Shown here in pieces: positions 1 to 64,000 of a stretch of 64,000 bases of DNA. How positions within the stretch are numbered: the stretch's first letter is position 1; each line of letters opens with the position of its first letter. Made by a program: the position numbers and the translations under genes. The DNA is from an uncultured Methanosarcinales archaeon (GTDB lineage: Archaea > Nanobdellota > Nanobdellia > Woesearchaeales > DSVV01). The stretch is from positions 55,843-119,842 of the forward strand of contig CAYVNN010000002.1 of NCBI GenBank assembly GCA_964453185.1, written 5' to 3'. The notes under the pieces are model-generated. The model saw nothing but the letters and a program-made list of their open reading frames with translations, did no database searches and had not been told where the DNA came from.

Positions 1-1462
1 GTCTATCAACTTGTTTATCAATATTAACAACACCAGTCTTAAGATGTCTTTTAAGATGTCTACCAACATGTTTATCAAATTGTCCAACACTCTTATTCAA
101 TCCACCCTTTACCTCAAAAATAATTCCAGAAATAGGTCTAACTGCAACCAACTTAATAAATAAATCAGTTGTATCTGATGGTTTTACTCTTCTCATTTCT
201 TTTAAAACAGGCATATAAAACCACATTGCCAGAAATCTAAAAAAACCAGACACAAAAAATACAACTTGATACCGAGACATTAAAAAAGAAGGTGCAATAG
301 CATTATTAGCAATAAAACTTCCAATCAATGCAGCAACAAAAACTAACAAACCCATTAAAACATTATGATAAGCAATTGCTCTTGTTCTATTCTTTGGTGT
401 TACAGCATCAAAATGATAATTACTTGTACTTAAATTAAAACCAGCCCACACAAATCCAGATAACATCTGTATAATAAACAAATATACAATACTTGTTGTC
501 CAAGGAACTAACCATAAAAAAGGGACACAAACAATAACCCACCCAGTTATTGCCATTATTTTTTTATTACCAAAAATATCAATATGTCTACCCCAATAAA
601 TCATTGTTAGTAATGTTGCTAATGAAGCAGCAGTATATACAATCATCAAACTAAGATAATTAAAACCCATGTCATACAACATAAAGGCTGAATAAAAAGG
701 AGATGAAACTGAAACTGCAAATCTAAATAATGAATGATACACAACATATCTACCATAATGAGTGTGTCTAAGTTTACTTACAAAATCAGAAAAATTAAAA
801 TTAGCTTTTTGTTTAACTTTATGCCTAGGATCATGCATTTTATATAAGTAACAAAAAGAGATTAATCTTCCAACCATAGAAATAAAGAAAATTATACCAA
901 AACCTACCCAAACATTAATTCCTTCATAAAGAAATAAGATGATCCCTGCAATAATTAAAGTAAGTGTAGCAACTACACCAATTGCTTTATTTCTCTTACC
1001 AAAATAAGTTCCTCTCTCATCTTCCTTAACAATATCTCCCATCAAACTATTCCACGCTGGAGCAATAAATTCCCCTAATACTATATATAATGTAAAAAAT
1101 GTAATCAAAAAAGGTAGACTAAAACTCTTAAAAATAAAAGGTAAAATAAACAATGGAAACCAACATAATGCCTGTAACAATACCCCTAATAAAATTAATT
1201 TCTTTCTATTCTTAAACCTCTGAACAACATCTGCAGTAAAAAGTTGCATAAGAGAACTTAATAATCTTGGCATTGATGATAAAAAAGCAATTTGAGTATT
1301 TGTTGCTTTTAAGGCAATTGCAAATGGAGTAACATAGGTATTCGCCACTGAAGTTGAAATAGAAGCTGCAGAACCATCATATATAGAATAGATCAGATTC
1401 TTTTTTCTAATTCTCTCATTAATTCTTTTCACTCTTTGTCTAAGTTTTTTATTTAGAAGCAT
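1..1462 (-). CDS. MFS-type transporter, C-terminus cut by the window start
   Basis: Minus-strand ORF starting at the ATG at 1460-1462 (MLLNKKLRQRVKRINERI...) and remaining open to position 1. It has many hydrophobic segments and MFS-like loop motifs. It is absent from the ORF track only because it runs off the edge. Confidence 0.55.
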   Translation of the reverse strand, partial: MLLNKKLRQRVKRINERIRKKNLIYSIYDGSAASISTSVANTYVTPFAIALKATNTQIAFLSSMPRLLSSLMQLFTADVVQRFKNRKKLILLGVLLQALCWFPLFILPFIFKSFSLPFLITFFTLYIVLGEFIAPAWNSLMGDIVKEDERGTYFGKRNKAIGVVATLTLIIAGIILFLYEGINVWVGFGIIFFISMVGRLISFCYLYKMHDPRHKVKQKANFNFSDFVSKLRHTHYGRYVVYHSLFRFAVSVSSPFYSAFMLYDMGFNYLSLMIVYTAASLATLLTMIYWGRHIDIFGNKKIMAITGWVIVCVPFLWLVPWTTSIVYLFIIQMLSGFVWAGFNLSTSNYHFDAVTPKNRTRAIAYHNVLMGLLVFVAALIGSFIANNAIAPSFLMSRYQVVFFVSGFFRFLAMWFYMPVLKEMRRVKPSDTTDLFIKLVAVRPISGIIFEVKGGLNKSVGQFDKHVGRHLKRHLKTGVVNIDKQVDR

Positions 1463-1646
1463 GTAAAAAAACAATAAGAACTGGTTTATAAAGTTTATTT
1501 ATTTAGAAAATGATTAGAATTGCTATTGCCTTAAGGTCAAAATTTATTAGAAAAACACATAAAGTTCGTTATGTGGGGTTGCGCCCTACAGGCACATAGA
1601 ACTATAATATTCTAATAATGAAAATTTTGAAGGCATTATAGCAATT

Positions 1647-2639
1647 CTACATATTCTTATTTAGAGATTTCAGATAAGAATGTAATTTCTCTTTAACTTT
1701 TATTTTCAACTCTTGACCAATATCAAGAATATCAATCTCATTATCCCAATCAATATCAGGCAAAGTATTAATCTCACTAACTAGATTACGTCCTGCTAAG
1801 TTAGTTTGTTTATCTATCTCTTCTGTATATTTTGAACCAAATTGTTTAATTATTGGAAATTTGCTTACTGAATTAGCTCCAGCTTTAAACAACTCTGAGA
1901 CCCATTCAACCCTATCTGTCCATATTCCTGCCTCAATATCAATCTTTGGAAAAGCTATTCTTGTTGATGCAATCCATTTACAATAATAATCTAATTTAGG
2001 TGGTTCTTTATCTTCAAAATAAGTACCTTTTTGTGGATTTAATGAATAAAAATGAATCTTATCAATATTATGTTTTTCAATAAACTTTTTTAATAATTCA
2101 AAATCTTCAAAAGTTTCTCCTAAACCAATTATGATAGTAATTGCTTTCTTTAATCCAAGTTTTTCAGCAGTTTTAAGCATTTCTTCAAACGGCTTTATTG
2201 GTTTACTTGGACAAACAAAGTCATGTAATTTTGGTTCAACAGTTTCAATAGCTGCAACAACACCTTTGATATAAGGTTTGTATTCAAGAAGTTCATGTTC
2301 TGACAAAGGTCCAACATTAATATAGAACTTATCTCCATATATTATATAGATTAATTCTAACAATTTCTTAAATTCAACTTGAGAATAAGCCTTATGTCCA
2401 CCTGATAAAAAACCAAAGTCCCATTTTAACTTTTTACAAAGAATAGCTTCTGCTAACATACTTTCAGTTGTTCTTCTTGCTAATTTTCCTTTATTATGTT
2501 TACTTTGTACAGACATATAACAATACTTACAATCACCTATTTCACAATACCAACTAAAAAAAATAGCTCTTTCAAAATAAACATCTTTACTAAAGTTCCT
2601 TAGAAATATTTCATCTGCTTTCTGTATGTAGTTGTCCAT
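1647..2639 (-). CDS. radical SAM protein, biotin-synthase-like (BioB/ThiH/HydE/CofG group), with a non-canonical Cx4Cx2C cluster motif
   Basis: The translation contains WYCEIGDCKYCYMS; DCKYC matches the BioB-type motif but the first Cys is spaced one residue further away than usual. FLSGGH resembles a glycine-rich SAM-binding motif. Size 330 aa. Confidence 0.5.
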   Translation of the reverse strand: MDNYIQKADEIFLRNFSKDVYFERAIFFSWYCEIGDCKYCYMSVQSKHNKGKLARRTTESMLAEAILCKKLKWDFGFLSGGHKAYSQVEFKKLLELIYIIYGDKFYINVGPLSEHELLEYKPYIKGVVAAIETVEPKLHDFVCPSKPIKPFEEMLKTAEKLGLKKAITIIIGLGETFEDFELLKKFIEKHNIDKIHFYSLNPQKGTYFEDKEPPKLDYYCKWIASTRIAFPKIDIEAGIWTDRVEWVSELFKAGANSVSKFPIIKQFGSKYTEEIDKQTNLAGRNLVSEINTLPDIDWDNEIDILDIGQELKIKVKEKLHSYLKSLNKNM

Positions 2640-2871
2640 CTGGTCTCCCCCTAACTCTCACTAGTTCATGCTCTGCATTATGATAATTACATCCTGGACA
2701 AACTTGATATTTATGACCAGACATAAATACACCTACAACCTTATTTCCACTATATCCTGGACCGTCCTTAAATTGACTTCTCCTATAAACCCCATCACAC
2801 TCCAAACACTGCAGTCTCGGATCTCTAATGTCCCTAAAAAGCCTTGAAACCTTTATTCCTAGCATAATCAT
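2611..2871 (-). CDS. small double zinc-ribbon protein (hypothetical), immediately upstream of and overlapping the radical SAM gene
   Basis: 86-aa ORF with CLEC...C and CPGC Cys pairs. It overlaps the downstream gene start by 29 nt, so the true start could be internal (MSGHKYQVCPGC). Confidence 0.3.
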   Translation of the reverse strand: MIMLGIKVSRLFRDIRDPRLQCLECDGVYRRSQFKDGPGYSGNKVVGVFMSGHKYQVCPGCNYHNAEHELVRVRGRPDGQLHTESR

Positions 2872-2899
2872 ATAGAATAAGATATTTGTTTATAAAGGT

Positions 2900-3796
2900 T
2901 TAGGCAGCTAAATATCTAAACCTATCAATAACCTGTCTCACTTCTTCTTCAGACTTAGAATGAACATGAATCTGTGTTACATCTTGGTTATCTGCAAGAA
3001 CTCCCCTATATGCTGCTTCATTTGGAGCAATAATATAAATATCATCTAAATGTCTAAGTGAACCATTCATTAAATCAAGACCACCACCAATCACAAATAA
3101 ATCAGGAATTACTATTCCTGCATATGTTGGATAAACAATTTCAGTAGGTAATTCAATTACATTACCATTAGCAAACCTAGTAAGATCAGGAACATAATCA
3201 CCTTCACCACATCCACTTAAATACTCCCCCAACCTTTGTGCCGATGTTTCTAAATCCTTTCCACCTCTAAAAAATCCTCTTGGTTTAACCAATGCACTCA
3301 ATACTTTTAATTCACTTGGATTTTTCCTTAACATATCTGTATGAAAAGATTCAACCAATACAACTCCTCTGTCAATAATATCTTCAATAATAATAAGTGG
3401 CTCACCTGCAATATTTGCTCCATCAAAATCAGAAGGAGTTTTTAATGATGTTCCTGCCTCTGTCCCATGATATGTTGCTCTTTTATAAGTAAATTGAACA
3501 TAATCTAAATCAGGATCAAGATGTCTTTGTAAAACTCTAAAAACAGCATTTGCTCCTTCAGCAAATACCACAAAATTAACTTTTTTTCCTTTATAATCTT
3601 CAGAAATTCGTTCAGCAAGCGCTTTATAAGCCTCTTCAAGTTGTTCTTGATAAACTAAAGCAGTTGCATAATTAAATCCTTCAAGGAGATTTGCAGAAAT
3701 ACTTTGTCTGACTCCCAAAGAAATCCTACGACCAGAAGGTGCCAATAATAATGAATCCAAACCTTGAGCCAATTCTACTCTCGCCATACAATACAA
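2900..3796 (-). CDS. HPRT-like type I phosphoribosyltransferase domain protein with a C-terminal extension
   Basis: GEPLIIIEDIIDRGVVL matches the PRPP-binding motif of hypoxanthine/guanine PRTases (VLIVEDIIDTGKT). It is preceded by the FVVFAEGANAVFRVL flexible-loop region. 298 aa. Confidence 0.55.
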   Translation of the reverse strand: MYCMARVELAQGLDSLLLAPSGRRISLGVRQSISANLLEGFNYATALVYQEQLEEAYKALAERISEDYKGKKVNFVVFAEGANAVFRVLQRHLDPDLDYVQFTYKRATYHGTEAGTSLKTPSDFDGANIAGEPLIIIEDIIDRGVVLVESFHTDMLRKNPSELKVLSALVKPRGFFRGGKDLETSAQRLGEYLSGCGEGDYVPDLTRFANGNVIELPTEIVYPTYAGIVIPDLFVIGGGLDLMNGSLRHLDDIYIIAPNEAAYRGVLADNQDVTQIHVHSKSEEEVRQVIDRFRYLAA

Positions 3797-3841
3797 AGAT
3801 CTTCATTATTTATTAATATTATTATACTTAAAAATATTGAT

Positions 3842-4723
3842 TCAAAGAGTTATCAATACAACACCAATGATTAAAATAATTGTTGCTAACAAATTACTCC
3901 AAAAATTATGTTTTTCTTTAAATATAAAATAAGCCATAATCACTGAAAATATAATCCCAGCTCTTTTTATGGCAATTACAAAAGCAGTATAAGTTAGTTC
4001 TAAAGCAAAAAACTGTGGTACAATTACTGCAAACTGTATTAGTGCAATCAACAATAACCCTTTACACGAAGATAAAAAGACTTTCTTTGTATTAATAATA
4101 AATCTCTTTTTATCTTTAAACAATAAAAATAATGTATAAATAAAAATTACAAAAAAAGGATAAAAAAATAATTGAGTAATAACATTCGAATTATTAATAA
4201 TAAATTTATTAAGAACAGATCCAAATCCATAAATTATTGCAACTATTAAAAAATACCTAGAAGGTTTAAAATCATACAATGCTTTAAATGGTGCCAAAAA
4301 ACCAAGATTATTTTTTTCTACATTAAGTAAATAAACACCAATAACCATCAGGACAACACCAACAATACCAAATAAACTTGGAAGCTCTCCTAACCAAACC
4401 AATGCAATAATTAAAGTAATTAAAGGAGTTAGTGCCAATAATGGTGTTGTCTTTGAAATATCTCCATGTTTAAATCCTTTCATTGTTAAAGCCTGAGCAA
4501 TTGTAACAATCAAACTCATAACAAATAATGAAATAATTATATTAAGATTAATAACAAACTTATCCCAAAGAATTATAATAAAAGGTAATGATAACAATGA
4601 AACATAAACATATTTTAAATAAGCTAGATAAATAGGATCAACATCCCTTACAACCTTTTTTGTAACAATATGCGAAATAGCAAATGCCAAACCACAAATT
4701 ATTCCTAATATTAACCACAACAT
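3842..4723 (-). CDS. DMT/EamA-family membrane transporter
   Basis: 293 aa with about 10 predicted TM helices in two halves, typical of EamA-like permeases. Confidence 0.55.
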   Translation of the reverse strand: MLWLILGIICGLAFAISHIVTKKVVRDVDPIYLAYLKYVYVSLLSLPFIIILWDKFVINLNIIISLFVMSLIVTIAQALTMKGFKHGDISKTTPLLALTPLITLIIALVWLGELPSLFGIVGVVLMVIGVYLLNVEKNNLGFLAPFKALYDFKPSRYFLIVAIIYGFGSVLNKFIINNSNVITQLFFYPFFVIFIYTLFLLFKDKKRFIINTKKVFLSSCKGLLLIALIQFAVIVPQFFALELTYTAFVIAIKRAGIIFSVIMAYFIFKEKHNFWSNLLATIILIIGVVLITL

Positions 4724-4758
4724 AAATAAATAAAAAGAAAAGAAGTATTTAAGAGTTG

Positions 4759-4917
4759 TTAAATATTCTTCAACATCTCTTGTTTATCATTATTAAACTT
4801 ACTCTGACACTCAAAACACACTAAATGCTTCTTACCTTTCTCATCCTTAATGTAGGTACCTATTACTTTCTTCAAAAAGGTTTCATTAATCTTTTTCTTA
4901 CATATTTCACATTTCAT
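4759..4917 (-). CDS. small zinc-ribbon protein (52 aa), not in the ORF track
   Basis: Reverse-strand translation MKCEICKKKINETFLKKVIGTYIKDEKGKKHLVCFECQSKFNNDKQEMLKNI, with CxxC...CxxC. Confidence 0.35.
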   Translation of the reverse strand: MKCEICKKKINETFLKKVIGTYIKDEKGKKHLVCFECQSKFNNDKQEMLKNI

Positions 4918-4959
4918 AAAAATAAGTTAACATCAATTGTTTAAAAAAGTTACTAAAAT

Positions 4960-5060
4960 AATGCCACCGCCTTGGCTCACTATTATAAATAATTTACAAT
5001 AGCGTCAGAATAAGATACGTACATAAAATAAATTTATAATGCCAGAGCCGCTGTGGCATT
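4960..5060. repeat. structured inverted-repeat element, copy A (ATAATGCCACCGCCTTGGCTCACTAT ... AATGCCAGAGCCGCTGTGGCATTAT)
   Basis: Terminal 10-bp stem ATAATGCCAC/GTGGCATTAT plus inner stem GGCTC/GAGCC. It shares the core with the copies at 17652, 23767, 28321, 43741 and 46133. It lies 3' of the minus-strand gene 5084..5956. Confidence 0.75.
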
Positions 5061-5083
5061 ATTAAAAAAATAAAATAAAAGAA

Positions 5084-5956
5084 TTATTTAAAATAATTCT
5101 TCTTATAATGAACAAAGTAATAAACCAATCCCATAATCACTAAAAGTAATAATACTGCACCAACAACCACTGCAACATTAGATTCTTCTTCAATCTCTGT
5201 TGGAATTGTTTCAGATAAATCTTCTGCAATATCATTTATTGATTTTTCTTCCACTTCCTCTAATTCTTCTTCAGAAGTATCTTCCTCTGGTTCTTCTGGT
5301 TCTTCTTCAAGAATTTCTTCTTCCTCTTCTACATCTTCTGTATCCTCTGTATCCTCTGTACTTTCTTCTGCTTCTTCAACATATTCTCGTAATTCTAAAT
5401 AAACCATTGTACTTGATGATCTTTCAAAATAAACAGATAAATCATTATCTCCATCTTGATCTAAATCAATATATCTTGTTTCCCCTTTCTCAATTGTTAA
5501 TGTCTGTGGATCACTTTCAATTGTTATTGTTGCAATTCGTTCCACAGTATCATAATCATCAACAGTTAATGTATGTGAATAATCATTATACTTAAAACGT
5601 GTATATTGGGTTGGTTTAAGATTTACAGTCTTTGATGTAGATGAAAGTGTAAATAATGTAGATGAACTACCGCCGCCACCTCCACCACTTGATGAAGTTG
5701 TTGTACTAGAATCATCTTCACTACTTGTTGTGCTTGAACTTGAAAAACTAGCAGTAAACTCATAACTAGCAGAAGTTGCACCACCTGAAGCTGATGATGA
5801 TGATGATGTATCTCCTTCATAAGTAGCAGATGACAAATCTCCAGCTACAGTCCCTGAACTAGTTGATTCAGCCTCATAACTATCTGAACTTACATCAGCC
5901 CCAAATACAAAAGGCAATGTAAACAAAATAACTAAAAAAACAATTAATTTTTTCAT
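5084..5956 (-). CDS. secreted acidic Ser/Thr/Gly-rich surface protein with a C-terminal TM anchor
   Basis: N-terminal signal peptide (MKKLIVFLVILFTLPFVFGA), a long S/T/G low-complexity region, an acidic E/D-rich tail and a C-terminal hydrophobic anchor followed by a KKNYFK tail. Confidence 0.5.
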   Translation of the reverse strand: MKKLIVFLVILFTLPFVFGADVSSDSYEAESTSSGTVAGDLSSATYEGDTSSSSSASGGATSASYEFTASFSSSSTTSSEDDSSTTTSSSGGGGGGSSSTLFTLSSTSKTVNLKPTQYTRFKYNDYSHTLTVDDYDTVERIATITIESDPQTLTIEKGETRYIDLDQDGDNDLSVYFERSSSTMVYLELREYVEEAEESTEDTEDTEDVEEEEEILEEEPEEPEEDTSEEELEEVEEKSINDIAEDLSETIPTEIEEESNVAVVVGAVLLLLVIMGLVYYFVHYKKNYFK

Positions 5957-5969
5957 TTTTTCACCTTAA

Positions 5970-7121
5970 TTAATGGAATGCTTTCCAACTAGATCCATCA
6001 CAACCATAAAATGTATTATCAGTCATATTAAAAAAGATAGTACCTGCATCTGTTGGGCCACATGTTGCTAAAGCCACAGGTGATGTTCTTAATGTACCAT
6101 CAGCACTAATATTTCCAGCAACCTCTAACATTACTCCTGGATCATCTGTTCCAATACCAACTCTACCGTCATTAACAATTCTCATTAATTCACCTTCTGT
6201 TGAATTCTGAAAAGAAATATTAGCGGACTCTGACTGAACTGTGTTTGCTACCAATGAATTACCAGATGCAGCAATAGAACCAACAACTTCTAAAGTATAA
6301 AAAGGATTAGTCACTCCAATACCCACTTTTCCTGCTTGCGTTATTCTCATTACCTCTGCAGGCGTTGAATTTATAAATGTAATATTTTGTCCAATAGGAA
6401 AATCAAGATTATTAACAATCAAACTATTAGAAGCTTTAATACTACCAACAACATCTAAAACCTGAGCAGGAGTTGTTGTTCCTATTCCCACATTTCCAGC
6501 ATCTGTTATCCTAATTATTTCATTAGATGTTGAATTATAAAATGAAATAGCACTTGTTGATGAAGGAATCTTTAAAGCACCAGTAGCTACACTAGTAGCA
6601 ACAAGTGTTCCATTAACATCTAGAATACTAGTAGGATTATTTGTTCCTATACCAACCCTATTATTATCATAATCAATATGTAACGTACTATTATCAGAAT
6701 TAAAAGTAAAATTAGCACTTTCAAGATCTCCTGAACCTACATCTCCCAAAGGAGAATAAAATATTCTTCTATCAACATTATCTCCAGTTAAATTTGTAAA
6801 ATTAGCATCTTCATTATTAATATAATAATTTTTATAATAAGCATCACCATAATTCAAACTTAAAGCATTAGAACTATTTTCCCCTAATAAAACATTCCAT
6901 GAACCATTACTAATTGCATTAGTAAAGTTCTCTGCATACTGTAATGTTCCACCAGATGCAGCATCCCATATTTCAACTGTTAAATTTCCTGTACTTAACA
7001 ATGTCCCTGTCGAACTCGTCTTAACACCACTACCACTATCAGACATTACAAATCCACTTGCTGCACTTACACTAAAACTTAACATAACTAGAACCATAAC
7101 ATAAACTAATACTTTTTTCAT
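5970..7121 (-). CDS. secreted repeat protein with phage-tail-fibre-like G-x-VGIGT-x-x-P repeats
   Basis: Signal peptide, then four repeats of the type (M/I)RIT(D/Q)AG(N/K)VGIGTTTPAQVL(D/E)VVGSI and a C-terminal YGCDGSSWKAF. Confidence 0.55.
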   Translation of the reverse strand: MKKVLVYVMVLVMLSFSVSAASGFVMSDSGSGVKTSSTGTLLSTGNLTVEIWDAASGGTLQYAENFTNAISNGSWNVLLGENSSNALSLNYGDAYYKNYYINNEDANFTNLTGDNVDRRIFYSPLGDVGSGDLESANFTFNSDNSTLHIDYDNNRVGIGTNNPTSILDVNGTLVATSVATGALKIPSSTSAISFYNSTSNEIIRITDAGNVGIGTTTPAQVLDVVGSIKASNSLIVNNLDFPIGQNITFINSTPAEVMRITQAGKVGIGVTNPFYTLEVVGSIAASGNSLVANTVQSESANISFQNSTEGELMRIVNDGRVGIGTDDPGVMLEVAGNISADGTLRTSPVALATCGPTDAGTIFFNMTDNTFYGCDGSSWKAFH

Positions 7122-7181
7122 ACTAACCCACCTCTTTTAATAATAATTTATATTTAATTAATTAAGAATATATAAACCTTT

Positions 7182-7799
7182 CTATATAAACAACTTAGTC
7201 CCAATCCTTACCATATTACTTCCTTCATCTATTGCTATATTATAATCATTACTCATACCCATGGAAAGATATTTTAATTTTAACCTAGAATTAATCTTCT
7301 TCATCTTTCTAAAATATTTCCTTGTTTCTTCTGCTTCAACAAAAGGAGCCATACACATTAACCCAATAACTTCAATATTCTTCAATTTCCTAATTTTATC
7401 ATAAGCATCAATTACTTCATCAACTAAAAAGCCATATTTTTGTTCTTCAAATTTTATCTCTAACATTATTGGCATTTTCTTTACACTTCTTTTATCTATC
7501 TCCAAAGCCAACCTTAAAGAATCAACAGATTGAATGCAATCAAACAATTCAACAGCTTTCTTTACTTTATTAGTCTGTAAGTGACCAATCATATGCTTTT
7601 CCACATTTTCTATATGCTTAAACTTTTCTTCTGCTTCATTTACCCTATTTTCACCAATTACTTTAACACCACATCTAATTAACTCATTGATTTCATCTAC
7701 ATTCCTTCCTTTTGTTACAGCGATTAACTTAACATCCCCTATTTCCTTTTTAATTTTCTCTAAATTATCTTTAATCATATATCCAACAATATCATCCAA
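7182..7799 (-). CDS. yggS: YggS/PROSC-family PLP-binding protein
   Basis: LIAVTKGRNVDEI...IGHLQTNKVK...IEVIGLMCMAPF...MGMSNDY is the characteristic UPF0001 alanine-racemase-N-like fold signature. 205 aa. Confidence 0.8.
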   Translation of the reverse strand: MDDIVGYMIKDNLEKIKKEIGDVKLIAVTKGRNVDEINELIRCGVKVIGENRVNEAEEKFKHIENVEKHMIGHLQTNKVKKAVELFDCIQSVDSLRLALEIDKRSVKKMPIMLEIKFEEQKYGFLVDEVIDAYDKIRKLKNIEVIGLMCMAPFVEAEETRKYFRKMKKINSRLKLKYLSMGMSNDYNIAIDEGSNMVRIGTKLFI

Positions 7800-7954
7800 A
7801 TATATAAGGATTACGCATAAAATGTGTAACTAAGTAGGAATATAATTTAATATATGTGTATATATGTGTATAAATACCATAGAAAACTTTAAATACAACT
7901 TAAGACCCAGAAAAACATAGATAATAATTGAGTTTTATTAAAGAGGGGATATTC

Positions 7955-8218
7955 ATGGCTGAAGAAGATAAAAAATTTTCAAAACAATTAGTAGGAAAGA
8001 CCGTTGTAAGTAAAACAGGAAAGAGATTTGGTGAAGTTGGAGACATTATCTTTGAAACAAGATCAGGAGAATTAATCCATTTAGTATTGGCAAATCCTAC
8101 TTCTTACACAGAAAAACTAGAATTAGAAAGAGATAAGGAAAATAACATATTAATTCCATTCTCAGCAGTAATCGCTATTGGCGACTTCATGGTAATCGCT
8201 GAGGAAGATATCATCTGA
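7955..8218 (+). CDS. PRC-barrel domain protein
   Basis: GKTVVSKTGKRFGEVGDIIFETRSGELIHLVL is typical of PRC barrels. The start is placed at the ATG at 7955, preceded by the AGAGGGG RBS; the longer track ORF would include the RBS in the coding sequence. Confidence 0.6.
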   Translation: MAEEDKKFSKQLVGKTVVSKTGKRFGEVGDIIFETRSGELIHLVLANPTSYTEKLELERDKENNILIPFSAVIAIGDFMVIAEEDII

Positions 8219-8312
8219 TATCTGACGAACGCGATCTTAAAAATTTCTAATTTTTATTGATAGCCGAAGAGGATATCATTTAAATAAAAAAATAATTTTT
8301 ACTTATTTTTCT

Positions 8313-11300
8313 TTATGTTGTACTTGGAGGATTCAACAATGCTTCTACTTGAGATTTATTATAATACTCAAATTGATTTCTACTATTAATATGAACTAAA
8401 AACAGATCATCATTAGATGTTGGAACAACAACAAAATCAACATTTTCTTGTGTGGTTAATCCATTTAATTCAATAGCTGAACCATCTTCCACTTTAACAA
8501 CTGTTTGATCATTCAAAACTCTAACTTCAACATCTGTTCCAGCACTATCTTTAACAATATGTGGTTGAGTTAATTCTTCAAATCCAAGAACTGTATGATC
8601 AGTTAAACTTGCATAATCATGACTTGAACATCCACATGATTCAAATGCAACCTTAAACTCAGCTCCATTTCTTTCAGAATGTGCAAAGATATCAACAGCT
8701 GTTCCATTTAAATCTTGTGAAGTTGTATAAACTAAATTGTTTGGATCAAATCCATATCTACCTACAATAGGATCTTGACCAACTAAAAACATTGTTCCAT
8801 TATGATTAACTGCAGCTCTATCTGTTGTTGTTAATCCTGCTAATACTGGTGCAGGTAATGGACCTGGTACTGGATCTGGTGTTGGTGCAACAGGACTTGG
8901 TGCTTCCATTGGTTTTGCAATATAAAGATGCTCTGCTCTATGACCATCAAAGTCATAATTAGGATCATTAACTAATGTCTTCACACCAACCATAAATTCA
9001 TCATCTAATGTATTCTCAAAAACACCAACATGTGCAAACTCTAATTCTCCCTCTTTATCAAACACAAGTTGTGTTGGTGTAGTATCACCATCACTCATAC
9101 CAAATATACCTTCAAAATTAGATAACAATTGATCATCAGTAGCAAGAACAACAGGTGTACCCTCATCTGAAGCAAATCTCCCACCATCTATATAATCCTC
9201 TCCTGGAGTAATATCTAATTCAATATTAACAAAATTCACATCAGCTGGATTAAAATTTCCTGCATTAGCAAAATTATAAACTGAATCTGCTGCTTGATTA
9301 AATTCTGCTTCTGTATCTAATGAAATTAAATTAACAACAGTAGGTTTATTATTTCCAACATCTTGAATAGTATCAAGAATACCTGTTGAACCTAATTCAG
9401 TCAGAGTTCCATATGATAAAACCTCTGATAATGTATAATTTGGAATAGTTAATCCACTAACTGCAGGTGCTGTTGGAAGAGGTGTTCTTCCTGCACATAA
9501 TGCTCTAACAGAGTTTTCAATCTCAGATGCAGAATCATTACCATACCAATGTTGTACTAAATTTCCTTCTTTATTAAACAATAAATTAATTGGTGTATCT
9601 CCACCATTAGCAATACCTGAACTTTCTAATGCTGTCCATGCTTCTGCGTCTGAAAAATCAACAACATCGTATGCTGGATTATATCCTTCATCTTTTAAAT
9701 CTTCAACAACTGAATTAATATAAGGTAAGTCTGCTTCAGGACTTGATCTATTCCCTAATTCTGCTACAACAACATCAAATTCCTTATCAGAATATCTACC
9801 ATATAAGTCATCAGCAACAGCTAATGCTCCATTTGGATTATCTAATGTTGTATCTGTTGGATCATCAACACCAAACATTGTAACTAATAAAGCATTTGTC
9901 TCATCTGTTAATTGAGCATTGATATCATAAACATCTCCACCTAAACCAGTCATTGGAACATTAGATAAATCATTTAATGTCATCTGTGGTACAACAGGAG
10001 GATCTACCGGTCCTGGAACTACTGGGTCAGGTGTCACAGGTTGTGGTCCTGGTTGAACTGGGTCAGGTACAACTGGTTGTGGTCCTGGAACTACTGGTCC
10101 AGGTTGAGTAGGTGTTGTTCCTGGTCCTGGAATAACAATAGGATCTGAAACAGGACGATAAACATTATCATTATAAGGCATCATTGGTGCATCATTACTT
10201 GTATCAATTGTATTAATATTACATGCATTAGTTTGAGGAGTATGTTGTCGCCCAATTAAAGGATGATATTGTTCCTGTCCTTGTCCTCTACATGGACAAT
10301 CATCTGACGGTTGTACTGGATCAGGTTGAACTATTGGATCAGGTGTACTTGGATCAGTAGGAACCACTGGATCTGCACCATGATCTACTCTAAACTTAAA
10401 GTCAACAACAGTATCATCACCAAAACCTAATGCTCTTGAATAACTATTTCCAGAATTAACTGAATCTAAATAATCATTGTCTGATACGGAAACTTGTACT
10501 GTATGAACTTCCTCAGGATTTAAATGTGAAACATCAAATCCATTTGTAACTTCTGCATTTCTTGGAACCCATCCTTCTCTATGGACATGATCTCCATCAA
10601 TATAAAAATCAATATGATCAATTCCACTTCCTGTAAACCAATTTACAATACCAGTAGAATTTTCTTGAACTCTAAAACTTAAATTTAATTCTCCATCTGT
10701 AATAGGATCAGCAAATACTCTTGTTCCACCCTCAACAACTGTTGAATTTGAAACCCATTCTCTTGTTTCCATATGTACTTCATAAAGATTAGGATCTTCT
10801 GTACTCATTTTATCATGAGCAACACCAAATTCATGATCACCAAATCCTGCTGCTCTATTTCCATGAAAAATACATTCACAATTAATATCTAAATCATTTG
10901 AATCTAAAGAATGTGTACTCCAACTATCTACATGTTGAGCTTGTCCACTTCCATCATAAATCCATGCATCCTCGTCGTGAATACCATTTAGTGTAAAATC
11001 ATCTGAAATACTAAATTCACCACCTTCAATAGTAATTGCTCCTGCTTGAACTCCTTTAATTACAACATCAGTAATATTATTATCAAAAACAATTTTTCCT
11101 TCATTGTTCTCAACAACAGTATGTCCATTTTCTGTTGAAACTTCATATCCATTAACAACAACATCATCTAATGTTGCTGCATGTGCAGTTGCCGGTGCAA
11201 ATGCTCCAACTAAACCTGCTACCGGAACAATACCAATTGCAGCAATATCTGAAATCTTTGATAATAATGAACCATTATTTCTAGTTCCTTCATCTGCTGA

Positions 11301-12197
11301 TTTACTCATTTTTGCAGCTGCATATCTTAATCCATAATTAGCTGCTAATGCTCCCCCTACAACTCCTAATGCAAGTGGACCACCAAATGCAGCACTCTTC
11401 ATAGTAATCGCTGCTAATCCTGCTAATCCTGCCCCTAATTGTGTTGCTTCTTGAGAAACTTTATCTTTTAAAACATAACCAGCTAAATCTGCTGCTGGCT
11501 TTGCAACAATCTGACTTCCAACTAATGAAGCTGCAACATAACCTGCTGCTCCTAAAGTCATTGCACCAACTCCTAAATAACTAGCTGCTAATGGCGCAGC
11601 AATTAATGCAGCTGGTGTCAAAGCTGCTCTCTGCATCTTTGTTAATTTAAATCCTCTATCAATATGATCTCTCTCAGCATAACCTAATTCTGCAAAAGCA
11701 TCATGTAATGTTCTTGCCATATCTCCTGATTGAGCTTGATTAACATAACTTGTTAATGTTCTTGTATGTCCTCTTTGCTCTCTAGCTCTCGATAATACTT
11801 GTGTAACATAACCTACTTCTTGATCTGATAATCCTGTTGAAAAGTAAGTTTTAACTGGTGCAGTCATAACATTTGCAATATATTTAGCAACTCTTCCTAA
11901 TCTTGTTGCTGGTTGTGATTCATTTTTAACTAATAAATTTCCTTGACCTTGTTCAAGAACATAATCTAAACCTTGTACTGATAATTTTCCATTTTTCATA
12001 TAGCCTTGAATATTAGCTTGTGTAGTAGCATCTACTGTAGCTAAATTCTCTTGTAAATTAGCGCTTGCTTTAGCTAAATAACTATCAGCATAACCTTTTT
12101 CAGAACCTGTTAACATACATTTTACTCTATCAACTAATGAAACTCTTTCTTGTGAAATTCCTGCATTTGCAGTCATTGTAGTAGCATAATTACTCAT
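8313..12197 (-). CDS. giant (about 1294 aa) membrane-anchored surface protein with a Pro-rich linker and large ectodomain
   Basis: Start at the ATG at 12197, preceded by GGGGG. The first ~190 aa are hydrophilic, followed by 3-4 hydrophobic helices (aa ~200-345). A long extracellular region then contains PVQPGPQPVTPDPVVPGPVDPP linkers. Confidence 0.55.
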   Translation of the reverse strand: MSNYATTMTANAGISQERVSLVDRVKCMLTGSEKGYADSYLAKASANLQENLATVDATTQANIQGYMKNGKLSVQGLDYVLEQGQGNLLVKNESQPATRLGRVAKYIANVMTAPVKTYFSTGLSDQEVGYVTQVLSRAREQRGHTRTLTSYVNQAQSGDMARTLHDAFAELGYAERDHIDRGFKLTKMQRAALTPAALIAAPLAASYLGVGAMTLGAAGYVAASLVGSQIVAKPAADLAGYVLKDKVSQEATQLGAGLAGLAAITMKSAAFGGPLALGVVGGALAANYGLRYAAAKMSKSADEGTRNNGSLLSKISDIAAIGIVPVAGLVGAFAPATAHAATLDDVVVNGYEVSTENGHTVVENNEGKIVFDNNITDVVIKGVQAGAITIEGGEFSISDDFTLNGIHDEDAWIYDGSGQAQHVDSWSTHSLDSNDLDINCECIFHGNRAAGFGDHEFGVAHDKMSTEDPNLYEVHMETREWVSNSTVVEGGTRVFADPITDGELNLSFRVQENSTGIVNWFTGSGIDHIDFYIDGDHVHREGWVPRNAEVTNGFDVSHLNPEEVHTVQVSVSDNDYLDSVNSGNSYSRALGFGDDTVVDFKFRVDHGADPVVPTDPSTPDPIVQPDPVQPSDDCPCRGQGQEQYHPLIGRQHTPQTNACNINTIDTSNDAPMMPYNDNVYRPVSDPIVIPGPGTTPTQPGPVVPGPQPVVPDPVQPGPQPVTPDPVVPGPVDPPVVPQMTLNDLSNVPMTGLGGDVYDINAQLTDETNALLVTMFGVDDPTDTTLDNPNGALAVADDLYGRYSDKEFDVVVAELGNRSSPEADLPYINSVVEDLKDEGYNPAYDVVDFSDAEAWTALESSGIANGGDTPINLLFNKEGNLVQHWYGNDSASEIENSVRALCAGRTPLPTAPAVSGLTIPNYTLSEVLSYGTLTELGSTGILDTIQDVGNNKPTVVNLISLDTEAEFNQAADSVYNFANAGNFNPADVNFVNIELDITPGEDYIDGGRFASDEGTPVVLATDDQLLSNFEGIFGMSDGDTTPTQLVFDKEGELEFAHVGVFENTLDDEFMVGVKTLVNDPNYDFDGHRAEHLYIAKPMEAPSPVAPTPDPVPGPLPAPVLAGLTTTDRAAVNHNGTMFLVGQDPIVGRYGFDPNNLVYTTSQDLNGTAVDIFAHSERNGAEFKVAFESCGCSSHDYASLTDHTVLGFEELTQPHIVKDSAGTDVEVRVLNDQTVVKVEDGSAIELNGLTTQENVDFVVVPTSNDDLFLVHINSRNQFEYYNKSQVEALLNPPSTT

Positions 12198-12335
12198 TTT
12201 ATATCCCCCACACCCCTTTAACACCACTTAGGAGTGATGATTTCTTTATAAAGGTTTTGATTTTATATATAATAAGACAGCATTTTCCCTAAAAATCCAA
12301 TAATTTTATAAAATACCAACTAATCTAAATTAGCT

Positions 12336-14909
12336 ATGAAACATAGTATTTGGACAGAAAAATATAGACCTTCAACATTTGAAGAGATAAAAGGTCAAAA
12401 AGACGCAATTTCTAAGGTTAAAGCATTTGTTGAGCAAAAAAACATGCCGCACTTAATGTTTGCAGGTCCAGCTGGCGTTGGTAAAAGTACAACTGCTTTA
12501 GTTATAGCAAAACAATTATTTGGCAAAGAATGGAGAAATAATTTCCTTGAACTTAATGCATCTGACGAGAGAGGAATTGATGTAATCAGAGTAAAAGTTA
12601 AAGATTTTGCAAGGACAAGAGCCATAGGTGATGTACCATTTAAAATCATCTTCCTTGACGAGTGTTTAGATTATAATTCTAAAATTATTGTACAATCAAA
12701 CTATGGCATTGAAGAAGTTTCTATTGGTAATTTCGTTGAAAATTTTGATTTTCAAAATTATAAAATCATGTCTGTAGATGATAGTGGAGACATGATTTAT
12801 TCAAAAATTACCAAAACTATGAAGCTTCCTCATAATGCTAGTCATGGATACTACAAAATTAAAGTACATGATAAAGAAATAATTGTAACAGGAAATCATG
12901 AATTTTTATCAATTAATGGGTGGAAAAGAGCTGATGAGTTGAAGATAAAAGATCTAGTTCTATGCCCACAAAAAATTCCAATTATTAACAGAATCGAATC
13001 TAATAAACCATTGATATACAATTTAATAGGTTTACCACAGGAGATAAGAAAAAAAGAGAGATATTTACCACAGGAGATAAGAAAAAAAGAGAGATATCTT
13101 CCAAGATCACCTGAAAAACAAATTATTGAATTATTAGGAAAATATCCGGAAGGTTTAACTAGAGAAGAAATAACATTAAAAAGTAAAGTAAGTACTTCAA
13201 AAATAACTTCTATTTTAAGTGATAAAAACAATGTTTATTACATTCCACTAAGAAAACATAAGATCATTAAGAAAAATAAAGACAGATATATTTTAGGAGA
13301 TAATACAGGCAATTCCCTAGACAAGCTTTATAAAATTAAAAGGACACAAAATAATACAAATCAAGAATTCATCTTAACTCAACTTAAATCAAAAGAATTA
13401 TTTCCTATAAAAAGAGAAAATGCAATAATCTGTGCTAGGATTTTAGGGCACCTATTTAGTGATGGTTGTTTAACCCTTAAAAGTAAGCAACTATTTTTCT
13501 CTGGAAAAGAAGAGGATTTAAAAACTATAAAGAAAGATCTTAATAAATTAGGCTATTATTCATTAGGTAATATTAGACATTCAAAATGGAAAAAAGGTGA
13601 ATGTTGGTCTTTTGGAGCTTATAAACTAGAGTTATTAAGCTTATTTTACTCATTAGGTGCCCCAGTAGGAAAAAAGACAGACAATGTAGTAAGAATCCCT
13701 GAATGGATAATGGACAGTGACTTAACTATACAATCAGCATTCTTATCTGCCCTCTTTGGTGGAGATGGTTATGAACCAAAGTTCCAAGGGAGAACAGTCA
13801 AACAAATATTAATAGGAATCTCTAAGCGAGAAGATTTACAAAATAACCTAATTGAGTATCTGAAACAAATACAACAGTTACTTTCCAGATTTAATATAAC
13901 CTCAAGATATAGAATTTGTCCAGGTTATAAATCCACACGGAAAGACAATACAAATACTATTGAAGGCAGAATCTGGATTACTAATTCAATGGAAAATATT
14001 TATAAATTTCTAACTAAGATTGGATATTCATATTGCCAATATAAAGAAAAAACTACAAAAGATGTTATAAAATATTTGGATTGGAAAAAGAGTTTAGGAA
14101 AATTTATTTACACATTTAAACCAGTCCCTTATTTCTATGAATGGAGAGAAAATCTTATGCTTGGTGATTCTTCCTATCATTATGTAACATCTATTGAAAA
14201 AATTAAAGATCCAGATTTTGTATACTGTGTATCTACAGAATCTGGAAGATTTATAGCAAATAATATTGTAGTACATAATTGTGATGCTCTAACAAAAGAA
14301 GCACAACAAGCTCTGAGAAGAACAATGGAAAACTATACATTAACCACAAGATTTGTTTTATCATGTAATTATTCTTCAAAAATCATTGATCCAATCCAAA
14401 GTAGATGTGCAATGTTTAGATTTAAACGTCTACAACAAGATGAAATCATTGATTTAATCAATCATATTGCTACAGCAGAACAATTAAATATCGACGAGGA
14501 TGCAAAAAAAGCATTATACACAGTTTCTGAGGGAGATTGTAGAAAAGCAGAGAATATATTACAATGTTGTACTGCAATTAACAAACACATAACAAAAGAC
14601 CTAATATTTAGTATGGCATCTGTTGCAACACCAACAGAAATCAGAGAAATGCTAGAATTAGCTATTAATAATAAGTTTGTCGACGCTAGAAACAAATTAT
14701 TAGATACAATGTTAAAGTATGGTTTAAGTGGAATTGATATAATCAAACAAATAAACAGAGAAATCTGGAAACTAGATATCGACGACAAAATGAAAGTACA
14801 ACTCATCGACAAATGCGGAGAAACTGAATTCAGAATGACTGAAGGCAGTGATGAGTATTTACAACTTGAAGCATTATTAGCTAATTTTACTCTGTGTAGT
14901 TTGAAATAA
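12336..14909 (+). CDS. rfcS: replication factor C small subunit interrupted by an intein
   Basis: N-terminal EKYRPSTFEEIKGQ...FAGPAGVGKST Walker A, and IIFLDE|C...VVHN|CDALT Walker B split by the intein. C-terminal SRCAMFRFKRL sensor region. Confidence 0.9.
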   Translation: MKHSIWTEKYRPSTFEEIKGQKDAISKVKAFVEQKNMPHLMFAGPAGVGKSTTALVIAKQLFGKEWRNNFLELNASDERGIDVIRVKVKDFARTRAIGDVPFKIIFLDECLDYNSKIIVQSNYGIEEVSIGNFVENFDFQNYKIMSVDDSGDMIYSKITKTMKLPHNASHGYYKIKVHDKEIIVTGNHEFLSINGWKRADELKIKDLVLCPQKIPIINRIESNKPLIYNLIGLPQEIRKKERYLPQEIRKKERYLPRSPEKQIIELLGKYPEGLTREEITLKSKVSTSKITSILSDKNNVYYIPLRKHKIIKKNKDRYILGDNTGNSLDKLYKIKRTQNNTNQEFILTQLKSKELFPIKRENAIICARILGHLFSDGCLTLKSKQLFFSGKEEDLKTIKKDLNKLGYYSLGNIRHSKWKKGECWSFGAYKLELLSLFYSLGAPVGKKTDNVVRIPEWIMDSDLTIQSAFLSALFGGDGYEPKFQGRTVKQILIGISKREDLQNNLIEYLKQIQQLLSRFNITSRYRICPGYKSTRKDNTNTIEGRIWITNSMENIYKFLTKIGYSYCQYKEKTTKDVIKYLDWKKSLGKFIYTFKPVPYFYEWRENLMLGDSSYHYVTSIEKIKDPDFVYCVSTESGRFIANNIVVHNCDALTKEAQQALRRTMENYTLTTRFVLSCNYSSKIIDPIQSRCAMFRFKRLQQDEIIDLINHIATAEQLNIDEDAKKALYTVSEGDCRKAENILQCCTAINKHITKDLIFSMASVATPTEIREMLELAINNKFVDARNKLLDTMLKYGLSGIDIIKQINREIWKLDIDDKMKVQLIDKCGETEFRMTEGSDEYLQLEALLANFTLCSLK
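12663..14279 (+). other. intein (539 aa) with a LAGLIDADG homing endonuclease domain inside rfcS
   Basis: Begins with Cys at the DE|C junction and ends with HN, followed by Cys. Two LAGLIDADG-like motifs: ILGHLFSDGCL and LSALFGGDGY. Confidence 0.8.
13035..13100 (+). repeat. perfect tandem duplication (2 x 33 nt) inside the intein, encoding PQEIRKKERYL twice
   Basis: ccacaggagataagaaaaaaagagagatattta followed by ccacaggagataagaaaaaaagagagatatctt. Confidence 0.9.
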
Positions 14910-14911
14910 TT

Positions 14912-15511
14912 CTAAACAGCAGAAAAATATCTTATTAACAAATCATATGTTTTCCTGTATCTCTCTCTTATTTCTGGCATTATCTTATTCCATCTTCTAT
15001 GAGTAGAAGCAATTAACTCTCCTCTTTTTTCCGGTTCAAAAGTGTTTTCATAATCAATATAAAACCGTTTTCTCATATTCAATGAATCAACAGCATCAGC
15101 ACTTGCAAGAATCCTTGATTCAACTGAATCTCTAAATCGTGTAGTAGAACGATGTTCTCTAATTGAAGTATTAACTAATTCCAGGTTACCTTTGTATCCT
15201 AATTTGACTAATAACTTTGTTGCTTTCTCAGCACTTGTTTCTGCATGAACAGGATGATCCATTTCTCTAGAATAACCTCTAAACAACTGAGTATAATCAT
15301 GCAATAAAGCAGCCAATTCAACAACCTCAACATCTGCTCCAAACTCTTGAGCTAAAGGTACACCAATATCATAAACCCTTTCAATATGAAAATACTGAAA
15401 CCAAATTCTACCTTCTTCATAATCAGATGGTCTCTGTTCCATATCTTTATTATCAGGATTAACTAATCTAAGCAAATGTTCCCTAACTAAATCAACAATT
15501 GAATCTGTCAT
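14912..15511 (-). CDS. HD-domain phosphohydrolase
   Basis: Contains H...HD (LAALLHDY) and a downstream D. 199 aa. Confidence 0.65.
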   Translation of the reverse strand: MTDSIVDLVREHLLRLVNPDNKDMEQRPSDYEEGRIWFQYFHIERVYDIGVPLAQEFGADVEVVELAALLHDYTQLFRGYSREMDHPVHAETSAEKATKLLVKLGYKGNLELVNTSIREHRSTTRFRDSVESRILASADAVDSLNMRKRFYIDYENTFEPEKRGELIASTHRRWNKIMPEIRERYRKTYDLLIRYFSAV

Positions 15512-15711
15512 AATAATATAAAATACAAAACTAATTTAAAAAGGTTTTCATTCTGTGACAACAGACCAGTAGTAAAACCAAGAAGTTTATATACATGTAT
15601 ATCCACGTAGGTACATAGATAGTGAAATATATTACAATAACAAACCCATTATCATAATGGTTCATGCAGCCATACTATAATTATAAAAACTGTTGAGAGG
15701 GGAAAATTAAA

Positions 15712-16023
15712 ATGATGTGTCCAATATGTAAAAAAGGAAAAATGAAAAAAAGAAAAGATGTAATTAAACAAGATGGGGTAGACTTTGAAGCATATAAATG
15801 TGTAAAATGTGGAGAAGAAATAATGACAGTGAAACAACTAAAGTCCTTAGCTAGTAAATATAGAAAATTGAGAACAGCAAAGGAAATAACATTCGCAAAA
15901 TGGGGAAATAGTATTGCTGTAAGAATACCAAGTGATATTGCTGAAGAATTTAATATTACCGTCGGAAAACATGGAATGTTAACAAAAGAGAAAGAAGGCT
16001 TTAAAATAACTCCAGCCATTTAA
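15712..16023 (+). CDS. zinc-ribbon (YgiT/MqsA-like) fused to a SpoVT/AbrB (MazE-like) DNA-binding domain; antitoxin-like regulator with no adjacent toxin
   Basis: N-terminal CPICKKG...CVKCGEE. C-terminal AKWGNSIAVRIPSDIAEEFNI is the AbrB/MazE swapped-hairpin signature. Confidence 0.5.
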   Translation: MMCPICKKGKMKKRKDVIKQDGVDFEAYKCVKCGEEIMTVKQLKSLASKYRKLRTAKEITFAKWGNSIAVRIPSDIAEEFNITVGKHGMLTKEKEGFKITPAI

Positions 16024-16617
16024 TCAAATCCTCTTCATCTTTTCTTTAAACTGTTTAAAATCTTTAAACAAAATTCCCTTAATACCTAATTTCTCTCCTG
16101 CAACAATGTTTTCTTCTTTGTCGTCTATAAACAAACACTCCTCAGCAATTAATCCAGCATCTTTCAGAACATATTCATAAATCCCAGAATCAGGCTTACT
16201 TATCCCAATATCACAAGAAAAATACAATTTATCAAACATACCTCTTAGTTCTTCATAATTTCCTGATTTAACAAGATCAGAGAGATGTTTATTTTGATTT
16301 GACAACATAATAAACCTATAATATCTCTTTAATTCATTTAAATACCTAATCATGTCTTTATCATATACAACTGTTTCCTCCAATAACCCATATACATCAC
16401 GTACATCCATTGCCAAATTAAACAATTGATTTAGTTCATGTGTAAACTGTTGAAAACTTAGTTTATTAACATCAAGCAATTTAATTAATTTAATCACATC
16501 ATCTTTTTTATGTAATAAAGAAAAATGATACTTTTCCTCAAGAAGAGCAAGCCATCTTGGTGTATGTTGACCAATAGTTAAAACACCACCAAAGTCAATC
16601 AATAATGTATCTATCAT
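16024..16617 (-). CDS. HAD-superfamily hydrolase
   Basis: Motif I DFGGVLT at the N-terminus and a C-terminal FIDDKEEN motif (motif IV). Confidence 0.7.
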   Translation of the reverse strand: MIDTLLIDFGGVLTIGQHTPRWLALLEEKYHFSLLHKKDDVIKLIKLLDVNKLSFQQFTHELNQLFNLAMDVRDVYGLLEETVVYDKDMIRYLNELKRYYRFIMLSNQNKHLSDLVKSGNYEELRGMFDKLYFSCDIGISKPDSGIYEYVLKDAGLIAEECLFIDDKEENIVAGEKLGIKGILFKDFKQFKEKMKRI

Positions 16618-16661
16618 TTAAACAAATAAAAAATAAAGAAATATAAAAATTTATTCAATCT

Positions 16662-17570
16662 TTAATCCCAAAGTTCAGGATTTTCATTGATTCTTACAAC
16701 TTCTGCAATGTAGTCTTGGTAATAATATGTTAAAGTCAGATCAACTTGTTTAGTATACAATGCATCTTCTTCTAACTCATCACTTCTACATCTAATAGTT
16801 ATAATGTCTTCTTCTCCAGATCTTGACATTCTTGCAACAGAAGCATCGCCTTTTGCAGTACATGTAAATCCATCTGTGTTTACTTCAAAACCCACTTGAT
16901 CATAGAGATTTGAAAAATCATCACTTAGATAAGCTTTTGCTCTTCCTGCTCCTGCATTATAGACAGGTATTTCTAAATAGATTCTTCCATTACCTGCTGG
17001 TCTTTCTGTTACTCCACCAATTTGTATTGGACCTGCTGAAGCATAGGCTGTCTTTGAACCATACACATCACAATATCGTTCATCCTTAAGATCTTCTTTA
17101 AAACAAACTCTTGGAACTGCAATTTGTGTTGTATAAGGATATGTATATTCTAATAAAATATTTGCATCATAGAATGTTCCAGTCAATCCATCATATTTTA
17201 GATCACCTAAATCTACAACATCATAATCTCCTTCTGGTAAAAATTGTGAAACCTTTTCTAATTCATCATCATTAGTTACTTCAAAACTAATTCCTGAAAA
17301 GTCTGAAGGAGAGATTCCTTTAATTTCCATATAAATTTCATTAGATAATATTGTATGTTCACCTAAATTTTCTAAGATAACAACCAAAGGGAATGTTTCA
17401 TCTTCATAAATTTCATTTGTATCTATTTGAAAACTTGCAACTAATCCATATGTTCCACCATAGTATGGACTAACTACAGCTGCATCTGTCTGTGCAGTAT
17501 TTCCACAACCTGTAGATACAATTAGAATGATAACAGCAAGCATTATTAGTAATAGATTTCTTACACGCAT
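16662..17570 (-). CDS. secreted lipoprotein (paralog 1 of 3)
   Basis: Start at the ATG at 17570 (MRVRNLLLIMLAVIILIVSTGCGN), preceded by a GGAGG RBS. The longer track ORF runs into repeat copy B. The C-terminal region is similar to the two downstream genes. Confidence 0.5.
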   Translation of the reverse strand: MRVRNLLLIMLAVIILIVSTGCGNTAQTDAAVVSPYYGGTYGLVASFQIDTNEIYEDETFPLVVILENLGEHTILSNEIYMEIKGISPSDFSGISFEVTNDDELEKVSQFLPEGDYDVVDLGDLKYDGLTGTFYDANILLEYTYPYTTQIAVPRVCFKEDLKDERYCDVYGSKTAYASAGPIQIGGVTERPAGNGRIYLEIPVYNAGAGRAKAYLSDDFSNLYDQVGFEVNTDGFTCTAKGDASVARMSRSGEEDIITIRCRSDELEEDALYTKQVDLTLTYYYQDYIAEVVRINENPELWD

Positions 17571-17651
17571 AATATATCCCTCCTTAATTATAAGTATATA
17601 CTTAATATACCTCTTTATATAATTTGTGGTAAAAATAACAATACTAGCATT

Positions 17652-17753
17652 AAAACCAGCGCCTTGAGTCACTATCTTATTTCTTCATAACTACGCACTA
17701 AAATATGTTGCGTTAATGAAAATTCCTCATAATGCCAGACTCGCTCTGGTTTT
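17652..17753. repeat. structured inverted-repeat element, copy B (CATTAAAACCAGCGCCTTGAGTCACTAT ... AATGCCAGACTCGCTCTGGTTTTAATG)
   Basis: The terminal stem is changed on both arms (AAAACCAG/CTGGTTTT) and the inner stem is changed on both arms (GAGTC/GACTC) relative to copy A. The core CGCCTTG..CACTAT / AATGCCAGA..CGC is retained. Confidence 0.75.
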
Positions 17754-17774
17754 AATGATTCATTATTGACTTTA

Positions 17775-19112
17775 TCATATCGTAGCAGGTATAAACTTAC
17801 ATATTTCTGAAACACCTGTTCCCTGGATTGTCTTTCCATATATATTCAATGTTTTCAGTGTATCCATTGAAAAAGATCCACCATAAGGACATGAATCAGA
17901 TGGTAATGCACTTAATCCACAATATGGAACTGAATAAGTTGAATCACTATAACCATGAATTTCATAATTAACCAAGTCTCCTTTATTATAATTAATCTGA
18001 TGAACATTTTCACCTGCCCCACAAATATACATATTTCCATCAATATATATACAAATACAACCTTTCCATTTATTTAAATTAGCATCACTACAAGGACAAC
18101 CAGTCCCATAACCACCATCACTACTGCCGCCATCATTCGGATCATCAGTATAAACTGGACTTGATGCTTCATATCTTTCATCATCAAAAACACTTGTTAA
18201 TTCTCCACCAGCTTTATAGACACTAACCTCATGTTGAATTGTTTCAGAATATCCATACTCTAATTTAACTAAAACAGGAGTTTGATAAGCTGATTCTTCT
18301 CTCAATGTAAACTTACATTGAATAACTCCAACACCATTCACTAATTTAACTAAATTATCACCAGGGGTACATTGTGCATCCCCCAATCCTGTAATTTCCA
18401 TACTAACTTTTACATAATTCAAATCATCTTGATCAAAACTATACGGACAATTTTCAAATGCAGTTAAATCCTCTGGCTTGTAAACAATACCATTACCTTT
18501 ATTTTCAATTGTCATGATTAAATTAACTTCATTTCTTAATAATTCTGTTTGCACATTAGTAACTGCAACTGGTGCACCTTGTGAAGATAAATAAACAGGT
18601 TCAGTAGTACAAACTTCTCTCTGTTCATAATCACTATAATCATAAATCAAACAAACAACAGGATTAGCAATAGTTTCATAATTATAACATGTACTAAGTT
18701 GTATTGTTGCATCATAACTTTCTCCTAACTGAACTTCTAATGTTCCGGTCTCTTCAACCTCAACAAACTCAGAACTTCCTTCAGGTAAAAAAGGATCAAT
18801 ACCTTCTAACTCTGGCAAATGAATTTCTTCATCTTTAATTTTAATAACTTCTCTATCAAAACCAGATAATAATATCTTACCTTTTGCATCATCAAATGCC
18901 CCTTTATTACTTATCTCAATTTCTAAATTTAAATAATCATTATCATAAAATAATTCTTGTGTTGTTGCAAACTCTACCTCAATTCCATCTGTTCCAGAAC
19001 GATAATCTTCATCACCATAACCACTATTACTAAAAACACAACCTGTAGAAAATAAAACTACAATAATTAAAACAACATAAACACTTTTTCTAAACAAATT
19101 ATTTATTTTCAT
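17775..19112 (-). CDS. secreted lipoprotein (paralog 2 of 3)
   Basis: Signal peptide with an STGC lipobox-like motif. Shares SQGAPVAVT and LEYGYSETIQHEV blocks with the neighbouring genes. Confidence 0.5.
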   Translation of the reverse strand: MKINNLFRKSVYVVLIIVVLFSTGCVFSNSGYGDEDYRSGTDGIEVEFATTQELFYDNDYLNLEIEISNKGAFDDAKGKILLSGFDREVIKIKDEEIHLPELEGIDPFLPEGSSEFVEVEETGTLEVQLGESYDATIQLSTCYNYETIANPVVCLIYDYSDYEQREVCTTEPVYLSSQGAPVAVTNVQTELLRNEVNLIMTIENKGNGIVYKPEDLTAFENCPYSFDQDDLNYVKVSMEITGLGDAQCTPGDNLVKLVNGVGVIQCKFTLREESAYQTPVLVKLEYGYSETIQHEVSVYKAGGELTSVFDDERYEASSPVYTDDPNDGGSSDGGYGTGCPCSDANLNKWKGCICIYIDGNMYICGAGENVHQINYNKGDLVNYEIHGYSDSTYSVPYCGLSALPSDSCPYGGSFSMDTLKTLNIYGKTIQGTGVSEICKFIPATI

Positions 19113-19113
19113 T

Positions 19114-20385
19114 TTAATTTACATATGACTTCTCAATAACTATTTCTTTTGATATTGAATGCATATATCCATAATCAAATTCCATATAAAGTTGTGTTGA
19201 ATATGATGCTTGATCTTTTTTAATTACACCTTCTTTAACAGTACATCTTATTTTCCCTTCACCATCTGAATCTAACCTAATTGGACTTGATGTACACTCA
19301 ATTGTATCAGGATCATTATCCAATACAAACTCTTTATGAGATGTTGTATTGTATCCATTAAATCTATAGATTATATTTTCATTTGATAAAACTAATTTAT
19401 TCATAACTACCATATCATAATCATATCTATCTAAACCAATAGCTGAACATGCATCTGATGTTTTCTCACTATTAATTATACTTCCTTCTTCCATATTTTT
19501 CACAGTAATAACAAACTGTGGTCTGATATATTCTGTTCCATCTGAATCAGTGAATGGAATAATATTTGTTTCAATCTTTGTTATAGCCAGAGGAGCTCCT
19601 TGACTATTTAACATAATGTCTTCTGTATCACAAACAGGATCAAAAACAGATAAATGTCCAATATCAGTATCAAGACATACTTCTTGTTCCAATTGTGTAC
19701 TATAAGCATAACAAGCTGACGCAATAATTGCTGATTCATGTTTTTCACTTAATTGTCCAGGAGATTTTGCTCTTGCTTTGAATGTTATCATATCAACTCC
19801 ACCAGATGGATTATAAATGGATCTGGGTTCTAACATTAATACTTGTGTTTTCTCAGAGATTGTACCAGATAATAATTTCATTTTTTCCTTTTGAAAAGAA
19901 TTATAAATCCCTTCCAAATATTCCACCCCTTCAAACAATTCTTGTCTTTTATCTGAATCAGTTGTTGTTTCATACTCTTCCATTAATTCATTTATTTCTA
20001 ATTCAATTTCATTTAAATTAGAAGTAATTTGTGTTAATAAACTCAATGTCCCGGCATCATAACTTCCAACATCATCAATATCAAAACAATCATCATTATC
20101 ATCTAAGATACACATAAAATCCTCTTCAATACTTAATGATAAATAACCTGTTAAAAAGTATGCCCCAGCATTGTTAACATCAATTGAAATATCAAACTCA
20201 GTTCCTTCTAAAACTTCATCTGGCGGAACATTTTCAAAGAATTCCATTTCTAAAGAATCTGTCCCTTGAAAATATTCAGCATTTGAAATAATATAACCAT
20301 CTGTTGAACCAAACCCACCTGTACAACCAGTTATAACTAATAAAACCATTACAAACAATAATCCAAAAACAATTTCTTTTTTCAT
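19114..20385 (-). CDS. secreted lipoprotein (paralog 3 of 3)
   Basis: Signal peptide with ITGC. Shares SQGAPLAIT and EFDYGYMHSISKE blocks. Confidence 0.5.
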   Translation of the reverse strand: MKKEIVFGLLFVMVLLVITGCTGGFGSTDGYIISNAEYFQGTDSLEMEFFENVPPDEVLEGTEFDISIDVNNAGAYFLTGYLSLSIEEDFMCILDDNDDCFDIDDVGSYDAGTLSLLTQITSNLNEIELEINELMEEYETTTDSDKRQELFEGVEYLEGIYNSFQKEKMKLLSGTISEKTQVLMLEPRSIYNPSGGVDMITFKARAKSPGQLSEKHESAIIASACYAYSTQLEQEVCLDTDIGHLSVFDPVCDTEDIMLNSQGAPLAITKIETNIIPFTDSDGTEYIRPQFVITVKNMEEGSIINSEKTSDACSAIGLDRYDYDMVVMNKLVLSNENIIYRFNGYNTTSHKEFVLDNDPDTIECTSSPIRLDSDGEGKIRCTVKEGVIKKDQASYSTQLYMEFDYGYMHSISKEIVIEKSYVN

Positions 20386-20394
20386 TCTTTTACC

Positions 20395-23300
20395 TTACGA
20401 AGCCATTGAAGCAAACTGACCCAATGGTACATACTCAAATTGTACCTTTGTGTAATCAGGTAAAACAGTTCCTTCAACAGTATCTCTTTTTCTGACGTAA
20501 AATCCTTGTGAATCTTTTTCATCACACTGTCCCATTACATCATCATCTTCCCATTCAATTGTACAAAATTCTTTAAAATTACCCATATAATCTTTATAAT
20601 AAAGAAATATTTCATCATCTTCATACTTGGTCCAGATAAATCCAGTCCAAACTTCAACCTCATCTGCTCCTTCAATTAAATAATCTGAATTAATAACTGA
20701 ATATGCTAATATTTCATAATTAAAACTCATTAATTTCCCATCCTCTACCACAACATAATAACTAAATGCAGGATTATTATCAATATAAATCCATCTTTCA
20801 GAATATTCTTCTGATGTTGGAATTGTTCCTTCATAAACTGTTTCTGTTTGATTATTCGTGTAAATAAAAATCTTTAATTTCTTTGAATCATCAATACTAA
20901 TTATTAATTTAGTTCCTGATGTGTCTAAATCAATTGTTTCAGAAAAATCTTTTGTTTCACCATTAATTGTAAAACTTCCTTGTACTAAAAAGTTGTCCTC
21001 ATTTGTTTCTGATTTTAATTCTCCACTTTGCACAAGATTAAGCTCTTGAACTTTTTTATAATATGTTTCAACTAACTGAACATATAATCTAACCTGTTCA
21101 TAGTCGTCGTCATACTCACACCAATACCTTTTATCCCCTATACAATCTTGACTATCACAAAATACACCAACATATTCTCCATCTCTAATTCCACAAACAC
21201 CACCATAATATGTTGCTAACAAGTATTCTCTATTTAATTCAGGATCTTCTGAATCAAAAGGAATATTTTCATTATTTAATAAATCATACATTCTCCTTAC
21301 ACCAAACCTAATGTTTGTATCTGGATCAAATAAATCATAATCAACTATTCCCAATTCTGCAGCAATAACTGCAGCATCCTCTTCTGTTATCTGCATTAAT
21401 CCATTTGTTTCACCAAGAGGAGAAGATAATCCCACTGTTGTTGGATCATTCTTAGAACCTGCTGCAATCATTGCAATAACTAATTGTGGATCCATACCAT
21501 ACCTATCAGACCACTCTGAGATACTATTTGGACTTGAAGCATAATAAATAGTATAAATATCACTAACTAATTCATCTGGTTTTCCAGTATAAGATTCTTC
21601 TGATTTTGAATATGATGTTTCCGCATAACCTGCTGCAGTATCTGACTCAATCACCTTAACAGATGTGTCTTCAACAATTTTATAATCATACCTTGCTTTA
21701 ACAAAGAAATACTTTGTAGATATTGGTGTATTTCCTAATAGCTTATGTTCATCAACAATATCTAATCTACAATTGTATGAAACAAAATCTTCAATATCTT
21801 TGTAATGATTGGTGTTTCTTGAAGTGTCTAAATAATATGCATTATATCCATCTAACTCTTCTTGACATTTTAATAATAAGCATGCTCTCATTGTATCATC
21901 TGTAACTGCACCTTCATCTTCACATGCTCTATAGAAAGCAGTTTCATATTCTACATTACTACTTACACATCTATCCTCTGTATATTCTTTAAAATTAGTA
22001 TCTGAACAAGTATCAAGATCAAGTTCCATTGAATCTGGAATTATAACAACAATCTCTTTTATCTCTTCAATCATTCCATCCCAGTTTGTGTCAGCATCTA
22101 ATGTAATTCCTAATCTTGGTTTAACCTGATATGTTGAATCAATTCCTGTTAATGCACTATCTGGACCTATACCTAATCTAATTGGACCATTTGAATATCT
22201 TGCAACAGGATCTTTATCTTCCACTTGATACTGATCTAATAAATCAACACCATCTTTTAATGCAGAATTTAATCTATCTCTACTTGTAAAATATCTTTTA
22301 ACATAACCAATTGTTTCAAAATTAAACTTTGATTCAAATGTAACAGCATGTGAACCAGGACTTAATTTATTTTGAGGAATAGTACAATCAATTTCTTCCT
22401 GCTGCATATCATAAACTTCCATTGTTGCTGGATAAACTTCACCATAAACTTTACTTGTACCTTTTCCAGCATAACATGTTGTATTAATTTGCACCATATC
22501 ATCCAATGTTCTTGCCATTAATATTGCAAACACTGTAACTCTTTCATCTTCATAGAACTTTTCCTTTGAAGCCATAACATCTTCAATATAAACACCAAGC
22601 TGTTCTTCTTCATTCTCCTCAACCTGTCCAACATAATAGGTCGATGTGAGTTGTTTCTTTCTTATTTCCCAAATATCTCCAAACCTTGAAAATGCACCCC
22701 ATGTTGATGTAAATATTTGAGAACCACCTTCAACAAACTTATCCTTTAATACTAGAAATGCATCCCATCTTTCATAATCAGCTGTATCTAATTCTAAATC
22801 AGTAAAACCATACATTTGTCCCATACCATATGAAAGTATGATAAAGACCCACCACATAATAATTAAGAATCTTGATAACCTAATATACCATAACTTTGCT
22901 TCACTTCCTCTATAAACTGCATAGTAAATCCATGTTAACATAATAAATCCATTTGCTACAAACAAACGAATAAAATCAATAGATGCAATCATACTACTTG
23001 ATGCAACCATCCATGGAACAATAACCTCTATACAAAAACATACCAACATAATACGATACGTTTTTCCATTTCTCTCACTAGGATGAAAAATAAATAAGAT
23101 AGGCACAAGAATCATCCAAAATAAATTAAGAAAAATCCTATTTTTAATAGACAACCTTGATCCAATAACAACTGCATGATAAATACAAGCAAAAACAAAG
23201 AACCAAAATATACTAGAATTAGTTCTTCTTTCATCTTCATCTGCTCCACCTTTGAACAGATTAATGATTCCTTTACCACCATAATAAAAAGGAATAGATA

Positions 23301-23739
23301 AACCACGTGTAACAGCATTATGTGTTAAGAATTTACCAAAGCCTTTTGCTCTTTGCCATAATAAACTAGTTAATTGCTTTTTTCTATCTAACTCATCCAT
23401 TCCTTTAGCATGTCTTAATGCTTGAATCTTTGCAGTTAAATCAGAAAGATTAGCTTTATTTTCATTATGAGAATCTTTAAAATCTTTCCAAGGTTGTTGA
23501 AAAGTAGGCTTTACTGCATGTTCTTTCACATGAGGTAAGCCCAAATCTTTAGCCTTAGTCCAATTAGAATGAGCCATATCTACGGCTTCTGTTTTAGCAG
23601 CACCCCATGCCTTACCTGCTCCTGACTTAGTCTTACTCCAAGCAGCACTACTTACAGCTTTAGCTCCTGACTTAGTCTTACTCCAGGCAGCACTACCTAC
23701 AGCTTTAGCTCCTGCCTTAAATCCAGCCCATGATACCAT
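20395..23739 (-). CDS. giant (about 1114 aa) multi-TM protein with a large ectodomain containing an SLT-like (lytic transglycosylase) segment
   Basis: Start at the ATG at 23739 (MVSWAGFKAG), preceded by GAGGT. The longer ORF merely translates repeat copy C. Tandem AKAV(G/S)SAAWSKTKSG repeats are followed by about 6 TM helices. The ectodomain contains IAMIAAGSKNDPTTVGLSSPLGETNGLMQI, which resembles the SLT catalytic region but has Gly where the catalytic Glu is expected. Confidence 0.5.
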   Translation of the reverse strand: MVSWAGFKAGAKAVGSAAWSKTKSGAKAVSSAAWSKTKSGAGKAWGAAKTEAVDMAHSNWTKAKDLGLPHVKEHAVKPTFQQPWKDFKDSHNENKANLSDLTAKIQALRHAKGMDELDRKKQLTSLLWQRAKGFGKFLTHNAVTRGLSIPFYYGGKGIINLFKGGADEDERRTNSSIFWFFVFACIYHAVVIGSRLSIKNRIFLNLFWMILVPILFIFHPSERNGKTYRIMLVCFCIEVIVPWMVASSSMIASIDFIRLFVANGFIMLTWIYYAVYRGSEAKLWYIRLSRFLIIMWWVFIILSYGMGQMYGFTDLELDTADYERWDAFLVLKDKFVEGGSQIFTSTWGAFSRFGDIWEIRKKQLTSTYYVGQVEENEEEQLGVYIEDVMASKEKFYEDERVTVFAILMARTLDDMVQINTTCYAGKGTSKVYGEVYPATMEVYDMQQEEIDCTIPQNKLSPGSHAVTFESKFNFETIGYVKRYFTSRDRLNSALKDGVDLLDQYQVEDKDPVARYSNGPIRLGIGPDSALTGIDSTYQVKPRLGITLDADTNWDGMIEEIKEIVVIIPDSMELDLDTCSDTNFKEYTEDRCVSSNVEYETAFYRACEDEGAVTDDTMRACLLLKCQEELDGYNAYYLDTSRNTNHYKDIEDFVSYNCRLDIVDEHKLLGNTPISTKYFFVKARYDYKIVEDTSVKVIESDTAAGYAETSYSKSEESYTGKPDELVSDIYTIYYASSPNSISEWSDRYGMDPQLVIAMIAAGSKNDPTTVGLSSPLGETNGLMQITEEDAAVIAAELGIVDYDLFDPDTNIRFGVRRMYDLLNNENIPFDSEDPELNREYLLATYYGGVCGIRDGEYVGVFCDSQDCIGDKRYWCEYDDDYEQVRLYVQLVETYYKKVQELNLVQSGELKSETNEDNFLVQGSFTINGETKDFSETIDLDTSGTKLIISIDDSKKLKIFIYTNNQTETVYEGTIPTSEEYSERWIYIDNNPAFSYYVVVEDGKLMSFNYEILAYSVINSDYLIEGADEVEVWTGFIWTKYEDDEIFLYYKDYMGNFKEFCTIEWEDDDVMGQCDEKDSQGFYVRKRDTVEGTVLPDYTKVQFEYVPLGQFASMAS

Positions 23740-23766
23740 TATTAACCTCTTTTTTACAGCTATAAT

Positions 23767-23899
23767 AATGCCACCGCCTTGACTCACTATCTACTATATA
23801 GCGAAGGCGCTAAAAGTCTTTATACGTACAGCAGTGACTTAGTAGCATGCAATGCTACTACCTTCCCTCTACACATCGTGCCAGAGTCGCCGTGGCATT
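23767..23899. repeat. structured inverted-repeat element, copy C
   Basis: AATGCCACCGCCTTGACTCACTAT ... TGCCAGAGTCGCCGTGGCATT. Inner stem GACTC/GAGTC. The internal module TATAGCGAAGGCGCTAAAAGTCTTTATACGTACAG is shared with copy G. Confidence 0.75.
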
Positions 23900-24008
23900 A
23901 TTAACCTCTTTTTTAGTTTTACAACTACCTCAACTTAAATTCTAGAACTTCTTATATATAATATTTATGCATTTATGTATATAATAATTAAAACAAAAAA
24001 AGAAAATC

Positions 24009-25724
24009 TTAATACTCTTCTATCTCAACAACCAATTTTCTAATATCTAATGTTGTTAAATCTGGTTCAATCTTTATTGAATTACTTCCTTCTTCAACAT
24101 AATCAGTTATTGTTCTCATGTAATCATCACTATAAGTATCAACATATGATTTATGTCCATTAATGTAAACATGAGCTGCTTTATGTTCTGTATCATCTGC
24201 AAAATAAAGATATAATACAACTTCATAACCTGGTTTAACCTTCATCACTTCATCATATGAATCACTTCCTGTACTTGGACATTCTGAACTATAACTTCTT
24301 CCATTGCTATAATAAGTGGATGGACAATCATCACACTCATTTTCATTCAATGAAGTTTCACAAACATTTTCTAAACCATAGATTGGAACATCATTACACC
24401 AGAAATTATCTTCGTCTTTTTCAAAACAACAATCTCTGTCATAATACTCACTACACCCAGATGGACAATAATCATCATGATCATCTCCACATCTATCCTC
24501 ACATTCCTCTGGAGCATAACCATTATCATCTTCATAACCTGACACACATCTATCACATTTTGAAGTGTCTGCTTCTGTTACTGAAGCACATCTATCATCT
24601 TCGTCGTCAGGTTCAATGTCACACCAATAATTATTACTTCCTTCGAAGCAACAATCAATATCTAAATCTTCATCACATCCAACCGGACAATAATCATCAA
24701 CATCTCCACATTCTCTTTCTATTAAAAACTGTTCATGTTTGTATTCTTCTGAGAAGTAAAACAATGTTTCTGTTAAATCAAAATAATAAACAGGATAAGT
24801 TTGTTCTTTTAACTCAGTCTCCACCATTATTTGATAAATTAAATACGTTCCTTCATCTGTTTTAAAGATAACAGAATTATCACCTGCTGAAATCACACTT
24901 GGTGAAAACTCAACAATATTAATCTGACCACAATCAGGTATTGATGAATAAATATTTTCATTATTAACATAAATCTTTAAAGCTCCAACACCTCTTGGTG
25001 TACAGTCTGGGAAAAACTTCATTTTAACACTTTCAATATTAAATTTCTCAGTATCTGTAACAGTAAATGTGTTCTTACTTGATTGTTCACTAATATCTGT
25101 AACATCTCCTGTGATCTTAATACCTGTTAATTGATACTCATTTGTTGTCCAAAAAGCAAAACCAACATCACTTACTTCAAATGTTAACAAATTTTCATAT
25201 TCAAGGTTTCTATCTGATAAATCCAAAGGATCCATTATGCCAGTGACCTCATTATCAAATATTTTTTCTCCATTTAGATAAATAGACAATCTTCCTTTTG
25301 CTCTTTCTAAATTAAATGATAATAAAATATTTTCTGTATTTTCTAAGTCATCGATTGTAAAGGTTAAATTTCTAAACAATTTATCAAAAATTCCATTCTT
25401 AATATACAACGACTCTTCTGAAAAGAGTGTTTCTGCTTCTGTTACAGTATAAAGATTAACAGCCGATAATTGATGTTCATACTCACTAAATTTAAGATAA
25501 TCAATTCTTCCAGGTGATTCTTCCATTATTGTTTCATTATAAATAACAACATCACCATAATCAGTTGACCCTGAACTTCCTCCTGATGTAGATATAGATC
25601 CTGTTTCACCTAACAAATCTTGTCTAACATCTGCTGGTAAGAATAAGATATAAAGTATAAGCATACCTGCAACCAATGCAACTAGTGTAGCTGCTCCACT
25701 TGCTGTTTGACCTTTTTTAAACAT
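24009..25724 (-). CDS. pilin-like (class III signal peptide) surface protein with two Cys-rich modules
   Basis: N-terminal MFKKGQTASGAATLVALVAGMLILYILF fits the archaeal prepilin (KG|Q) class III signal. C-terminal duplicated module CGDVDDYCPVGCDEDLDIDCCFEGSNNYWCD / CGDDHDDYCPSGCSEYYDRDCCFEKDEDNFWCND. Confidence 0.55.
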   Translation of the reverse strand: MFKKGQTASGAATLVALVAGMLILYILFLPADVRQDLLGETGSISTSGGSSGSTDYGDVVIYNETIMEESPGRIDYLKFSEYEHQLSAVNLYTVTEAETLFSEESLYIKNGIFDKLFRNLTFTIDDLENTENILLSFNLERAKGRLSIYLNGEKIFDNEVTGIMDPLDLSDRNLEYENLLTFEVSDVGFAFWTTNEYQLTGIKITGDVTDISEQSSKNTFTVTDTEKFNIESVKMKFFPDCTPRGVGALKIYVNNENIYSSIPDCGQINIVEFSPSVISAGDNSVIFKTDEGTYLIYQIMVETELKEQTYPVYYFDLTETLFYFSEEYKHEQFLIERECGDVDDYCPVGCDEDLDIDCCFEGSNNYWCDIEPDDEDDRCASVTEADTSKCDRCVSGYEDDNGYAPEECEDRCGDDHDDYCPSGCSEYYDRDCCFEKDEDNFWCNDVPIYGLENVCETSLNENECDDCPSTYYSNGRSYSSECPSTGSDSYDEVMKVKPGYEVVLYLYFADDTEHKAAHVYINGHKSYVDTYSDDYMRTITDYVEEGSNSIKIEPDLTTLDIRKLVVEIEEY

Positions 25725-26004
25725 AAAATCACCTGTTTTTTATGTGTAAATAACATCCTCAGGTCAAAACACCAACAAAAACAAACATAATGCTCGTTGC
25801 GAGGGGTTGTCCCTCCGGGAACGCAGAGCCTTAATTAACCTTAGCCTGTGTTTTGAAGATGTTATTTACATACCTTTTTTATAGATTATTAAGTATTATA
25901 ATATCTATTTTTAAATATTGATATATATAAGGTTTTCTATTTTAAGAAATGAGATAAACTACCTATCCAATATATCACAGATCCTACTAAAATAAGGATC
26001 ATCT

Positions 26005-26175
26005 GGAAATGTTCTTCTCATAGTCTTAAATCTTGACAAAAGAATCTCTCTCGTCCATAGCTTGCAAAGAACTCATAATACTCTGTACTAAGGCCGCTAA
26101 CCTCTCTGATCTAGCAAGTAATGCAGTATAAAAGGACATAAAACGCTCTTGATCAATTTCTAATTTACTTGACAT
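26005..26175 (-). CDS. possible small ORF (56 aa, MSSKLEIDQERFMSFYTALLARSERLAALVQSIMSSLQAMDERDSFVKI)
   Basis: Open frame in a region that is otherwise non-coding and relatively GC-rich; it could instead be an sRNA. Confidence 0.2.
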
Positions 26176-26265
26176 AAAAACAAGAATAAATTAGCTAATT
26201 ATATAGTTTACGCAGTTAAGTATAAACAAAATTTATATAAAAAGAGTAAATAGAGATTATTTATC

Positions 26266-27327
26266 ATGAAAATTATCCACAAAGACATAAAGAAAGGTAT
26301 TGTTAAGCTAGCTATAAACAATCTTGATGATTTATGGTATCTTAGCAATATTATAGACATGGGAGATTTAGTTAGAGGTAAGACCCAAAGAAAAATCAAA
26401 CTAGGTGGAGAAACAGATAGATCAAATAAAGTAATAACAAAAATAATTACATTATCAATTAATGTTGAAAAGATTGAATTTCATAAATATTCAAATGTAT
26501 TAAGGGTTTCTGGAAAAATTGCTGAAGGTAATGATGATGTTCCAAAAGGTAGTTATCACACAATAAATTTAGAACCAGGAACAACAATAACTATCATAAA
26601 GAACAAATGGTTAAAGTTTCAACTTGATAAATTAAATGAAGCATGTAAAGAAAAGAAAATGAAGATTTTAATCTGTACATTAGACAGAGAAAATGCATTC
26701 TTTGCACAAATGAAAAGATATGGTTATGAAATTTTAGGAGAAATAAAAGGAGATGTAAAAAAGAAAGCAGACATTAAACAAGATAAAAAGAAATCTTTTT
26801 ACACAGAAATCATTAAACAATTGAAAGATTACGACGACAGATTCAAATTAAACAAAATTGTAATTGCAAGTCCTGCTTTCTGGAAAGAATATTTAGCAAA
26901 TGAATTAAAAGGAAATGAGTTACAAAAAAAGATAGTTTATGCAACATGTAATTCAACAGGAGAAGGTGCAATCCAAGAAGTTTTAAAAAGGCCTGAAGTA
27001 ATTTCTGCAATTAAAGATGACTTAATAATTAAAGAAATTAATTTAATTGAAGAAGTAATGGGAGAAATTTCAAAAAATAATTTAGCAGCATATGGTTTTG
27101 ATGAAGTTGAAAAAGCATCAAACCTTGGAGCAATTAAAGATTTACTTGTTGCTGATTCATTAATACATAAAACAAGAGAAGAAGGTACTTATCAAAGATT
27201 AGACAATATTATGAAAACAGTAGATAATTCTAAAGGAGAAATCCACATAATTAGTTCTGAACACGAAGGCGGCCAAAGACTAAATGGTTTAGGTGGAATT
27301 GCCGCAATATTAAGGTATAAAGTATAA
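26266..27327 (+). CDS. pelA: Pelota/Dom34-like mRNA surveillance factor
   Basis: 353 aa. eRF1-like C-terminal domain ending LNGLGGIAAILRYKV; N-terminal beta-rich domain. It is shorter than aRF1 and lacks a NIKS motif. The EGGQ near the C-terminus is not in the aRF1 GGQ position. Confidence 0.65.
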   Translation: MKIIHKDIKKGIVKLAINNLDDLWYLSNIIDMGDLVRGKTQRKIKLGGETDRSNKVITKIITLSINVEKIEFHKYSNVLRVSGKIAEGNDDVPKGSYHTINLEPGTTITIIKNKWLKFQLDKLNEACKEKKMKILICTLDRENAFFAQMKRYGYEILGEIKGDVKKKADIKQDKKKSFYTEIIKQLKDYDDRFKLNKIVIASPAFWKEYLANELKGNELQKKIVYATCNSTGEGAIQEVLKRPEVISAIKDDLIIKEINLIEEVMGEISKNNLAAYGFDEVEKASNLGAIKDLLVADSLIHKTREEGTYQRLDNIMKTVDNSKGEIHIISSEHEGGQRLNGLGGIAAILRYKV

Positions 27328-27347
27328 ACATTGACATATACAATAGT

Positions 27348-27368
27348 ACCACCGCCTTGGCTCACCAT
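27348..27368. repeat. solo 5' half of the structured element (ACCACCGCCTTGGCTCACCAT), 21 nt after the pelA stop
   Basis: Matches the 5' core of copies A-G. No 3' partner within 100 nt. Confidence 0.6.
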
Positions 27369-27418
27369 TTACTTTACATACCATACTTTTATATATACTA
27401 ACTATTTACTTACTATTT

Positions 27419-28306
27419 ATGGATATAAGAAATGTACAAAGAACAGGGAAAATGCACTATGTTTATTTACCTACAACATGGTGTAAAACAAACAATATTA
27501 GTGGAGATTCAAAGATAATTCTTGAGACAAATAGAGATGGAACATTAAAGATATTTCCCCAATTAGTAGAAAGAAAACCAAAAAAACTTAATTTAAAGAT
27601 TAACGAAGACGATGAAGATATTATCCATAAATTAATTATTGCATGTTATATGAGTCCTGCTTCTGCATTTAAAATTCAATTAGAAAAAAACATAGATTAT
27701 ACAAAATTACTAAATCAAAAAAAATTAGTTAGTTTAGAATTAGTTGAATTAAGTAAAGATAAAGTAATCTGTGAATCATCAGTAATTGCAGGAGATACTG
27801 CTTCTCTAATCAGAACAATGATTAGAAAAATTAGAAACCTATTCACAATAATGTTAAAAAACTATGACAAAGAATTAATTGAAAAATATGAAGAAGAAAT
27901 TGATAGAAACAGACTATTAGTTGAGAAGTCAGTTATAGGAAGTTTAACACATTGTAGAACTCACAAATTAAAAAACATTGATTTATATTATATTGGAACA
28001 ATTTCAAGAAATCTAGAAAACATTGTAGACTTAGCAATCCTTCTCGACAAAAAAGAAAATAAATTTATTACAAAACTTACAAAAATAATGGATAATCTTA
28101 AGAAATTAATGAAAGATATAAGTAATGAAGATAATCCATCTCCTAATTATAAAGATGCAATCAAATTCACAAAAGAAGTTTCAAAACTAGAAGATGAAAA
28201 AGTAACAAATGTTTCTACATATATTAAAAAGAGAATTAAAACAGGTTTTTCAGAAATCTCTGAGACAATTATGGATTGGGGCATAACTAAAGAATTAGAA
28301 AAGTAA
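27419..28306 (+). CDS. AbrB-like N-terminal domain + PhoU-like regulator
   Basis: N-terminal IRNVQRTGKMHYVYLPTTW resembles the SpoVT/AbrB N-terminus of archaeal PhoU-family regulators. The rest is helical and repetitive. Confidence 0.45.
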   Translation: MDIRNVQRTGKMHYVYLPTTWCKTNNISGDSKIILETNRDGTLKIFPQLVERKPKKLNLKINEDDEDIIHKLIIACYMSPASAFKIQLEKNIDYTKLLNQKKLVSLELVELSKDKVICESSVIAGDTASLIRTMIRKIRNLFTIMLKNYDKELIEKYEEEIDRNRLLVEKSVIGSLTHCRTHKLKNIDLYYIGTISRNLENIVDLAILLDKKENKFITKLTKIMDNLKKLMKDISNEDNPSPNYKDAIKFTKEVSKLEDEKVTNVSTYIKKRIKTGFSEISETIMDWGITKELEK

Positions 28307-28320
28307 TTCTCAAATACAAT

Positions 28321-28476
28321 AATGCCACCGCCTTGGCTCATTATCCTATCACAACATAGTATAGCGACAGGATATAGCAAAAGCAATTTTTGCTTTCTGC
28401 TTATTACGAAAAGCTTGCTTTGAGTATACGGTTTGTACATTATACATACACATTGAGTCAGAGCCGCAGTGGCATT
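28321..28476. repeat. structured inverted-repeat element, copy E (longest, 156 nt)
   Basis: AATGCCACCGCCTTGGCTCATTAT ... TCAGAGCCGCAGTGGCATTAT. Begins 15 nt after the stop of 27419..28306. Confidence 0.75.
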
Positions 28477-28565
28477 ATCTAGTTCTAACAATATATACAG
28501 TAATATACAAAAAACACACTTCTTCAGGGAAAACTTTAAAAATTAAAAAAAATTCAAGTATTCTA

Positions 28566-28772
28566 ATGGGGAAAAGATGCATAATTTGTAAGGAAGAAGC
28601 TAATTATTTAATTAAAAACACAAACGATTTCTATTGTCAAGAATGTGCTGAAGATAACTTTGGAGATATATCTTATTTGATTACAGTTGAAGAACAAGCA
28701 AAACAACTCAAACAAATGATTGAAGAAAAACATAGAGAAGAAGAAAAAGAAGAAGATTTAGTTGTTGAGTAA
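28566..28772 (+). CDS. small zinc-ribbon protein with an acidic C-terminus
   Basis: CIICKEE...CQEC, then an E/K-rich tail. Confidence 0.4.
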   Translation: MGKRCIICKEEANYLIKNTNDFYCQECAEDNFGDISYLITVEEQAKQLKQMIEEKHREEEKEEDLVVE

Positions 28773-28776
28773 TTAT

Positions 28777-29091
28777 TTATTCTATATCCCCTGTACACAT
28801 CCAATTAATTTCTGCTGTTCTTGTTTCTAAATCAACAACACATGCAGGATTACAACCATCTTTTTCTAGATCCAAATCAATCCACATTGTATTTGTGTTT
28901 TCATTACAAGTATAAATATCATATAAAGCCTTTCCCTCCTCAACACATTCACTGTTTTCTACAGCTTCTATTGCATATTTGTATGGTACTCCATTACATT
29001 TAACTCCCATTTCAATTTTTTCTCCAGGATAATCACATCCAACTATAAACATCAAACTAATTAACATACATATTGTTATTATTCTTTTCAT
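28777..29091 (-). CDS. small secreted Cys-rich lipoprotein
   Basis: Signal peptide followed by IVGC; 8 Cys. Confidence 0.45.
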   Translation of the reverse strand: MKRIITICMLISLMFIVGCDYPGEKIEMGVKCNGVPYKYAIEAVENSECVEEGKALYDIYTCNENTNTMWIDLDLEKDGCNPACVVDLETRTAEINWMCTGDIE

Positions 29092-29103
29092 TGTTAAAAC
29101 CTC

Positions 29104-29520
29104 CTAATCTAAAGATCCATAAAACTCCAAATCAGCTGTTCCTATCATTGGTTCTGATCTAAAATACATTACCCAACACATCTCTTCACCTTCTGGAACA
29201 TCTAAAACAACCCACCTAAATGAAGGATGCCAACCATTAGATGAATTTTCTTCAAAAAGATGTGCAAACTTATTAATTGTTAAACCAGATTCTGCAAAGT
29301 ATTGAATAGCATCTTCTTTTGTAATCTCTTCTTCTATTGATTGATTAAACAAAATATAGATTTGTCCTTGTGCATAAGCATCTTCAGATAAACTATTCCA
29401 AAATTCACTATATTCACCATCAAAAGAACATGTTTTTTCATCAGGAACATGATCTACTTCAGTACAACCTATTATTAACAATATACTTAACATCATTAAA
29501 ATTACAAATATTTCTTTCAT
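29104..29520 (-). CDS. small secreted lipoprotein
   Basis: Signal peptide followed by IIGC. Confidence 0.45.
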   Translation of the reverse strand: MKEIFVILMMLSILLIIGCTEVDHVPDEKTCSFDGEYSEFWNSLSEDAYAQGQIYILFNQSIEEEITKEDAIQYFAESGLTINKFAHLFEENSSNGWHPSFRWVVLDVPEGEEMCWVMYFRSEPMIGTADLEFYGSLD

Positions 29521-29583
29521 ATTATTATACTAAAATAAGCTTATATAAATACATGTCTATGGTTTTAATTAAGATTAAAGCTA

Positions 29584-30234
29584 TTATAATAAATCACTAG
29601 GAACCTTTCTTGTTAATGCATAACCATGTATTCCTCGTTGTAATAAAGAAATCAATTCATAATAAACAGAATGATCTAATTTAGAACCTGTGCTTATTTG
29701 ATCTTTTACACAACTTACTGGATCAATTAAAACTCTTGGATTCCTTCTTTTTTCAAGTAAAAATCCATACACTCTTGCTGCTCTTGCCCCCACACAAGCA
29801 GAAATTACTGCGTATTGTTTACTTGGATCACAACCACCAAAATTTTCTAGATCTGAAGCATCAATTCCATTCAAAGAACGATAACAATAAGAAAGATGCG
29901 TACCTGTATACCTTACATAACCTCCTGAAAATAAAATAACTGGTTCTTCTTTTTCTCCTAAAAGATCAAGTATTTCTCTTCCCCAAATATTTGTTTGATT
30001 TTCATCATATCCTGATTCAGAAAAACAAGGAATATCACCAACCAAATCAGTAAGAACTTCTTCTCCAAAAGCAGAAGAATGAAAAAGTCTAATTGGAACT
30101 TCTTGTTGCCTTAATTCTTTAATTAATTCAACAACTTCTCTAAGTGCTCTTTTTCTCTCATCTCCCTGAACAGTTTCTCCACTCTTCCTCTTATATTCAT
30201 AAGCACCTTCAACTATATGTAAATCTAATTCCAT
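29584..30234 (-). CDS. hypothetical protein (216 aa), downstream gene of a two-gene module
   Basis: No motif recognised. Arg-rich; tightly linked (44-nt gap) to 30279..31133. Confidence 0.4.
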   Translation of the reverse strand: MELDLHIVEGAYEYKRKSGETVQGDERKRALREVVELIKELRQQEVPIRLFHSSAFGEEVLTDLVGDIPCFSESGYDENQTNIWGREILDLLGEKEEPVILFSGGYVRYTGTHLSYCYRSLNGIDASDLENFGGCDPSKQYAVISACVGARAARVYGFLLEKRRNPRVLIDPVSCVKDQISTGSKLDHSVYYELISLLQRGIHGYALTRKVPSDLL

Positions 30235-30278
30235 AATAACCCCAACAAAAAGAAAGAAATGAATATTAATTTAAAAAG

Positions 30279-31133
30279 TTATGGCACAGGAGAATATCTT
30301 TCTGCAAAATTAACTCGAGTTAAATGTTTGTATTGTTCTGCATCAACAACTTGTGGAAAAGCAATTGCATAACCAAAATTAGGAGAACTTGAATCACAAT
30401 TTAAAGGAGGTAAAATTACACTACCATATCCAACACTAACCTCTTCAAAAACCATAGCTAATAAACACCTTTGTTTCCCTTTCCTCTGTCTTAAAACTTC
30501 ACAAGCATAAACATTTAGTAATCCATTCAATACAATGAGCGGTAGATGATAATTCCTTGGATCTTCACGTAAAGCATCATTAACACCAGTTGAACTACCA
30601 AACAATGAATGTTCTAATGGAGTCAAAATTCCATTATGTGTTCTAGGATCATATAATCTTTGTGCTTGCATTGCTTCTTCTAATGACACTGGCCTTTTAT
30701 AAGGGAACATTGTTCTAAGATCATCTCTACCTGTTGCATCATTTAATTCTTCATCAACTAAAACAGGATCTTCTAATGTAGATAAATAAAATGGAGAACT
30801 TTGATCTAAACAAATTGGATTTAAACTCATTACTCCTTTTCCTTGCTTACCAAAATATCTTGTATCAGATCTGTGTTCTCCCATAAGATTTCTTATTCTT
30901 ATACAATCTTCAACAGTTACATTATAATCAAGGCATAAAGGTTTAAATGGATATTGTCCATTAGTCCGCCTCCTAACTTTTTCATCAGCTTGTCTAGGAA
31001 TAATTGCTAATTCAATTTCTTGTGTTGTTAAAAAAAGAGCAACATTAAACCAAAAATCTCTTCTATCAAAATTAGGATGTTCTCTAAAAAATCGTCTAAC
31101 TTCATTATACCAAGGAAACATCTGACTTAACAT
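30279..31133 (-). CDS. hypothetical protein (284 aa), upstream gene of a two-gene module
   Basis: No motif recognised. Composition differs from the neighbours (Arg/Pro-rich). Confidence 0.4.
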   Translation of the reverse strand: MLSQMFPWYNEVRRFFREHPNFDRRDFWFNVALFLTTQEIELAIIPRQADEKVRRRTNGQYPFKPLCLDYNVTVEDCIRIRNLMGEHRSDTRYFGKQGKGVMSLNPICLDQSSPFYLSTLEDPVLVDEELNDATGRDDLRTMFPYKRPVSLEEAMQAQRLYDPRTHNGILTPLEHSLFGSSTGVNDALREDPRNYHLPLIVLNGLLNVYACEVLRQRKGKQRCLLAMVFEEVSVGYGSVILPPLNCDSSSPNFGYAIAFPQVVDAEQYKHLTRVNFAERYSPVP

Positions 31134-31200
31134 AAATTAAGGTAATCAATTAAGATATAAAAATCTAATGCAAATATTTATATATTCTTAACTAAATATT

Positions 31201-32547
31201 TTGATAAAAAGGGGTGAATTAGTGGAATCTATCATAATCTTACAGTTTTTTCTTGCAATAGCACTAGGTGCAGTTATTGGTTTAGAGAGAGAGTTTGAAT
31301 TTCAAAGAAGAAAGGTAAAAGATTTTGGTGGAATAAGAACATTTGTTTTATTAGCTGTATTTGGTGCATTGATTGGTTATGTTTCAAATATACTAATGGG
31401 ATATGAAATTCTTGTCACAGTTGGTTTTATTTCTGTCATTGCTTTAATCATAGCGGGCTATGTTGTTGTTTCTAGAAAAACAGGAAGTATTGGTGCAACA
31501 ACTGAAATCTCTGCAATGATTAGTTTTTTATTAGGAATTTTTGTAATGAAAGGCTTCATCACATTATCTGTTATTGCTGCAATTGTAACTGCTGCAGTCT
31601 TAGCATTTAAACCACAACTTCATTGGTTTGCAAAAAAGATTGAAACAGAAGAACTTTATGCTTCTTTAAAATTTGGAATAATAACATTAGTTGTTCTTCC
31701 ATTACTCCCAAATACTGCTTACGCATTAACAGACATTCCATTATTAAAAGATATCATTAACAGTTTTCCGCAAGCAGCAAGTATTCTCTCAGAAATTGCT
31801 GTTTTTAACCCTTTCAAAATTTGGTTAATGGTTGTTTTTATTACAGGCATTAGTTACGTAGGATATATTTTAATAAAACAGATTGGTGCAGATAAAGGAA
31901 TTGGTTTAACTGGATTTTTAGGAGGACTTGTTTCAAGTACTGCAGTAACTTCATCATTATCATTAGAATCAAAAAGAGTTAAAAAAATAGTAAAACCATT
32001 TGTTGCTGGTGTCATGATTGCATCTTCAACAATGTTTTTAAGAGTTTTATTTGAAGTTTTAGTTATTAACAAATCATTATTAAAGTATTTAATATTTCCA
32101 ATAGGTGCAATGGCTATAACTGGTTTTGCATCTGTAATCTTTATTTATTTAAGTGAGAAAAAACAAAAGAAAGTAAAACAAAAATTAGATTTTGAAACAC
32201 CATTTGCACTTATGCCTGCTATTAAGTTTGGTTTATTCTTTGCATTTGTTTTGTTCATTGCAAAATTATTGCAAGTTTTACTTGGTAATTCAGGGTTATA
32301 CCTTGCAGGATTATTATCAGGTTTAGCAGATGTTGATGCAATCACAATCTCAATGGCATCTTTATCTATGAGTGGAGACATTTCAGCAAAAGCAGCTATC
32401 AGCACAATAACAATAGCTGTTTGCAGTAATACTGTTGTCAAAGGTACAATGGCTTACATGTTTGGTGGAAAAGAATATGGTAAATGGATAGTAAGCATAT
32501 TTGGAATAATATTAATTATTGGACTAATTGTACTATTAATAATTTAA
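31201..32547 (+). CDS. MgtC/SapB-family N-terminal domain fused to a DUF4010-like membrane domain
   Basis: LAIALGAVIGLEREF...FGGIRTFVLLAV is the MgtC signature; about 10 further TM helices. Alternative GTG start at 31222, after a GGGGTG RBS. Confidence 0.6.
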   Translation: MIKRGELVESIIILQFFLAIALGAVIGLEREFEFQRRKVKDFGGIRTFVLLAVFGALIGYVSNILMGYEILVTVGFISVIALIIAGYVVVSRKTGSIGATTEISAMISFLLGIFVMKGFITLSVIAAIVTAAVLAFKPQLHWFAKKIETEELYASLKFGIITLVVLPLLPNTAYALTDIPLLKDIINSFPQAASILSEIAVFNPFKIWLMVVFITGISYVGYILIKQIGADKGIGLTGFLGGLVSSTAVTSSLSLESKRVKKIVKPFVAGVMIASSTMFLRVLFEVLVINKSLLKYLIFPIGAMAITGFASVIFIYLSEKKQKKVKQKLDFETPFALMPAIKFGLFFAFVLFIAKLLQVLLGNSGLYLAGLLSGLADVDAITISMASLSMSGDISAKAAISTITIAVCSNTVVKGTMAYMFGGKEYGKWIVSIFGIILIIGLIVLLII

Positions 32548-33422
32548 TTGGGCCAATAATCATTATAGACATTCCAACAAACATCCTGCTTTGCTTCACA
32601 TAATTGACTTTTAGCAATAATTTCTAACAAACTTTCTTCTGTATGTCCAAATAATGAAACATAATCAAGAAAACCATAACCAAATATTTCTCTATTCCTT
32701 TCATCACAATCTCTATTAACATGTTCATCAAGAAACTTATCTTCTGCCTCTTCCATTGTAAGAAAACCACCTTGAACCTTATCTAAATAAACATCTAAGC
32801 TAACTAAACAAGATTCTTCTGCTGAAGCATAAGCACCACTATAAAAATCCATAGGAATTTTCAACATATAAATAGAAAGATAAGGTAAATCTCTTGTCTG
32901 AATTACTCTTAAAACAATTTCATAATTAGTTCCACCATTATTAAGCAAATAATGAATATGTTTATCATGTTCTGTCAAAGAAAGGGTAAAAACAGCATGA
33001 CATCCTTCATGAGGTATACATTCTGGACCAAAGCCTTCACCAGGATCTAATAAAATACCTTCATCATAAATATCCCCTTTTGGATCTCTGTATTCTACAT
33101 ATAGACAAGATTTTTTATTATTTTCATTAGTATAATAAAGCATGTCACCATCATCAAAATCATCAAAAGTTTGATTACAAGCATTATAATCACCTAAAAA
33201 AACATCACTACCAAATTGTCTACTCTCAATTCCAAACAACATTCTTTGATCAGAAGCTTCAGCTATATCTTCTACAGCTGGTTGTAATAATTCAACAGTT
33301 TCTCTAGCAGCTGCAACTGTTTCATTATGTGATATTCTAAGATATATATCACTAATCCTATCATAATCTGTCTCACTACATGCAGACAATACCAAAACCA
33401 TAGGAAATAATCTATTTATCAT
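32544..33422 (-). CDS. secreted lipoprotein, hypothetical
   Basis: Signal peptide MINRLFPMVLVLSACS; acidic, Cys-containing. Confidence 0.45.
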   Translation of the reverse strand: MINRLFPMVLVLSACSETDYDRISDIYLRISHNETVAAARETVELLQPAVEDIAEASDQRMLFGIESRQFGSDVFLGDYNACNQTFDDFDDGDMLYYTNENNKKSCLYVEYRDPKGDIYDEGILLDPGEGFGPECIPHEGCHAVFTLSLTEHDKHIHYLLNNGGTNYEIVLRVIQTRDLPYLSIYMLKIPMDFYSGAYASAEESCLVSLDVYLDKVQGGFLTMEEAEDKFLDEHVNRDCDERNREIFGYGFLDYVSLFGHTEESLLEIIAKSQLCEAKQDVCWNVYNDYWPN

Positions 33423-33531
33423 TTAAATAGGAAATCTTAAAAGATATATAAATAATACTAAGATTCCAAAACTTATATAAACCACTAATTAATTCTGAGT
33501 ACATATATTTAATAAAACGGAGGGATATAAT

Positions 33532-35520
33532 ATGAACTATGCTATTTTTATACCAATATTCATTGTATTGGGATTGTTATTTGCAGGTTATCTAACTATG
33601 CAGATAAATAGAGAAAAAAGAGGAAATAAGAAAATGATCGAAATTTCCGATGCTATTAAAGAAGGTGCAATGGCTTTCTTAAATAGAGAATATAAAGCTT
33701 TAATTGTTTATGCAATTATTGTAACAATTATTCTTGGAATATTCTTAAATATTCCAACAGCAATTGCATTTGTATGCGGTGCATTCTTATCTGGTTTAGC
33801 TGGATATATTGGAATGAGAATTGCAACATCTGCAAATGTAAGAACAGCAAATGCTGCTCAAACAGGATTAGGAAATGCATTAAAGATTGCATTTTCATCT
33901 GGAGCAGTTATGGGTCTATGTGTAGTAAGCTTAGGTTTACTAGGAATCTTCTTATTATATGCACAATTTCAAGACGTATCAATTTTATTTGGATTTAGTT
34001 TTGGTGCATCATCAATTGCATTGTTCGCAAGAGTTGGAGGTGGAATTTTTACAAAAGCAGCAGATGTTGGTGCTGACTTAGTAGGAAAAGTTGAAGCAGG
34101 TATTCCTGAGGACGATCCAAGAAACCCAGCAGTTATCGCTGATAACGTGGGAGATAATGTTGGAGATGTAGCAGGAATGGGCGCAGACTTGTTTGAAAGT
34201 TATGTTGGAAGTATTATTGCTGCTATGGCAATAGGAGTTGTACTTTATGGAATGGATGGATTATTACTACCATTATTAATTGCAGCATTTGGTATTGGTG
34301 CTTCTATCATTGGTAACTTCTTTGTTAAAGCTAAAGAAGATGGATCAAATATTCAAAGCGCATTAAAATACGGATTATATGTTGCAAGTGCACTTGCAAT
34401 CTTGTGTATGTATTGGTTAACAAGAACATTATTACCACTAGCAGACAGTTTTAATGTTTTCTTAGCACTTGTAGCTGGACTTATTGCAGGTATTTTAATT
34501 GGCTTATTGACAGAGTATTATACATCTGACAAATATGCACCAGTTAAAAAAATCGCAGAAAGTTCAAAAACAGGAAGTGCAACAAACATAATTCAAGGAT
34601 TAGCAGTTGGTTATGAAAGTACAGCATTACCTATTTTAGTAATTGCAATTGCAATCTATATTGCATATAATTTTGCAGGGCTTTACGGAATTGCATTAAG
34701 TGCAGTTGGTATGTTGTCTACTTTAGGAATTTCATTAGCAATTGATGCTTATGGTCCAGTAGCAGACAACGCAGGCGGTATTTCAGAAATGGCTGGACTT
34801 GGTGCACATGTTAGAAAAAGAACAGATATGTTAGATTCAGCAGGTAATACAACAGCAGCAATTGGAAAAGGTTTTGCAATTGGTTCAGCTGCATTAACCG
34901 CATTAGCATTGTTCTCAGCATTTACACAGACAGCTAACCTGTCATCAATTGACATAATGAATCCAATGGTTATAATTGGTTTATTACTAGGTGGAATGTT
35001 ACCATTCTTATTTTCATCAATGAGCATGCAAGCAGTAGGAAGAGCAGCATTCTCAATGATTGAAGAAGTAAGAAGACAATTCAAAAACATCAAAGGATTA
35101 ATGGAAGGTAAAGCAAAAGCAGATTACAAAAAATGTGTTGATATTTCAACAGCAGCTGCATTAAAAGAAATGATAATGCCAGGAGTATTAGCAATCGCAG
35201 CACCATTAATTGTTGGATTTGTTTTAGGACCAATGGGACTAGGAGGAATGTTGGCTGGATCACTAGTTTGTGGAGTAGTATTTGCAATTTCAATGGCTAA
35301 TTCAGGTGGAGCATGGGACAATGCAAAGAAATACATTGAAGCAGGACATTATGGTGGAAAGGGAAGTGATGCACATAAAGCAGCGGTTGTCGGCGACACA
35401 GTAGGTGACCCAAAAAAAGATACAAGTTCTCCGTCAATCAACATATTAATCAAGTTGATGACAATAATATCTTTAGTCTTCTTACCACTAATCCTAAAGT
35501 ACGGAGGACTTTTGGTATAA
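33532..35520 (+). CDS. hppA: membrane-bound proton/sodium-translocating pyrophosphatase
   Basis: [40 protein letters not shown] and the C-terminal [14 protein letters not shown] are diagnostic V-PPase motifs. 662 aa, about 16 TM helices. Confidence 0.9.
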
Positions 35521-36573
35521 AATTTCTTTTTTTATTTTCTTTCTTAATTCTTGCCACAAAGGTTCTACTTGATTCCATAATTTATCTTTATTCTCTAAAA
35601 TAAATTGCATTTTCCTAATTTTTTCACTATGTTTACTTAATGGCAACATTTTTTTAATTAAATTGTGGGTATCTTTTTTTCTATTAAGTGTAACATTATA
35701 GATATTAAAATTAAATTGTCCAGAAGGAGATCTGTCACCGTTCTTATTTTCTAAACGAAATAATGGATGAAATCTTTTTGATTTTAATTTATCTTTAATC
35801 TGTTCCAATATCCTTTTATCTCCTGTCCTTAATCTAAAAACATATCTAAAATGCTTATCATGACTTTTATTTATATTCCAATTAGATTCACAATCTGCAT
35901 ATGCTGTTAAAAATTGGTAAAATAATTCATTATTTTCTAAAATCCAAGAAGGGATTTTATTAGGTTTTTCGACGAGAAAATCAAATGACTCATGTAAATC
36001 AACATAAATAAACCATTCATCATTTCTATCCTTATGTCGAGAATAATATTTCCTAATTTCTCCATATTTCTTAAATGAATCATTCAATAGATCAATTTGA
36101 GCATTATGTGTCGTACTAGTCTGTATTCTAATAGATTTTCTTGCCCGTTTTGCATAAAAATCTCCTGCTCTTAATCCCAATAAAAATGCTTTTTTGTTAA
36201 GATCACCACAAAATGGTTTTTTAAATTTTTTAGTTAATGCCTGAGAAACAGTTTTTCTTTTTATTCCATAATTTTCTAACTTTTTTCTAACAGTTCTACC
36301 AAATTTAATACCAAATTTCTTTGCAATCTCTCTTGAACTTAATCTTTTATTCCAATATAGATCTTCCAAAACAGTTTTTGGAATATGAATTTTCTTTCTA
36401 TAAGCAGGTCTTCTCTTAATATCAAACTTACATAACCAATAGTGTATGTTTGAACCATTACAACCAAATTTCTTTCCAATCTGATTTAATGATAGTTTTT
36501 TGTCTATGTAAAGCTCTTTCAATTTTTCTTTAGTAAATTTTAATCCTTTTTTCATTTTAATCATTTCACTCAA
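35494..36573 (-). CDS. free-standing homing-endonuclease-like protein: two NUMOD1-type HTH repeats + LAGLIDADG domain
   Basis: Repeats [20 protein letters not shown] and [20 protein letters not shown] (NUMOD1-like). LAGLIDADG-like [14 protein letters not shown] and [13 protein letters not shown]. Its 3' end overlaps the 3' end of hppA by 27 nt on the opposite strand. Confidence 0.55.
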
Positions 36574-36710
36574 AGAACATAGATGATTAAAATAATAGAA
36601 AAATACAAGGATTAATAAAACTTATGATTAGAAAGATACATCCGGACAAACTACCAATAAAATCAGAATATTTCCGGAATTTACTTTAAACCCTTATTTT
36701 TTATTTCTTT

Positions 36711-36756
36711 TTATTTACCACCAAAAAGTAATGTCAAAACAAAACATTTATAAATG
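36711..36756 (+). promoter_or_regulatory. conserved upstream element + BRE/TATA (TTATTTACCACCAAAAAGTAATGTCAAAACAAAACATTTATAAATG) for the SLT gene
   Basis: About 88% identical to 45361..45406, upstream of the cyclase gene. TTTATAA TATA box at 36747-36754, roughly 40 nt before the ATG. Confidence 0.5.
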
Positions 36757-36791
36757 AAATTCTATTACCTTACTCAATCGAGGGACAATAT

Positions 36792-38159
36792 ATGAACAGA
36801 AGAACATTATTAGGATTATTAGGAGGAGCTGCATTAAGCTTAGCTGTACCAAGAATGGGCCTAGGTTCTGATCCACAAGATTTCACAATCAATTATGGAA
36901 CATTTGGTTTACATGACAGACAAACAGCTTTCTCATTATGTGATATGATTCAAGCAGAAGGTTCTGATTTTGATGATATAAAAGTTATTGAATGGGAACA
37001 AGGAAGTGAAAAAAGATACTCTGTCGCAATAGATGTAACTGGAACATTTACAGATGTTAGAGACAGAACAAATAATGACGAAGAATCATTAGCACAATTA
37101 ATTGACATGCACAATCCAGAAGGACATGACTTAAGTTTTTTACCTAGTTCTAGATATGATGGAAGAGACGTATACAAAGATGGAAGAGAAATAGTTAGTG
37201 ATTTACAACCAGTACCAACAAGACCACCAACAGGAAGAGTTCTTTACACAGATTTTAGAGATCCAGAATTCGAAAGACAAGTAGAACAAAGATTAACAAA
37301 CATTAGACCAGGTGGATCAAGACATGAAAAAATTACAAAAGGTATCAAAAGAGGATGGAAATATAAAGCATTAATCAGAGATACTGTTATTGCAAAAGGA
37401 CTTGATCCAGAATATGCTGATTTATTTTTCGCATTAATGATTCAAGAATCACTAGGAAATACAAGAGCAAGATCAAGAGCAGGTGCTGCAGGATTATTTC
37501 AAATCATGCCTGGCACAGGAAAAAAGGATCTTGGAATGACTATGAACCAATTCGTAGATTTAAGATATTCAATCAGAACATCAATAGAAAAAGGAATTCA
37601 ATATTTAGAAAAACCATGCCTTACACAAGCACAAGGAGATATAAGAATCGCTCTTGCTGGATATAATGGTGGCCCATATGGACTTGGCGATAAAATAAAA
37701 GATTTTAGAAGAAGAGGAAAATCAATATCATACAATAGCATAATGGCTGGAAGAAATAGTGAAAATAGTGGATACGCACCAGGAATTTATGCAATTCAAG
37801 CATATGTTACAGAACTAAGTTTACCTGATGAAAATGAAGTTGACTTCAGAAAAACTTGGGAAATAGCTACTATAACTCCAGGAAGTAGAGGATTAAAAAT
37901 GAGACTACCAGATGGAACAGAAGTTAATTTTACAGACAGAGCAGGAACAACAAATCTAGACAGATTAGCACAATCATACAATGCTCATGTCAAAAATGAA
38001 ACAGGTTTTGACATGAATACATCATATTTTAATGGAACAATTGGAAGAGAATTTAAAGACATGAATGCCCATGTTAAAAAAGATGGCACATTAGTTTCAG
38101 GAGTACCATATGTAATTTGGGTTCCTAAACCAGATGCTATTCAACAATTAACTAGATAA
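36792..38159 (+). CDS. Tat-secreted lytic transglycosylase (SLT domain) protein
   Basis: Tat-like signal MNRRTLLGLLGGAALSLAVP. ALMIQESLGNTRARSRAGAAGLFQIMPGTG is the SLT catalytic ES...GLxQ signature. The catalytic domain also carries GYNGGPYGL. Confidence 0.75.
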   Translation: MNRRTLLGLLGGAALSLAVPRMGLGSDPQDFTINYGTFGLHDRQTAFSLCDMIQAEGSDFDDIKVIEWEQGSEKRYSVAIDVTGTFTDVRDRTNNDEESLAQLIDMHNPEGHDLSFLPSSRYDGRDVYKDGREIVSDLQPVPTRPPTGRVLYTDFRDPEFERQVEQRLTNIRPGGSRHEKITKGIKRGWKYKALIRDTVIAKGLDPEYADLFFALMIQESLGNTRARSRAGAAGLFQIMPGTGKKDLGMTMNQFVDLRYSIRTSIEKGIQYLEKPCLTQAQGDIRIALAGYNGGPYGLGDKIKDFRRRGKSISYNSIMAGRNSENSGYAPGIYAIQAYVTELSLPDENEVDFRKTWEIATITPGSRGLKMRLPDGTEVNFTDRAGTTNLDRLAQSYNAHVKNETGFDMNTSYFNGTIGREFKDMNAHVKKDGTLVSGVPYVIWVPKPDAIQQLTR

Positions 38160-39260
38160 CTATTTAACTAACTTTAAAACATCTCTAGCTATCATTAATT
38201 CTTCGTTTGTATTGATAACCATTGCTTTAACTTTTGATTCTGGTGTTGTTATAAACAATTTATTCTGTTTATTATTTTTCTTATCTATCTCTAAACCTAA
38301 ATATTCAAAGTTCTTTAACACAGTATCTCTAATATACCATGCATTCTCTCCAATACCTGCTGTAAAAACAATAACATCAACACCACCAAGAACTGCAATA
38401 TATGCACCAATATATTTTATCAACCTATGACAATAAACCTTCATTGCTAATCTTGCATTCTTATCCTTACACCCATCCAATTCTCTCATATCATTACTTA
38501 TTCCAGAAATTCCTTTTAATCCTGAATCAAAATTTAACATATCAATTACTTCATTAACATCTTTTTTCTCTTGTTTAACTAAGTATTGAATTATTCCAGC
38601 ATCAATATCTCCACTTCTTGTTCCCATTACTAAACCTTCTACAGGTGTAAACCCCATTGATGTTTCTCTTGACTTACAACTATCAATTGCACAAACACTA
38701 CTTCCATTACCTAAATGACAACATACTACTTTTAATTTCTCATCACCTAATATCCTCACAATCTCACTAACAATATATCTATAACTAATTCCATGAAAAC
38801 CATATCTTTTAATCTTATGTTTTTCACTTAATTCAAAAGGAATTGCATAAGTACTTGCTTCTTTTTTAATTGAAGTATGAAATGAAGTATCAAAAACAGC
38901 AACTTGTTTTATATTTGGTAATAACTCAATACATGCTTTTATTCCAGTTAAATTATGTGGATTATGAAGAGGAGCCAATGGAACACAATCTTCAATCTTC
39001 TTAATAACATCATCTTTAATAATAACAGACTTAGTTATATCTCCACCATGAACAACCCTGTGTCCGATAGCATTAATATCTTCTAAACATTTCAACTTTT
39101 TACTTTGAATTAATTTATCTAAAGCCATTTGAATAGCTACTTTATGATTCTTAACTTTTTCTCCAACTCTTTCAATTAATCCTCTAACTACTTCTTTATC
39201 ATATCTAAATAAAGCATATTTTAAAGAACTTGAACCACAATTTAAAACTAAAATTTCCAT
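38160..39260 (-). CDS. ackA: acetate (or short-chain acyl) kinase
   Basis: LVLNCGSSSLKY, VVHGG, FDTSFH, HLGNGSS, GTRSGDID motifs. Its start overlaps the pta stop (TAATG). Confidence 0.8.
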   Translation of the reverse strand: MEILVLNCGSSSLKYALFRYDKEVVRGLIERVGEKVKNHKVAIQMALDKLIQSKKLKCLEDINAIGHRVVHGGDITKSVIIKDDVIKKIEDCVPLAPLHNPHNLTGIKACIELLPNIKQVAVFDTSFHTSIKKEASTYAIPFELSEKHKIKRYGFHGISYRYIVSEIVRILGDEKLKVVCCHLGNGSSVCAIDSCKSRETSMGFTPVEGLVMGTRSGDIDAGIIQYLVKQEKKDVNEVIDMLNFDSGLKGISGISNDMRELDGCKDKNARLAMKVYCHRLIKYIGAYIAVLGGVDVIVFTAGIGENAWYIRDTVLKNFEYLGLEIDKKNNKQNKLFITTPESKVKAMVINTNEELMIARDVLKLVK

Positions 39261-40243
39261 TAAAAATCACCTTGTGCTTGTACAGTTGTAATTGCAACAA
39301 GATCAACAATATCTTGTACATCACAACCACGACTTAAATCATTAATTGGTTTTCTTAAACCTTGTAAAATTGGACCAACAGCTCTTGCTTTTGCTAATCT
39401 TTGCACTAACTTATACGCAACATTACCAGAATTAAGATCAGGAAAGATTAACACATTTGCTTTTCCCATGATTTTACTTTTAGGAAACTTAATCTTACAA
39501 ACTTCAGGTACTAATGCGGCATCAACCTGCATCTCTCCTTCTATCAATAGTTTCGGATTCAAGTGTTTCGCAATCTCTGTTGCTTCTTTTACTTTATCAA
39601 CTAAAGGATGCTTAGCCGATCCGGCTGTTGAAAAAGATAACATTGCAATCTTTGGTTTAATTCCAAAAGCCTTTGCTGTATTTGCTGTGTCTAAAGCAAT
39701 ATCAGCCAAGTCTTTTGCATCAGGTTCAATAACAACTGCAGAATCTGCAAAGATTAAAAATCTATCATGTAAACCCATTAAAAATAATCCACTAACTTTT
39801 CTAAACATCTTCTTTGTTCCAATAATTTGAACAGCTGCTCTGATTGTATCTGCAGTTGGATGGGTTGCTCCAGCAACTAAACCATCTGCAACATTATTTT
39901 TGACAAGCATTGTTCCAAAATAAATAGGATCAACCATTACTTGTTTAGCTTTTTTCAATGTCATACCTTTTGCTTTCCTTAATTCATAATATTCCTTAAC
40001 ATACTTATCAAAATCAACATATTCCTTTGGATTAAGGATAATAACATTATCTAAACAAATCTTATTCTTCTTAACATTCTTCAAAATATCATCTGCTTTT
40101 CCAATAAGAATAACCTTTGCTATCTTTTGTTTAGTAATCTTAACAGCAGCTTTCAATATCCTTAGATCATTAGACTCAGGCAAAACAATAGTCTTAACAT
40201 CTTTCTTAGCTTTATCCTTAATTTCTTTTAATAACTTTAACAT
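39260..40243 (-). CDS. pta: phosphate acetyltransferase (PTA_PTB family)
   Basis: C-terminal QGLRKPINDLSRGCDVQDIVDLVAITTVQAQ and GPILQG-type motifs; pta-ackA gene order. Confidence 0.8.
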   Translation of the reverse strand: MLKLLKEIKDKAKKDVKTIVLPESNDLRILKAAVKITKQKIAKVILIGKADDILKNVKKNKICLDNVIILNPKEYVDFDKYVKEYYELRKAKGMTLKKAKQVMVDPIYFGTMLVKNNVADGLVAGATHPTADTIRAAVQIIGTKKMFRKVSGLFLMGLHDRFLIFADSAVVIEPDAKDLADIALDTANTAKAFGIKPKIAMLSFSTAGSAKHPLVDKVKEATEIAKHLNPKLLIEGEMQVDAALVPEVCKIKFPKSKIMGKANVLIFPDLNSGNVAYKLVQRLAKARAVGPILQGLRKPINDLSRGCDVQDIVDLVAITTVQAQGDF

Positions 40244-40298
40244 ATAATCACCACATACGAATAAAATTAGAAATATATACTTATAAAGGTTATGGAAT

Positions 40299-41333
40299 TC
40301 ACAATTGACTCTTTAAATTCTCTATAAACCTATCAAAATCATTCAACTTAATACATGCACCGCATGCATGCATATGTCCACCACCATAACCTTCAACATC
40401 TTTCAATGCACTTTCAATCAATGGCGGAATATCTAAATCTGAAGATCTTAAACTACATTTCATTTCTCCTGACTTTTCTCTACCTATAATAATTAACTTA
40501 CCAGGATATTTATACAATAATTCATTTGATAGATCAGAAGTAAATGACATTGTTTTTTCAGTATATGTAAACATAACAATATTTCCCTTAACATTATCTT
40601 CACCTATTGAATTTATCAAAGGTTCATATTCATTATTAACTTTCTTAAAACGTTTATACAAATACTTTCCTTGTGATGTGGTTTTCTCCATAATTTCCAT
40701 TGGATCTTTTATTCTTGTCAAAACCTTTACACAAGACAAAACATCTTTTGTACTTCCCTTCAAAACAAAAGAAAAAATTCTGCATAATTTTCCTAATGGA
40801 CTGTTATACAAAAGTTCTTCTGGTTTTTTAGAAACCTTTGGTAATAATTTAGGATATTTTTTCTTAAACTCATCAATAAATTCTGGAACAAACCAATCTG
40901 AAACACAACCAACAGTTGAAATCCACATTTCTTCTTCATCTTTTATAACTTTATATGCCCAATAAGAAGTTGGTCTATTATCTTCATCATCTTTAAGTCT
41001 AGGATTAAAATATTCAACCCTCTCAACATCCTGTGGTTGATGATGATCTAACCATACAATTGGTAAATTAATTGCATCAATAAAATCCTGATTAATCCTT
41101 GGCTTATCTAAAACAAATATTTTATCCGGTTCATAACTTTCAACAGACCTAACAAACATCTTACTTAATTCAGGTGTTGATTTAACTACAACACCCCTTC
41201 CTTCTTGTTTATTTCTATAAAATAATAAGAATGAACATAATCCATCTGGATCATCATCAAAGAAATATATTGGTCTGGCACAATTATCAAGATGATCTTT
41301 AATTTTCATTAAATTCTTAGTCAATATTGCCAT
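40299..41333 (-). CDS. DHH/DHHA1 phosphoesterase (RecJ/NrnA-like)
   Basis: DxD motif FFDDDPDG, DHH motif WLDHHQP and DHHA1 GGGHMHACGA. Confidence 0.65.
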   Translation of the reverse strand: MAILTKNLMKIKDHLDNCARPIYFFDDDPDGLCSFLLFYRNKQEGRGVVVKSTPELSKMFVRSVESYEPDKIFVLDKPRINQDFIDAINLPIVWLDHHQPQDVERVEYFNPRLKDDEDNRPTSYWAYKVIKDEEEMWISTVGCVSDWFVPEFIDEFKKKYPKLLPKVSKKPEELLYNSPLGKLCRIFSFVLKGSTKDVLSCVKVLTRIKDPMEIMEKTTSQGKYLYKRFKKVNNEYEPLINSIGEDNVKGNIVMFTYTEKTMSFTSDLSNELLYKYPGKLIIIGREKSGEMKCSLRSSDLDIPPLIESALKDVEGYGGGHMHACGACIKLNDFDRFIENLKSQL

Positions 41334-41416
41334 TAAACAACGATATAAACAACTCCTTAAAAAGGTTGTGATTTAAAACTAATAAACTATTTAACCAAAC
41401 AAACCTTCCCATTTTC

Positions 41417-42610
41417 ATGAATATACAATGTGTTAAATGTAAAGGTAGAAAGCTTTGCGGTAGATCATTCTGTCCGATTCAAACAAAACTAGCTTCTCAG
41501 AAACAATCAAACACAAAGTTTAAACAAGACTTTTTTGGAGACACGCCTAATGTATTTGTTGGGCACTATGGATATCCTAATATCAATGTTGGATTATTAG
41601 CTACAGAAGAATACAATAATCATGATAACCCAAAAGAATGGTCAAAAGAAAATTACACAATTCCAAAAATAATTAATCTAAGAACAGAAATGATTAATTC
41701 AAATTTTAAAACAAACATTAAGTCATTCAAAGATCGTTTTATGGAACTTAGCCAAGAAGTCTCATTATCTACAAAACCAGTTGATATGGAAATTAATTTA
41801 GAAAGAAAACCACAATTCAAACTAACACTTAACCAAGACACTGCACCACACGGACCAAATGTAAAATTAAAAAAAGCACAGATAACTGAAAACCCAAAAA
41901 TACCACACAAAGTAGACAAAATTGTAAGTGATTATGATATAAAAGCAGCAGGTGCAATAGACACATTATACAAAAAAGGTTTTGATGAACAATACTTAAC
42001 AAAAATAATCAGTGTAGGAAATTTAGGTGTTAAAACACAAAGAATTCTTGTTCCAACTAGATGGAGTTTAACAGCTGTCGACGACATAATTGGAAAAAAA
42101 TTAATTGAAAAAATAAAAACATTTGATACTTCACCATACAAAACTTTCTTCGGAGGATTCCTAGGTAATTACTACCTTATCCTAATGTTTGAATCAGAAT
42201 GGAACTATGAACTATTTGAAACAGTTATGGGAGAAAAGATAAGCTTTGCAACAGACTTTGAAAGTTATAGAGGAAGAAAAAACTATGCATCACAAACAGC
42301 AGGAGGATATTATGCTTGTCGATTAGCAATATTAGAAAAACTAAAACAGATAAAAAAACAATCTGGTGTCTTAGCATTAAGATTTATTAATCCAAAAGAA
42401 TATGTAGCTCCGCTTGGTGTGTGGGTATGTAGAGAAGCAACAAGAAAATCATTAGAATCAAAAGCAATTGAATTTTCATCTAAAGAATTAATGTTAACAT
42501 ATGCAAAGCATTTAATTAAGAAAAAGTTTAACATTGACATAAACATATTATTAAAAAACAGTAAATTATTAGATCAAATAAAAAATCAGAAAAGATTAAC
42601 TGAATTCTAA
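41417..42610 (+). CDS. NreA-like (archaeal Nre family) DNA-repair-associated protein
   Basis: N-terminal Cys cluster CVKCKGRKLCGRSFCP, then PNVFVGHYGYPNINVG. The overall 397-aa architecture resembles Nre_N/Nre_C. Confidence 0.45.
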   Translation: MNIQCVKCKGRKLCGRSFCPIQTKLASQKQSNTKFKQDFFGDTPNVFVGHYGYPNINVGLLATEEYNNHDNPKEWSKENYTIPKIINLRTEMINSNFKTNIKSFKDRFMELSQEVSLSTKPVDMEINLERKPQFKLTLNQDTAPHGPNVKLKKAQITENPKIPHKVDKIVSDYDIKAAGAIDTLYKKGFDEQYLTKIISVGNLGVKTQRILVPTRWSLTAVDDIIGKKLIEKIKTFDTSPYKTFFGGFLGNYYLILMFESEWNYELFETVMGEKISFATDFESYRGRKNYASQTAGGYYACRLAILEKLKQIKKQSGVLALRFINPKEYVAPLGVWVCREATRKSLESKAIEFSSKELMLTYAKHLIKKKFNIDINILLKNSKLLDQIKNQKRLTEF

Positions 42611-42652
42611 AAACAATTACATTTATATACCACAAACTATTCTTTCGAGGAT

Positions 42653-43738
42653 ATGAAAGGATTAGGTATAACAATCAAAGGTTTTGAAGAAATCAGCTCT
42701 AAAGAAGTCAAAGAATTGATCAAAACAGACTGTAAAATAGAAGAACATATTGTAATCTTTGAAACTAAACAAAAAGATCTTTGTAAATTAGCATACATGT
42801 CACAAAGTTTAATTAAAGTTATAGAATTATTAAAACAATTCAAAATAACAGATAATATAAAAGAAAAAGTTCAAAAAATTGATTGGAAGAAAATAATTAA
42901 AGACAAATCATTCAAAGTTAGATGTAAAAGACTTGGTAAACATGACTTTACAAGTCAAGAAATGCAAGGACAAATTGGCGAATATGTTTTAGACAAACAT
43001 AAAGCAAAAGTTTGCATGGATTCTCCTGATTTAATCATTTATTTATTCATAAACAATGAAAATTGTTATTTAGGTATTGATTATTGTGGATTTGATCTAA
43101 GTAAAAGAGATTATAAAATATTTAGTCATGCATGTTCACTAAATGGTGCAGTTGCATATGGATTAATAAAATATACAGGATACAATAAAAAAGGTTTTGT
43201 ACTTGATCCATTCTCAGGAATTGGAACAATACCTATTGAAACTGCATTCTTTTCATTAAACAAAAGCATTAATTTCTATAAAAAAGATAAATTTGCATTT
43301 AATAACTTTGTTGACATTGATTTATCTAAATTTGACAAAGAAAACAAACACAAAGATAAAATAATTGGTTATGATATATTATTAAGAAATATAGCAGCTT
43401 CAAAGAAAAATGCAAAGATTGGTGGTGTTAATAAAACAGTGGGTTTTTCTAGAATTGAAGTCGAATGGCTAGATACTAAATTTAAAGAACATGAGGTTGA
43501 TTTTATAATAACACATCCTCCAATTGATTCAAAAATAATTTCTGAAAAAGAAATTGAAAAAATATACAAAGAATTCTTTTACCAAGCAGACTATGTTCTC
43601 TCAAAAGGAGGAAGAATTGGAATATTATCAACAAAAGATAAACTCCTTAAGAAATGCACAGACAAATTTAAACTTGAAAAAGAAACAGAAGTAATGCAAG
43701 GCAAACAGAAGTTAAAGGTTTTAGTTTTTAAAAGATAA
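42653..43738 (+). CDS. THUMP-domain class I SAM-dependent tRNA (guanine-N2) methyltransferase (Trm14/TrmN-like)
   Basis: N-terminal ferredoxin-like/THUMP region, then the VLDPFSGIGTIPIE SAM-binding motif and a DPPY-like ITHPPID motif. Confidence 0.65.
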   Translation: MKGLGITIKGFEEISSKEVKELIKTDCKIEEHIVIFETKQKDLCKLAYMSQSLIKVIELLKQFKITDNIKEKVQKIDWKKIIKDKSFKVRCKRLGKHDFTSQEMQGQIGEYVLDKHKAKVCMDSPDLIIYLFINNENCYLGIDYCGFDLSKRDYKIFSHACSLNGAVAYGLIKYTGYNKKGFVLDPFSGIGTIPIETAFFSLNKSINFYKKDKFAFNNFVDIDLSKFDKENKHKDKIIGYDILLRNIAASKKNAKIGGVNKTVGFSRIEVEWLDTKFKEHEVDFIITHPPIDSKIISEKEIEKIYKEFFYQADYVLSKGGRIGILSTKDKLLKKCTDKFKLEKETEVMQGKQKLKVLVFKR

Positions 43739-43740
43739 TA

Positions 43741-43847
43741 TTAACACCACCACCTTGACTCTGTATTGGATAATCCACAAGATCGCACTAAAAGTCGCGT
43801 TGCGTTATTCTAACTTTACTAAGAGCTAGAGTCGCTGTTGGCGTTAA
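43741..43847. repeat. structured inverted-repeat element, copy F
   Basis: TTAACACCACCACCTTGACTCTGTAT ... CTAGAGTCGCTGTTGGCGTTAA. Begins 3 nt after the stop of 42653..43738. The terminal stem pairs better when read from the minus strand (G-U instead of A-C). Confidence 0.65.
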
Positions 43848-43859
43848 TTTAAAGAAATC

Positions 43860-44580
43860 TTAAGCAGCATATCTTCTAACATGTTCTAATGCCTTAGGTA
43901 AATGATCTACAATATCTGCTTTTTGATATGTTCTAACAGCATTTCTCTCAAAACTAGGTGTACTTGGTTTTGCTGCTAACATAATTCGCATTCCTATCTG
44001 AGCAGGCAATGCTAAATCCATCTCATAAATATCTCCAATAACAAGAACATTATGTGGCTTAAGTCCTTTTTTTCTCATTAATCTAGTCAAAGTATTCCAA
44101 TATAATTTTCGTCTTAAATAAACATCTCTTTCATAACCAACAGGCCGGATAGATTCATCAACACCATACCAACCTAGATCTAAAGCATTTTTTCTTGCAT
44201 TTCCTACAACAGGAATACTTGTATACTTATCACCTAACATAGCTAATTTTCTTTCCACACCTGCTATTCTAGAATTTGTAACAATAACAACATCATGCAG
44301 GAACAACAATTCTTCCATGCTCTTTCCAACCATAATTAAAAGGATTCTCTCTAACAATCCTTTCCATTCTGCTCCATCTTTGATCAAACTCTTGTTGACT
44401 TATTCCTAATGCTTCTTTAAAATCATCTTTAAAAGCAGGAACATAAGGAGCTGTTTCCTTAAAAACATCAGTCAAAGTTCCATCAAAATCAAGAACAACT
44501 AATCTAATTCCCTCAACAGAACCTACTATCGGAACTCCTCTTCTCAATCTAGCATCCATTAATCTTGTTAATCTACTCAT
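43860..44580 (-). pseudogene. HAD-family hydrolase split by a frameshift into two overlapping ORFs (44293..44580 and 43860..44387)
   Basis: The upstream ORF carries motif I VVLDFDGTLTD. The downstream ORF carries motif IV VLVIGDIYEMDLALPAQIGMRIML. The two frames overlap by about 95 nt. Confidence 0.55.
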
Positions 44581-44632
44581 ATTAAGAAAGAGTTCTAGTT
44601 TAGTTTAAAAAAATTGTTAAAAAAAGAAAAAA

Positions 44633-45175
44633 TTAAAGTTGGAAATCACTTGGACCAATTACTATTTGTCTCTGTGCAACTCCATCATCTGGTGAAGTTA
44701 CTATATTATTTAGTGTATATCCAATCCAGTTATCCATTGAATTAACATCTGCTGAACCAACACCAACAGTATCACTACTATACCCTGATCTGTAACATTT
44801 TCCAGACGCATCTAATGATGTAAAATATCTTCCATCACCTGGAAGATCTAATACTACTACATCATCTGATGTAACACCATTATTATGCCAGTCTATATAA
44901 GCAACCTGTGCTAATCTTCCTTCAACAACTTTTGTTTCCTTTGCTACATACGGACTAAACTTACCCTCAGGAACATCAATACCATAGTCTTTCTTGATTT
45001 GATCTGGTGACATATATACTTTTAGACCTGAATCCTCAGCATATTGAGCTAATTCTGTTTTTGCTCCATAATCCATTGTAGGCTCTTCTGCTGCCCATCC
45101 ATCCATAGGCATTATAACTCTCGCAACTGTTCCTAAAACAACCGCTCCTTTTTTTAATTTTAATTCTAAACTCAT
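44633..45175 (-). CDS. hypothetical beta-rich protein (180 aa)
   Basis: No recognisable motif; weakly hydrophobic N-terminus. Confidence 0.35.
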   Translation of the reverse strand: MSLELKLKKGAVVLGTVARVIMPMDGWAAEEPTMDYGAKTELAQYAEDSGLKVYMSPDQIKKDYGIDVPEGKFSPYVAKETKVVEGRLAQVAYIDWHNNGVTSDDVVVLDLPGDGRYFTSLDASGKCYRSGYSSDTVGVGSADVNSMDNWIGYTLNNIVTSPDDGVAQRQIVIGPSDFQL

Positions 45176-45360
45176 TTTATATCAATCCTCCAAGATTTGT
45201 TTTTTGATTATCAACTCTTTTTGTCATATCAATAAGTATAACCGCCAGAGATATAAAACTACCCAATTAAAATCCGGTCAAATCTAAAAAAGAAGGCAAA
45301 TTAATCTAAATAAGTAGCAGAAATAACAAATTAAACTAACACTTGCAACAATCACAAATA

Positions 45361-45406
45361 TTATTTACCACTTAAAAGTAACGTAAAAAACAAAACATTT
45401 ATAACT
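45361..45406 (+). promoter_or_regulatory. conserved upstream element + BRE/TATA (TTATTTACCACTTAAAAGTAACGTAAAAAACAAAACATTTATAACT) for the cyclase gene
   Basis: Paralogous to 36711..36756. The TATA box lies about 22 nt before the ATG at 45428, which implies a leaderless transcript. Confidence 0.5.
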
Positions 45407-45427
45407 AGAAAACCATCTCCAACACAT

Positions 45428-46120
45428 ATGAACACTAAAACAGATGAAAATACTAAGACAAAAGTCGTTATGTTTGTAGATATTACTAATTATTCTAAAA
45501 AAACATCAAATATAAGCAAACAAGACCTAATCGAATTACATGACATATTTGATGGCTTCTGTATACCTAATTTTGAAGCATTTACAGGCAGAATCATCAA
45601 GAAAATAGGAGATGCATTCTTAGTAACCTTTGAGAATCCAACAGACGCAGTAATGTGCGGAATTGAATTACAGAAATCATTTCACAATCACAATAAAAAA
45701 ATAAGAAGAACAAGACCTAAAAATCAAATCAGAGTTAGAGTCGCACTCCACATGGGAGAAGTTACATATAGAAAAGGAGATATCTATGGTGACACAGTTA
45801 ACACTACAGCTCGTCTAGAAGCCTTATGTAAACCAGGACAAGTAGTATTTAGTGGATCAGTATATTCTGCAATGGAAAGAAACGGAATAGGTATTGTCCA
45901 TTTAGGTTTAAGAAAATTAAAAGGAATGAAATATCCAGTACAAGCATTTAGAATCAGAACCAAAGTAGACGACAGAATCATCAAGATTAAGAAAAGAAAG
46001 AAATCATATACAAAATTTAAACAAAGAATCAGTGCCAGTATATTATTACTTATTTCACTAATAGCTGGAGCAGCTTCTGTTGCTATTATTCTATATTATC
46101 TATTTAGTACAGTTTTATAA
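45428..46120 (+). CDS. class III nucleotidyl (adenylate/guanylate-type) cyclase with a C-terminal TM anchor
   Basis: VVMFVDITNYS (metal-binding Asp), IGDAFLVTF, GDTVNTTARLE and a C-terminal ILLLISLIAGAASVAIILYYLF helix. Confidence 0.7.
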   Translation: MNTKTDENTKTKVVMFVDITNYSKKTSNISKQDLIELHDIFDGFCIPNFEAFTGRIIKKIGDAFLVTFENPTDAVMCGIELQKSFHNHNKKIRRTRPKNQIRVRVALHMGEVTYRKGDIYGDTVNTTARLEALCKPGQVVFSGSVYSAMERNGIGIVHLGLRKLKGMKYPVQAFRIRTKVDDRIIKIKKRKKSYTKFKQRISASILLLISLIAGAASVAIILYYLFSTVL

Positions 46121-46132
46121 GCAAATAATTTG

Positions 46133-46242
46133 GCATTTGTACTAGCACCTTGACTCACTATTAAATAATACAGCGAAAGCGCTAAAAGTCTTATACGTAC
46201 AGAAAAACATACATTGTATCAGAGTCGTCCTAGTACAAATGC
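46133..46242. repeat. structured inverted-repeat element, copy G
   Basis: GCATTTGTACTAGCACCTTGACTCACTAT ... TATCAGAGTCGTCCTAGTACAAATGC. The terminal stem is a perfect 13-bp helix with a sequence unrelated to the other copies. Begins 13 nt after the cyclase stop. Confidence 0.75.
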
Positions 46243-46325
46243 AATTTATAACCAAGGCAGCAGCATTACTACATTAGTAGATAATATAGGAAAAATTAAT
46301 AAACTTTGTATAATTATTTACATTA

Positions 46326-47351
46326 ATGAAGTTTAAATCAGACAAAGAATCAAAACCAATCAAACTTGATCTAAAAGATAAAAGAATTCTAAAATTACTT
46401 GACTTAAATTCTAAACAAAGTTATTCTGCAATTGCAAAAAAAGTTGGATTATCTAAAGAAAGTATTAGATATAGAATAAAACAACTAGAAGACAAAGGAG
46501 TAATACAAGGATACAGACTTGTAGTTGATATGCAGAAATTAGGATTCATTGTTAATCATATTTTTATGACACTAAGCAAACCAGACCTAAAGATTGAAGC
46601 AGATTACTTAGATAAACTAATCAAACTACCCTTTGTCAGAGCAATAATTAAATTTAATGGAGATTATGATTATGAAATTGCAATGGTTGCAAAGAATGTT
46701 GAAGAGATTGATAATAATCTAAACACATTACTTGAAGATGTAAGTCAATTCATAAAAAAACAAGAATTATTTATTGTTGTTAAATATTACGTAAAAAAAG
46801 GATTACCAAATAGTTTTTTACCAGAATCTCAAGCAGGATTTAAGAAAGTAACAAATGAGACGACAAAAGAACCAAATATTGATGAAAAAGATTTAAAGAT
46901 AATTGATGCAATGAAAGGACAAGCAAATAAACCAATCTATCAAATTGCAGAAGAAACAGGATATTCTTCAGAAGTTGTTTCTTACAGACTTAAAAAGATG
47001 GAAAAATCTGGCTTTATATCTAATTATACAATTGCACTTAATTATTATGCATTTAATTATCAAGTCTATGTAATATTACTTAATGTCCATAGTTTACATG
47101 GTGAAACTGAACAAAAACTAGCTAGTTTCTTAGAAAATGATAATAATGTTATTTGGGCAGTTAAAACAATTGGTAAATATAATGTTATTGCATATGTCTG
47201 CACAAAAAGCATTAATGAATTACATGAAACCATAGATAAAATAAGAAGAAACTTTGGAGATAACCTTCAAGATCACAAAACATTAATTGCTTATGAAAAC
47301 AATAAGTTTACTTATGTACCTGATGTTGCACTAAGTGAAGAAGCAGAGTAA
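46326..47351 (+). CDS. tandem (double) Lrp/AsnC-family transcriptional regulator
   Basis: Two HTH_AsnC-like segments (KDKRILKLLDLNSKQSYSAIAKKVGLSKESIRYRIKQLEDKGVIQGY and DLKIIDAMKGQANKPIYQIAEETGYSSEVVSYRLKKMEKSGFI), each followed by a RAM-like domain. Confidence 0.65.
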   Translation: MKFKSDKESKPIKLDLKDKRILKLLDLNSKQSYSAIAKKVGLSKESIRYRIKQLEDKGVIQGYRLVVDMQKLGFIVNHIFMTLSKPDLKIEADYLDKLIKLPFVRAIIKFNGDYDYEIAMVAKNVEEIDNNLNTLLEDVSQFIKKQELFIVVKYYVKKGLPNSFLPESQAGFKKVTNETTKEPNIDEKDLKIIDAMKGQANKPIYQIAEETGYSSEVVSYRLKKMEKSGFISNYTIALNYYAFNYQVYVILLNVHSLHGETEQKLASFLENDNNVIWAVKTIGKYNVIAYVCTKSINELHETIDKIRRNFGDNLQDHKTLIAYENNKFTYVPDVALSEEAE

Positions 47352-47358
47352 TCATTAT

Positions 47359-47379
47359 CACCACTGCCTTGGTTCATTA
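47359..47379. repeat. solo 5' half of the structured element (ACCACTGCCTTGGTTCATTAT), 8 nt after the Lrp gene stop
   Basis: Matches the 5' core with 2 substitutions; no 3' partner. Confidence 0.5.
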
Positions 47380-47421
47380 TTCCAAAAACTTTAAAAACCA
47401 GTAAACTAAGAATCTTATACA

Positions 47422-47760
47422 ATGGTAAAAAAAGAGGTATTTATTAATAGAACTCCTAGTTTATTTGAGTTAATATTATTATTAGCTGGATTGGGTGTTA
47501 CTATTCTTGGTTTTTATCTCATTCATCAACAATACATACTTGATGGAGCAATATTATCATGGAATTTACTAATTAGCGTATTCTTATGGTTACTCCTAAT
47601 CATTGGAATAATATTAGTAGCATTGTTAGAAGATGTTAAAATGGAGCTTTCTACTGTAATAAAAGAACATGTTGAAGAAATTCGACTATTACAAGATGAA
47701 GATAAACTTCTTAAGAAAATAGCTAAAAATAGTAAAAAACCAAGGAAAAAGAGAAAGTAA
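47422..47760 (+). CDS. small membrane protein with 2 TM helices and a basic C-terminal tail
   Basis: Two hydrophobic helices, then KNSKKPRKKRK. Confidence 0.4.
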   Translation: MVKKEVFINRTPSLFELILLLAGLGVTILGFYLIHQQYILDGAILSWNLLISVFLWLLLIIGIILVALLEDVKMELSTVIKEHVEEIRLLQDEDKLLKKIAKNSKKPRKKRK

Positions 47761-47786
47761 TTTAAATATAGGTTTAATTCTGAGGT

Positions 47787-48111
47787 ATTGTAGGGAAGTA
47801 CTTAACTATCGGTGTAAACTGAGGAAAGTCCGTCCACCGTGAAAGACCAGTCTTGGAAGGGACATGGAGAAATTCATGGCAACCACTCAGAAACGAAACC
47901 ACTTGTACTGGGAATGATAGAGTGAAGCAAATGGCGACATTTGTTAGTATCCTCTTGACTATCTTTACAAGAAAGGATGAAACGGTGAGCCCTGGTTGGT
48001 GCAAGGCAGTAACTTTATGTTACATCAGTCCGCTAAGTTAAATGTTAAGGGGTCTGTTTGCATTCAAGGTGCATAGACTCAACAGAAGACGGCTTACCTC
48101 TTCTCTACAAT
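47787..48111 (+). ncRNA. rnpB: RNase P RNA (archaeal type A-like)
   Basis: GAGGAAAGTCCG (P4 5' strand / CR-I) near the 5' end and CAACAGAAGACGGCTTACC (CR-V / P4 3' strand) near the 3' end. P1 pairing of ATTGTAGGGAAG (47787-47798) with CTTCTCTACAAT (48100-48111). Length about 325 nt. Confidence 0.85.
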
Positions 48112-48131
48112 CTATATTAAGGTGAAAAATA

Positions 48132-48344
48132 ATGTCAACAAGATTATGTACAAGAGTAAAAAGAAAATGGGATATTACAACAAGCATTAGTCACGGCGCA
48201 AGAAAAAAAACCAAGAAAAAAGGTGACAGAACATTTACATCAAAAGAATCTGCAGAAAAATACGCAAAAGAAACTAGAAAATTAAAAGCATTCTCAATTG
48301 TATCTGCAAAAAAAAGTAAAAGATTCAAAATTATAGTTGAATAA
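48132..48344 (+). CDS. small basic protein (70 aa), hypothetical
   Basis: K/R-rich, preceded by a GGTG RBS. Immediately downstream of rnpB. Confidence 0.35.
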   Translation: MSTRLCTRVKRKWDITTSISHGARKKTKKKGDRTFTSKESAEKYAKETRKLKAFSIVSAKKSKRFKIIVE

Positions 48345-48400
48345 TTTTTTCTATTCTTATTTTACAAAGTATTATAAGCAATAATTAGATAGATAGAACA

Positions 48401-49741
48401 ATGAAACAAAATAAAACTGCAGAATTCATTAAAAATCCAAAGAAATCTTTCTACAAACTAGCTTTGCCTATGTTTGTTGCTTTAATTGTTCAAACATTAT
48501 ACAATATCACAGACACTGCTTTTGTTGGTAGGTTAGGAGCAGAATCAATTGCTGCATTAACTTTTGCATTTCCATTCTTTTTTGTATTCATAGCAGTCAA
48601 TGCAGGAATCAATATTGGAATGGGTTCAAAGATATCTAGATTATTAGGAAAGAAAAAGAAAATAGAAGCAGAAAACACAGCAATGCATGGTTTGTTCATG
48701 TCATTATTAGCTGCATTAATAATATTTATTATATCTATATTTTCATTAAGAACCATATTTTCAATGTTTGGTGCAGAAGGAGTTGTATTAGAATTAGCAG
48801 TAAGTTATATGACAATTATATTATTGGGAATATTCTTAATGTTTCCTGCATTTACATTTGGAACAATCTTTTCTTCACAAGGAGATACAACAACTCCAAT
48901 GAAAATACAAATCATTGCACTAGTCACAAACATAATATTAGATCCAATCTTTATTTATGTATTAGGATATGGTGTTAAAGGAGCAGCAATTGCAACAGTG
49001 ATTGCATTTTCAGTTGGAGTAATGATTGGATTATATTATATTATTAAAAAATCTTATTTGAAAATTCATATTAGTTCTTTTAAATTTTCTTTTGATATTA
49101 TTAAAGACATATTATATGTAGGGGTTCCTGCAAGTTTAACAACCTTAATGATTGCAGTATATATTATGATAATGAACAAATTCATGGCTTACTATGGAAC
49201 AGATTATATTGCTGCAATGGGAATTGCTACAAGATTAGAAAGTGTTGCAATTATGCCAATAATGGCTGCAGGAATGGCACTTGTTACTTTAGTTGGAATG
49301 TTCCACGGAGCTAAGAAATATAAATTAATGAAAGAGATAATATGGTATGGAACAAAAGTAACTGCATTTGCAACTGCAATAATAGGAATAGTTACATTTG
49401 CTATTCCTGAATTACTTCTTAGAATATTCACACCAGATTCTAATTTAATTAATATTGGAATTGGTTATTTAAGAATTAATGTCTTTACATATCCACTTAT
49501 GGCAATTATTGTTCTTATTAGTAGATCTATACAAGGAATGGGATATGGAATGCCTGCATTGTTTATCTATGCATTAAGGTTTTTTATTTTAGTAATACCT
49601 TTTGCTTATGTGTTTGTTTATGTAATGAAATTAAGTTATTTATCAATTGCATTAGCAATGGTTTTAGGAGCAGTAGTTGCAAGTATAGTTGCAATAGTTT
49701 GGTTAAATGTTAAGGTTGGAGAGTGTGAGAATAATTGTTAA
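48401..49741 (+). CDS. MATE-family efflux transporter
   Basis: 12 TM helices. N-terminal LALPMFVALIVQTLYNITDTAFVGRLG is the MATE signature. Confidence 0.75.
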   Translation: MKQNKTAEFIKNPKKSFYKLALPMFVALIVQTLYNITDTAFVGRLGAESIAALTFAFPFFFVFIAVNAGINIGMGSKISRLLGKKKKIEAENTAMHGLFMSLLAALIIFIISIFSLRTIFSMFGAEGVVLELAVSYMTIILLGIFLMFPAFTFGTIFSSQGDTTTPMKIQIIALVTNIILDPIFIYVLGYGVKGAAIATVIAFSVGVMIGLYYIIKKSYLKIHISSFKFSFDIIKDILYVGVPASLTTLMIAVYIMIMNKFMAYYGTDYIAAMGIATRLESVAIMPIMAAGMALVTLVGMFHGAKKYKLMKEIIWYGTKVTAFATAIIGIVTFAIPELLLRIFTPDSNLINIGIGYLRINVFTYPLMAIIVLISRSIQGMGYGMPALFIYALRFFILVIPFAYVFVYVMKLSYLSIALAMVLGAVVASIVAIVWLNVKVGECENNC

Positions 49742-50571
49742 TTTAGAATAAAAGAACTAAAATCATAACCATTATCAACAGCTCTATCCAATTCTCTTTG
49801 ATGTTCTCTCTGCCCCAATTCAACTAAAACAGGAGTTCCGATTTCAACTAAATTATCTAAAACATATTGTGCTCCATGTTTTTCTTCTGCCTCTAAAAGA
49901 GCATCATAAACCATAATAATTCCAGGTTTATTAGAATAAAAATTATCATCATCAATATCAGCAATTAATTCACGTCTAACACTTGGATGACTATGTCCAA
50001 CAACTACACCATTAAACCATCTTGCAAAACCTTCTTCAAATCTTCTTGAAGAATTACTATACAATGCTTCATGGAATTCTCCAACTTGAACTGCTTCTCT
50101 AACTAAATCATCCCTATAAACATTTTTAAAAACATGATGTCCATATTCATGTGCAACAATATCTTCTACTAAATGCCGCATCTGAGCCACTTGACTTAAT
50201 TTATTTCTATCTTCAAAATTAGATGCAAAATGATTATTCATAAATAAGTCAAAATAAAAACTTGCACGAAATAATGCTTCACCTGTCTGATCAGTATACA
50301 CAGGATTAACAAGAATCTCACCTTGAAAATACTTTCCATAAGCATCCAATATCTCTTCCGGCCTTCCTTCTCTTACAGTAATTCTATCTAAAGAAATCCC
50401 TAAGCCATTTATTCTAGAAACAATGTCGTCATTAACTTCATCCAAAGTAAATTGTCTAACTCCTTGTATAGGATCAGCAAATCTACTATAGCCCTTATCC
50501 CCATATCCATTAGATCTAGCAAGATCCCTTTTAAGATCCAGCAACCCATCCAAATCACAAAGTTCATACAT
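49738..50571 (-). CDS. HExxH zinc metalloprotease-like protein
   Basis: VAHEYGHHVF zincin motif; no signal peptide seen. Confidence 0.45.
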   Translation of the reverse strand: MYELCDLDGLLDLKRDLARSNGYGDKGYSRFADPIQGVRQFTLDEVNDDIVSRINGLGISLDRITVREGRPEEILDAYGKYFQGEILVNPVYTDQTGEALFRASFYFDLFMNNHFASNFEDRNKLSQVAQMRHLVEDIVAHEYGHHVFKNVYRDDLVREAVQVGEFHEALYSNSSRRFEEGFARWFNGVVVGHSHPSVRRELIADIDDDNFYSNKPGIIMVYDALLEAEEKHGAQYVLDNLVEIGTPVLVELGQREHQRELDRAVDNGYDFSSFILN

Positions 50572-50673
50572 AGTAATGTATTAATAGAACTTCTCCTTTA
50601 TAAATGTTTCGAGTTGTTGCTACTGATTAGAAGGTACAAAACCATTAAATATCCATGTTCTATACCCTAAACA

Positions 50674-50976
50674 ATGAAACAAACTAAACTTAAAGGAATT
50701 GCACATGATTTAGCTAATCATTTAGATTTTCAAATATGGTTTGGTCATTATAAAGATATTAAGAACCAATCAACAAATGCTATTGAAAATAAGAATTCTT
50801 TTGACAAAATGTGTATAGCCTTTTTCAAAGAAAGATTACCTAAATCTTTTGAATTTAATAGAATCAAAGAATTAAACATAGAAATAAACAGAACAATGAC
50901 TTCTTTAAACATTAAAGTAGAAGTTAAAATTGATGATCAAGAGTTTAGTTATAAGCATAAGTCATTTATGAGTTAA
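50674..50976 (+). CDS. hypothetical protein (100 aa)
   Basis: ORF only. Confidence 0.3.
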   Translation: MKQTKLKGIAHDLANHLDFQIWFGHYKDIKNQSTNAIENKNSFDKMCIAFFKERLPKSFEFNRIKELNIEINRTMTSLNIKVEVKIDDQEFSYKHKSFMS

Positions 50977-51019
50977 CCATAACAATCTTTATAAAATAAA
51001 TTCTAATACCTAATATTAA

Positions 51020-51739
51020 ATGATATATTCTCAACATAAAGATATGGCAGACTATTGGAAAACAATTATAAGAGAAGGAAGAGATGCTTTTAGAACATAT
51101 GTTTCTGATCCTGCTCTATTTGAAAGATTAGATACATTAGATGAAAATTCAAGAATCTTAGATGCAGGTTGTGGAGAAGGCTATGTTTCAAGGAGATTAA
51201 CAAAACAAGGACATGAAGTTATTGGTATTGATTTATCTGAACCATTAATTGAACATGCAAGAGAACTCGCAACAACAGAAACATATCAAGTTTGTGATGT
51301 TCTTACTTTACCATTTGATGAACAAACATTTGATGTAGTCGTAGCAAACTTCTTATTGATGGAATTTGAACACCCAGAGTTAGCAATACAAAGGCTTGCC
51401 AAAGTTCTCAGACATGGTGGAAGATTTATTTTTCAGATACTAAATCCAAGAATGAATACTTCTCTTTCAGGTGTAATGAAAGGAGAAGAAGATAGATATC
51501 ATGAAACCCAGAGACTTGAAGAAAGATTTGTTGTTGATGGAACAGTATCACCAAGAGCAGCTGTATATTTCCATCATCCTTTTGAAAGATATGAACAAGC
51601 CTTAGCTGAACATGGATTTAGAAGAATATACCGGGCCATCCCTGAACCAATTGCTGAAACCCCAACTGATCATGCCATGATTAAAACGCTAAAACAACCA
51701 TGGTTTGTTTTAATGGATTATGAAAAGGTTCAATCATAA
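51020..51739 (+). CDS. class I SAM-dependent methyltransferase
   Basis: Motif I ILDAGCGEGYVSRRL, with an acidic residue after beta2 (IDLSE). Confidence 0.65.
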   Translation: MIYSQHKDMADYWKTIIREGRDAFRTYVSDPALFERLDTLDENSRILDAGCGEGYVSRRLTKQGHEVIGIDLSEPLIEHARELATTETYQVCDVLTLPFDEQTFDVVVANFLLMEFEHPELAIQRLAKVLRHGGRFIFQILNPRMNTSLSGVMKGEEDRYHETQRLEERFVVDGTVSPRAAVYFHHPFERYEQALAEHGFRRIYRAIPEPIAETPTDHAMIKTLKQPWFVLMDYEKVQS

Positions 51740-52734
51740 GAAAGTAATTTCTCCCTCTCTAACTTTTTCAAAGGATAAGGATCATAAATTAAATCATTCT
51801 CAAACATCACTATGAATTCTACATTCTTAATTATGTCATTAAACTCAATTCTTAACTTTGATATTTCTTTTTGTAATTCTTCTTGAGATTCAACTTCTAT
51901 TGTTATCTCAAAATTCCATTTTCCTACTGTCTCTATGGCGAGGACCATTCTTGGATTTGAATAAGCATAAGAGAAAAGACTGCTTCTTACTTTCTCTTCC
52001 ATATTCTGTAAATTAAATAACAACCTATAACTTTGCATACCATAATTCTGGGATCTAATGTAAGTAGTGTGTGCTTGAATGATTCCTCTTTTTTCTAAAT
52101 GTTTAATTCTTAACGAAATTGTGCTAGCTGGTTTTTTGATAATCTGGGCAAGTTTTATTATACTCATACGGGCATTGTTTGACATTAGTGACAAGATTGT
52201 AGAATCTAACTCATCTAATTCTTCTATATCTGGTTTTTTTCCAAAGTAAGGTGGTTGGAATGATTTAGGTATATTTCCTGTTAAGTAATCTCTTTTATTT
52301 TGTCTTAATTCTGTTCTTATGGTTACACTATTGTCAACTAAATAATTTCCATATTTTGTAAGAATTTGATAATAAATTGTATTAAATTCATAAACACTTT
52401 TTGCCATAATCCCAAAGACTATATCAAATTTCCCTCCGATTGTAGCAATCCAGTAAAGTTCAGGAATACTACCTAGGTATTCAATCATTTCATTCTTTAA
52501 TTTCTCATCAACATTTTGAAACCTACTGTAAACACCAAATCCAGTATATCCCAATTTAGCGAAATTTACTAAAGTTGTATATCTTTCTATTATCCCTCTC
52601 TTTTCAAGATTTTTAATTCTATAAATAACAGTCTCTTTTGATAATCTTACTTTCTTCCCTATCTCTTGAAATGTTGCCCTGGCATTAAGATCCAGTTCTG
52701 CTAATATCTTTCTATCCTTAATATCTAACTGCAT
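51730..52734 (-). CDS. tandem (double) Lrp/AsnC-family regulator, paralog of 46326..47351
   Basis: Start at the ATG at 52734 (MQLDIKDRKILAELDLNARATFQEIGKKVRLSKETVIYRIKNLEKRGII), with a second HTH_AsnC in the C-terminal half. The 5' extension of the track ORF overlaps the divergent gene and lacks features. Confidence 0.6.
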   Translation of the reverse strand: MQLDIKDRKILAELDLNARATFQEIGKKVRLSKETVIYRIKNLEKRGIIERYTTLVNFAKLGYTGFGVYSRFQNVDEKLKNEMIEYLGSIPELYWIATIGGKFDIVFGIMAKSVYEFNTIYYQILTKYGNYLVDNSVTIRTELRQNKRDYLTGNIPKSFQPPYFGKKPDIEELDELDSTILSLMSNNARMSIIKLAQIIKKPASTISLRIKHLEKRGIIQAHTTYIRSQNYGMQSYRLLFNLQNMEEKVRSSLFSYAYSNPRMVLAIETVGKWNFEITIEVESQEELQKEISKLRIEFNDIIKNVEFIVMFENDLIYDPYPLKKLEREKLLSYD

Positions 52735-52840
52735 ATTATAACAAATAACATAATTAGCTAATAAATGTTGTGTTTTATTAAAAAAATAAGAAATTATTCT
52801 AATATATGATAGAAGATCACCACATTTAAGGAATAAAAGA

Positions 52841-53992
52841 ATGAAACTAATAATACCTGATAATAATGATCCAGAATTATTAAAGGTTGTCCAAAGACTT
52901 GTAAATAAAGAGTCTGCACATAAAATTACAGGCATATATGGAAAGCCCACAAAGAATGAATACTTAGGGTCAGGAAGAACAAATAAAATAGACCATACAC
53001 GAAAAGAAGCAGAAGAAAGAGTTTCTAATTTCAGAGCAATGGGAATTTCATATGAATGGTCAATCAACGATATTGTTCCAAGATTTGATTTTTTAGATTG
53101 TAGAGAAAAAATAATTAAAGAATTAGAATGGTTAGAAAGTTCAAGTATTCCATCACTCACTGTTGCTAGTTATGGATTAGCAAGATTAGCAGAAAGATAT
53201 TGTCCTAATAAAGATATAACTGTTTCATTTTTTGCAGGAGTCTCTTCTAAGAAGAAATTAATTCAATGGGCAAAATTACCAAATGTTAGAACTGTTGTTC
53301 TAGATGGATCAACTTTGAGAAACCTTCACGCACTAGAGGAATTAGTAAGGATTGGAGAAAGATATGATGCAAGAATAAGAGTAATAGCAAATCTTGGATG
53401 TATGTCTGACTGTATACAAACTAGAGGGCATGCCATAATAAAATCATATGCATCTATTAACGCGTCAAGATTACATTGTAGACCTTTTACATATTACTGT
53501 CTAAAACATTTACTTGAGAACCCAAGAGAGTTATTACAATTACCCATAATTAGACCAGAAGATTTAAAGAGATATGAAGAGATAGGAGTTGATACAGTAA
53601 AACTTGTAGATAGATCTAGACCCACTCAATGGATTGAAGAAGTTGTTGGACATTATCTTAATGGAACCTATCATGGAAACATCCTTGACTTAACTAGTAA
53701 TTTTTCTACACTTGATATTAGACCAATAAGTACTGATGAAGTTTCTAGAATAAGTGTAGCTGAGTTAAATAGATTAACAGAAGCAGAAAAAAGAGAATGG
53801 ATAAGAAGATATAGGGAGAGATTACCAGAATTTATAGGAGTTAGTATTAATCCAGATTATGATTTATTAGCTTGTGATAATACATGTGAAGAATGTAATT
53901 GTGATCCTTCTGCTCTTAGATATGATCCTGAGAGAAGAAGAATAGTATTAGCTCAATTAAATGAAATAGAAAGGATGTATTTGTTCAGGTAA
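52841..53992 (+). CDS. possible peptidase-U32-family (TIM-barrel) protein with a Cys-rich C-terminus
   Basis: GVDTVKLVDRSRPTQWIEEVVGHY resembles the U32 GVDAFKIEGRMKSPEYV segment. C-terminal CDNTCEECNCD cluster. Confidence 0.3.
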   Translation: MKLIIPDNNDPELLKVVQRLVNKESAHKITGIYGKPTKNEYLGSGRTNKIDHTRKEAEERVSNFRAMGISYEWSINDIVPRFDFLDCREKIIKELEWLESSSIPSLTVASYGLARLAERYCPNKDITVSFFAGVSSKKKLIQWAKLPNVRTVVLDGSTLRNLHALEELVRIGERYDARIRVIANLGCMSDCIQTRGHAIIKSYASINASRLHCRPFTYYCLKHLLENPRELLQLPIIRPEDLKRYEEIGVDTVKLVDRSRPTQWIEEVVGHYLNGTYHGNILDLTSNFSTLDIRPISTDEVSRISVAELNRLTEAEKREWIRRYRERLPEFIGVSINPDYDLLACDNTCEECNCDPSALRYDPERRRIVLAQLNEIERMYLFR

Positions 53993-54085
53993 TATAATTA
54001 GCACATTCTTAACAAAAAACCAAAAAATATTTATATAAGTTCATATATATAACTATATAAGTTCATATAAATAAAAGAGGCAAAG

Positions 54086-54364
54086 GTGGGTCAAATGGCA
54101 AGAGCACAAATGGAAATAATCCATTATCCAAGTTTGAAAACTGTACTTATGGTGGAAGAAACATTGAAAAAAGAAAATGATTTGATAACAAGAGAGAAAT
54201 TAAAAAAGAAACTACCACGTAAAGTTATGCACCAAACACTAAATATTATTTTAGAATATTTAGAAGATAGTGGAAAAATATTAGATGGTAGGAAAGGAAT
54301 TTTATGGATATATAATCCAAGTCCTAAACTAAATAAAGCAATAAAAGAAGGTATAGAATTATGA
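54086..54364 (+). CDS. putative antitoxin (small wHTH-like protein) of a RelE-type TA pair
   Basis: 92 aa. Its stop overlaps the start of the downstream toxin gene (ATGA). Confidence 0.4.
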   Translation: MGQMARAQMEIIHYPSLKTVLMVEETLKKENDLITREKLKKKLPRKVMHQTLNIILEYLEDSGKILDGRKGILWIYNPSPKLNKAIKEGIEL

Positions 54365-54741
54365 CATTTAAAGGAAAACCAGTTAAAGTAATTATAACTG
54401 GAAACGCAATTGATGCATTTAATGATCTAAACAAAGTTGTCGGAAAGGAAATTGCAAAAGGAATTACTGGAAGTGAACATCAAACACTTTTTAATTCAAT
54501 AAAACAAAAAATTGATTTTCTAAAACAAAATCCAGAATATGGAAGACACATTCCAAAGAATAGAATTCCAAAAGAATACGTTAAAAATTATGATGTAAAT
54601 AATTTATGGAAAGTTAATTTATCTGGTGCTTGGAGAATGATATACACAATTAGAGGAAGTGAAGTAGATATTATTTCTTTAATATTAGACATAATGAATC
54701 ATAGAGATTATGAAAAAAAGTTTAAATATAAAAAAAGCTAA
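54361..54741 (+). CDS. RelE/ParE-family toxin
   Basis: NLWKVNLSGAWRMIYTIRGSEVDIISLILDIMNHRDYEKKF fits the RelE/ParE core (GxYRxIY...V.IL.I..H.DY). N-terminal QNPEYGRHIP fits too. Confidence 0.5.
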   Translation: MTFKGKPVKVIITGNAIDAFNDLNKVVGKEIAKGITGSEHQTLFNSIKQKIDFLKQNPEYGRHIPKNRIPKEYVKNYDVNNLWKVNLSGAWRMIYTIRGSEVDIISLILDIMNHRDYEKKFKYKKS

Positions 54742-56495
54742 CCATAATAATACTTACCTTTACTCTTCTGTTCTCTATCCTTAACACTGTTTTCTTTATT
54801 GATTCTTGGTCTATGTGAATGTTCATCTCTTCTTAAAGTTATTTTCAACAATTCTAACAAAGAATTCATTCCTGTTTCCATTTCAAACGGACCTTTTACC
54901 AAACCATTAACAGCTGGTTCACCTTCAAAAACTAATAATCTATTAGAAATATAATCTAAGAATAATAAATCATGATCAACAACCAACGCAGAATTTCCTT
55001 TTACATCAACAAAGTTTCTTATCATCTTAGAAACTATTAATCTTTGTTCAACATCTAAGTATGCAGAAGGTTCATCTAATAAAACTAACTTACTCTTCTT
55101 ACCTAATGCAGAAGCAATTGCAACTCTCTGCAATTCACCACCAGACAAATTACATATTTTTTTCATAAACAATGGTTTAATATTAAGTGGAGTAATAATA
55201 TCATTTGTATGTTTTTGTATAACCTTTGATAAAACATTAACAACTAATTCTTCAGACGAAGAATCAATATATTGAGGTTTATAAGACACAGTAATATCTT
55301 CATCAACTTTTCCATCATCTGGCTTAACAACTCCTGCTAACATTTTAACAAAACTAGTTTTACCAATTCCATTCTCTCCCAAAACACCAACAACCTCATG
55401 TTTTGCTATTATTCCTGGCTCAGCTTTTAAACTAAACACACCTAACTTAACACTTAACTCCGGCCATTCTGTTAACATATGCTCTTTAACCTTCTCAGGA
55501 GGGGCTTTTACTTCAAACTTAATTTTATTATTTCTAAATCTAATATTTTCTTCTTTAAGATAACCTTCTAAATAAACATTAATCCCTGCTTTAGTAACCT
55601 TAGGTAAAGAAACAATACCATAACATCCTTCCTTACCATACATAATATGCACAAGATCTGTCATAAAATCTAATGCAATTAAATCATGCTCAATAACAAG
55701 AACAGCAGTTTCTTCATTAGCTAATTCTCTAATAATTTTAGAAACATTTAATCTTTGTTTAATATCTAAGTATGATGTTGGTTCATCAAAAATATACAAG
55801 TTAGCTTTTTTCAATAATGTTGCAGCAATTGCAACCCTTTGCAATTCTCCACCAGAAATAGTAGCAACATCATTATCAAATATTCTTTTAATATCTAATT
55901 TTTCACTTATTTCATTCACTAAACCACGTTCATCTACTTTTTCTAATAAATCTTTAACCTTACCTTTGGTATTCTTAGGAATAAGATCAACATTCTGTGG
56001 TTTATATGAAACTTTAATTTCTCCTTGATCTAATTTTTCAAAAAATGTCTGTGCTTCTGTTCCTTTAAAGAACTGAACTAGATCACTATAATTAGCTTCA
56101 TAATCTTCTTTATTCAAATTAGGTTTTAACACACCTGCAATGATCTTAATAGCTGTAGACTTACCAATTCCATTCCTTCCTAAAATTCCAACAACCTTAC
56201 CAAAAGATGGTGTTGGTAATGAATATAATGAAAACTCATTCTTACCAAATCTATGGATAGGATCTTGTTTTAATGCTTCAGGAAGATTAATTATATTTAT
56301 ACATTCAACTGGACATTTATGTGGACATATTCCACAACCTACACAAAGCTCTTCATTGATTATGGGCTTATTATCCTCTCCCAAGATAATACATTCTTTC
56401 CCAGTTCTGTTAACAGGACATGCACCTCCACAAATAAAAGTACAACCATCTCCATTAACACATAAATGCTTCTTTAACACAGCTATTCGAGTCAT
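54738..56495 (-). CDS. abce1: ABCE1/RLI ribosome-recycling ATPase
   Basis: N-terminal Fe-S domains (CVNGDGCTFICGGACP...CVGCGICPHKCPVECI) followed by two ABC cassettes (GRNGIGKST...LSGGELQRV...IFDEPTSYLD, and GENGIGKTS...LSGGELQRV...LLDEPSAYLD). Confidence 0.9.
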   Translation of the reverse strand: MTRIAVLKKHLCVNGDGCTFICGGACPVNRTGKECIILGEDNKPIINEELCVGCGICPHKCPVECINIINLPEALKQDPIHRFGKNEFSLYSLPTPSFGKVVGILGRNGIGKSTAIKIIAGVLKPNLNKEDYEANYSDLVQFFKGTEAQTFFEKLDQGEIKVSYKPQNVDLIPKNTKGKVKDLLEKVDERGLVNEISEKLDIKRIFDNDVATISGGELQRVAIAATLLKKANLYIFDEPTSYLDIKQRLNVSKIIRELANEETAVLVIEHDLIALDFMTDLVHIMYGKEGCYGIVSLPKVTKAGINVYLEGYLKEENIRFRNNKIKFEVKAPPEKVKEHMLTEWPELSVKLGVFSLKAEPGIIAKHEVVGVLGENGIGKTSFVKMLAGVVKPDDGKVDEDITVSYKPQYIDSSSEELVVNVLSKVIQKHTNDIITPLNIKPLFMKKICNLSGGELQRVAIASALGKKSKLVLLDEPSAYLDVEQRLIVSKMIRNFVDVKGNSALVVDHDLLFLDYISNRLLVFEGEPAVNGLVKGPFEMETGMNSLLELLKITLRRDEHSHRPRINKENSVKDREQKSKGKYYYG

Positions 56496-56573
56496 AATAT
56501 AGCAAGATCGAATGGCATTATATATATTTTACTATCCATAACACATTAAAATAACACTCAATTACCTTATCAA

Positions 56574-57596
56574 ATGAGTAGATATAGACATATTCTTGAC
56601 ATACCTGGAGAAGAAGATGATTTAGATACAGAAGGTGGTAGATTTCTAAGTGAATTAGAACAATTAGTTGTATTCAAACCCGGTATCCATCCCATATGTA
56701 CTGGTCCAATTGCTTCTGTAATAGATCTTACCAATACAAGAGACACAAACATTACATGGGTTGAACTTGTTTCCACTGCAACATTAGATGCGTTAGAACA
56801 ATTACTTCAAAGAACAGGTCTTACTTATTTCAAAAATCCCCAAAACTACAGATTATGTTGTGATGCAGCAACAAAAGAATCCCGAGCATTATTATTTTCC
56901 AATTGGTATAATGAAGGTGTTTTATTAATTGCTTCACCAAGACAATTATATCATGTAGAAGCAACTGCTTTTATTCCAGAATTTACTCAAGAGGATGAAA
57001 GATTCGAAATAGCATATATAAGAGATCAAATTGCAAATGGAAATACTTCATATAAAATATTTAATTCAGAAGAAGAAGCAAGACAATACATGCAAGAAAA
57101 CTTAGAAAGATTATTTCAAAAACACCGCCAACCATTCATGGGAGATGGACCAAACGCAGATGCAGTAATTATATCTGATTTTAATACAAAAGATGTTCAT
57201 ACATTTCCAGAAGGAATAAAAGTTAGTGATGAAATGGTTGTTCATAAAGTAAGCATGAGTTTACCTTACATAGCAAGAACTTATTCAGATGGAAAAGTAC
57301 TAGTCACAGATCAAAGTTTCATTTCACCCTTTTTTAAATATTTCAAACCAGAAGAAGGGATCGAACAATATGATTATCAATGTGTATGTGATGCATGTGA
57401 AGCAAATTTAGTTGATAAGATCAGACCCGAAGCAAAATTAGAAATGTGGGAATCATATGCCTATGCTGATTTAAGGGCCATATTAGAAAGAGAAGGATAT
57501 GAAATAGATCCAAATAGAATTACATTAAATGTAAAAAAGAGAAAACCAATTGAAATTGATTTAGTAAGAGTTAGAAGATATCAAGCAGAAGAATAA
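56574..57596 (+). CDS. hypothetical protein (340 aa)
   Basis: No motif recognised; CVCDAC pair near the C-terminus. Confidence 0.35.
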   Translation: MSRYRHILDIPGEEDDLDTEGGRFLSELEQLVVFKPGIHPICTGPIASVIDLTNTRDTNITWVELVSTATLDALEQLLQRTGLTYFKNPQNYRLCCDAATKESRALLFSNWYNEGVLLIASPRQLYHVEATAFIPEFTQEDERFEIAYIRDQIANGNTSYKIFNSEEEARQYMQENLERLFQKHRQPFMGDGPNADAVIISDFNTKDVHTFPEGIKVSDEMVVHKVSMSLPYIARTYSDGKVLVTDQSFISPFFKYFKPEEGIEQYDYQCVCDACEANLVDKIRPEAKLEMWESYAYADLRAILEREGYEIDPNRITLNVKKRKPIEIDLVRVRRYQAEE

Positions 57597-57627
57597 ATTT
57601 ATATAAATTAACAACTAAAACAAATCA

Positions 57628-58041
57628 ATGTTAATAAACAAACTAAAAGAATGGGTTAAAAGATATGGTACTGCAGAAGTAATTGGTTTAATCTTTGCTG
57701 TTCTTGGTGCAAATGTCTCATTCATTCTAACTAAAAATATTATACTCTCTGCATTCATCGGAACATGGACAGAAAACATTGGTTTCTACGGAACAATAGC
57801 TTACAATGACTTAAAAAATAAAAAAAACAAACCATATCTTAAACAAACATTACATATGATAATTGAATTTGGTCCTGCAGAATACATTGATAGTTTTCTT
57901 ATCAGACCATTATACTTATCATTCTTTCCATACATTATCACAAACTATTCATTAGCAATATTAGTCGCAACAATACTAGCTAACATAACATATTACATAC
58001 CAACAATTATTTCATATGAAATAAAAAAGAAACTTACTTAA
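57628..58041 (+). CDS. small membrane protein (4 TM), hypothetical
   Basis: Hydrophobicity pattern. Confidence 0.4.
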   Translation: MLINKLKEWVKRYGTAEVIGLIFAVLGANVSFILTKNIILSAFIGTWTENIGFYGTIAYNDLKNKKNKPYLKQTLHMIIEFGPAEYIDSFLIRPLYLSFFPYIITNYSLAILVATILANITYYIPTIISYEIKKKLT

Positions 58042-58990
58042 CTATCCAATCATTTAACTTAACTTTAACTATTCTAAATGATCTAAAAACAGTAATTATT
58101 TTCTTCTTCTCCAAACTTATCAACAACCGAGATAATGTTGTCCTTGGAATTCCAAGTTCATGTCTTATTTTTGATTGTAACTCTGTATAATTCTCTCTTC
58201 CTTTTAACAAATTAACAATCTTACTTTCTTTTCTATTTAATGTTTTCAAAACACTACCTAATTTATCACTTTCTTTTTCTTTAACTTTCTTAAATAAAGA
58301 ATAATTTCTAAAAACAAAATAAATAACAATTCCAAAAACAAAAAGTAGAAAAAATATTAATAGAATAAGATAACTTCCAGATTCCCTTTCCTGTTCATAA
58401 ACAATACTATTATCTAACTTAACCTCAACATCTGCTATATCTCCTTTTTTCAAATCAACCAAACTAAAACCAACATAATCTCCATAAGAAGCAAATACCT
58501 TACATTCTCCTGCAGACAACCCTTCAACAAAAAAACTTCCAAATTCATCCGTTGATTCAGGTAAAACCAAACTAGAATCTGCACATTCAAACTTTAACTT
58601 TGCATTACTCACAATATTATCTAATTCATCTTTAACAACCCCTCTTAAAGATGAAGCAGGTTTTAATAATACTGTATTAGCATCAACAATATCAACAGAA
58701 TCTAACTCAATAAGACTAACAGATGCATAATAATCAACACCTGAAGTATTTATATCATCAACTATAATAAATAGATTCTCATCATCTTCTATTGAAAGAA
58801 CAACATAATCATTCTCATAAATATATTTATTTGTAACATAGTTATCAAAATAAAAATACACAACAGCATCAGAAATCTGTTTATGACTTTCAACAGAAGT
58901 AAAATCAAACCCATATTCTAAAGCATAAACAGGCATAGCCAAAGCAATAAGTAATAAAATAATCAATGAAATCCTTGATAAACTAACCAT
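58034..58990 (-). CDS. membrane protein with an N-terminal signal/TM, an extracellular beta-rich domain, a second TM and a cytoplasmic C-terminal winged-helix domain
   Basis: Start placed at the ATG at 58990 (MVSLSRISLIILLLIALAMPVYA). TM YLILLIFFLLFVFGIVIYFVF. C-terminal ...NYTELQSKIRHELGIPRTTLSRLLISLEKKKII is wHTH-like. Confidence 0.45.
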   Translation of the reverse strand: MVSLSRISLIILLLIALAMPVYALEYGFDFTSVESHKQISDAVVYFYFDNYVTNKYIYENDYVVLSIEDDENLFIIVDDINTSGVDYYASVSLIELDSVDIVDANTVLLKPASSLRGVVKDELDNIVSNAKLKFECADSSLVLPESTDEFGSFFVEGLSAGECKVFASYGDYVGFSLVDLKKGDIADVEVKLDNSIVYEQERESGSYLILLIFFLLFVFGIVIYFVFRNYSLFKKVKEKESDKLGSVLKTLNRKESKIVNLLKGRENYTELQSKIRHELGIPRTTLSRLLISLEKKKIITVFRSFRIVKVKLNDWIVK

Positions 58991-59045
58991 TAATATCACT
59001 TGTTGTCTTTTAAGTTTAAAAAAGTTATTAAAAAAAATTAAAAAA

Positions 59046-60800
59046 TTAACTAAAAAGACCAGATAACCACTCATAAATCTTTTCTAGCATTGAATTAGTT
59101 TCTTCAAGCTGTGATATTAGATCTTCACATTGTCCACTTAAACAAGAATTACTAACACATTCAAAACTATTTTGACATGCTTTTCCTTCTGTTTTTTGTT
59201 CAAGTAAATCTCCTGTCCAATCACAATACATAGGAACACCGCTTTCTAACATTCTTAGACCAACATCAACACAACTTCCCTCTAATTCACAAGTTCCATC
59301 TTCACAATCTTCCTCTTCTTCGACAATTACTTCAACCGGTTCTTCTACTATTTCCTCTTTCTCATCTTCTTCTTTGTTATAATCATCTTCTAAGTAATCA
59401 TCTGTTGCATCTTCCATGTCATCAACAATTTCATCATACTGTCCATCAATGTAATTGTAAAAGTCTTTTACTTCATCATATAATTCATCTGCTAATTCCT
59501 CTGCTTCATCAAATAATTCATCTTCAATATGATCCTCAGTGTCATCTAAAACATCCTCAATTAATTCACTGATATCTTCAAGATCTTGACCCAAATCACC
59601 AATATCTCTTTCAATATCTTCTGCATCATCTTCATCCATTTTATCTTCATAATAATCAAACAGTTCAAATATTTCTGCATAGACCTCTTCAGACTTTGAA
59701 TAAAAGTATTCTGCATCATCAATTCTATTGTAAATCTGTATTGTATCATAATCATCTAAAACAATAACAACTTCATCTTCTTCAACAATTTCCCCTTCTT
59801 CACAAACATAACCATCTCTTACACTATACAGAACAAATGCAACATAACCATCCTCATTACAATAATATTCACCTAAGTCCTCATCTGATCTACAGTAATC
59901 TTCATACTCTACCTCTTCACCATCATAATAATAAATTCCACTTGTTTCTCCTTTTTCATAATAATCTTCTCCATCATCACTTTCTGTACAAACAATCTCA
60001 GCTACTTCATCACTTTCAACAATTTCTCCGTCTACACAATCATAGCCCCCAACAGGAGTATAATAATGACGATCAACAAATCCATTATCATTACAATAAT
60101 ATTCACCTAACAACCCACCAGATGTACAAAAATCTTCATACTCTACTTCTTCATCAGTTGAATCATATATGCCCCTTGTCTTTCCTCTTTCATATATCTC
60201 TTTTCCACTATCTGAATCTGAACAAGTAATTATCTCAACTTCCTCACTAACAAACTCTCCATCTTCACAAACATAGCCTTCTGGTGGACTTACATAAATT
60301 ACATATAAGTAATCTCTACCGTCATGTTCCTTTATAAAAAATTCGCCTAGTTTTCCACTGCCACTACAATAATCTTGACTTTCTTGGTATAATCCTGTAA
60401 CATAATAAATTCCAGTGCCATATCCCGCAGTGTAATAATCCTTTCCACCATCTGAATCAAAAGGTTGTACATAATCATCATCAGATTCAACACATTCTCC
60501 TCCTTCACATTGGTATCCTTCACCACATTCTAATTCCACAATTTCTACATAACCATCTCCATTACAAAAGATTTCACCAACTAATTCTGTACCTACACAA
60601 TAATCTTCAAACTCTCCCCAATCCTCATTAGAAAACCAATTTCCTTCTGCATATCCTTTAGTATAGATATCTTCTCCATCAGTATCTGAACAAGTAATTG
60701 TTTCAACAACCTCATTAGCACTAACTGCCCCTGCAAACGCAGTCAAAACAACCAATGCAACAACAATATATAATATCAAATTTTTAAACTTCATTTTCAT
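59046..60800 (-). CDS. secreted protein with about 5 Cys-containing tandem modules and a highly acidic C-terminal half
   Basis: Signal peptide, repeated modules of the form C(S/T)(D/E)(S/T)D.GE(D/E)(I/Y)Y.KG......Y......E(V/F)E(Y/D)(E/Y)(D/C)(F/Y)C......GE(Y/I)(Y/F)CN..G(Y/F)V, then a D/E-rich region and a C-terminal Cys cluster. Confidence 0.5.
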   Translation of the reverse strand: MKMKFKNLILYIVVALVVLTAFAGAVSANEVVETITCSDTDGEDIYTKGYAEGNWFSNEDWGEFEDYCVGTELVGEIFCNGDGYVEIVELECGEGYQCEGGECVESDDDYVQPFDSDGGKDYYTAGYGTGIYYVTGLYQESQDYCSGSGKLGEFFIKEHDGRDYLYVIYVSPPEGYVCEDGEFVSEEVEIITCSDSDSGKEIYERGKTRGIYDSTDEEVEYEDFCTSGGLLGEYYCNDNGFVDRHYYTPVGGYDCVDGEIVESDEVAEIVCTESDDGEDYYEKGETSGIYYYDGEEVEYEDYCRSDEDLGEYYCNEDGYVAFVLYSVRDGYVCEEGEIVEEDEVVIVLDDYDTIQIYNRIDDAEYFYSKSEEVYAEIFELFDYYEDKMDEDDAEDIERDIGDLGQDLEDISELIEDVLDDTEDHIEDELFDEAEELADELYDEVKDFYNYIDGQYDEIVDDMEDATDDYLEDDYNKEEDEKEEIVEEPVEVIVEEEEDCEDGTCELEGSCVDVGLRMLESGVPMYCDWTGDLLEQKTEGKACQNSFECVSNSCLSGQCEDLISQLEETNSMLEKIYEWLSGLFS

Positions 60801-60938
60801 TAACCTCCAAAAATATCATAGAACTAGGAAAGTGAAACAAGTATATAAGTCTTGAGCGGGAATCAATAGAAAAACAAGACCAAAGAGCTAATAAAAACAC
60901 AAAAGAAAGTATATTTAATACCCAAACAACAAAATAAC

Positions 60939-62801
60939 CTAGCTCTTCTTCTTATTAACATAATAAGCACCTACAGTCCCACAAAACAATAGCACAATAT
61001 AAACTAACAATATCCCTATATCACCATACTGTTGCAATAAACCAATATCAAAGAAGATTATCTTTCTAAAAATATTTTCACCTATTAACAAAGGATTTAG
61101 ATTAGCAAAGAATGCTGCAGTCTTCGGCATTATTTCAACGGGAAATATAACATCTGAAAACAAGAACACACCTAAAGCAAAGAATGTACATACTAATATT
61201 GATGTCTGCTTTATTCTAATTAAATATGCAAAGAACATACCTATCAAAACAAACACTGTTGTAACTAACAACACAGCTATCATTAAACTAAAGAACACAG
61301 ACATAATATCTATTCCAAAATTAAAATATGAAACTAACAACAAAACAGCTATCTGTATCAGTACAACAATCATATTAGTAATAAACAATCCAACGATATA
61401 ATACAAATTATTAATTGGAACTAAAAAATTTCTAAAAAAAGCAGGTGAATGAATTTCATTCAACACAACCATATTAGATAATAAAATACTAATAAACGTA
61501 ATAATAAACACTAACAAAATTGGAAATATCAAATAAATCTTAGCTAAGTCTCCTAATATAGGTTCAAACTCCGCATTTATTGGATTAATCAACATCTCTG
61601 CTTGATCTTGATCAATACCTGACAATTGTTCAATACTTTCATTTAATTCAATAGAAATCCTATCTATCTCAATAATTGCATCATCAATCTTAACAATATT
61701 TTCATTAATATTTTTGATACTATTATTAATTAAATCATTGACAGCATCAATATCAACAATCAATAAATCTAATTCTTCTTTCAACTCTTCAATATCATCA
61801 ATTGTTGAATCAATAAACATATTCGTATTATTAATCTTAGCAATTGCATCATTAGCTAATTCTTGTGAAGAATCTAATGAATCCAATGTTCTATCCAACA
61901 AACTATGATTTAATTTTATTTTATCTAAATCTATAGTCATTGGTAAACTTAAATTAAGAACATAAGATTTTAAGACATCAACAGCATCATTATACAAAAC
62001 AATAGTATCATTAATTTCAGTATACGAAGCATTAAGATAATAATAACTAGTATCTAATGATCCATTTAGTAAAGTCAATGCATTAACCATTTTTTCACTA
62101 TCTTCTTCAGAAAATGTCAATGCCTCTAATGTTTCAATACTATCATTAAGCTTACCTTGCAATTCTTTAATCTGTTCATACCTTGGATCAAATTGTTTCT
62201 TTACAGTTAAAAGCTGATCCCTCATTTCAACAAGATCAGATCTAACAATCATTGCTTCTGTCTTTAGTTCACCAAGTTGTTTTTGTGTATTAACCATCAA
62301 TCCAACAAACTCTTGAACATCATTAATTATCTGTTCACTTGCTTGCAAACTTATTTCTTCACTTGTAATATCTATTTTTTCTTTAAGATAATCAAGAATA
62401 AATCTAATTAAATTATATCTAGAATTATCATAATAAAATGTAATTGTTCCATCCATCTCTCCCGACGCTGGATCTGAGTTAAAATTTTCATCAAACTCTG
62501 CACAGAGATGCACAAAACTATGATTCATTGACCAAATACAAAAATCCAAACGTTTAAACATAACAACCCTAACTTCATCAGACGCAATATTTTCAAGAAC
62601 AGGTTGAATCTCTTGCATATCCTTTGCATAAACACCCATATTAATATCATGAAGATCATCACCATTAAAAGCAAAACCCAATATTAAGATGAGAATCATA
62701 GGTCCTAAGATTAATAATAAAATAGAAGTCCAGCTTCTAAAAACTATCTTAAGGTTTTTTAAAACTATAAATAATATTCTTCTGAAGCCGAATTTAGTCA
62801 T
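60939..62801 (-). CDS. ABC-2-type exporter permease with a large coiled-coil extracellular loop (YhgE/Pip-like)
   Basis: N-terminal TM, then a ~380-aa hydrophilic loop rich in heptad-like segments, then 5 C-terminal TM helices. Confidence 0.6.
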   Translation of the reverse strand: MTKFGFRRILFIVLKNLKIVFRSWTSILLLILGPMILILILGFAFNGDDLHDINMGVYAKDMQEIQPVLENIASDEVRVVMFKRLDFCIWSMNHSFVHLCAEFDENFNSDPASGEMDGTITFYYDNSRYNLIRFILDYLKEKIDITSEEISLQASEQIINDVQEFVGLMVNTQKQLGELKTEAMIVRSDLVEMRDQLLTVKKQFDPRYEQIKELQGKLNDSIETLEALTFSEEDSEKMVNALTLLNGSLDTSYYYLNASYTEINDTIVLYNDAVDVLKSYVLNLSLPMTIDLDKIKLNHSLLDRTLDSLDSSQELANDAIAKINNTNMFIDSTIDDIEELKEELDLLIVDIDAVNDLINNSIKNINENIVKIDDAIIEIDRISIELNESIEQLSGIDQDQAEMLINPINAEFEPILGDLAKIYLIFPILLVFIITFISILLSNMVVLNEIHSPAFFRNFLVPINNLYYIVGLFITNMIVVLIQIAVLLLVSYFNFGIDIMSVFFSLMIAVLLVTTVFVLIGMFFAYLIRIKQTSILVCTFFALGVFLFSDVIFPVEIMPKTAAFFANLNPLLIGENIFRKIIFFDIGLLQQYGDIGILLVYIVLLFCGTVGAYYVNKKKS

Positions 62802-62812
62802 TTAATCACCAA

Positions 62813-62931
62813 TTTATTTACTGCCTCTGCCTTAAGGTGAACAAAGCATTTGTCATGCTTGCACAATACGGTACCAAATTCCTTAGTTAAATTATAATGA
62901 ATTTGGTGTAGTGAACGGCATGGCAGTAAAT
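62813..62931. mobile_element. ~119-bp insertion with 10-bp terminal inverted repeats (ATTTACTGCC / GGCAGTAAAT) flanked by 15-20-bp direct repeats (TCATTTAATCACCAAYTTAT at 62798-62817 and 62932-62951)
   Basis: The direct repeat consists of the last 6 codons plus the stop of the ABC ATPase gene and the ATG of the permease (ATGA overlap). The inserted segment carries the internal palindromes CCTTAAGG, AAGCATTTGTCATGCTT and GGTACC. Confidence 0.6.
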
Positions 62932-63699
62932 TCATTTAATCACCAACTTATCATTCTTAACAATCTTTTCAAAAACTTTACCAAATGTTTTTTCTTTTGG
63001 ATATAATGAAGATAATTTATTTGGAGTATTAACTTTAATCATCCTACCAAAATTTAATATCCCAATTCTATTACAATGTTTCTCAATAAAATCTAATAAA
63101 TGTGATGTAACAATTATAGTTTTGCCAGACTTATTTATTTTAGTAATCAAATTCCATATATTATCTCTAATAATTGGATCTAAGCCAGTAGTTGGTTCAT
63201 CCAATATTAATATTTCAGGATCATGTATTAATGTTATAGCAAAGTCTAATCTTCTTTTCATACCACCAGAGATTCTACCTGACAAAGTATTTTGATGTCT
63301 TTCTAAATCAACAAGATTAAGAAGATATTTAACCTGTTTTGTTAATTTCTTTGGATTTAAACAATACAACCGTCCAAAATATTGTAAATTTTCTCTAATA
63401 GTAAGTTCAGGGTAAAAAGAATTCTCTTGCGTACAAAACCCAACAATATTTCTTATAATGTGTGGTTTTTTTGTAATATTATGGCCTTTATAGATTACTT
63501 TTCCTGAATCAACTTTATAAAAACCCATTAAAACCCTAAGTAAAGTAGTTTTCCCTGCACCACTCGTCCCAATAAAACCAAAGATCTCATTGTCATATAT
63601 CTTTAAATCAAGGTTTTTTATTACTTTTATCTCACCAAATCCTTTGTTAACCTTTTGAAAATCTATTAATTCCTTTGACATTATATAAATTATTAACAT
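62932..63699 (-). CDS. ABC transporter ATP-binding protein
   Basis: Walker A GTSGAGKTT, signature LSGGMKRRLDFA, Walker B ILILDEPTTGLD. Confidence 0.85.
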   Translation of the reverse strand: MLIIYIMSKELIDFQKVNKGFGEIKVIKNLDLKIYDNEIFGFIGTSGAGKTTLLRVLMGFYKVDSGKVIYKGHNITKKPHIIRNIVGFCTQENSFYPELTIRENLQYFGRLYCLNPKKLTKQVKYLLNLVDLERHQNTLSGRISGGMKRRLDFAITLIHDPEILILDEPTTGLDPIIRDNIWNLITKINKSGKTIIVTSHLLDFIEKHCNRIGILNFGRMIKVNTPNKLSSLYPKEKTFGKVFEKIVKNDKLVIK

Positions 63700-63736
63700 A
63701 AGATTAATATAAAAGTTATGTTTAGGATATTAAATA

Positions 63737-64000
63737 ATGGCATCAGGCACAAGTAAAGCAGTATATGTTGCATTAGCAGGAAATTTCTTTATTGCAATCT
63801 TCAAATTCATAGCTGCATTCTTTTCAGGTAGTTCATCTATGCTAGCTGAAGGATATCACAGTATATCAGATACATTAAATCAAGTATTCTTATTAGTAGG
63901 AATAAGCAAAAGTAAACAACCCCCAAACAAACTACATCCATATGGACATGGTAAAGAACAATTCTTTTGGGCATTTGTAGTTTCAATGATGATTTTTGGA
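63737..64000 (+). CDS. cation diffusion facilitator (CDF) transporter, N-terminal part (continues past the window end)
   Basis: MASGTSKAVYVALAGNFFIAIFKF...AEGYHSISDTLNQVFLLVG...LHPYGHGKEQFFWAF matches the CDF TM1-TM3 signatures (HSxxD; YGHGK.E). Confidence 0.6.
   Translation, partial: MASGTSKAVYVALAGNFFIAIFKFIAAFFSGSSSMLAEGYHSISDTLNQVFLLVGISKSKQPPNKLHPYGHGKEQFFWAFVVSMMIFG

What the first reader, a model, noticed from the sequence alone, without database searches (positions are those of the whole stretch)
45428..46120. Membrane-anchored class III nucleotidyl cyclase in an archaeal genome
The catalytic domain has the canonical metal-binding and transition-state residues (FVDITNYS, GDAFLVTF, GDTVNTTARLE) followed by a single C-terminal TM helix. 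Class III cyclases are uncommon in archaea. Standalone single-domain cyclases with TM segments also resemble the PycC cyclases of Pycsar anti-phage systems, which pair with TM or TIR effectors. No obvious effector gene is adjacent, though the upstream 180-aa hypothetical (44633..45175) is uncharacterised. The gene shares a promoter element with an SLT gene and is followed by repeat copy G.
Basis: partly seen in the sequence, partly recalled or inferred. Interest (0 to 1): 0.55.

Follow-up and report, generated by a model that had tools for sequence, protein, structure and literature searches.

The report
Tail-anchored adenylyl cyclase of DPANN archaea
The gene encodes a small, complete cAMP-making enzyme held to the inside of the cell membrane by a single C-terminal helix. 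It belongs to a family conserved across tiny DPANN archaea, is a signalling enzyme rather than an anti-virus system, and is mildly interesting because no cAMP-making enzyme has been characterised in any archaeon.

Summary
ORF 45428-46120 (+) encodes a 230-aa protein with a class III cyclase domain (Pfam PF00211, E 3.6e-18), a lysine/arginine-rich linker and one C-terminal transmembrane helix. The window is archaeal (RNase P RNA, Nre protein).

All catalytic residues are present: D18 and D62 (metals), N125 and R129 (transition state). K58, D118 and A128 match the specificity triad of the solved adenylyl cyclase Ma1120. These residues are conserved in 49 of 49 non-redundant archaeal relatives, apart from one K58Q and A128, which is Ala or Ser. 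The predicted product is cAMP.

The Pycsar idea is not supported. No gene with a cyclic-nucleotide-binding, TIR or PycTM domain lies nearby in the window. None recurs among 141 neighbours of 48 relatives. PycC models match only weakly. Neighbouring genes are housekeeping genes.

The protein is the sensor-less, tail-anchored form of a large family built as N-terminal cyclase, one TM helix, C-terminal domain.

In relatives, but not here, a TctA-type membrane protein is the persistent neighbour (32 of 49 loci).

Here the gene shares a roughly 44-nt upstream cassette with an SLT gene. It is followed by one copy of a genome-specific structured hairpin repeat.

Verdict: a new member of a known kind, of moderate interest.

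The parts
45361..45404 (+). Upstream promoter cassette. It ends in an archaeal TATA-like box, TTTATAA (45398-45404), 23 nt before the ATG, which implies a leaderless or near-leaderless mRNA. It is about 90% identical to 36711-36753, upstream of the SLT-domain gene.
   Evidence: An exact 18-mer is shared. The pairwise alignment extends the similarity to about 44 nt. The 24-nt 5' part occurs only at these two places in the window, against 0.02 expected. The promoter role is inferred from its position and from the known archaeal BRE/TATA consensus.
45428..46120 (+). Complete gene for the 230-aa tail-anchored class III adenylyl cyclase (coordinates include the stop codon).
45461..45946 (+). Catalytic cyclase homology domain, residues 12-173. 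Metal-binding Asp D18 (45479-45481) and D62. Adenine-specifying K58 and D118, plus A128. Transition-state N125 and R129. Phosphate-binding K165.
   Evidence: Pfam match. Residue mapping against Ma1120 wild type versus its KDA-to-EGY mutant. Conservation in 49 of 49 loci. AlphaFold2 model with pLDDT 95.3. Foldseek target TM-score 0.91-0.95 to Ma1120.
45956..46033 (+). Basic juxtamembrane linker, residues 177-202, predicted helical. It carries most of the 12 K/R counted over residues 177-203.
   Evidence: charge count. (continuous helix 179-229). A comparable basic linker is present in nearly all relatives.
46034..46105 (+). Single C-terminal transmembrane helix (tail anchor), about residues 203-226. 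Only about 4 residues lie beyond it.
   Evidence: Hydropathy 2.64. 46 of 49 non-redundant relatives have the same single C-terminal TM.
46134..46244 (+). Copy G of a genome-specific structured hairpin repeat, starting 14 nt after the stop codon. It is adjacent to the gene but is probably not part of the cyclase's function.

Best explanation
The gene encodes a minimal homodimeric class III adenylyl cyclase.

Topology. The N-terminal catalytic domain faces the cytoplasm. A lysine/arginine-rich helix followed by one C-terminal transmembrane helix tethers it to the membrane (tail-anchored, N-in).

Catalysis. Two such domains would pair head-to-tail to form two active sites.
- D18 and D62 hold two Mg2+/Mn2+ ions.
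- K58 and D118 read the adenine of ATP.
- N125 and R129 stabilise the transition state.
- K165 binds the beta/gamma phosphates.
- The products are 3',5'-cAMP and pyrophosphate.

Family. The protein is the sensor-less end member of a large family built as N-terminal cyclase, one TM helix, C-terminal (presumably extracytoplasmic) domain. It is inherited vertically in Woesearchaeota/Nanoarchaeia (DPANN) archaea.

Regulation. Because it has no sensor domain, control is most likely at transcription. Here the gene carries a promoter cassette shared with an SLT-domain gene. Control through TM-mediated dimerisation or membrane partners is also possible.

What is shown and what is inferred. Shown: the domain, residues, fold, TM helix, family conservation and gene context. 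Inferred: the dimer, topology, product and mode of regulation. The cAMP receptor is unknown.
For: Domain and fold.
- PF00211 matches with E 3.6e-18.
- The AlphaFold2 model has pLDDT 95.3.
- The best fold matches are the adenylyl cyclases Ma1120, 3mr7 and Rv1900c, with target TM-score 0.86-0.95 and rmsd 1.1-2.6 A.
- The same proteins are the best sequence matches in the PDB: E 1e-17 to 4e-19 for the single protein, and 1.5e-33 for the family profile.

Specificity.
- Aligning wild-type Ma1120 (4wp9) against its KDA-to-EGY mutant (5d0g) places the three mutated positions on K58, D118 and A128 of this protein.
- D18, D62, D118, N125 and R129 are invariant in 49 of 49 non-redundant archaeal relatives. 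K58 is present in 48 of 49.

Membrane anchor.
- Hydropathy is 2.64 at residues 204-222.
- The preceding 27 residues carry 12 K/R, which by the positive-inside rule puts the catalytic domain in the cytoplasm.
- The same arrangement is found in 46 of 49 relatives.

Wider family.
- 3051 cluster representatives match at E<=1e-30.
- Of the best 150, 87 are N-terminal cyclase + 1 TM + a long C-terminal domain, and 19 are tail-anchored.

Native gene. GC3 and amino-acid composition are typical of the window. Relatives sit among ribosomal-protein, PRPP-synthase and tRNA-synthetase genes.
Against: - No enzymatic data exist for any member.
- The dimer was not modelled.
- No cAMP receptor (CNBD, GAF) or dedicated cAMP phosphodiesterase was found in the 64-kb window. 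The signalling pathway is therefore incomplete on present evidence, although the window is only a fraction of the genome.
- The nearest solved relatives are only 25-30% identical.
- Position 128 is Ala or Ser across the family, and one member has Gln at K58.
- Some class III cyclases with a canonical Lys/Asp pair show side activities with other NTPs (established knowledge, discussed in PMC8646023).
Confidence: 0.78

Rival explanations
1. It is a Pycsar-type defence cyclase (PycC). It would make cCMP or cUMP on virus infection and activate a membrane or TIR effector encoded nearby, causing abortive infection.
For: - Weak matches to three PADLOC PycC models, the best at E 4.2e-06 and 24 bits.
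- It is a small cyclase without a sensor domain.
- PycC homologues have been reported in some euryarchaea (PMC10249747).
- A small 2-TM ORF (47422-47760) and an uncharacterised 180-aa ORF lie within 1.5 kb.
Against: - The general cyclase model scores far higher: 66 bits.
- No entry described as a PycC or pyrimidine cyclase appears among the 60 listed of 68 PDB sequence matches at E<=10, or in the top 50 fold matches.
- The K58/D118/A128 triad is that of an adenylyl cyclase.
- No CNBD, TIR or PycTM hit occurs in any window neighbour.
- Among 141 genes at positions -1, +1 and +2 of 48 relatives, no CNBD or TIR family appears in the listed Pfam families, and no PycTM or PycTIR appears in the listed PADLOC families.
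- The window's neighbours do not recur next to any relative's cyclase.
- The gene is lineage-wide and sits among housekeeping genes, unlike patchy defence islands.
Confidence: 0.03
2. It is a guanylyl cyclase, or a cyclase of broad specificity, making cGMP or several cNMPs.
For: The Pfam family covers both adenylyl and guanylyl cyclases. Solved guanylyl cyclases (Cya2 2w01, RhGC 6sir) are also good fold matches at E about 1e-13.
Against: Guanylyl cyclases carry Glu and Gly/Cys-type residues where this protein has K58 and D118. The engineered Ma1120 EGY mutant differs from this protein at exactly these three positions. The Lys/Asp pair is almost invariant in the family.
Confidence: 0.05
3. It is an active adenylyl cyclase whose real function is as the signalling arm of a TctA-type membrane transporter or receptor. 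On this reading, the window's lineage has lost or moved that partner.
For: - A PF01970 TctA-family membrane protein (about 394 aa) lies within 5 genes of the cyclase in 32 of 49 non-redundant archaeal loci and is directly adjacent in 21.
- It is always on the opposite strand.
- It occurs in two different gene arrangements, divergent upstream and convergent downstream.
- It is twice as persistent as any other neighbour.
Against: - No TctA homologue is present in the 64-kb window.
- The genes are never co-directional, so they are not in one operon.
- Conserved synteny by descent in slowly rearranging small genomes could explain much of the signal.
- There is no known precedent for it (from my own knowledge; I did not run a literature search on TctA-cyclase coupling).
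Confidence: 0.12

Closest known systems
Ma1120, stand-alone class III adenylyl cyclase of Mycobacterium avium (PDB 4wp8, 4wp9, 5d15; KDA-to-EGY mutant 5d0g, 5d0h)
   Same: It is the best fold match (target TM-score 0.91-0.95, rmsd 1.1-2.0 A) and among the best sequence matches (E 1e-17). Both have a short catalytic domain with no regulatory domain. The specificity triad Lys/Asp/Ala is identical.
   Different: Identity is only 28-30%. The solved Ma1120 chains have no counterpart to this protein's C-terminal helix. Ma1120 has Ala where this protein keeps the canonical transition-state Asn (N125), so the archaeal enzyme is the more canonical of the two. Ma1120 is bacterial.
3mr7 cyclase of Silicibacter (Ruegeria) pomeroyi and Rv1900c/LipJ cyclase domain of M. 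tuberculosis (1ybt, 1ybu)
   Same: 3mr7 is the top sequence match in the PDB (3.8e-19 for the protein, 1.5e-33 for the family profile). NCBIfam's best hit is the LipJ cyclase domain. All belong to the same short-armed branch of class III cyclases.
   Different: Those cyclase domains are C-terminal to an alpha/beta-hydrolase domain, as stated in the depositors' names and the NCBIfam description. Here the cyclase domain is N-terminal and is followed by a TM helix.
Uncharacterised family: N-terminal cyclase domain, one TM helix, C-terminal TPR-like or helical domain (for example P0056, P0060, P0062, P0063, P0070)
   Same: These are the closest sequence relatives outside the tail-anchored group (bits 209-236 against the family profile). 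They share the domain order, the basic linker and a TM helix at about residues 190-210.
   Different: They carry 100-450 further residues after the TM helix, which would be extracytoplasmic if the topology is the same. The window's protein ends about 4 residues after the helix, so it has no candidate sensor.
PycC pyrimidine cyclases of Pycsar anti-phage systems
   Same: They share the class III fold and two-metal chemistry (PMC11224242). Both are small proteins without classical sensor domains.
   Different: PycC genes are paired with a CNBD-TM or CNBD-TIR effector gene. Their specificity residues are Y50/D94/R97, F100/R142/Q144 or F60/K104/F109, depending on clade. This protein has neither the effector partner nor a strong match to PycC models.
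Membrane class III adenylyl cyclases with N-terminal membrane domains (mammalian AC1-9; mycobacterial Rv1625c, PDB 4p2f/7yz9 type)
   Same: The catalytic domain is homologous and membrane-associated.
   Different: Those enzymes have six or twelve TM helices N-terminal to the catalytic domain (established knowledge). Here a single TM helix lies at the extreme C-terminus, giving the tail-anchored topology.

Membership tests
Class III nucleotidyl cyclase (cyclase homology domain, PF00211) | Significant match to the family model over the whole domain | tested here: met
   66.2 bits against a gathering score of 21.9. Residues 12-173 cover profile positions 9-178 of 183.
Class III nucleotidyl cyclase (cyclase homology domain, PF00211) | Two metal-binding aspartates, plus the transition-state Asn and Arg | tested here: met
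   D18, D62, N125 and R129 are invariant in alignment A1 and in 49 of 49 loci. They align to the corresponding positions of solved cyclases.
Class III nucleotidyl cyclase (cyclase homology domain, PF00211) | Beta-alpha-beta-beta-alpha-beta cyclase fold | tested here: met
   AlphaFold2 model with pLDDT 95.3. Foldseek E 2e-16 and target TM-score up to 0.95 to Ma1120.
Class III nucleotidyl cyclase (cyclase homology domain, PF00211) | Head-to-tail dimer forming the active sites; cyclase activity | not testable with these tools
   Only monomer prediction was available. No biochemistry exists.
Adenylyl (as opposed to guanylyl) cyclase | Lys and Asp at the two base-recognising positions | tested here: met
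   K58 and D118 align with the Lys and Asp that are changed to Glu and Gly in the Ma1120 EGY mutant. A128 aligns with the Ala changed to Tyr. K is present in 48 of 49 loci and D in 49 of 49.
Pycsar system (PycC + effector) | Adjacent effector gene with a cyclic-nucleotide-binding domain fused to TM helices or a TIR domain | tested here: not met
   No such domain is found in the window neighbours. Among 141 neighbours of 48 relatives, none appears among the 25 listed Pfam families or the 25 listed PADLOC families. At most a single unlisted case could exist.
Pycsar system (PycC + effector) | Cyclase matches PycC models better than it matches general cyclases | tested here: not met
   The best PADLOC PycC match is 24.1 bits, against 66.2 bits for PF00211. 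No entry described as a PycC or pyrimidine cyclase appears among the 60 listed of 68 PDB sequence matches at E<=10.
Pycsar system (PycC + effector) | Pyrimidine-selecting active-site residues | tested here: inconclusive
   PycC specificity residues differ by clade (PMC11224242), and no direct alignment to a PycC structure was made. The purine-type K/D/A triad argues against pyrimidine selection.
Tail-anchored membrane protein | Single TM helix close to the C-terminus, no N-terminal signal or other TM, and positive charges on the N-terminal side | tested here: met
   Hydropathy 2.64 at residues 204-222 of 230. There is no other window above threshold. The preceding 27 residues carry 12 K/R. Actual insertion in the membrane is not testable here.
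N-terminal cyclase, TM helix, C-terminal sensor-domain family | A C-terminal domain after the TM helix | tested here: not met
   The window's protein ends about 4 residues after the helix. 87 of the best 150 relatives have more than 45 residues after it. It is therefore related to this family but is a truncated, sensor-less form.

The most novel reading that the evidence does not exclude
This family is the main cAMP synthase of Woesearchaeota/Nanoarchaeia. It would be the first bona fide cAMP-producing enzyme lineage in archaea. It would be a sensor-less, tail-anchored class III cyclase whose output is set by a membrane partner: the TctA-type protein that neighbours it in two thirds of relatives. 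In this genome, expression would instead be co-regulated with a cell-wall-cutting SLT enzyme, linking cAMP to the symbiont's interaction with its host.
Probability: 0.12. Interest if true: 0.6.

Novelty: new member of a known kind. Interest (0 to 1): 0.35.

Why it matters
cAMP has been measured in archaea. However, reviews state that no archaeal protein that makes, degrades or binds it has been characterised, and that the widely annotated class IV (CYTH) candidates are not cyclases (PMC10249747; PMC8646023).

This family offers a small, fully canonical class III cyclase that is conserved across a whole DPANN lineage. At 230 aa with one domain, it is an easy candidate to express and assay. Its retention in very small genomes suggests that cAMP signalling matters to these symbionts.

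It also shows that a lone cyclase with a TM segment should not be read as a Pycsar system unless an effector gene is present.

Tried and rejected
- **Pycsar reading.** Tested with PADLOC on the protein and its neighbours, and with Pfam and PADLOC on 141 neighbours of relatives. Rejected.
- **The 180-aa upstream ORF as effector.** It has no family hit, is divergently oriented, and is never found next to a relative's cyclase. Rejected.
- **The small 2-TM ORF 47422-47760 as a PycTM-like effector.** It has no CNBD, lies behind the Lrp gene, and is not conserved. Rejected.
- **Conserved neighbours of relatives.** TctA, the Cas4-like nuclease, PRPP synthase and 13 other clusters were searched for in the window with profile HMMs. 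None is present.
- **cAMP receptor or phosphodiesterase in the window.** 49 of the 55 ORFs kept after overlap filtering (at least 70 aa) were scanned with Pfam. No cNMP-binding or GAF domain was found. The only loosely relevant hits are a DHH/DHHA1 protein (40299-41333) and an HD protein (14912-15511).
- **Bacterial-type promoter and terminator scan around the gene.** Uninformative for an archaeon.
- **Rfam search of the downstream repeat.** No credible family.
- **The 2004 survey of class III cyclases in bacteria and archaea** (PubMed 15043055). It is not held in the library.

Full report
**1. The observation**

The ORF at 45428-46120 on the + strand is real and encodes 230 residues. Pfam PF00211 (adenylate/guanylate cyclase catalytic domain) matches residues 12-173 at E 3.6e-18, 66 bits against a cut-off of 22.

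The only strongly hydrophobic segment is at the extreme C-terminus. Its Kyte-Doolittle mean is 2.64 for residues 204-222. It is preceded by 27 residues holding 12 Lys/Arg and only 2 acidic residues.

The window is archaeal. An archaeal RNase P RNA lies at 47790-48108 and an Nre protein at 41417-42610. The window has 30% G+C. The gene's third-position G+C and amino-acid composition are typical of the window, so it looks native.

**2. What the protein is**

A search of 5.8 billion proteins found 37 relatives. Thirty-four of them are 205-295 aa (33 of those at most 239 aa), at 42-54% identity. Those that carry names are from 'Nanoarchaeota' or 'archaeon' MAGs and are already labelled as adenylate/guanylate or class 3 adenylate cyclases.

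In the alignment the two metal-binding aspartates (D18, D62), the base-recognising D118, and the transition-state N125 and R129 are invariant. K58 is nearly so. Every member ends in a basic stretch followed by a hydrophobic helix.

The best sequence matches in the PDB are 3mr7, the adenylyl cyclase Ma1120, and Rv1900c/LipJ.

The PDB holds both wild-type Ma1120 and its engineered 'KDA to EGY' specificity mutant. Comparing the two alignments shows which positions were changed. They fall on K58, D118 and A128 of the archaeal protein, which therefore carries the adenylyl-cyclase triad.

An AlphaFold2 model built on the family alignment is very confident (pLDDT 95.3). It shows the cyclase fold followed by one continuous helix from residue 179 to 229. 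Foldseek against the PDB puts Ma1120 first (target TM-score 0.91-0.95, rmsd 1.1-2.0 A), followed by 3mr7 and Rv1900c. All 50 listed matches are described as adenylyl or guanylyl cyclases.

**3. Distribution and architecture**

A scan of one genome per prokaryotic species found 281 relatives. Most of the best 55 loci are titled Woesearchaeota, Nanoarchaeia, Nanoarchaeota or Nanobdellota. About 20 others are titled 'uncultured Methanosarcinales' in third-party assemblies, and two carry bacterial titles. I suspect those labels are unreliable, but this was not tested.

After these come Riflebacteria/Ozemobacter proteins at 30-36% identity. Those are roughly 1000-aa HEAT-repeat proteins with the cyclase domain at the C-terminus.

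After removing near-duplicates there are 49 archaeal loci. All 49 keep D18, D62, D118, N125 and R129. Forty-eight keep K58. Forty-six have the single C-terminal TM helix behind a basic linker. The exceptions are two fusions to a GH15-like domain and one protein with an N-terminal TM helix. Two further relatives carry a C-terminal RDD membrane domain.

An exhaustive profile search of 1.84 billion cluster representatives gave 3051 proteins at E<=1e-30. Among the best 150:
- 87 have an N-terminal cyclase domain, one TM helix and more than 45 further residues. Pfam recognises TPR repeats in one of the seven sampled (P0062) and nothing in the other six.
- 19 are tail-anchored like this one.
- 10 have two or more TM helices.
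- 19 have no TM helix.

The window's protein is therefore the sensor-less minimal form of a large family built as cyclase, TM helix, C-terminal domain.

**4. Gene context and the Pycsar question**

The gene order around the cyclase in the window is:
- an Nre protein and a THUMP methyltransferase;
- a HAD hydrolase split over two frames;
- the unknown 180-aa ORF on the opposite strand;
- the cyclase;
- a tandem Lrp/AsnC regulator;
- a 112-aa 2-TM ORF;
- RNase P RNA;
- a 70-aa basic ORF;
- a MatE transporter.

Further out lie an H+-pyrophosphatase, acetate kinase with phosphotransacetylase, an SLT-domain protein, a DHH/DHHA1 protein, ABCE1 and a second tandem Lrp/AsnC gene. Nothing carries a cyclic-nucleotide-binding, TIR or PycTM signature.

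PADLOC's PycC models match the cyclase only weakly, at 24 bits.

In relatives I called ORFs in all loci and clustered the neighbours. I then scanned the 141 genes at positions -1, +1 and +2 of 48 relatives.
- The recurrent Pfam families are TctA (25), a Cas4-like PD-(D/E)XK nuclease (11), PRPP synthase (7) and GIY-YIG (3).
- No CNBD or TIR family is among the 25 listed of 139.
- PADLOC likewise lists no PycTM or PycTIR.
- None of the window's own neighbours recurs beside any relative's cyclase, apart from generic Lrp/AsnC regulators a few genes away in 6 loci.

Pycsar is defined by a cyclase paired with a CNBD effector (PMC11224242). That defining feature is not met.

**5. A persistent neighbour in relatives**

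The TctA-family membrane protein (about 394 aa) is within five genes of the cyclase in 32 of 49 loci and directly adjacent in 21. It is always on the opposite strand. It occurs in two different arrangements:
- L35Ae, AsnC, TctA divergent from the cyclase, then a Cas4-like nuclease, a 189-aa membrane protein and a roughly 620-aa protein that looks like a Lon-type protease (my reading of its sequence, not scanned);
- tRNA synthetase, PRPP synthase, cyclase convergent with TctA, then a Na+/H+ exchanger.

It is twice as persistent as any other neighbour. This could reflect functional coupling or simply inherited synteny. The window has no TctA homologue, so this bears on the family rather than on this locus.

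**6. Mechanism**

Shown here:
- an intact class III active site with adenine-type specificity residues;
- a confident cyclase fold;
- a C-terminal TM helix with a strongly basic cytoplasmic flank;
- lineage-wide conservation.

Inferred from established knowledge of class III cyclases:
- Two domains form a head-to-tail dimer with two active sites.
- Two divalent metals on D18 and D62 activate the ribose 3'-OH.
- K58 and D118 bind adenine.
- N125 and R129 stabilise the transition state.
- The product is cAMP.

Inferred from the positive-inside rule: the catalytic domain is cytoplasmic and the protein is tail-anchored.

Because there is no sensor domain, regulation is probably transcriptional, or works through membrane partners or TM-driven dimerisation. 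The receptor for cAMP is unknown. None was found in the window.

**7. Regulatory and flanking DNA**

A TATA-like TTTATAA box ends 23 nt before the ATG, which implies a leaderless mRNA (inference).

36711-36753 (upstream of the SLT-domain gene at 36792) and 45361-45404 are about 90% identical over roughly 44 nt. The 24-nt 5' part occurs only at these two places in the window, against 0.02 expected. This suggests co-regulation of the cyclase and the SLT enzyme in this genome. It is not found in other loci.

Fourteen nucleotides after the stop codon lies copy G of a hairpin repeat, described under the items noticed in passing.

**8. Comparison with what is known, and novelty**

The protein is a member of the class III cyclases. 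It is closest to the short Ma1120, 3mr7 and LipJ-type domains, and is predicted to be an adenylyl cyclase. It is not a Pycsar cyclase.

The literature I could search says that very few archaeal cyclases are class III, and that no archaeal cAMP-synthesising enzyme has been characterised. I found no paper describing this DPANN family, although databases already label its members generically.

I therefore rate it a new member of a known kind, with an unusual but simple tail-anchored, sensor-less architecture. Interest is moderate (0.35). It is a tractable candidate for the first characterised archaeal adenylyl cyclase, but its nature is what an automatic annotation would already suggest.

Noticed in passing
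window 4951-5067, 17643-17760, 23758-23906, 28312-28483, 43734-43851, 46134-46244; 5'-motif-only copies at 27350-27364 and 47362-47376: A family of 110-170-nt hairpin elements, all on the + strand. Each has a 10-12-bp closing stem whose sequence differs between copies but stays paired. This is followed by a conserved mismatch, 2 bp, a CUU bulge and a 5-bp helix that also covaries (GGCTC/GAGCC, GACTC/GAGTC, GAGTC/GACTC), around a variable interior. RNAalifold finds 18 consensus pairs, 10 of them with compensatory changes among only 6 copies. The layout resembles a bulge-helix-bulge motif. Copies sit just after stop codons of + strand genes or upstream of - strand genes. The motif CCTTGRSTCWNTAT occurs 6 times against 0.05 expected. 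There is no Rfam match. It is absent from the 88 loci of other genomes.
   Followed up: partly
window 36711-36753 and 45361-45404: A roughly 44-nt, about 90% identical upstream cassette is shared only by the SLT-domain gene (36792-38159) and the cyclase gene. This suggests a common operator or promoter and co-regulation.
   Followed up: partly
loci L005, L008-L010, L013-L059 (relatives), for example L013:2514-3686: A TctA-family (PF01970) membrane protein is the most persistent neighbour of the cyclase. It is found in 32 of 49 non-redundant archaeal loci and is adjacent in 21. It is always on the opposite strand and occurs in two different arrangements. It is absent from this window.
   Followed up: partly
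window 43860-44580 (- strand): A HAD-type hydrolase is split into two overlapping ORFs in different frames. 44293-44580 carries the N-terminal DFDGTL motif and 43860-44387 carries the C-terminal part. It may be a frameshifted pseudogene, a sequencing error or a programmed frameshift. One public assembly of the same region ends inside the next ORF (44633-45175): locus L001 holds only 65 residues of it at the contig end.
   Followed up: no
window 12336-14909 (+): A replication factor C small-subunit gene is interrupted by an intein with a LAGLIDADG homing-endonuclease domain. A perfect 33-nt tandem duplication lies inside it at 13031-13096.
   Followed up: no
window 47790-48108 (+): Archaeal RNase P RNA (127.6 bits). 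The ORFs listed at 47774-48004 (-) and 47853-48041 (+) overlap it and are probably spurious.
   Followed up: no
window 46326-47351 (+) and 51730-53160 (-): Two genes each encode a tandem (duplicated) Lrp/AsnC regulator with two HTH modules in one polypeptide. Ligand-binding (AsnC_trans_reg) matches were detected only in the first gene. That first gene lies directly downstream of the cyclase.
   Followed up: no
window 2900-3796, 8313-12227, 29584-31133, 36792-38159, 43860-45175, 49738-50571, 51020-51739: A subset of genes encodes proteins poor in Lys/Ile/Asn and rich in Gly/Ala/Arg/Pro compared with their neighbours, although third-position G+C is uniformly low (0.09-0.25). This may indicate old acquisitions from G+C-richer donors, now ameliorated, or a class of secreted or acidic proteins.
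   Followed up: no
window 16662-25724 (- strand): A block of five large ORFs (336-1130 aa). The four scanned have no Pfam match, and 20395-23787 was not scanned. Several have N-terminal hydrophobic segments with lipobox-like Cys and Cys-rich acidic repeats, so they are probably surface proteins. A 45-nt tandem repeat lies at 23618-23707.
   Followed up: no
whole window: ARAGORN detected no tRNA gene in 64 kb.
   Followed up: no
loci L016 (4339-4971 and 5013-5669) and L054 (4247-4879 and 4953-5612); L060 and L062: Two relatives carry tandem paralogous copies of the tail-anchored cyclase. Two others fuse the N-terminal cyclase domain to a GH15-like glycoside-hydrolase domain.
   Followed up: no

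What the first reader, a model, noticed from the sequence alone, without database searches (positions are those of the whole stretch)
46133..46242. Compensatory covariation in both stems of the repeat element argues for selection on structure, not sequence
Stem1 is ATAATGCCAC/GTGGCATTAT in copies A, C and E. In copy B it is CATTAAAACCAG/CTGGTTTTAATG. In copy G it is GCATTTGTACTAG/CTAGTACAAATGC, a perfect 13-bp helix. These three sequences are entirely different but always perfectly complementary. The inner stem also switches while staying paired: GGCTC/GAGCC in A and E, GACTC/GAGTC in C, F and G, and GAGTC/GACTC in B. The single-stranded core (CGCCTT, ACTAT, TCAGA) stays constant. Independent double substitutions that preserve pairing at two helices in 6 copies are very unlikely under neutral decay of a transposon TIR. 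In copy F the terminal helix has an A-C mismatch on the plus strand that becomes a G-U wobble on the minus strand, hinting that the minus-strand transcript is the folded species there.
Basis: seen in the sequence. Interest (0 to 1): 0.8.

Follow-up and report, generated by a model that had tools for sequence, protein, structure and literature searches.

The report
Hairpin repeat family with co-varying arms
A small DPANN archaeon carries a genome-specific family of 105-160 bp intergenic hairpin repeats whose stem arms change sequence but stay perfectly complementary; they look more like inserted foldback DNA recognised by shape than a conserved RNA gene.

Summary
The window holds six complete copies: A 4958-5062, B 17648-17757, C 23765-23901, E 28319-28478, F 43741-43847, G 46133-46242. 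There are also two solo 5' halves, D 27343-27368 and H 47355-47380. All eight lie on the + strand.

Of the 20 base pairs, 10 change on both sides, in 16 cells. None changes on one side only, and there is no G.U pair. 0/500 shuffles reach this.

I do not think this points to an RNA.
- Pairing is strictly Watson-Crick.
- Both strands fold equally well once composition is controlled.
- Orientation follows the replication strand, not the neighbouring genes.
- The interior is hypervariable and mosaic.
- Rfam has no match.
- The orthologous sites of B, C and F are empty in the two nearest relatives.

The nearest relative has its own two-copy family with the same architecture.

Best reading (about 0.5): lineage-specific foldback DNA insertions, like MITEs or REPINs. 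They have a sequence-free stem and an invariant bulged junction that a protein would recognise by shape. No transposase or recombinase was found, so the mechanism is inferred.

The parts
4958..5062 (+). Copy A, complete. Arms ATAATGCCAC/GTGGCATTAT, inner stem GGCTC/GAGCC.
   Evidence: covariance model, 111 bits
17648..17757 (+). Copy B, complete. Arms CATTAAAACCAG/CTGGTTTTAATG, inner stem GAGTC/GACTC. It lies inside a minus-strand gene cluster.
   Evidence: The orthologous spacer in L143 is empty.
23765..23901 (+). Copy C, complete. Its arms are as in A and E, but its inner stem and interior are of the G type (a mosaic), with one extra apical hairpin.
   Evidence: The orthologous sites in L140 and L143 are empty.
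23737..23756 (.). Left copy of the 20-nt direct repeat CATTATTAACCTCTTTTTTA. It is the ribosome-binding site and ATG context of minus-strand gene 20395-23739.
   Evidence: The longest repeat between random 62-mer pairs is usually 5-8 nt.
23896..23915 (.). Right copy of the same 20-nt repeat. It overlaps the last 6 nt of C's 3' arm and sits next to the ancestral promoter.
27343..27368 (+). Copy D, a solo 5' half: ATAGTACCAC-CGCCTT-GGCTC-ACCAT. There is no 3' half. It lies between the stop codon of the Pelota gene and the TATA box of the next plus-strand gene.
28319..28478 (+). Copy E, complete. Arms as in A and C. The interior is 121 nt and has extra hairpins.
43741..43847 (+). Copy F, complete. 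Arms TTAACACCAC/GTTGGCGTTAA, with two A.C mismatches and one bulged T. It fills the gap between two convergent genes.
   Evidence: The relative has THUMP-RNase P RNA here with no element.
46133..46242 (+). Copy G, the flagged copy, complete.
   Evidence: 111.5 bits
46133..46145 (+). G: 5' arm of the outer stem, GCATTTGTACTAG.
46146..46156 (+). G: junction. C (1x1 mismatch), AC (2-bp helix, compensated against GT), CTT (3-nt bulge), GACTC (5' side of the inner stem). CCTTG is invariant in all 8 copies.
46157..46221 (+). G: interior. ACTAT, then a variable region holding GCTAAAAGT (46181-46189), an internal copy of the arm (CATTGTATCAG) and CA.
46222..46229 (+). G: GAGTC (3' side of the inner stem), GT (2-bp helix), C (mismatch partner).
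46230..46242 (+). G: 3' arm of the outer stem, CTAGTACAAATGC.
47355..47380 (+). Copy H, a solo 5' half: TTATCACCAC-TGCCTT-GGTTC-ATTAT. There is no 3' half. It lies just upstream of the TATA box of gene 47422-47760.

Best explanation
These are a lineage-specific family of small non-coding foldback DNA repeats, of the general kind of MITEs, REPINs and other hairpin-forming intergenic repeats. They were gained by insertion into intergenic spacers of this Woesearchaeota/Nanoarchaeota-like genome.

The conserved part is the base of a hairpin:
- a perfect stem of at least 10 bp whose sequence is free to vary;
- an invariant asymmetric junction: a C.N mismatch, a 2-bp GC helix, a CTT bulge on one arm and a 5-bp stem.

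Above this sits a hypervariable apical region that tolerates extra hairpins.

Inferred mechanism: the element acts, and probably spreads, as a folded single DNA strand or a cruciform. An unidentified protein (transposase or recombinase) would recognise it by shape and by the bulged junction. Any arm mutation that breaks the stem is then either selected against or corrected from the other arm by template switching within the hairpin. Either route yields strictly Watson-Crick compensation. Exchange of modules between copies adds the mosaicism.

Shown: the family, its anatomy, the covariation, the fixed polarity, the empty orthologous sites and the lack of any known RNA family match.

Inferred: that the constraint acts on DNA rather than RNA, that the elements are mobile, and that a protein partner exists.
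For: 1. Covariation is strictly Watson-Crick. 10/20 pairs change on both sides, 0 change on one side, and there is no G.U in 115 cells.
2. The hairpin is equally good on both strands. RNA z-scores are -1.1 to -5.7 on + and -1.3 to -5.4 on -, and DNA parameters give similar values.
3. All 8 copies share one polarity, while the flanking genes run both ways. Third-codon-position skew shows the whole window is one replication arm with the minus strand G/T-rich. Polarity therefore follows replication, not transcription.
4. The elements were gained by insertion.
   - The B site is empty in L143.
   - The C site is empty in L140 and L143, where the same promoter and ribosome-binding site are conserved.
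   - The F site in L125 is THUMP, then 26 nt, then RNase P RNA.
   - Evidence. The covariance model finds nothing in about 160 kb of loci from relatives.
5. Copy C carries a 20-nt flanking duplication that rebuilds the ribosome-binding site and ATG of the gene it landed beside.
6. Only the hairpin base is conserved. The interiors share nothing except the C-G block and a few short motifs, and the relationships are mosaic.
7. Truncated solo halves exist, as for other repeat families.
8. The nearest relative has its own two-copy family with the same plan:
   - 12-bp arms, with 6 pairs changed on both sides and all Watson-Crick;
   - a conserved proximal 4 bp;
   - a short GC helix followed by a 3-nt pyrimidine bulge on the 5' arm.
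9. No Rfam family matches, even at E<=10.
Against: - No transposase, integrase or HUH protein lies in the 84 kb examined. The only transposase seen is an IS6-type gene 13 kb away, and its ends are unrelated.
- There is no consistent target-site duplication; five of six copies have only chance-level flanking repeats.
- The termini are not sequence-conserved, which is unlike classical MITEs.
- All samples carry an identical strain, so no presence/absence polymorphism or excision product could be seen.
- Only about 84 kb of a contig of at least 405 kb could be read. The copies cluster within 43 kb, so local duplication could also explain the shared orientation.
- With six sequences the covariation statistics are descriptive only.
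- The absence of G.U is suggestive, not proof.
- The relative's family has many G.U pairs in its predicted interior helices on the G/T-rich strand. This would also fit a folded RNA.
Confidence: 0.5

Rival explanations
1. A family of structured RNAs. They could be a cis-acting hairpin in 3' untranslated or intercistronic regions (stabiliser, processing site or terminator), or independent small RNA genes. The stems would be kept by selection on RNA folding.
For: - The hairpin is strong and significant (z -4 to -5.7).
- There is covariation in three helices.
- The unpaired junction nucleotides are conserved.
- Copies lie within 3-25 nt of stop codons.
- Variable apical hairpins are common in RNA families.
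- A short central stem with G.U on the + strand is seen in A, C and G.
- The relative's family has about 9 G.U among its 33 predicted pairs.
Against: - No G.U pair and no one-sided change occurs in the 20 well-defined pairs.
- The two strands do not differ in z-score.
- Orientation is independent of the flanking genes, so roughly half the copies would be antisense whichever strand is chosen.
- There is no consistent promoter or oligo-T terminator (read directly).
- The interior is not conserved.
- There is no Rfam match.
- The element is absent at the orthologous sites in relatives.
Confidence: 0.2
2. Structure-defined recombination sites that bound gene cassettes, working like integron attC sites. 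A recombinase would act on the folded single strand, which would explain the same-orientation sites, the solo halves and the exchange of modules.
For: - Stem sequence is free while pairing, extrahelical bases and a variable apical structure are kept, which is the attC principle.
- All sites share one orientation.
- F, G and H lie in a 4-kb block that the collinear relative lacks.
- D and E flank a single gene.
- The mosaic boundary in C falls exactly at the CTT bulge and at the 3' end of the inner stem.
- Integrons and integrase-less attC clusters are reported in DPANN archaea (PMC9668308).
Against: - There is no R''/R' core (RYYYAAC/GTTRRRY) on either strand (sequences).
- The bulge geometry differs from attC.
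- Spacing is 1-15 kb, and housekeeping genes on both strands lie between sites.
- No integrase lies in the 84 kb examined.
- Other indels relative to the relative carry no elements.
Confidence: 0.08
3. Functionless palindromes. They would be old duplicated inverted repeats whose arms stay identical only through mechanical homogenisation (quasi-palindrome template switching, gene conversion). There would be no selection and no current mobility.
For: - Compensation is strictly Watson-Crick, with almost no intermediates.
- The mosaic pattern shows sequence exchange between copies.
- The copies cluster within 43 kb in one orientation.
- No mobilising enzyme was found.
Against: - Homogenisation should also erase the asymmetric features. 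Yet the C.N mismatch and the CTT bulge are invariant in all copies, and CCTTG is identical in 8/8.
- The same architecture recurs in a different sequence family in the relative.
- The insertions lie at several unrelated sites.
Confidence: 0.12
4. A regulatory DNA module. The 5' core (CCACCGCCTTGGCTCAC) would be a transcription-factor site or portable promoter element acting on the downstream gene.
For: - The solo halves D and H sit 8-16 nt upstream of the TATA boxes of plus-strand genes, which start about 30 nt further on.
- A, C and G have TATA-like runs just after the 5' core.
- Several Lrp/AsnC-type regulators are encoded nearby.
Against: - E and F lie between convergent genes, with nothing downstream to regulate.
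- TATA-like strings are everywhere in a genome of 30% GC.
- This idea does not explain why the long outer stem is kept complementary.
Confidence: 0.05

Closest known systems
REP / REPIN elements (mobilised by RAYT, a Y1 HUH transposase) in bacteria
   Same: Short intergenic hairpin-forming repeats. They are non-coding and many sit after gene ends. The hairpin is preserved by compensatory changes within a genome, and families are genome-specific. (These REPIN properties are from general knowledge, not tested here.)
   Different: There is no conserved GTAG-type 5' tetranucleotide. No RAYT was found in the 84 kb examined. The organism is an archaeon. The element has a single long hairpin with an invariant bulged junction, not a doublet of REP palindromes. 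All copies share one polarity.
Integron attC sites
   Same: Defined by structure rather than sequence: paired stems of free sequence, conserved unpaired or extrahelical bases, a variable apical structure, and one orientation along the array. attC sites act as folded single-stranded DNA.
   Different: There are no RYYYAAC/GTTRRRY cores. The bulge geometry is different. No integrase is adjacent. Spacing is kilobases to 15 kb, with housekeeping genes on both strands in between.
MITEs of DDE transposons (for example Correia elements, archaeal MITEs)
   Same: About 100-160 bp, non-coding, intergenic, folding into a hairpin through inverted ends, absent from orthologous sites in relatives, and occurring also as truncated copies.
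   Different: The terminal repeats are not sequence-conserved. There is no regular target-site duplication. No parent insertion sequence with matching ends was found.
IS200/IS605-derived miniature elements (PATEs)
   Same: No terminal inverted repeats are needed and no target duplication is made. They are recognised as single-strand hairpins, and their polarity is tied to the replication strand. Y1 transposases occur in related Woesearchaeota.
   Different: Those elements have two subterminal hairpins and a fixed target tetranucleotide. Here there is one large hairpin and no demonstrable target motif. The end hairpins of the relative's IS200 element are unrelated.

Membership tests
Integron attC | Conserved R'' (RYYYAAC) and R' (GTTRRRY) cores at the base of the stem | tested here: not met
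   The arm ends were read on both strands. There is no AAC...GTT core. Only F contains GTT, and it does not fit RRRY.
Integron attC | Paired stems of free sequence with conserved extrahelical bases and a variable apical structure | tested here: inconclusive
   The principle is met. The geometry differs from attC: a 1x1 mismatch, a 2-bp helix and a 3-nt bulge.
Integron attC | Dense same-orientation array next to an integron integrase | tested here: not met
   The orientation is shared. But spacing is 1-15 kb, and there is no integrase in the window or 10 kb either side.
MITE (DDE transposon derivative) | Terminal inverted repeats conserved in sequence among copies | tested here: not met
   The 10 arm positions nearest the core are only 4-8/10 identical between subfamilies.
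MITE (DDE transposon derivative) | Target-site duplication of fixed length | tested here: not met
   Only C has a flanking repeat (20 nt). The other copies are at chance level.
MITE (DDE transposon derivative) | A parent insertion sequence with the same ends | tested here: inconclusive
   The nearby IS6-type gene has unrelated ends. The rest of the genome could not be read.
REP/REPIN or IS200/IS605 miniature element | A Y1 HUH transposase or RAYT in the genome, flanked by the same hairpins | tested here: inconclusive
   None is present in the 84 kb examined. A search with a relative's Y1 transposase found no homolog on the 405-kb contig. Other contigs could not be tested.
REP/REPIN or IS200/IS605 miniature element | Polarity tied to the replication strand; no terminal repeat or target duplication needed | tested here: met
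   8/8 copies share one polarity within a single skew domain. There is no regular duplication.
REP/REPIN or IS200/IS605 miniature element | A conserved target or cleavage tetranucleotide next to the hairpin | tested here: inconclusive
   [AT]TAC lies 1-7 nt left of five copies. These copies share flank homology, so they are not independent (read directly).
Any described RNA family (Rfam 15) | A covariance-model match | tested here: not met
   Nothing reached the gathering score. At E<=10 there were only chance microRNA and snoRNA hits.
Archaeal bulge-helix-bulge processing stem | Two 3-nt bulges on opposite strands, separated by a 4-bp helix | tested here: not met
   There is one 3-nt bulge (CTT), then a 5-bp helix, then a 2x3 or larger internal loop.
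Kink-turn | A 3-nt bulge followed by tandem sheared G.A pairs | tested here: not met
   The pairs after the bulge are Watson-Crick G-C and R-Y.
Oligo-T terminator after a hairpin | A T-run directly downstream on the transcribed strand | tested here: not met
   Only C is followed by a T-run, and that run is the duplicated ribosome-binding-site region.

The most novel reading that the evidence does not exclude
These elements, together with the differently sequenced but identically built family in the nearest relative, would represent an undescribed class of shape-defined single-strand DNA sites in DPANN archaea. Each would have a stem of free sequence and an invariant mismatch-helix-bulge junction. 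An unknown enzyme would use them for transposition or cassette recombination, with a polarity set by the replication fork.
Probability: 0.15. Interest if true: 0.7.

Novelty: new variant of a known kind. Interest (0 to 1): 0.45.

Why it matters
DPANN archaea have tiny genomes, and their mobile DNA is poorly known. A hairpin repeat recognised by shape rather than sequence would be missed by sequence-based repeat and RNA annotation. It could mark an unrecognised way of rearranging genes.

More practically, this case shows that clean compensatory covariation among paralogous repeats does not by itself identify an RNA. DNA hairpins give the same signal. The absence of G.U pairs, equal folding of both strands and the polarity of the copies help to tell the two apart.

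Tried and rejected
- **Genome scan.** One recurring hit is a GC-rich Mariprofundus repeat sharing CGCCTTGACTCACTAT. It folds differently and scores E=0.14-0.7 with the model, so I treat it as chance.
- **Metagenome scans.** The two scans gave 0 hits and 11 chance hits in GC-rich coding DNA.
- **Viral and phage searches.** Viral contigs gave nothing or only chance coding hits. The phage collection gave no match.
- **Rfam.** Searches at the gathering score and at E<=10 found nothing.
- **More of the genome.** Walking out from the window added only 10 kb on each side, with no further copy.
- **Other samples.** They hold the same strain at 99.9-100% identity, so there is no polymorphism to use.
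- **Strand test by folding.** Raw energies favour the minus strand in 6/6 copies. This disappears after dinucleotide shuffling, so it is a composition effect.
- **Ruled out by geometry or sequence.**
  - Bulge-helix-bulge, kink-turn, C/D box and tRNA-like readings.
  - A coding reading: the frames contain stop codons.
- **Target-derived arms.** Rejected, because the distal arm halves are still about 58% identical between subfamilies (hand count), against about 29% expected at this base composition.
- **Link to transposons.** I found no link to the neighbouring IS6-type gene or to a relative's IS200 ends.
- **Two-sequence consensus folds (B/F).** Too dependent on the alignment to use.

Full report
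**Source organism.** The window comes from an AT-rich (about 30% GC) DPANN archaeon.
- It encodes an archaeal RNase P RNA at 47790-48108.
- Its proteins match Woesearchaeota/Nanoarchaeota sequences best. The nearest relative in the databases is only 52-75% identical at the protein level.
- The same strain, 99.9-100% identical, occurs in several metagenomes, and its longest contig is 405 kb.

- Motif searches and a covariance model built from the copies find six complete elements: A 4958-5062, B 17648-17757, C 23765-23901, E 28319-28478, F 43741-43847 and G 46133-46242.
- There are also two solo 5' halves, D 27343-27368 and H 47355-47380, with no 3' partner anywhere nearby.
- All eight are on the + strand.
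- No further copy lies in the rest of the window or in 10 kb beyond each end.

**Anatomy, read on the + strand from the outside in.**
1. An outer stem of 10-13 bp.
2. A 1x1 mismatch: C on the 5' arm faces T, C or A.
3. A 2-bp helix, GC/GC.
4. A 3-nt bulge, CTT, on the 5' arm only.
5. A 5-bp inner stem.
6. An interior of 65-121 nt that begins with ACTAT and ends with CA.

The five bases CCTTG are identical in all eight copies. Just before the 3' side of the inner stem, the interior holds a direct copy of the 5' arm (CATAATGCCAG in A and B, diverged in the others). This copy can pair locally with the 3' arm. C and E carry extra apical hairpins.

**Covariation.** On the six-copy alignment:
- 93.9% of cells are standard pairs.
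- 10 of 20 pairs (16 cells) change on both sides, and none changes on one side only.
- No shuffle out of 500 reaches the observed values. Slid controls fall to 28-48% pairing.
- RNAalifold predicts the same helices unaided.
It is GC/GC in A, B, C and E, AC/GT in G, and AC/GC (an A.C mismatch) in F.
- The outer arms are alignable rather than unrelated. The proximal CCAC/GTGG is largely kept, and the distal halves are still well above chance identity. The changes are therefore true compensations within one family, not unrelated inverted repeats.
- C and G share 33 of 36 interior bases yet only 4 of 10 arm bases. A, C and E have identical arms but almost unrelated interiors.
- This mosaic shows that modules are exchanged between copies, so there are fewer independent events than cells. 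In C the exchange boundaries fall at the CTT bulge and at the 3' end of the inner stem.

**RNA or DNA?** Several results point away from a conserved RNA.
- There is not one G.U pair among 115 cells, whereas RNA helices normally show wobble intermediates.
- Raw energies favour the minus strand in all six copies. After dinucleotide-preserving shuffles, both strands have the same z-scores with RNA and DNA parameters. The difference is a composition effect.
- Rfam has nothing, even at E<=10.
- Orientation ignores the neighbouring genes.
  - A, B and C lie between minus-strand genes.
  - D, G and H lie between plus-strand genes.
  - E and F lie between convergent genes.
- Third-codon-position GC skew is -0.12 for plus-strand genes and +0.57 for minus-strand genes, each measured on its own coding strand. 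Intergenic DNA agrees. The whole window is therefore one replication arm with the minus strand G/T-rich, and the elements share a polarity relative to replication.
- The three non-standard cells are all A.C on the + strand, which is G.T on the G/T-rich strand. That is what this mutational bias would give, so F's mismatches do not identify a transcript.

**Gained by insertion.** The nearest relatives are collinear here.
- *F site.* In the relative, the THUMP methyltransferase gene is followed after 26 nt by RNase P RNA. In the window, F and a 4-kb block holding G and H lie between them.
- *C site.* Two relatives have a 104-nt spacer with the same TATA box, a conserved AATTCTGGA block and the ribosome-binding site, but no element.
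- *C duplication.* In the window, C is flanked by a 20-nt direct repeat (23737-23756 and 23896-23915) that re-creates the ribosome-binding site and ATG for the downstream gene.
- *B site.* The relative L143 keeps the conserved promoter block and about 30 nt of spacer, where the window has B.
- The covariance model finds nothing in about 160 kb of loci from relatives.
- Apart from C, there is no target-site duplication above chance.

**A parallel family in the relative.** The nearest relative has two hairpins of its own, at L125 17433-17545 and 19908-20015. They are built the same way.
- The arms are 12 bp. Six pairs differ on both sides, and all are Watson-Crick.
- The proximal 4 bp (CTAC/GTAG) are conserved.
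- After an internal loop come a 3-bp GC-rich helix, then a 3-nt pyrimidine bulge on the 5' arm, then an inner stem.
- 76 nt separate the arms.
- The interior carries ACTTTTAGC, the reverse complement of the GCTAAAAGT found in C and G.

Replication polarity in that genome is opposite to the window's. The junction geometry and the central motif give conflicting answers about which strands correspond, so I leave homology open. The recurrence of the architecture argues for a functional constraint on shape.

**What it is not.**
- Not an attC site: there are no R cores, no integrase, and the geometry and spacing are wrong.
- Not a classical MITE: the termini vary and there is no regular duplication.
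- Not a bulge-helix-bulge stem, a kink-turn or a terminator.

No transposase or recombinase lies in the 84 kb examined. A nearby IS6-type gene has unrelated ends, and a relative's IS200 element has unrelated end hairpins. A search with that relative's Y1 transposase found no homolog on the 405-kb contig.

**Verdict.** The covariation is genuine. It shows that pairing, not sequence, is maintained. The best-supported reading (about 0.5) is a lineage-specific foldback DNA repeat recognised and propagated by shape. A conserved bulged junction would be the recognition feature. The arms would stay complementary through selection on the hairpin, through intra-hairpin templated correction, or both.

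A structured RNA remains possible (about 0.2). An attC-like cassette site is the most interesting variant not excluded.

Limits:
- Only six full copies from one strain are available.
- Only 84 kb of the genome was readable.
- No expression or polymorphism data exist.

Noticed in passing
window 1-64000; L125, L140: The third-codon-position GC skew is very strong and looks replication-driven. On their own coding strands, plus-strand genes give -0.12 and minus-strand genes +0.57. The collinear relative has the opposite polarity (+0.72 / -0.46), so the same gene order is replicated in opposite directions in the two genomes.
   Followed up: partly
window 23737-23756 and 23896-23915: A 20-nt direct repeat, CATTATTAACCTCTTTTTTA, flanks copy C. 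It duplicates the ribosome-binding site and start codon of gene 20395-23739. The right copy creates a 9-codon upstream reading frame (MPRRLWHDV) on the minus strand.
   Followed up: partly
L125 17433-17545 and 19908-20015: The nearest relative has its own two-copy hairpin family. The arms are different but perfectly paired, and the interior is conserved and rich in predicted G.U pairs on the G/T-rich strand.
   Followed up: partly
window 43739-47789 compared with L125 11077-11110: A 4-kb block lies between the THUMP gene and RNase P RNA. It holds three small minus-strand genes, a guanylate-cyclase-domain gene, a double-HTH Lrp-like gene and a 112-aa gene, together with F, G and H. The relative lacks this block.
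   Followed up: partly
window 47790-48108: An archaeal RNase P RNA (Rfam RF00373, 127.6 bits).
   Followed up: yes
L008, L009, L020, L021, L041, L052, L059, L061, L091 (Mariprofundus MAGs): A GC-rich modular repeat in a zetaproteobacterial MAG contains the exact 16-mer CGCCTTGACTCACTAT, and GAGTCGC about 70 nt downstream. Its fold is different and the model score is not significant, so this is probably coincidence.
   Followed up: partly
window 12336-14909: The replication factor C large subunit gene carries an intein with a LAGLIDADG domain (Pfam list).
   Followed up: no
window 23618-23707: A near-perfect 45-nt tandem duplication lies inside the N-terminal coding region of the 1114-aa secreted protein gene (peptide repeat AKAVSSAAWSKTKSG).
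   Followed up: no
window 4759-4917 (minus strand): A 52-aa reading frame with CxxC...CxxC spacing, probably a small zinc-ribbon protein. Its likely TATA box is 8-17 nt from the left end of copy A.
   Followed up: no
L144 14584-15042 and 15100-15180: A relative about 60% identical carries an IS200/IS605 Y1 transposase with GC-rich end hairpins. Homologs are common in Woesearchaeota, mostly on very short contigs.
   Followed up: partly
window 46326-47351, 51730-52734; L119 2549-3532: There are three paralogous genes for double HTH_AsnC (Lrp-like) proteins within 84 kb. The two that lie in the window are about 27% identical to each other. One of the three sits between copies G and H.
   Followed up: no

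What the first reader, a model, noticed from the sequence alone, without database searches (positions are those of the whole stretch)
62798..62951. Small TIR-bearing insertion splitting an overlapping ABC ATPase/permease gene junction, with 20-bp target duplication of the gene end
The ATPase gene ends ...AAT GAT AAG TTG GTG ATT AAA TGA. Nineteen of those nucleotides plus the stop (ATAARTTGGTGATTAAATGA) occur again 119 nt downstream, where the embedded ATGA provides the permease start codon. The intervening 119 nt begin ATTTACTGCC and end GGCAGTAAAT, perfect 10-bp terminal inverted repeats. The simplest reading is that the ancestral locus had the classic ATGA stop/start overlap and a small foldback or MITE-like element inserted with a long direct duplication. 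The only difference between the two repeats is a synonymous AAG/AAA change. The element's 5' region (S1-T-CTGCC-TT-...) and 3' region (...GGCA-T-S1') echo the architecture of the main repeat family.
Basis: seen in the sequence. Interest (0 to 1): 0.7.

Follow-up and report, generated by a model that had tools for sequence, protein, structure and literature searches.

The report
Hairpin insertion splitting an archaeal transporter operon
A 114-base hairpin-forming piece of DNA, flanked by a 20-base duplication, has landed exactly in the stop/start overlap of two ABC-transporter genes of an uncultivated DPANN archaeon and is now read as a 45-codon bridging mini-gene; it is a neat single-copy curiosity, not yet a proven mobile-element family.

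Summary
On the minus strand an ABC ATPase (62932-63699) and an ABC-2 permease (60939-62801) are separated by a 20-nt direct repeat (19/20 identical), 114 nt of spacer and perfect 10-bp terminal inverted repeats.

Four related Woesearchaeota-type loci with the same gene order have no spacer. Their two genes overlap by 4, 4, 7 and 14 nt, and two overlaps are ATGA. The segment is therefore a lineage-specific insertion into an ancestral overlap.

- The repeat is the Shine-Dalgarno site plus start (GGTGAT-TAA-ATGA).
- The insert is one open 45-codon ORF that starts in the first ATGA and stops in the second.
- The RNA folds much better than shuffled sequence (z about -3.4).

The ORF has no homologue and atypical codon usage.

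I found no second copy in the window, in about 18 kb of extra host DNA, or in the GTDB, JGI, IMG/VR, phage and plasmid collections. None of those collections holds the host contig. No cognate transposase was seen, and no empty allele was found in JGI metagenome contigs. A covariance model of the window's main repeat family scores the insert at background (13.6 bits, E about 1).

Best reading: a solitary MITE-like foldback insertion with a 20-nt target duplication, tolerated because both genes keep intact starts. One family copy (23757-23895) has a similar 20-nt duplication that ends at a start codon. This is unexplained.

The parts
62932..63699 (-). ABC transporter ATPase gene (255 aa as longest ORF), ending ...KNDKLVIK-TGA
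   Evidence: ORF list. Pfam ABC_tran, E 1.8e-31.
62932..62951 (-). Upstream copy of the 20-nt direct repeat, ATAAGTTGGTGATTAAATGA. It holds the ATPase C-terminal codons, the SD GGTGAT, the ATG of ORF45 and the ATPase TGA.
   Evidence: GGTGATNNNATG is enriched in the window: 4 observed against 0.55 expected.
62818..62931 (-). The 114-nt inserted segment between the two repeat copies (38% GC). It folds as a terminal stem plus two internal hairpins.
   Evidence: It is absent from the four related loci.
62922..62931 (-). Left terminal inverted-repeat arm, ATTTACTGCC
   Evidence: Pairing probability about 0.99 in the mRNA ensemble.
62816..62825 (-). Right terminal inverted-repeat arm, GGCAGTAAAT. 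Its last 2 nt overlap the downstream direct repeat.
62873..62907 (-). Internal hairpin 1 (ACCAAATTC...GAATTTGGT)
   Evidence: Inverted repeat I3, 13 nt, 92% complementary. Present in the MFE and centroid folds.
62844..62860 (-). Internal hairpin 2 (AAGCAT-GACAA-ATGCTT)
   Evidence: MFE fold.
62798..62935 (-). ORF45: MNLLPCRSLHQIHYNLTKEFGTVLCKHDKCFVHLKAEAVNKLVIK. It starts in the ATGA at the ATPase stop and stops in the ATGA at the permease start.
   Evidence: Called as a gene on Logan contig L005. No homologue and no Pfam match. Codon usage is atypical.
62798..62817 (-). Downstream copy of the 20-nt direct repeat, ATAAATTGGTGATTAAATGA. It holds the ORF45 C-terminal codons, the SD GGTGAT, the permease ATG and the ORF45 TGA.
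60939..62801 (-). ABC-2 type permease gene (620 aa). Its N-terminus MTKFGFRRILF... matches relatives directly after the repeat.
   Evidence: Pfam ABC2_membrane. The L014 N-terminus is MTKYGFRRILF.

Best explanation
A short foldback (MITE-like) DNA segment of 114 nt inserted into the ATGA stop/start overlap of an ABC-2 transporter operon in one lineage of Woesearchaeota-like DPANN archaea. The insertion duplicated the 20 nt that end at that ATGA, as a staggered cut followed by fill-in would (inferred). The duplicated 20 nt are the ATPase C-terminal codons plus the Shine-Dalgarno site, the start and the stop. As a result the ATPase keeps its end and the permease keeps a complete initiation region (shown from sequence). 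The upstream copy gives the insert its own SD and ATG. The insert happens to be open in that frame, so it is read as a 45-codon ORF that ends in the second ATGA. Ribosomes that leave the ATPase gene can therefore translate through the hairpin, melt it, and terminate on the permease start. This would preserve translational coupling (inferred, not tested). The element is most likely a tolerated passenger, not a functional gene. It is single-copy in all sequence I could examine, and no partner transposase was identified.
For: Insertion: four related loci with the same gene order lack the spacer and overlap by 4, 4, 7 and 14 nt. The permease N-terminus aligns with relatives immediately after the downstream repeat. 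Target duplication: 19/20 identity over exactly 20 nt, with a 114-nt spacer that matches nothing in the window. Foldback: a perfect 10-bp plus a 4-bp terminal stem, z = -3.4 (RNA) and -3.6 (DNA), and stem pairing probability about 0.99. Not a tandem copy of the ATPase 3' end: protein similarity p = 0.36 and nucleotide p = 0.09. The ORF looks accidental or recent: no homologue among 5.8 billion clusters or 1.8 billion representatives; codon log-odds -0.23 per codon against 0.42 +/- 0.17 for host genes, lower than all 5000 sampled host segments; an open frame is expected in 7.5-21% of random inserts. Coupling logic: both SDs are predicted to be about 72-74% paired in the free mRNA. The element is fixed and invariant in every host contig that spans it. 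The kind is known: prokaryotic MITEs and Rickettsia palindromic elements carry ORFs and insert in translatable ways (PMC10969869).
Against: MITEs are multicopy by definition, and no second copy was found. The window has none, nor does about 18 kb of extra host DNA. In GTDB species representatives, JGI metagenome contigs and IMG/VR, the only matches to the inverted-repeat pair have unrelated interiors and are consistent with chance. Phage and plasmid collections gave no match. A 20-nt target duplication is far longer than usual for MITEs. The only transposase seen near the window (L093 14399-15268, DDE IS240/rve_3) has candidate terminal repeats unlike ATTTACTGCC. No empty allele was found in JGI metagenome contigs. 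The nearest empty sites are in lineages only 50-56% identical in the permease, so the age of the event is unknown. No expression data exist, so coupling through ORF45 is only inferred.
Confidence: 0.55

Rival explanations
1. A one-off, non-transposon insertion. A hairpin-forming fragment, copied from elsewhere or foreign, was captured during break repair or replication template switching at the junction. The 20-nt repeat comes from fill-in or microhomology-mediated synthesis, not from a transposase.
For: The element is single-copy everywhere I could look. No matching transposase ends were found. The 20-nt duplication is atypical for insertion-sequence or MITE transposition.
Against: Perfect 10-bp inverted repeats sit exactly at the insert boundaries, which is what transposon ends look like. 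No donor sequence was found in about 82 kb of host DNA. A second element in the window (copy B) also carries an exact 20-nt flanking repeat, which suggests a defined mechanism and not an accident.
Confidence: 0.15
2. The insert is kept because its RNA structure is useful. It would act as an intercistronic hairpin that sets the ATPase-to-permease ratio through mRNA stability, processing or occlusion of the permease SD, like REP/ERIC-type elements inside operons.
For: The fold is strong and well defined (z = -3.4). Both SD sites are predicted to be mostly paired. The sequence is invariant in all host contigs.
Against: No Rfam family matches. No homologous element is available to test covariation. 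Relatives manage without it. Invariance within one clonal population says nothing about selection.
Confidence: 0.1
3. ORF45 is a real, newly acquired small protein, possibly metal-binding with 3 Cys and 4 His, that works with the transporter. The DNA features are secondary.
For: The frame is open across the whole insert with a strong SD and ATGA coupling at both ends. Seven Cys/His in 45 residues, P = 3e-4 against host composition. One pipeline called it as a gene.
Against: No homologue at all: the two weak hits are repeat proteins matched by summed stretches. No Pfam match. Codon usage falls outside the host range. An open frame arises by chance in 7.5-21% of cases, and all three frames of the repeat stop within 17 nt of the permease start (and sequence). 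The Cys/His codons (TGC, CAC, CAT) sit largely in the stems that make the hairpins.
Confidence: 0.08
4. The insert is a decayed member, in opposite orientation, of the window's main structured repeat family (terminal stem, small internal loop, GC-rich second stem).
For: The architecture is similar. Short shared strings lie next to the stems (GCC.UG.C..UCACUA and CAC.U.A.G.CAGAG.C). In a targeted 451-nt search with filters off it scores 13.6 bits, E 0.007. Family copy B has an exact 20-nt flanking repeat that ends at a start codon.
Against: Over the whole window the same hit has E about 1, and four unrelated regions score higher. True members score 63-139 bits, and even their wrong strands score 15-32. 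nhmmer finds nothing at E up to 100. MAFFT does not align it with the family. The inner family stem is broken in the model alignment.
Confidence: 0.07

Closest known systems
Prokaryotic MITEs found inside operons (Correia/CREE of Neisseria, ERIC/IRU of enterobacteria, RUP/BOX of pneumococci; archaeal MITEs of Sulfolobus and haloarchaea)
   Same: Small (about 100-150 bp) with no transposase gene. Terminal inverted repeats and flanking direct repeats. Co-transcribed with neighbouring genes and folding into a stable RNA hairpin. May carry short ORFs (PMC10969869; family details from my own knowledge).
   Different: Those families are multicopy and have short target duplications, commonly 2-10 bp (my own knowledge). 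Here one copy is known, the duplication is 20 nt, and no partner insertion sequence is known.
Rickettsia palindromic elements (RPEs)
   Same: Palindromic inserts of about 100-150 bp that survive in coding regions because they remain translatable.
   Different: RPEs insert inside ORFs as in-frame fusions. They form families with a conserved peptide and dozens of copies. The insert here makes a separate mini-ORF between two genes and has no relatives.
Integration signature of casposons (Cas1-solo transposons of archaea and bacteria)
   Same: Archaeal host. Unusually long target duplications (1-27 nt, median 15). Terminal inverted repeats that may overlap the duplication (PMC4046053). Here the right arm overlaps the repeat by 2 nt.
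   Different: Casposons are multi-gene elements that encode Cas1 and PolB, with inverted repeats of 25-602 nt. No Cas1 gene was looked for beyond the loci fetched. I know of no miniature casposon derivative. This is a lead from resemblance only.
The window's own structured repeat family (4950-5071, 17641-17764, 23757-23910, 28311-28487, 43733-43856, 46127-46249, all on the plus strand)
   Same: Terminal stem, small internal loop, then a GC-rich inner stem. Size 120-175 nt. One copy (B) has an exact 20-nt flanking repeat that contains an SD and ATG.
   Different: The insert scores at background with the family model. It lacks the conserved motifs CGCCTTGRSTCACTAT and GCRCTAAAAGTC. Its weak match lies on the other strand.

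Membership tests
MITE (miniature inverted-repeat transposable element) | Small size with no transposase gene | tested here: met
   The insert is 114 nt. Its only ORF is 45 codons and has no family match.
MITE (miniature inverted-repeat transposable element) | Terminal inverted repeats at the element boundaries | tested here: met
   Perfect 10-bp repeat ATTTACTGCC/GGCAGTAAAT at both ends, unique in the window.
MITE (miniature inverted-repeat transposable element) | Flanking target-site duplication | tested here: met
   A 20-nt direct repeat, 19/20 identical. The length is atypical.
MITE (miniature inverted-repeat transposable element) | Several copies per genome, at different sites | tested here: not met
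   No second copy in the 64-kb window or in about 18 kb of added host DNA. Most of the host genome could not be read. The public scans do not contain the host contig.
MITE (miniature inverted-repeat transposable element) | Terminal repeats shared with an autonomous insertion sequence that could mobilise it | tested here: inconclusive
   The only transposase seen (L093 14399-15268, DDE IS240/rve_3) has candidate terminal repeats unlike those of the insert. Other insertion sequences of the genome are unknown.
MITE (miniature inverted-repeat transposable element) | Presence/absence polymorphism (empty sites) | tested here: met
   Empty sites occur in four related lineages. No empty allele was found in JGI metagenome contigs, and every host contig that spans the site is filled.
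Window's structured repeat family (model R2) | Score with the family covariance model comparable to members, and conserved inner motifs | tested here: not met
   13.6 bits and E about 1 over the window, against 63-139 bits for members. nhmmer gives no hit.
Casposon-type (Cas1) integration | Cas1-solo integrase in the genome, and a target duplication made by it | not tested
   Only the long duplication and its overlap with the inverted repeat resemble casposons. No search for Cas1 was made.
Conserved small protein gene | Homologues in other genomes and host-like coding statistics | tested here: not met
   No true homologue. Codon log-odds lie below all 5000 sampled host gene segments.
Known RNA family (Rfam 15) | Match at or near a family's gathering score | tested here: not met
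   Best hits are 12.7-19.4 bits against gathering scores of 50-90. At gathering scores the window matches only RNase P RNA.
Archaeal bulge-helix-bulge intron | Two 3-nt bulges on opposite strands separated by a 4-bp helix | tested here: not met
   In the predicted fold the 4-bp helix UGCC/GGCA is bordered by a 1x2 internal loop on its outer side and a multiloop on its inner side. This was judged by inspection only.

The most novel reading that the evidence does not exclude
The insert and family copy B may both be products of one unrecognised archaeal integration mechanism. It would place hairpin elements immediately after a start codon and duplicate exactly the 20 nt upstream (SD plus ATG), so the host gene always keeps a full initiation region. 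Such an integrase would make fixed 20-nt staggered cuts and be guided to translation-initiation regions. It might be casposase-like, or something new in DPANN archaea.
Probability: 0.1. Interest if true: 0.7.

Novelty: new member of a known kind. Interest (0 to 1): 0.33.

Why it matters
DPANN archaea have tiny, gene-dense genomes in which many genes overlap, so almost any insertion should be harmful. This locus shows how one can be tolerated. The target duplication regenerates the ribosome-binding site, the start and the stop on both sides, and the insert becomes a bridging mini-ORF. If more copies exist, this would be a new archaeal MITE-like family with an unusually long 20-nt duplication. 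It would also be a natural example of de novo ORF birth from selfish DNA. If it stays single-copy, it is a well-documented curiosity.

Tried and rejected
- **Tandem duplication of the ATPase 3' end.** An apparent Y..KEFG..V..K..DK resemblance between ORF45 and the ATPase tail is not significant: p = 0.36 for protein and 0.09 for nucleotides.
- **Homologues of ORF45.** The word-indexed search found only the ORF itself. The exhaustive HMMER search gave two hits that are unrelated repeat proteins. Pfam gave nothing.
- **Rfam.** Nothing at gathering scores and only noise at E up to 10.
- **Other copies by inverted-repeat pattern** (ATTTACTGCC-N81-111-GGCAGTAAAT). There were 15 hits in GTDB representatives, 54 in JGI metagenome contigs and 3 in IMG/VR. 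Every GTDB and JGI hit has an unrelated interior; the three IMG/VR hits differ in length and were not examined. These collections do not contain the host contig.
- **Interior 21- and 23-mers in IMG/VR, and blastn against phages and plasmids.** No match.
- **Empty allele of the same species.** The exact-pattern scan of JGI metagenome contigs gave 0 hits.
- **Polymorphism inside the insert.** Two Logan contigs end 101 nt into it. The adjoining contig overlaps by 27 nt with the same sequence, so this is an assembly gap.
- **Membership in the main repeat family.** Rejected by MAFFT, two covariance models and nhmmer.
- **Bulge-helix-bulge intron.** The geometry does not fit (inspection).
- **Neighbouring DDE transposase as partner.** Its terminal repeats do not match.
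- **Further repeat-flanked events.** None in relatives or in the extended host loci.
Full report
**What is in the sequence.**
- The window is AT-rich (about 30% GC). It carries an archaeal RNase P RNA, and its proteins are closest to Woesearchaeota/Nanoarchaeota MAGs.
- The finding lies on the minus strand. An ABC ATPase gene (62932-63699) ends ...AAT GAT AAG TTG GTG ATT AAA TGA. An ABC-2 permease gene (60939-62801) starts 134 nt further on.
- The 20-mer ATAAGTTGGTGATTAAATGA (62951-62932) recurs as ATAAATTGGTGATTAAATGA (62817-62798), 19/20 identical. Chance expectation is 0.11 matches even with 3 mismatches allowed.
- Between the copies lie 114 nt, not 119. This stretch begins ATTTACTGCC. The stretch ending GGCAGTAAAT runs 2 nt into the second repeat. 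This perfect 10-bp inverted pair is the only exact one in the window.
- A second 4-bp stem (UGCC/GGCA) and two internal hairpins follow.
- The region folds far better than shuffles, both as RNA (z = -3.38) and as DNA (z = -3.61).
- The sequence is identical in every contig of this population that spans it, from JGI, ENA and Logan assemblies. It is therefore real and fixed in this population.

- The 20-mer is a translation-initiation region. It holds GGTGAT (complementary to the usual archaeal 16S 3' end, from my own knowledge), a 3-nt spacer and ATGA. GGTGATNNNATG occurs 4 times in the window against 0.55 expected.
- The whole spacer is one ORF of 45 codons (62798-62935). Its ATG overlaps the ATPase TGA and its TGA overlaps the permease ATG. 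The operon now has two consecutive ATGA junctions.
- ORF45 ends ...NKLVIK, as the ATPase ends ...DKLVIK, simply because both read the repeat in the same frame.

**Is it an insertion?** Yes.
- The permease has homologues at 56, 52, 51 and 50% identity and nothing closer.
- I fetched their contigs. All keep the local gene order (tRNA synthetase and/or cation-efflux gene, then ATPase, then permease).
- In all four the two genes overlap with no spacer:
  - L014...aaaagaaaATGAcaaaatacggc, an ATGA overlap. The gene caller had chosen a later ATG, but the upstream reading gives MTKYGFRRILF, matching MTKFGFRRILF here.
  - L012: ATGA.
  - L009: 7-nt overlap.
  - L013: 14-nt overlap.
- The ancestral state was an overlap, and the 134 nt (114 plus the 20 duplicated) are lineage-specific.
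- These relatives are distant, so the insertion cannot be dated. The near-identity of the repeat includes 7 nt outside the SD, which argues against great age (inference).

**What it is not.**
- It is not a diverged tandem copy of the ATPase 3' end. A tempting FG..V..K..DK resemblance is at chance level (p = 0.36 protein, 0.09 nucleotide).
- It matches no Rfam family.
- ORF45 has no homologue. The indexed search returns only the ORF itself. The exhaustive search adds two repeat proteins matched through summed stretches. Pfam is empty.
- Its codon usage (-0.23 log-odds per codon) is lower than all 5000 sampled 45-codon segments of host genes (0.42 +/- 0.17).
- Its Cys/His richness (7 of 45, P = 3e-4) coincides with the GC-rich stem sequences.
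- An open frame across a random insert is expected in 7.5% (shuffles) to 21% (random genomic 114-mers) of cases.
- All three frames of the 20-mer contain a stop within 17 nt of the permease ATG. Any open frame would therefore end next to that start. The ORF needs no selection for a protein product.

**Is it a mobile-element family?** Unproven.
- No other copy of the insert or its inverted-repeat pair exists in the window.
- None exists in about 18 kb of additional host sequence beyond both window ends.
- The pattern ATTTACTGCC-N(81-111)-GGCAGTAAAT gave 15 hits in 185,579 species-representative genomes and 54 in JGI metagenome contigs. The GTDB hits are all bacterial, and every interior in both sets is unrelated. 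The GTDB count is in line with my own rough by-hand estimate of about 20-35 chance matches.
- IMG/VR, phage and plasmid collections gave nothing related.
- The host contig itself is absent from those collections, so these scans say nothing about the rest of the host genome.
- A scan for a same-species empty allele found none.
- Two Logan contigs break inside the insert, but the adjoining contig overlaps with identical sequence, so this is an assembly gap.
- A DDE transposase (IS240/rve_3 with an InsA-type zinc ribbon) lies about 2 kb beyond the left window edge. Its candidate terminal repeats are unlike those of the insert.

**Relation to the 'main repeat family'.**
- The repeats AATAATGCCACCGCCTTGGCTCA ... 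CAGAGCCGCTGTGGCATTATT proved to be a structured family.
- A covariance model built from three copies finds six full members and one or two partial ones, all on the plus strand.
- Members have different outer-stem sequences that still pair. Of the 18 stem pairs, 11 show changes on both sides, 97% of cells are paired, and 0 of 500 shuffles reach this.
- The insert is not a member:
  - The improved model gives it 13.6 bits on the minus strand.
  - That is E 0.007 in a targeted 451-nt search but E about 1 across the window, where four unrelated regions score higher. Members score 63-139 bits.
  - nhmmer and MAFFT show nothing.

**One parallel remains unexplained.**
- A scan for close direct repeats gives only two cases that are not tandem or internal repeats inside genes.
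- The second case is family copy B. It is flanked by an exact 20-nt repeat (23737-23756 and 23896-23915), which on the minus strand reads TAAAAAAGAGGTTAATAATG.
- That repeat also contains an SD. It ends exactly at the first in-frame ATG of the downstream gene.
- So two hairpin elements each carry a 20-nt duplication that ends at or one base past a start codon. Other family copies lack such repeats, and none occur in the related loci.

**How it most likely works.**
- Shown: there is an insertion into an ancestral overlap, a 20-nt duplication that leaves both genes complete, a strong foldback, and an ORF that bridges the two ATGA junctions.
- Inferred: a staggered 20-nt cut with fill-in produced the duplication.
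- Inferred: in the free mRNA the terminal stem is essentially always formed, and both SD sites are about 72-74% paired.
- Inferred: a ribosome that terminates at the ATPase stop can reinitiate on the overlapping ATG, translate the 45 codons, unfold the hairpin and terminate on the permease start. Coupling would then survive the insertion.
- I consider the element a tolerated passenger. Long duplications with overlap between inverted repeat and duplication are described for casposons (1-27 nt, median 15; PMC4046053). Translatable palindromic inserts are known from Rickettsia RPEs and other MITEs (PMC10969869). These are resemblances, not tested memberships.

**Verdict.** This is a new, so far solitary, member of a known kind, the MITE-like foldback insertion. 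Its two unusual traits are the 20-nt duplication of a translation-initiation region and the bridging ORF. Interest is modest unless the full genome reveals more copies or the 20-nt start-codon pattern proves general.

Noticed in passing
window 4950-5071, 17641-17764, 23757-23910, 28311-28487, 43733-43856, 46127-46249 (all + strand); partial copies at 27335-27396 and perhaps 47346-47405: A structured repeat family of 120-175 nt. Each member has a terminal stem of about 18-20 bp whose outer part differs in sequence between copies but stays paired: 11 of 18 pairs change on both sides and 97% of cells are paired. Conserved motifs are CGCCTTGRSTCACTAT, GCRCTAAAAGTC and CAGASYCGC. No G-U or one-sided changes occur in 108 cells, and every copy is on the same strand. 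There is no Rfam match and no copy in the related loci fetched. It could be an unknown RNA gene family or a single-strand DNA hairpin element.
   Followed up: partly
window 23737-23756 and 23896-23915: An exact 20-nt direct repeat flanks family copy B. On the minus strand it reads TAAAAAAGAGGTTAATAATG. It holds the SD and ends at the first in-frame ATG (23739-23737) of the large gene 20395-23739. This has the same length and the same relation to a start codon as the repeat in the finding.
   Followed up: partly
L093 14399-15785 (host contig, about 2-3 kb beyond the left edge of the window): A DDE transposase (Pfam DDE_Tnp_IS240, rve_3, with an InsA-type zinc ribbon) overlaps a 174-aa PolB-exonuclease-like/RNase_H_2 gene. 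A 20-bp palindrome lies at 15865-15905. The element borders were not determined.
   Followed up: partly
window 47790-48108 (+): Archaeal RNase P RNA, 127.6 bits. It is the only Rfam match at gathering score. ARAGORN finds no tRNA gene in the whole 64 kb.
   Followed up: no
window about 63737 (38 nt upstream of the ATPase ORF start): Four independent contigs (L003, L004, L005, L008) from different samples all begin at this same position, at the start of the divergent cation-efflux gene. Some relatives lack that gene next to the ATPase. This may reflect strain-level rearrangement.
   Followed up: no
window 59046-60800 (-): A 584-aa, very acidic, Cys-containing protein with internal repeats of about 78 aa (DNA repeats spaced 231-240 nt). 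Its length varies between assemblies (544-584 aa called), which suggests repeat-number variation.
   Followed up: no
window 13031-13096 and 23618-23707: A perfect 33-nt tandem duplication (TTTACCACAGGAGATAAGAAAAAAAGAGAGATA x2). A 45-nt tandem repeat (96% identical) lies inside the 5' part of the large gene downstream of copy B.
   Followed up: no
L094 1-304 (host contig, upstream region within window coordinates): A replication factor C-like gene annotated with an intein and a LAGLIDADG homing-endonuclease domain (Pfam list).
   Followed up: no
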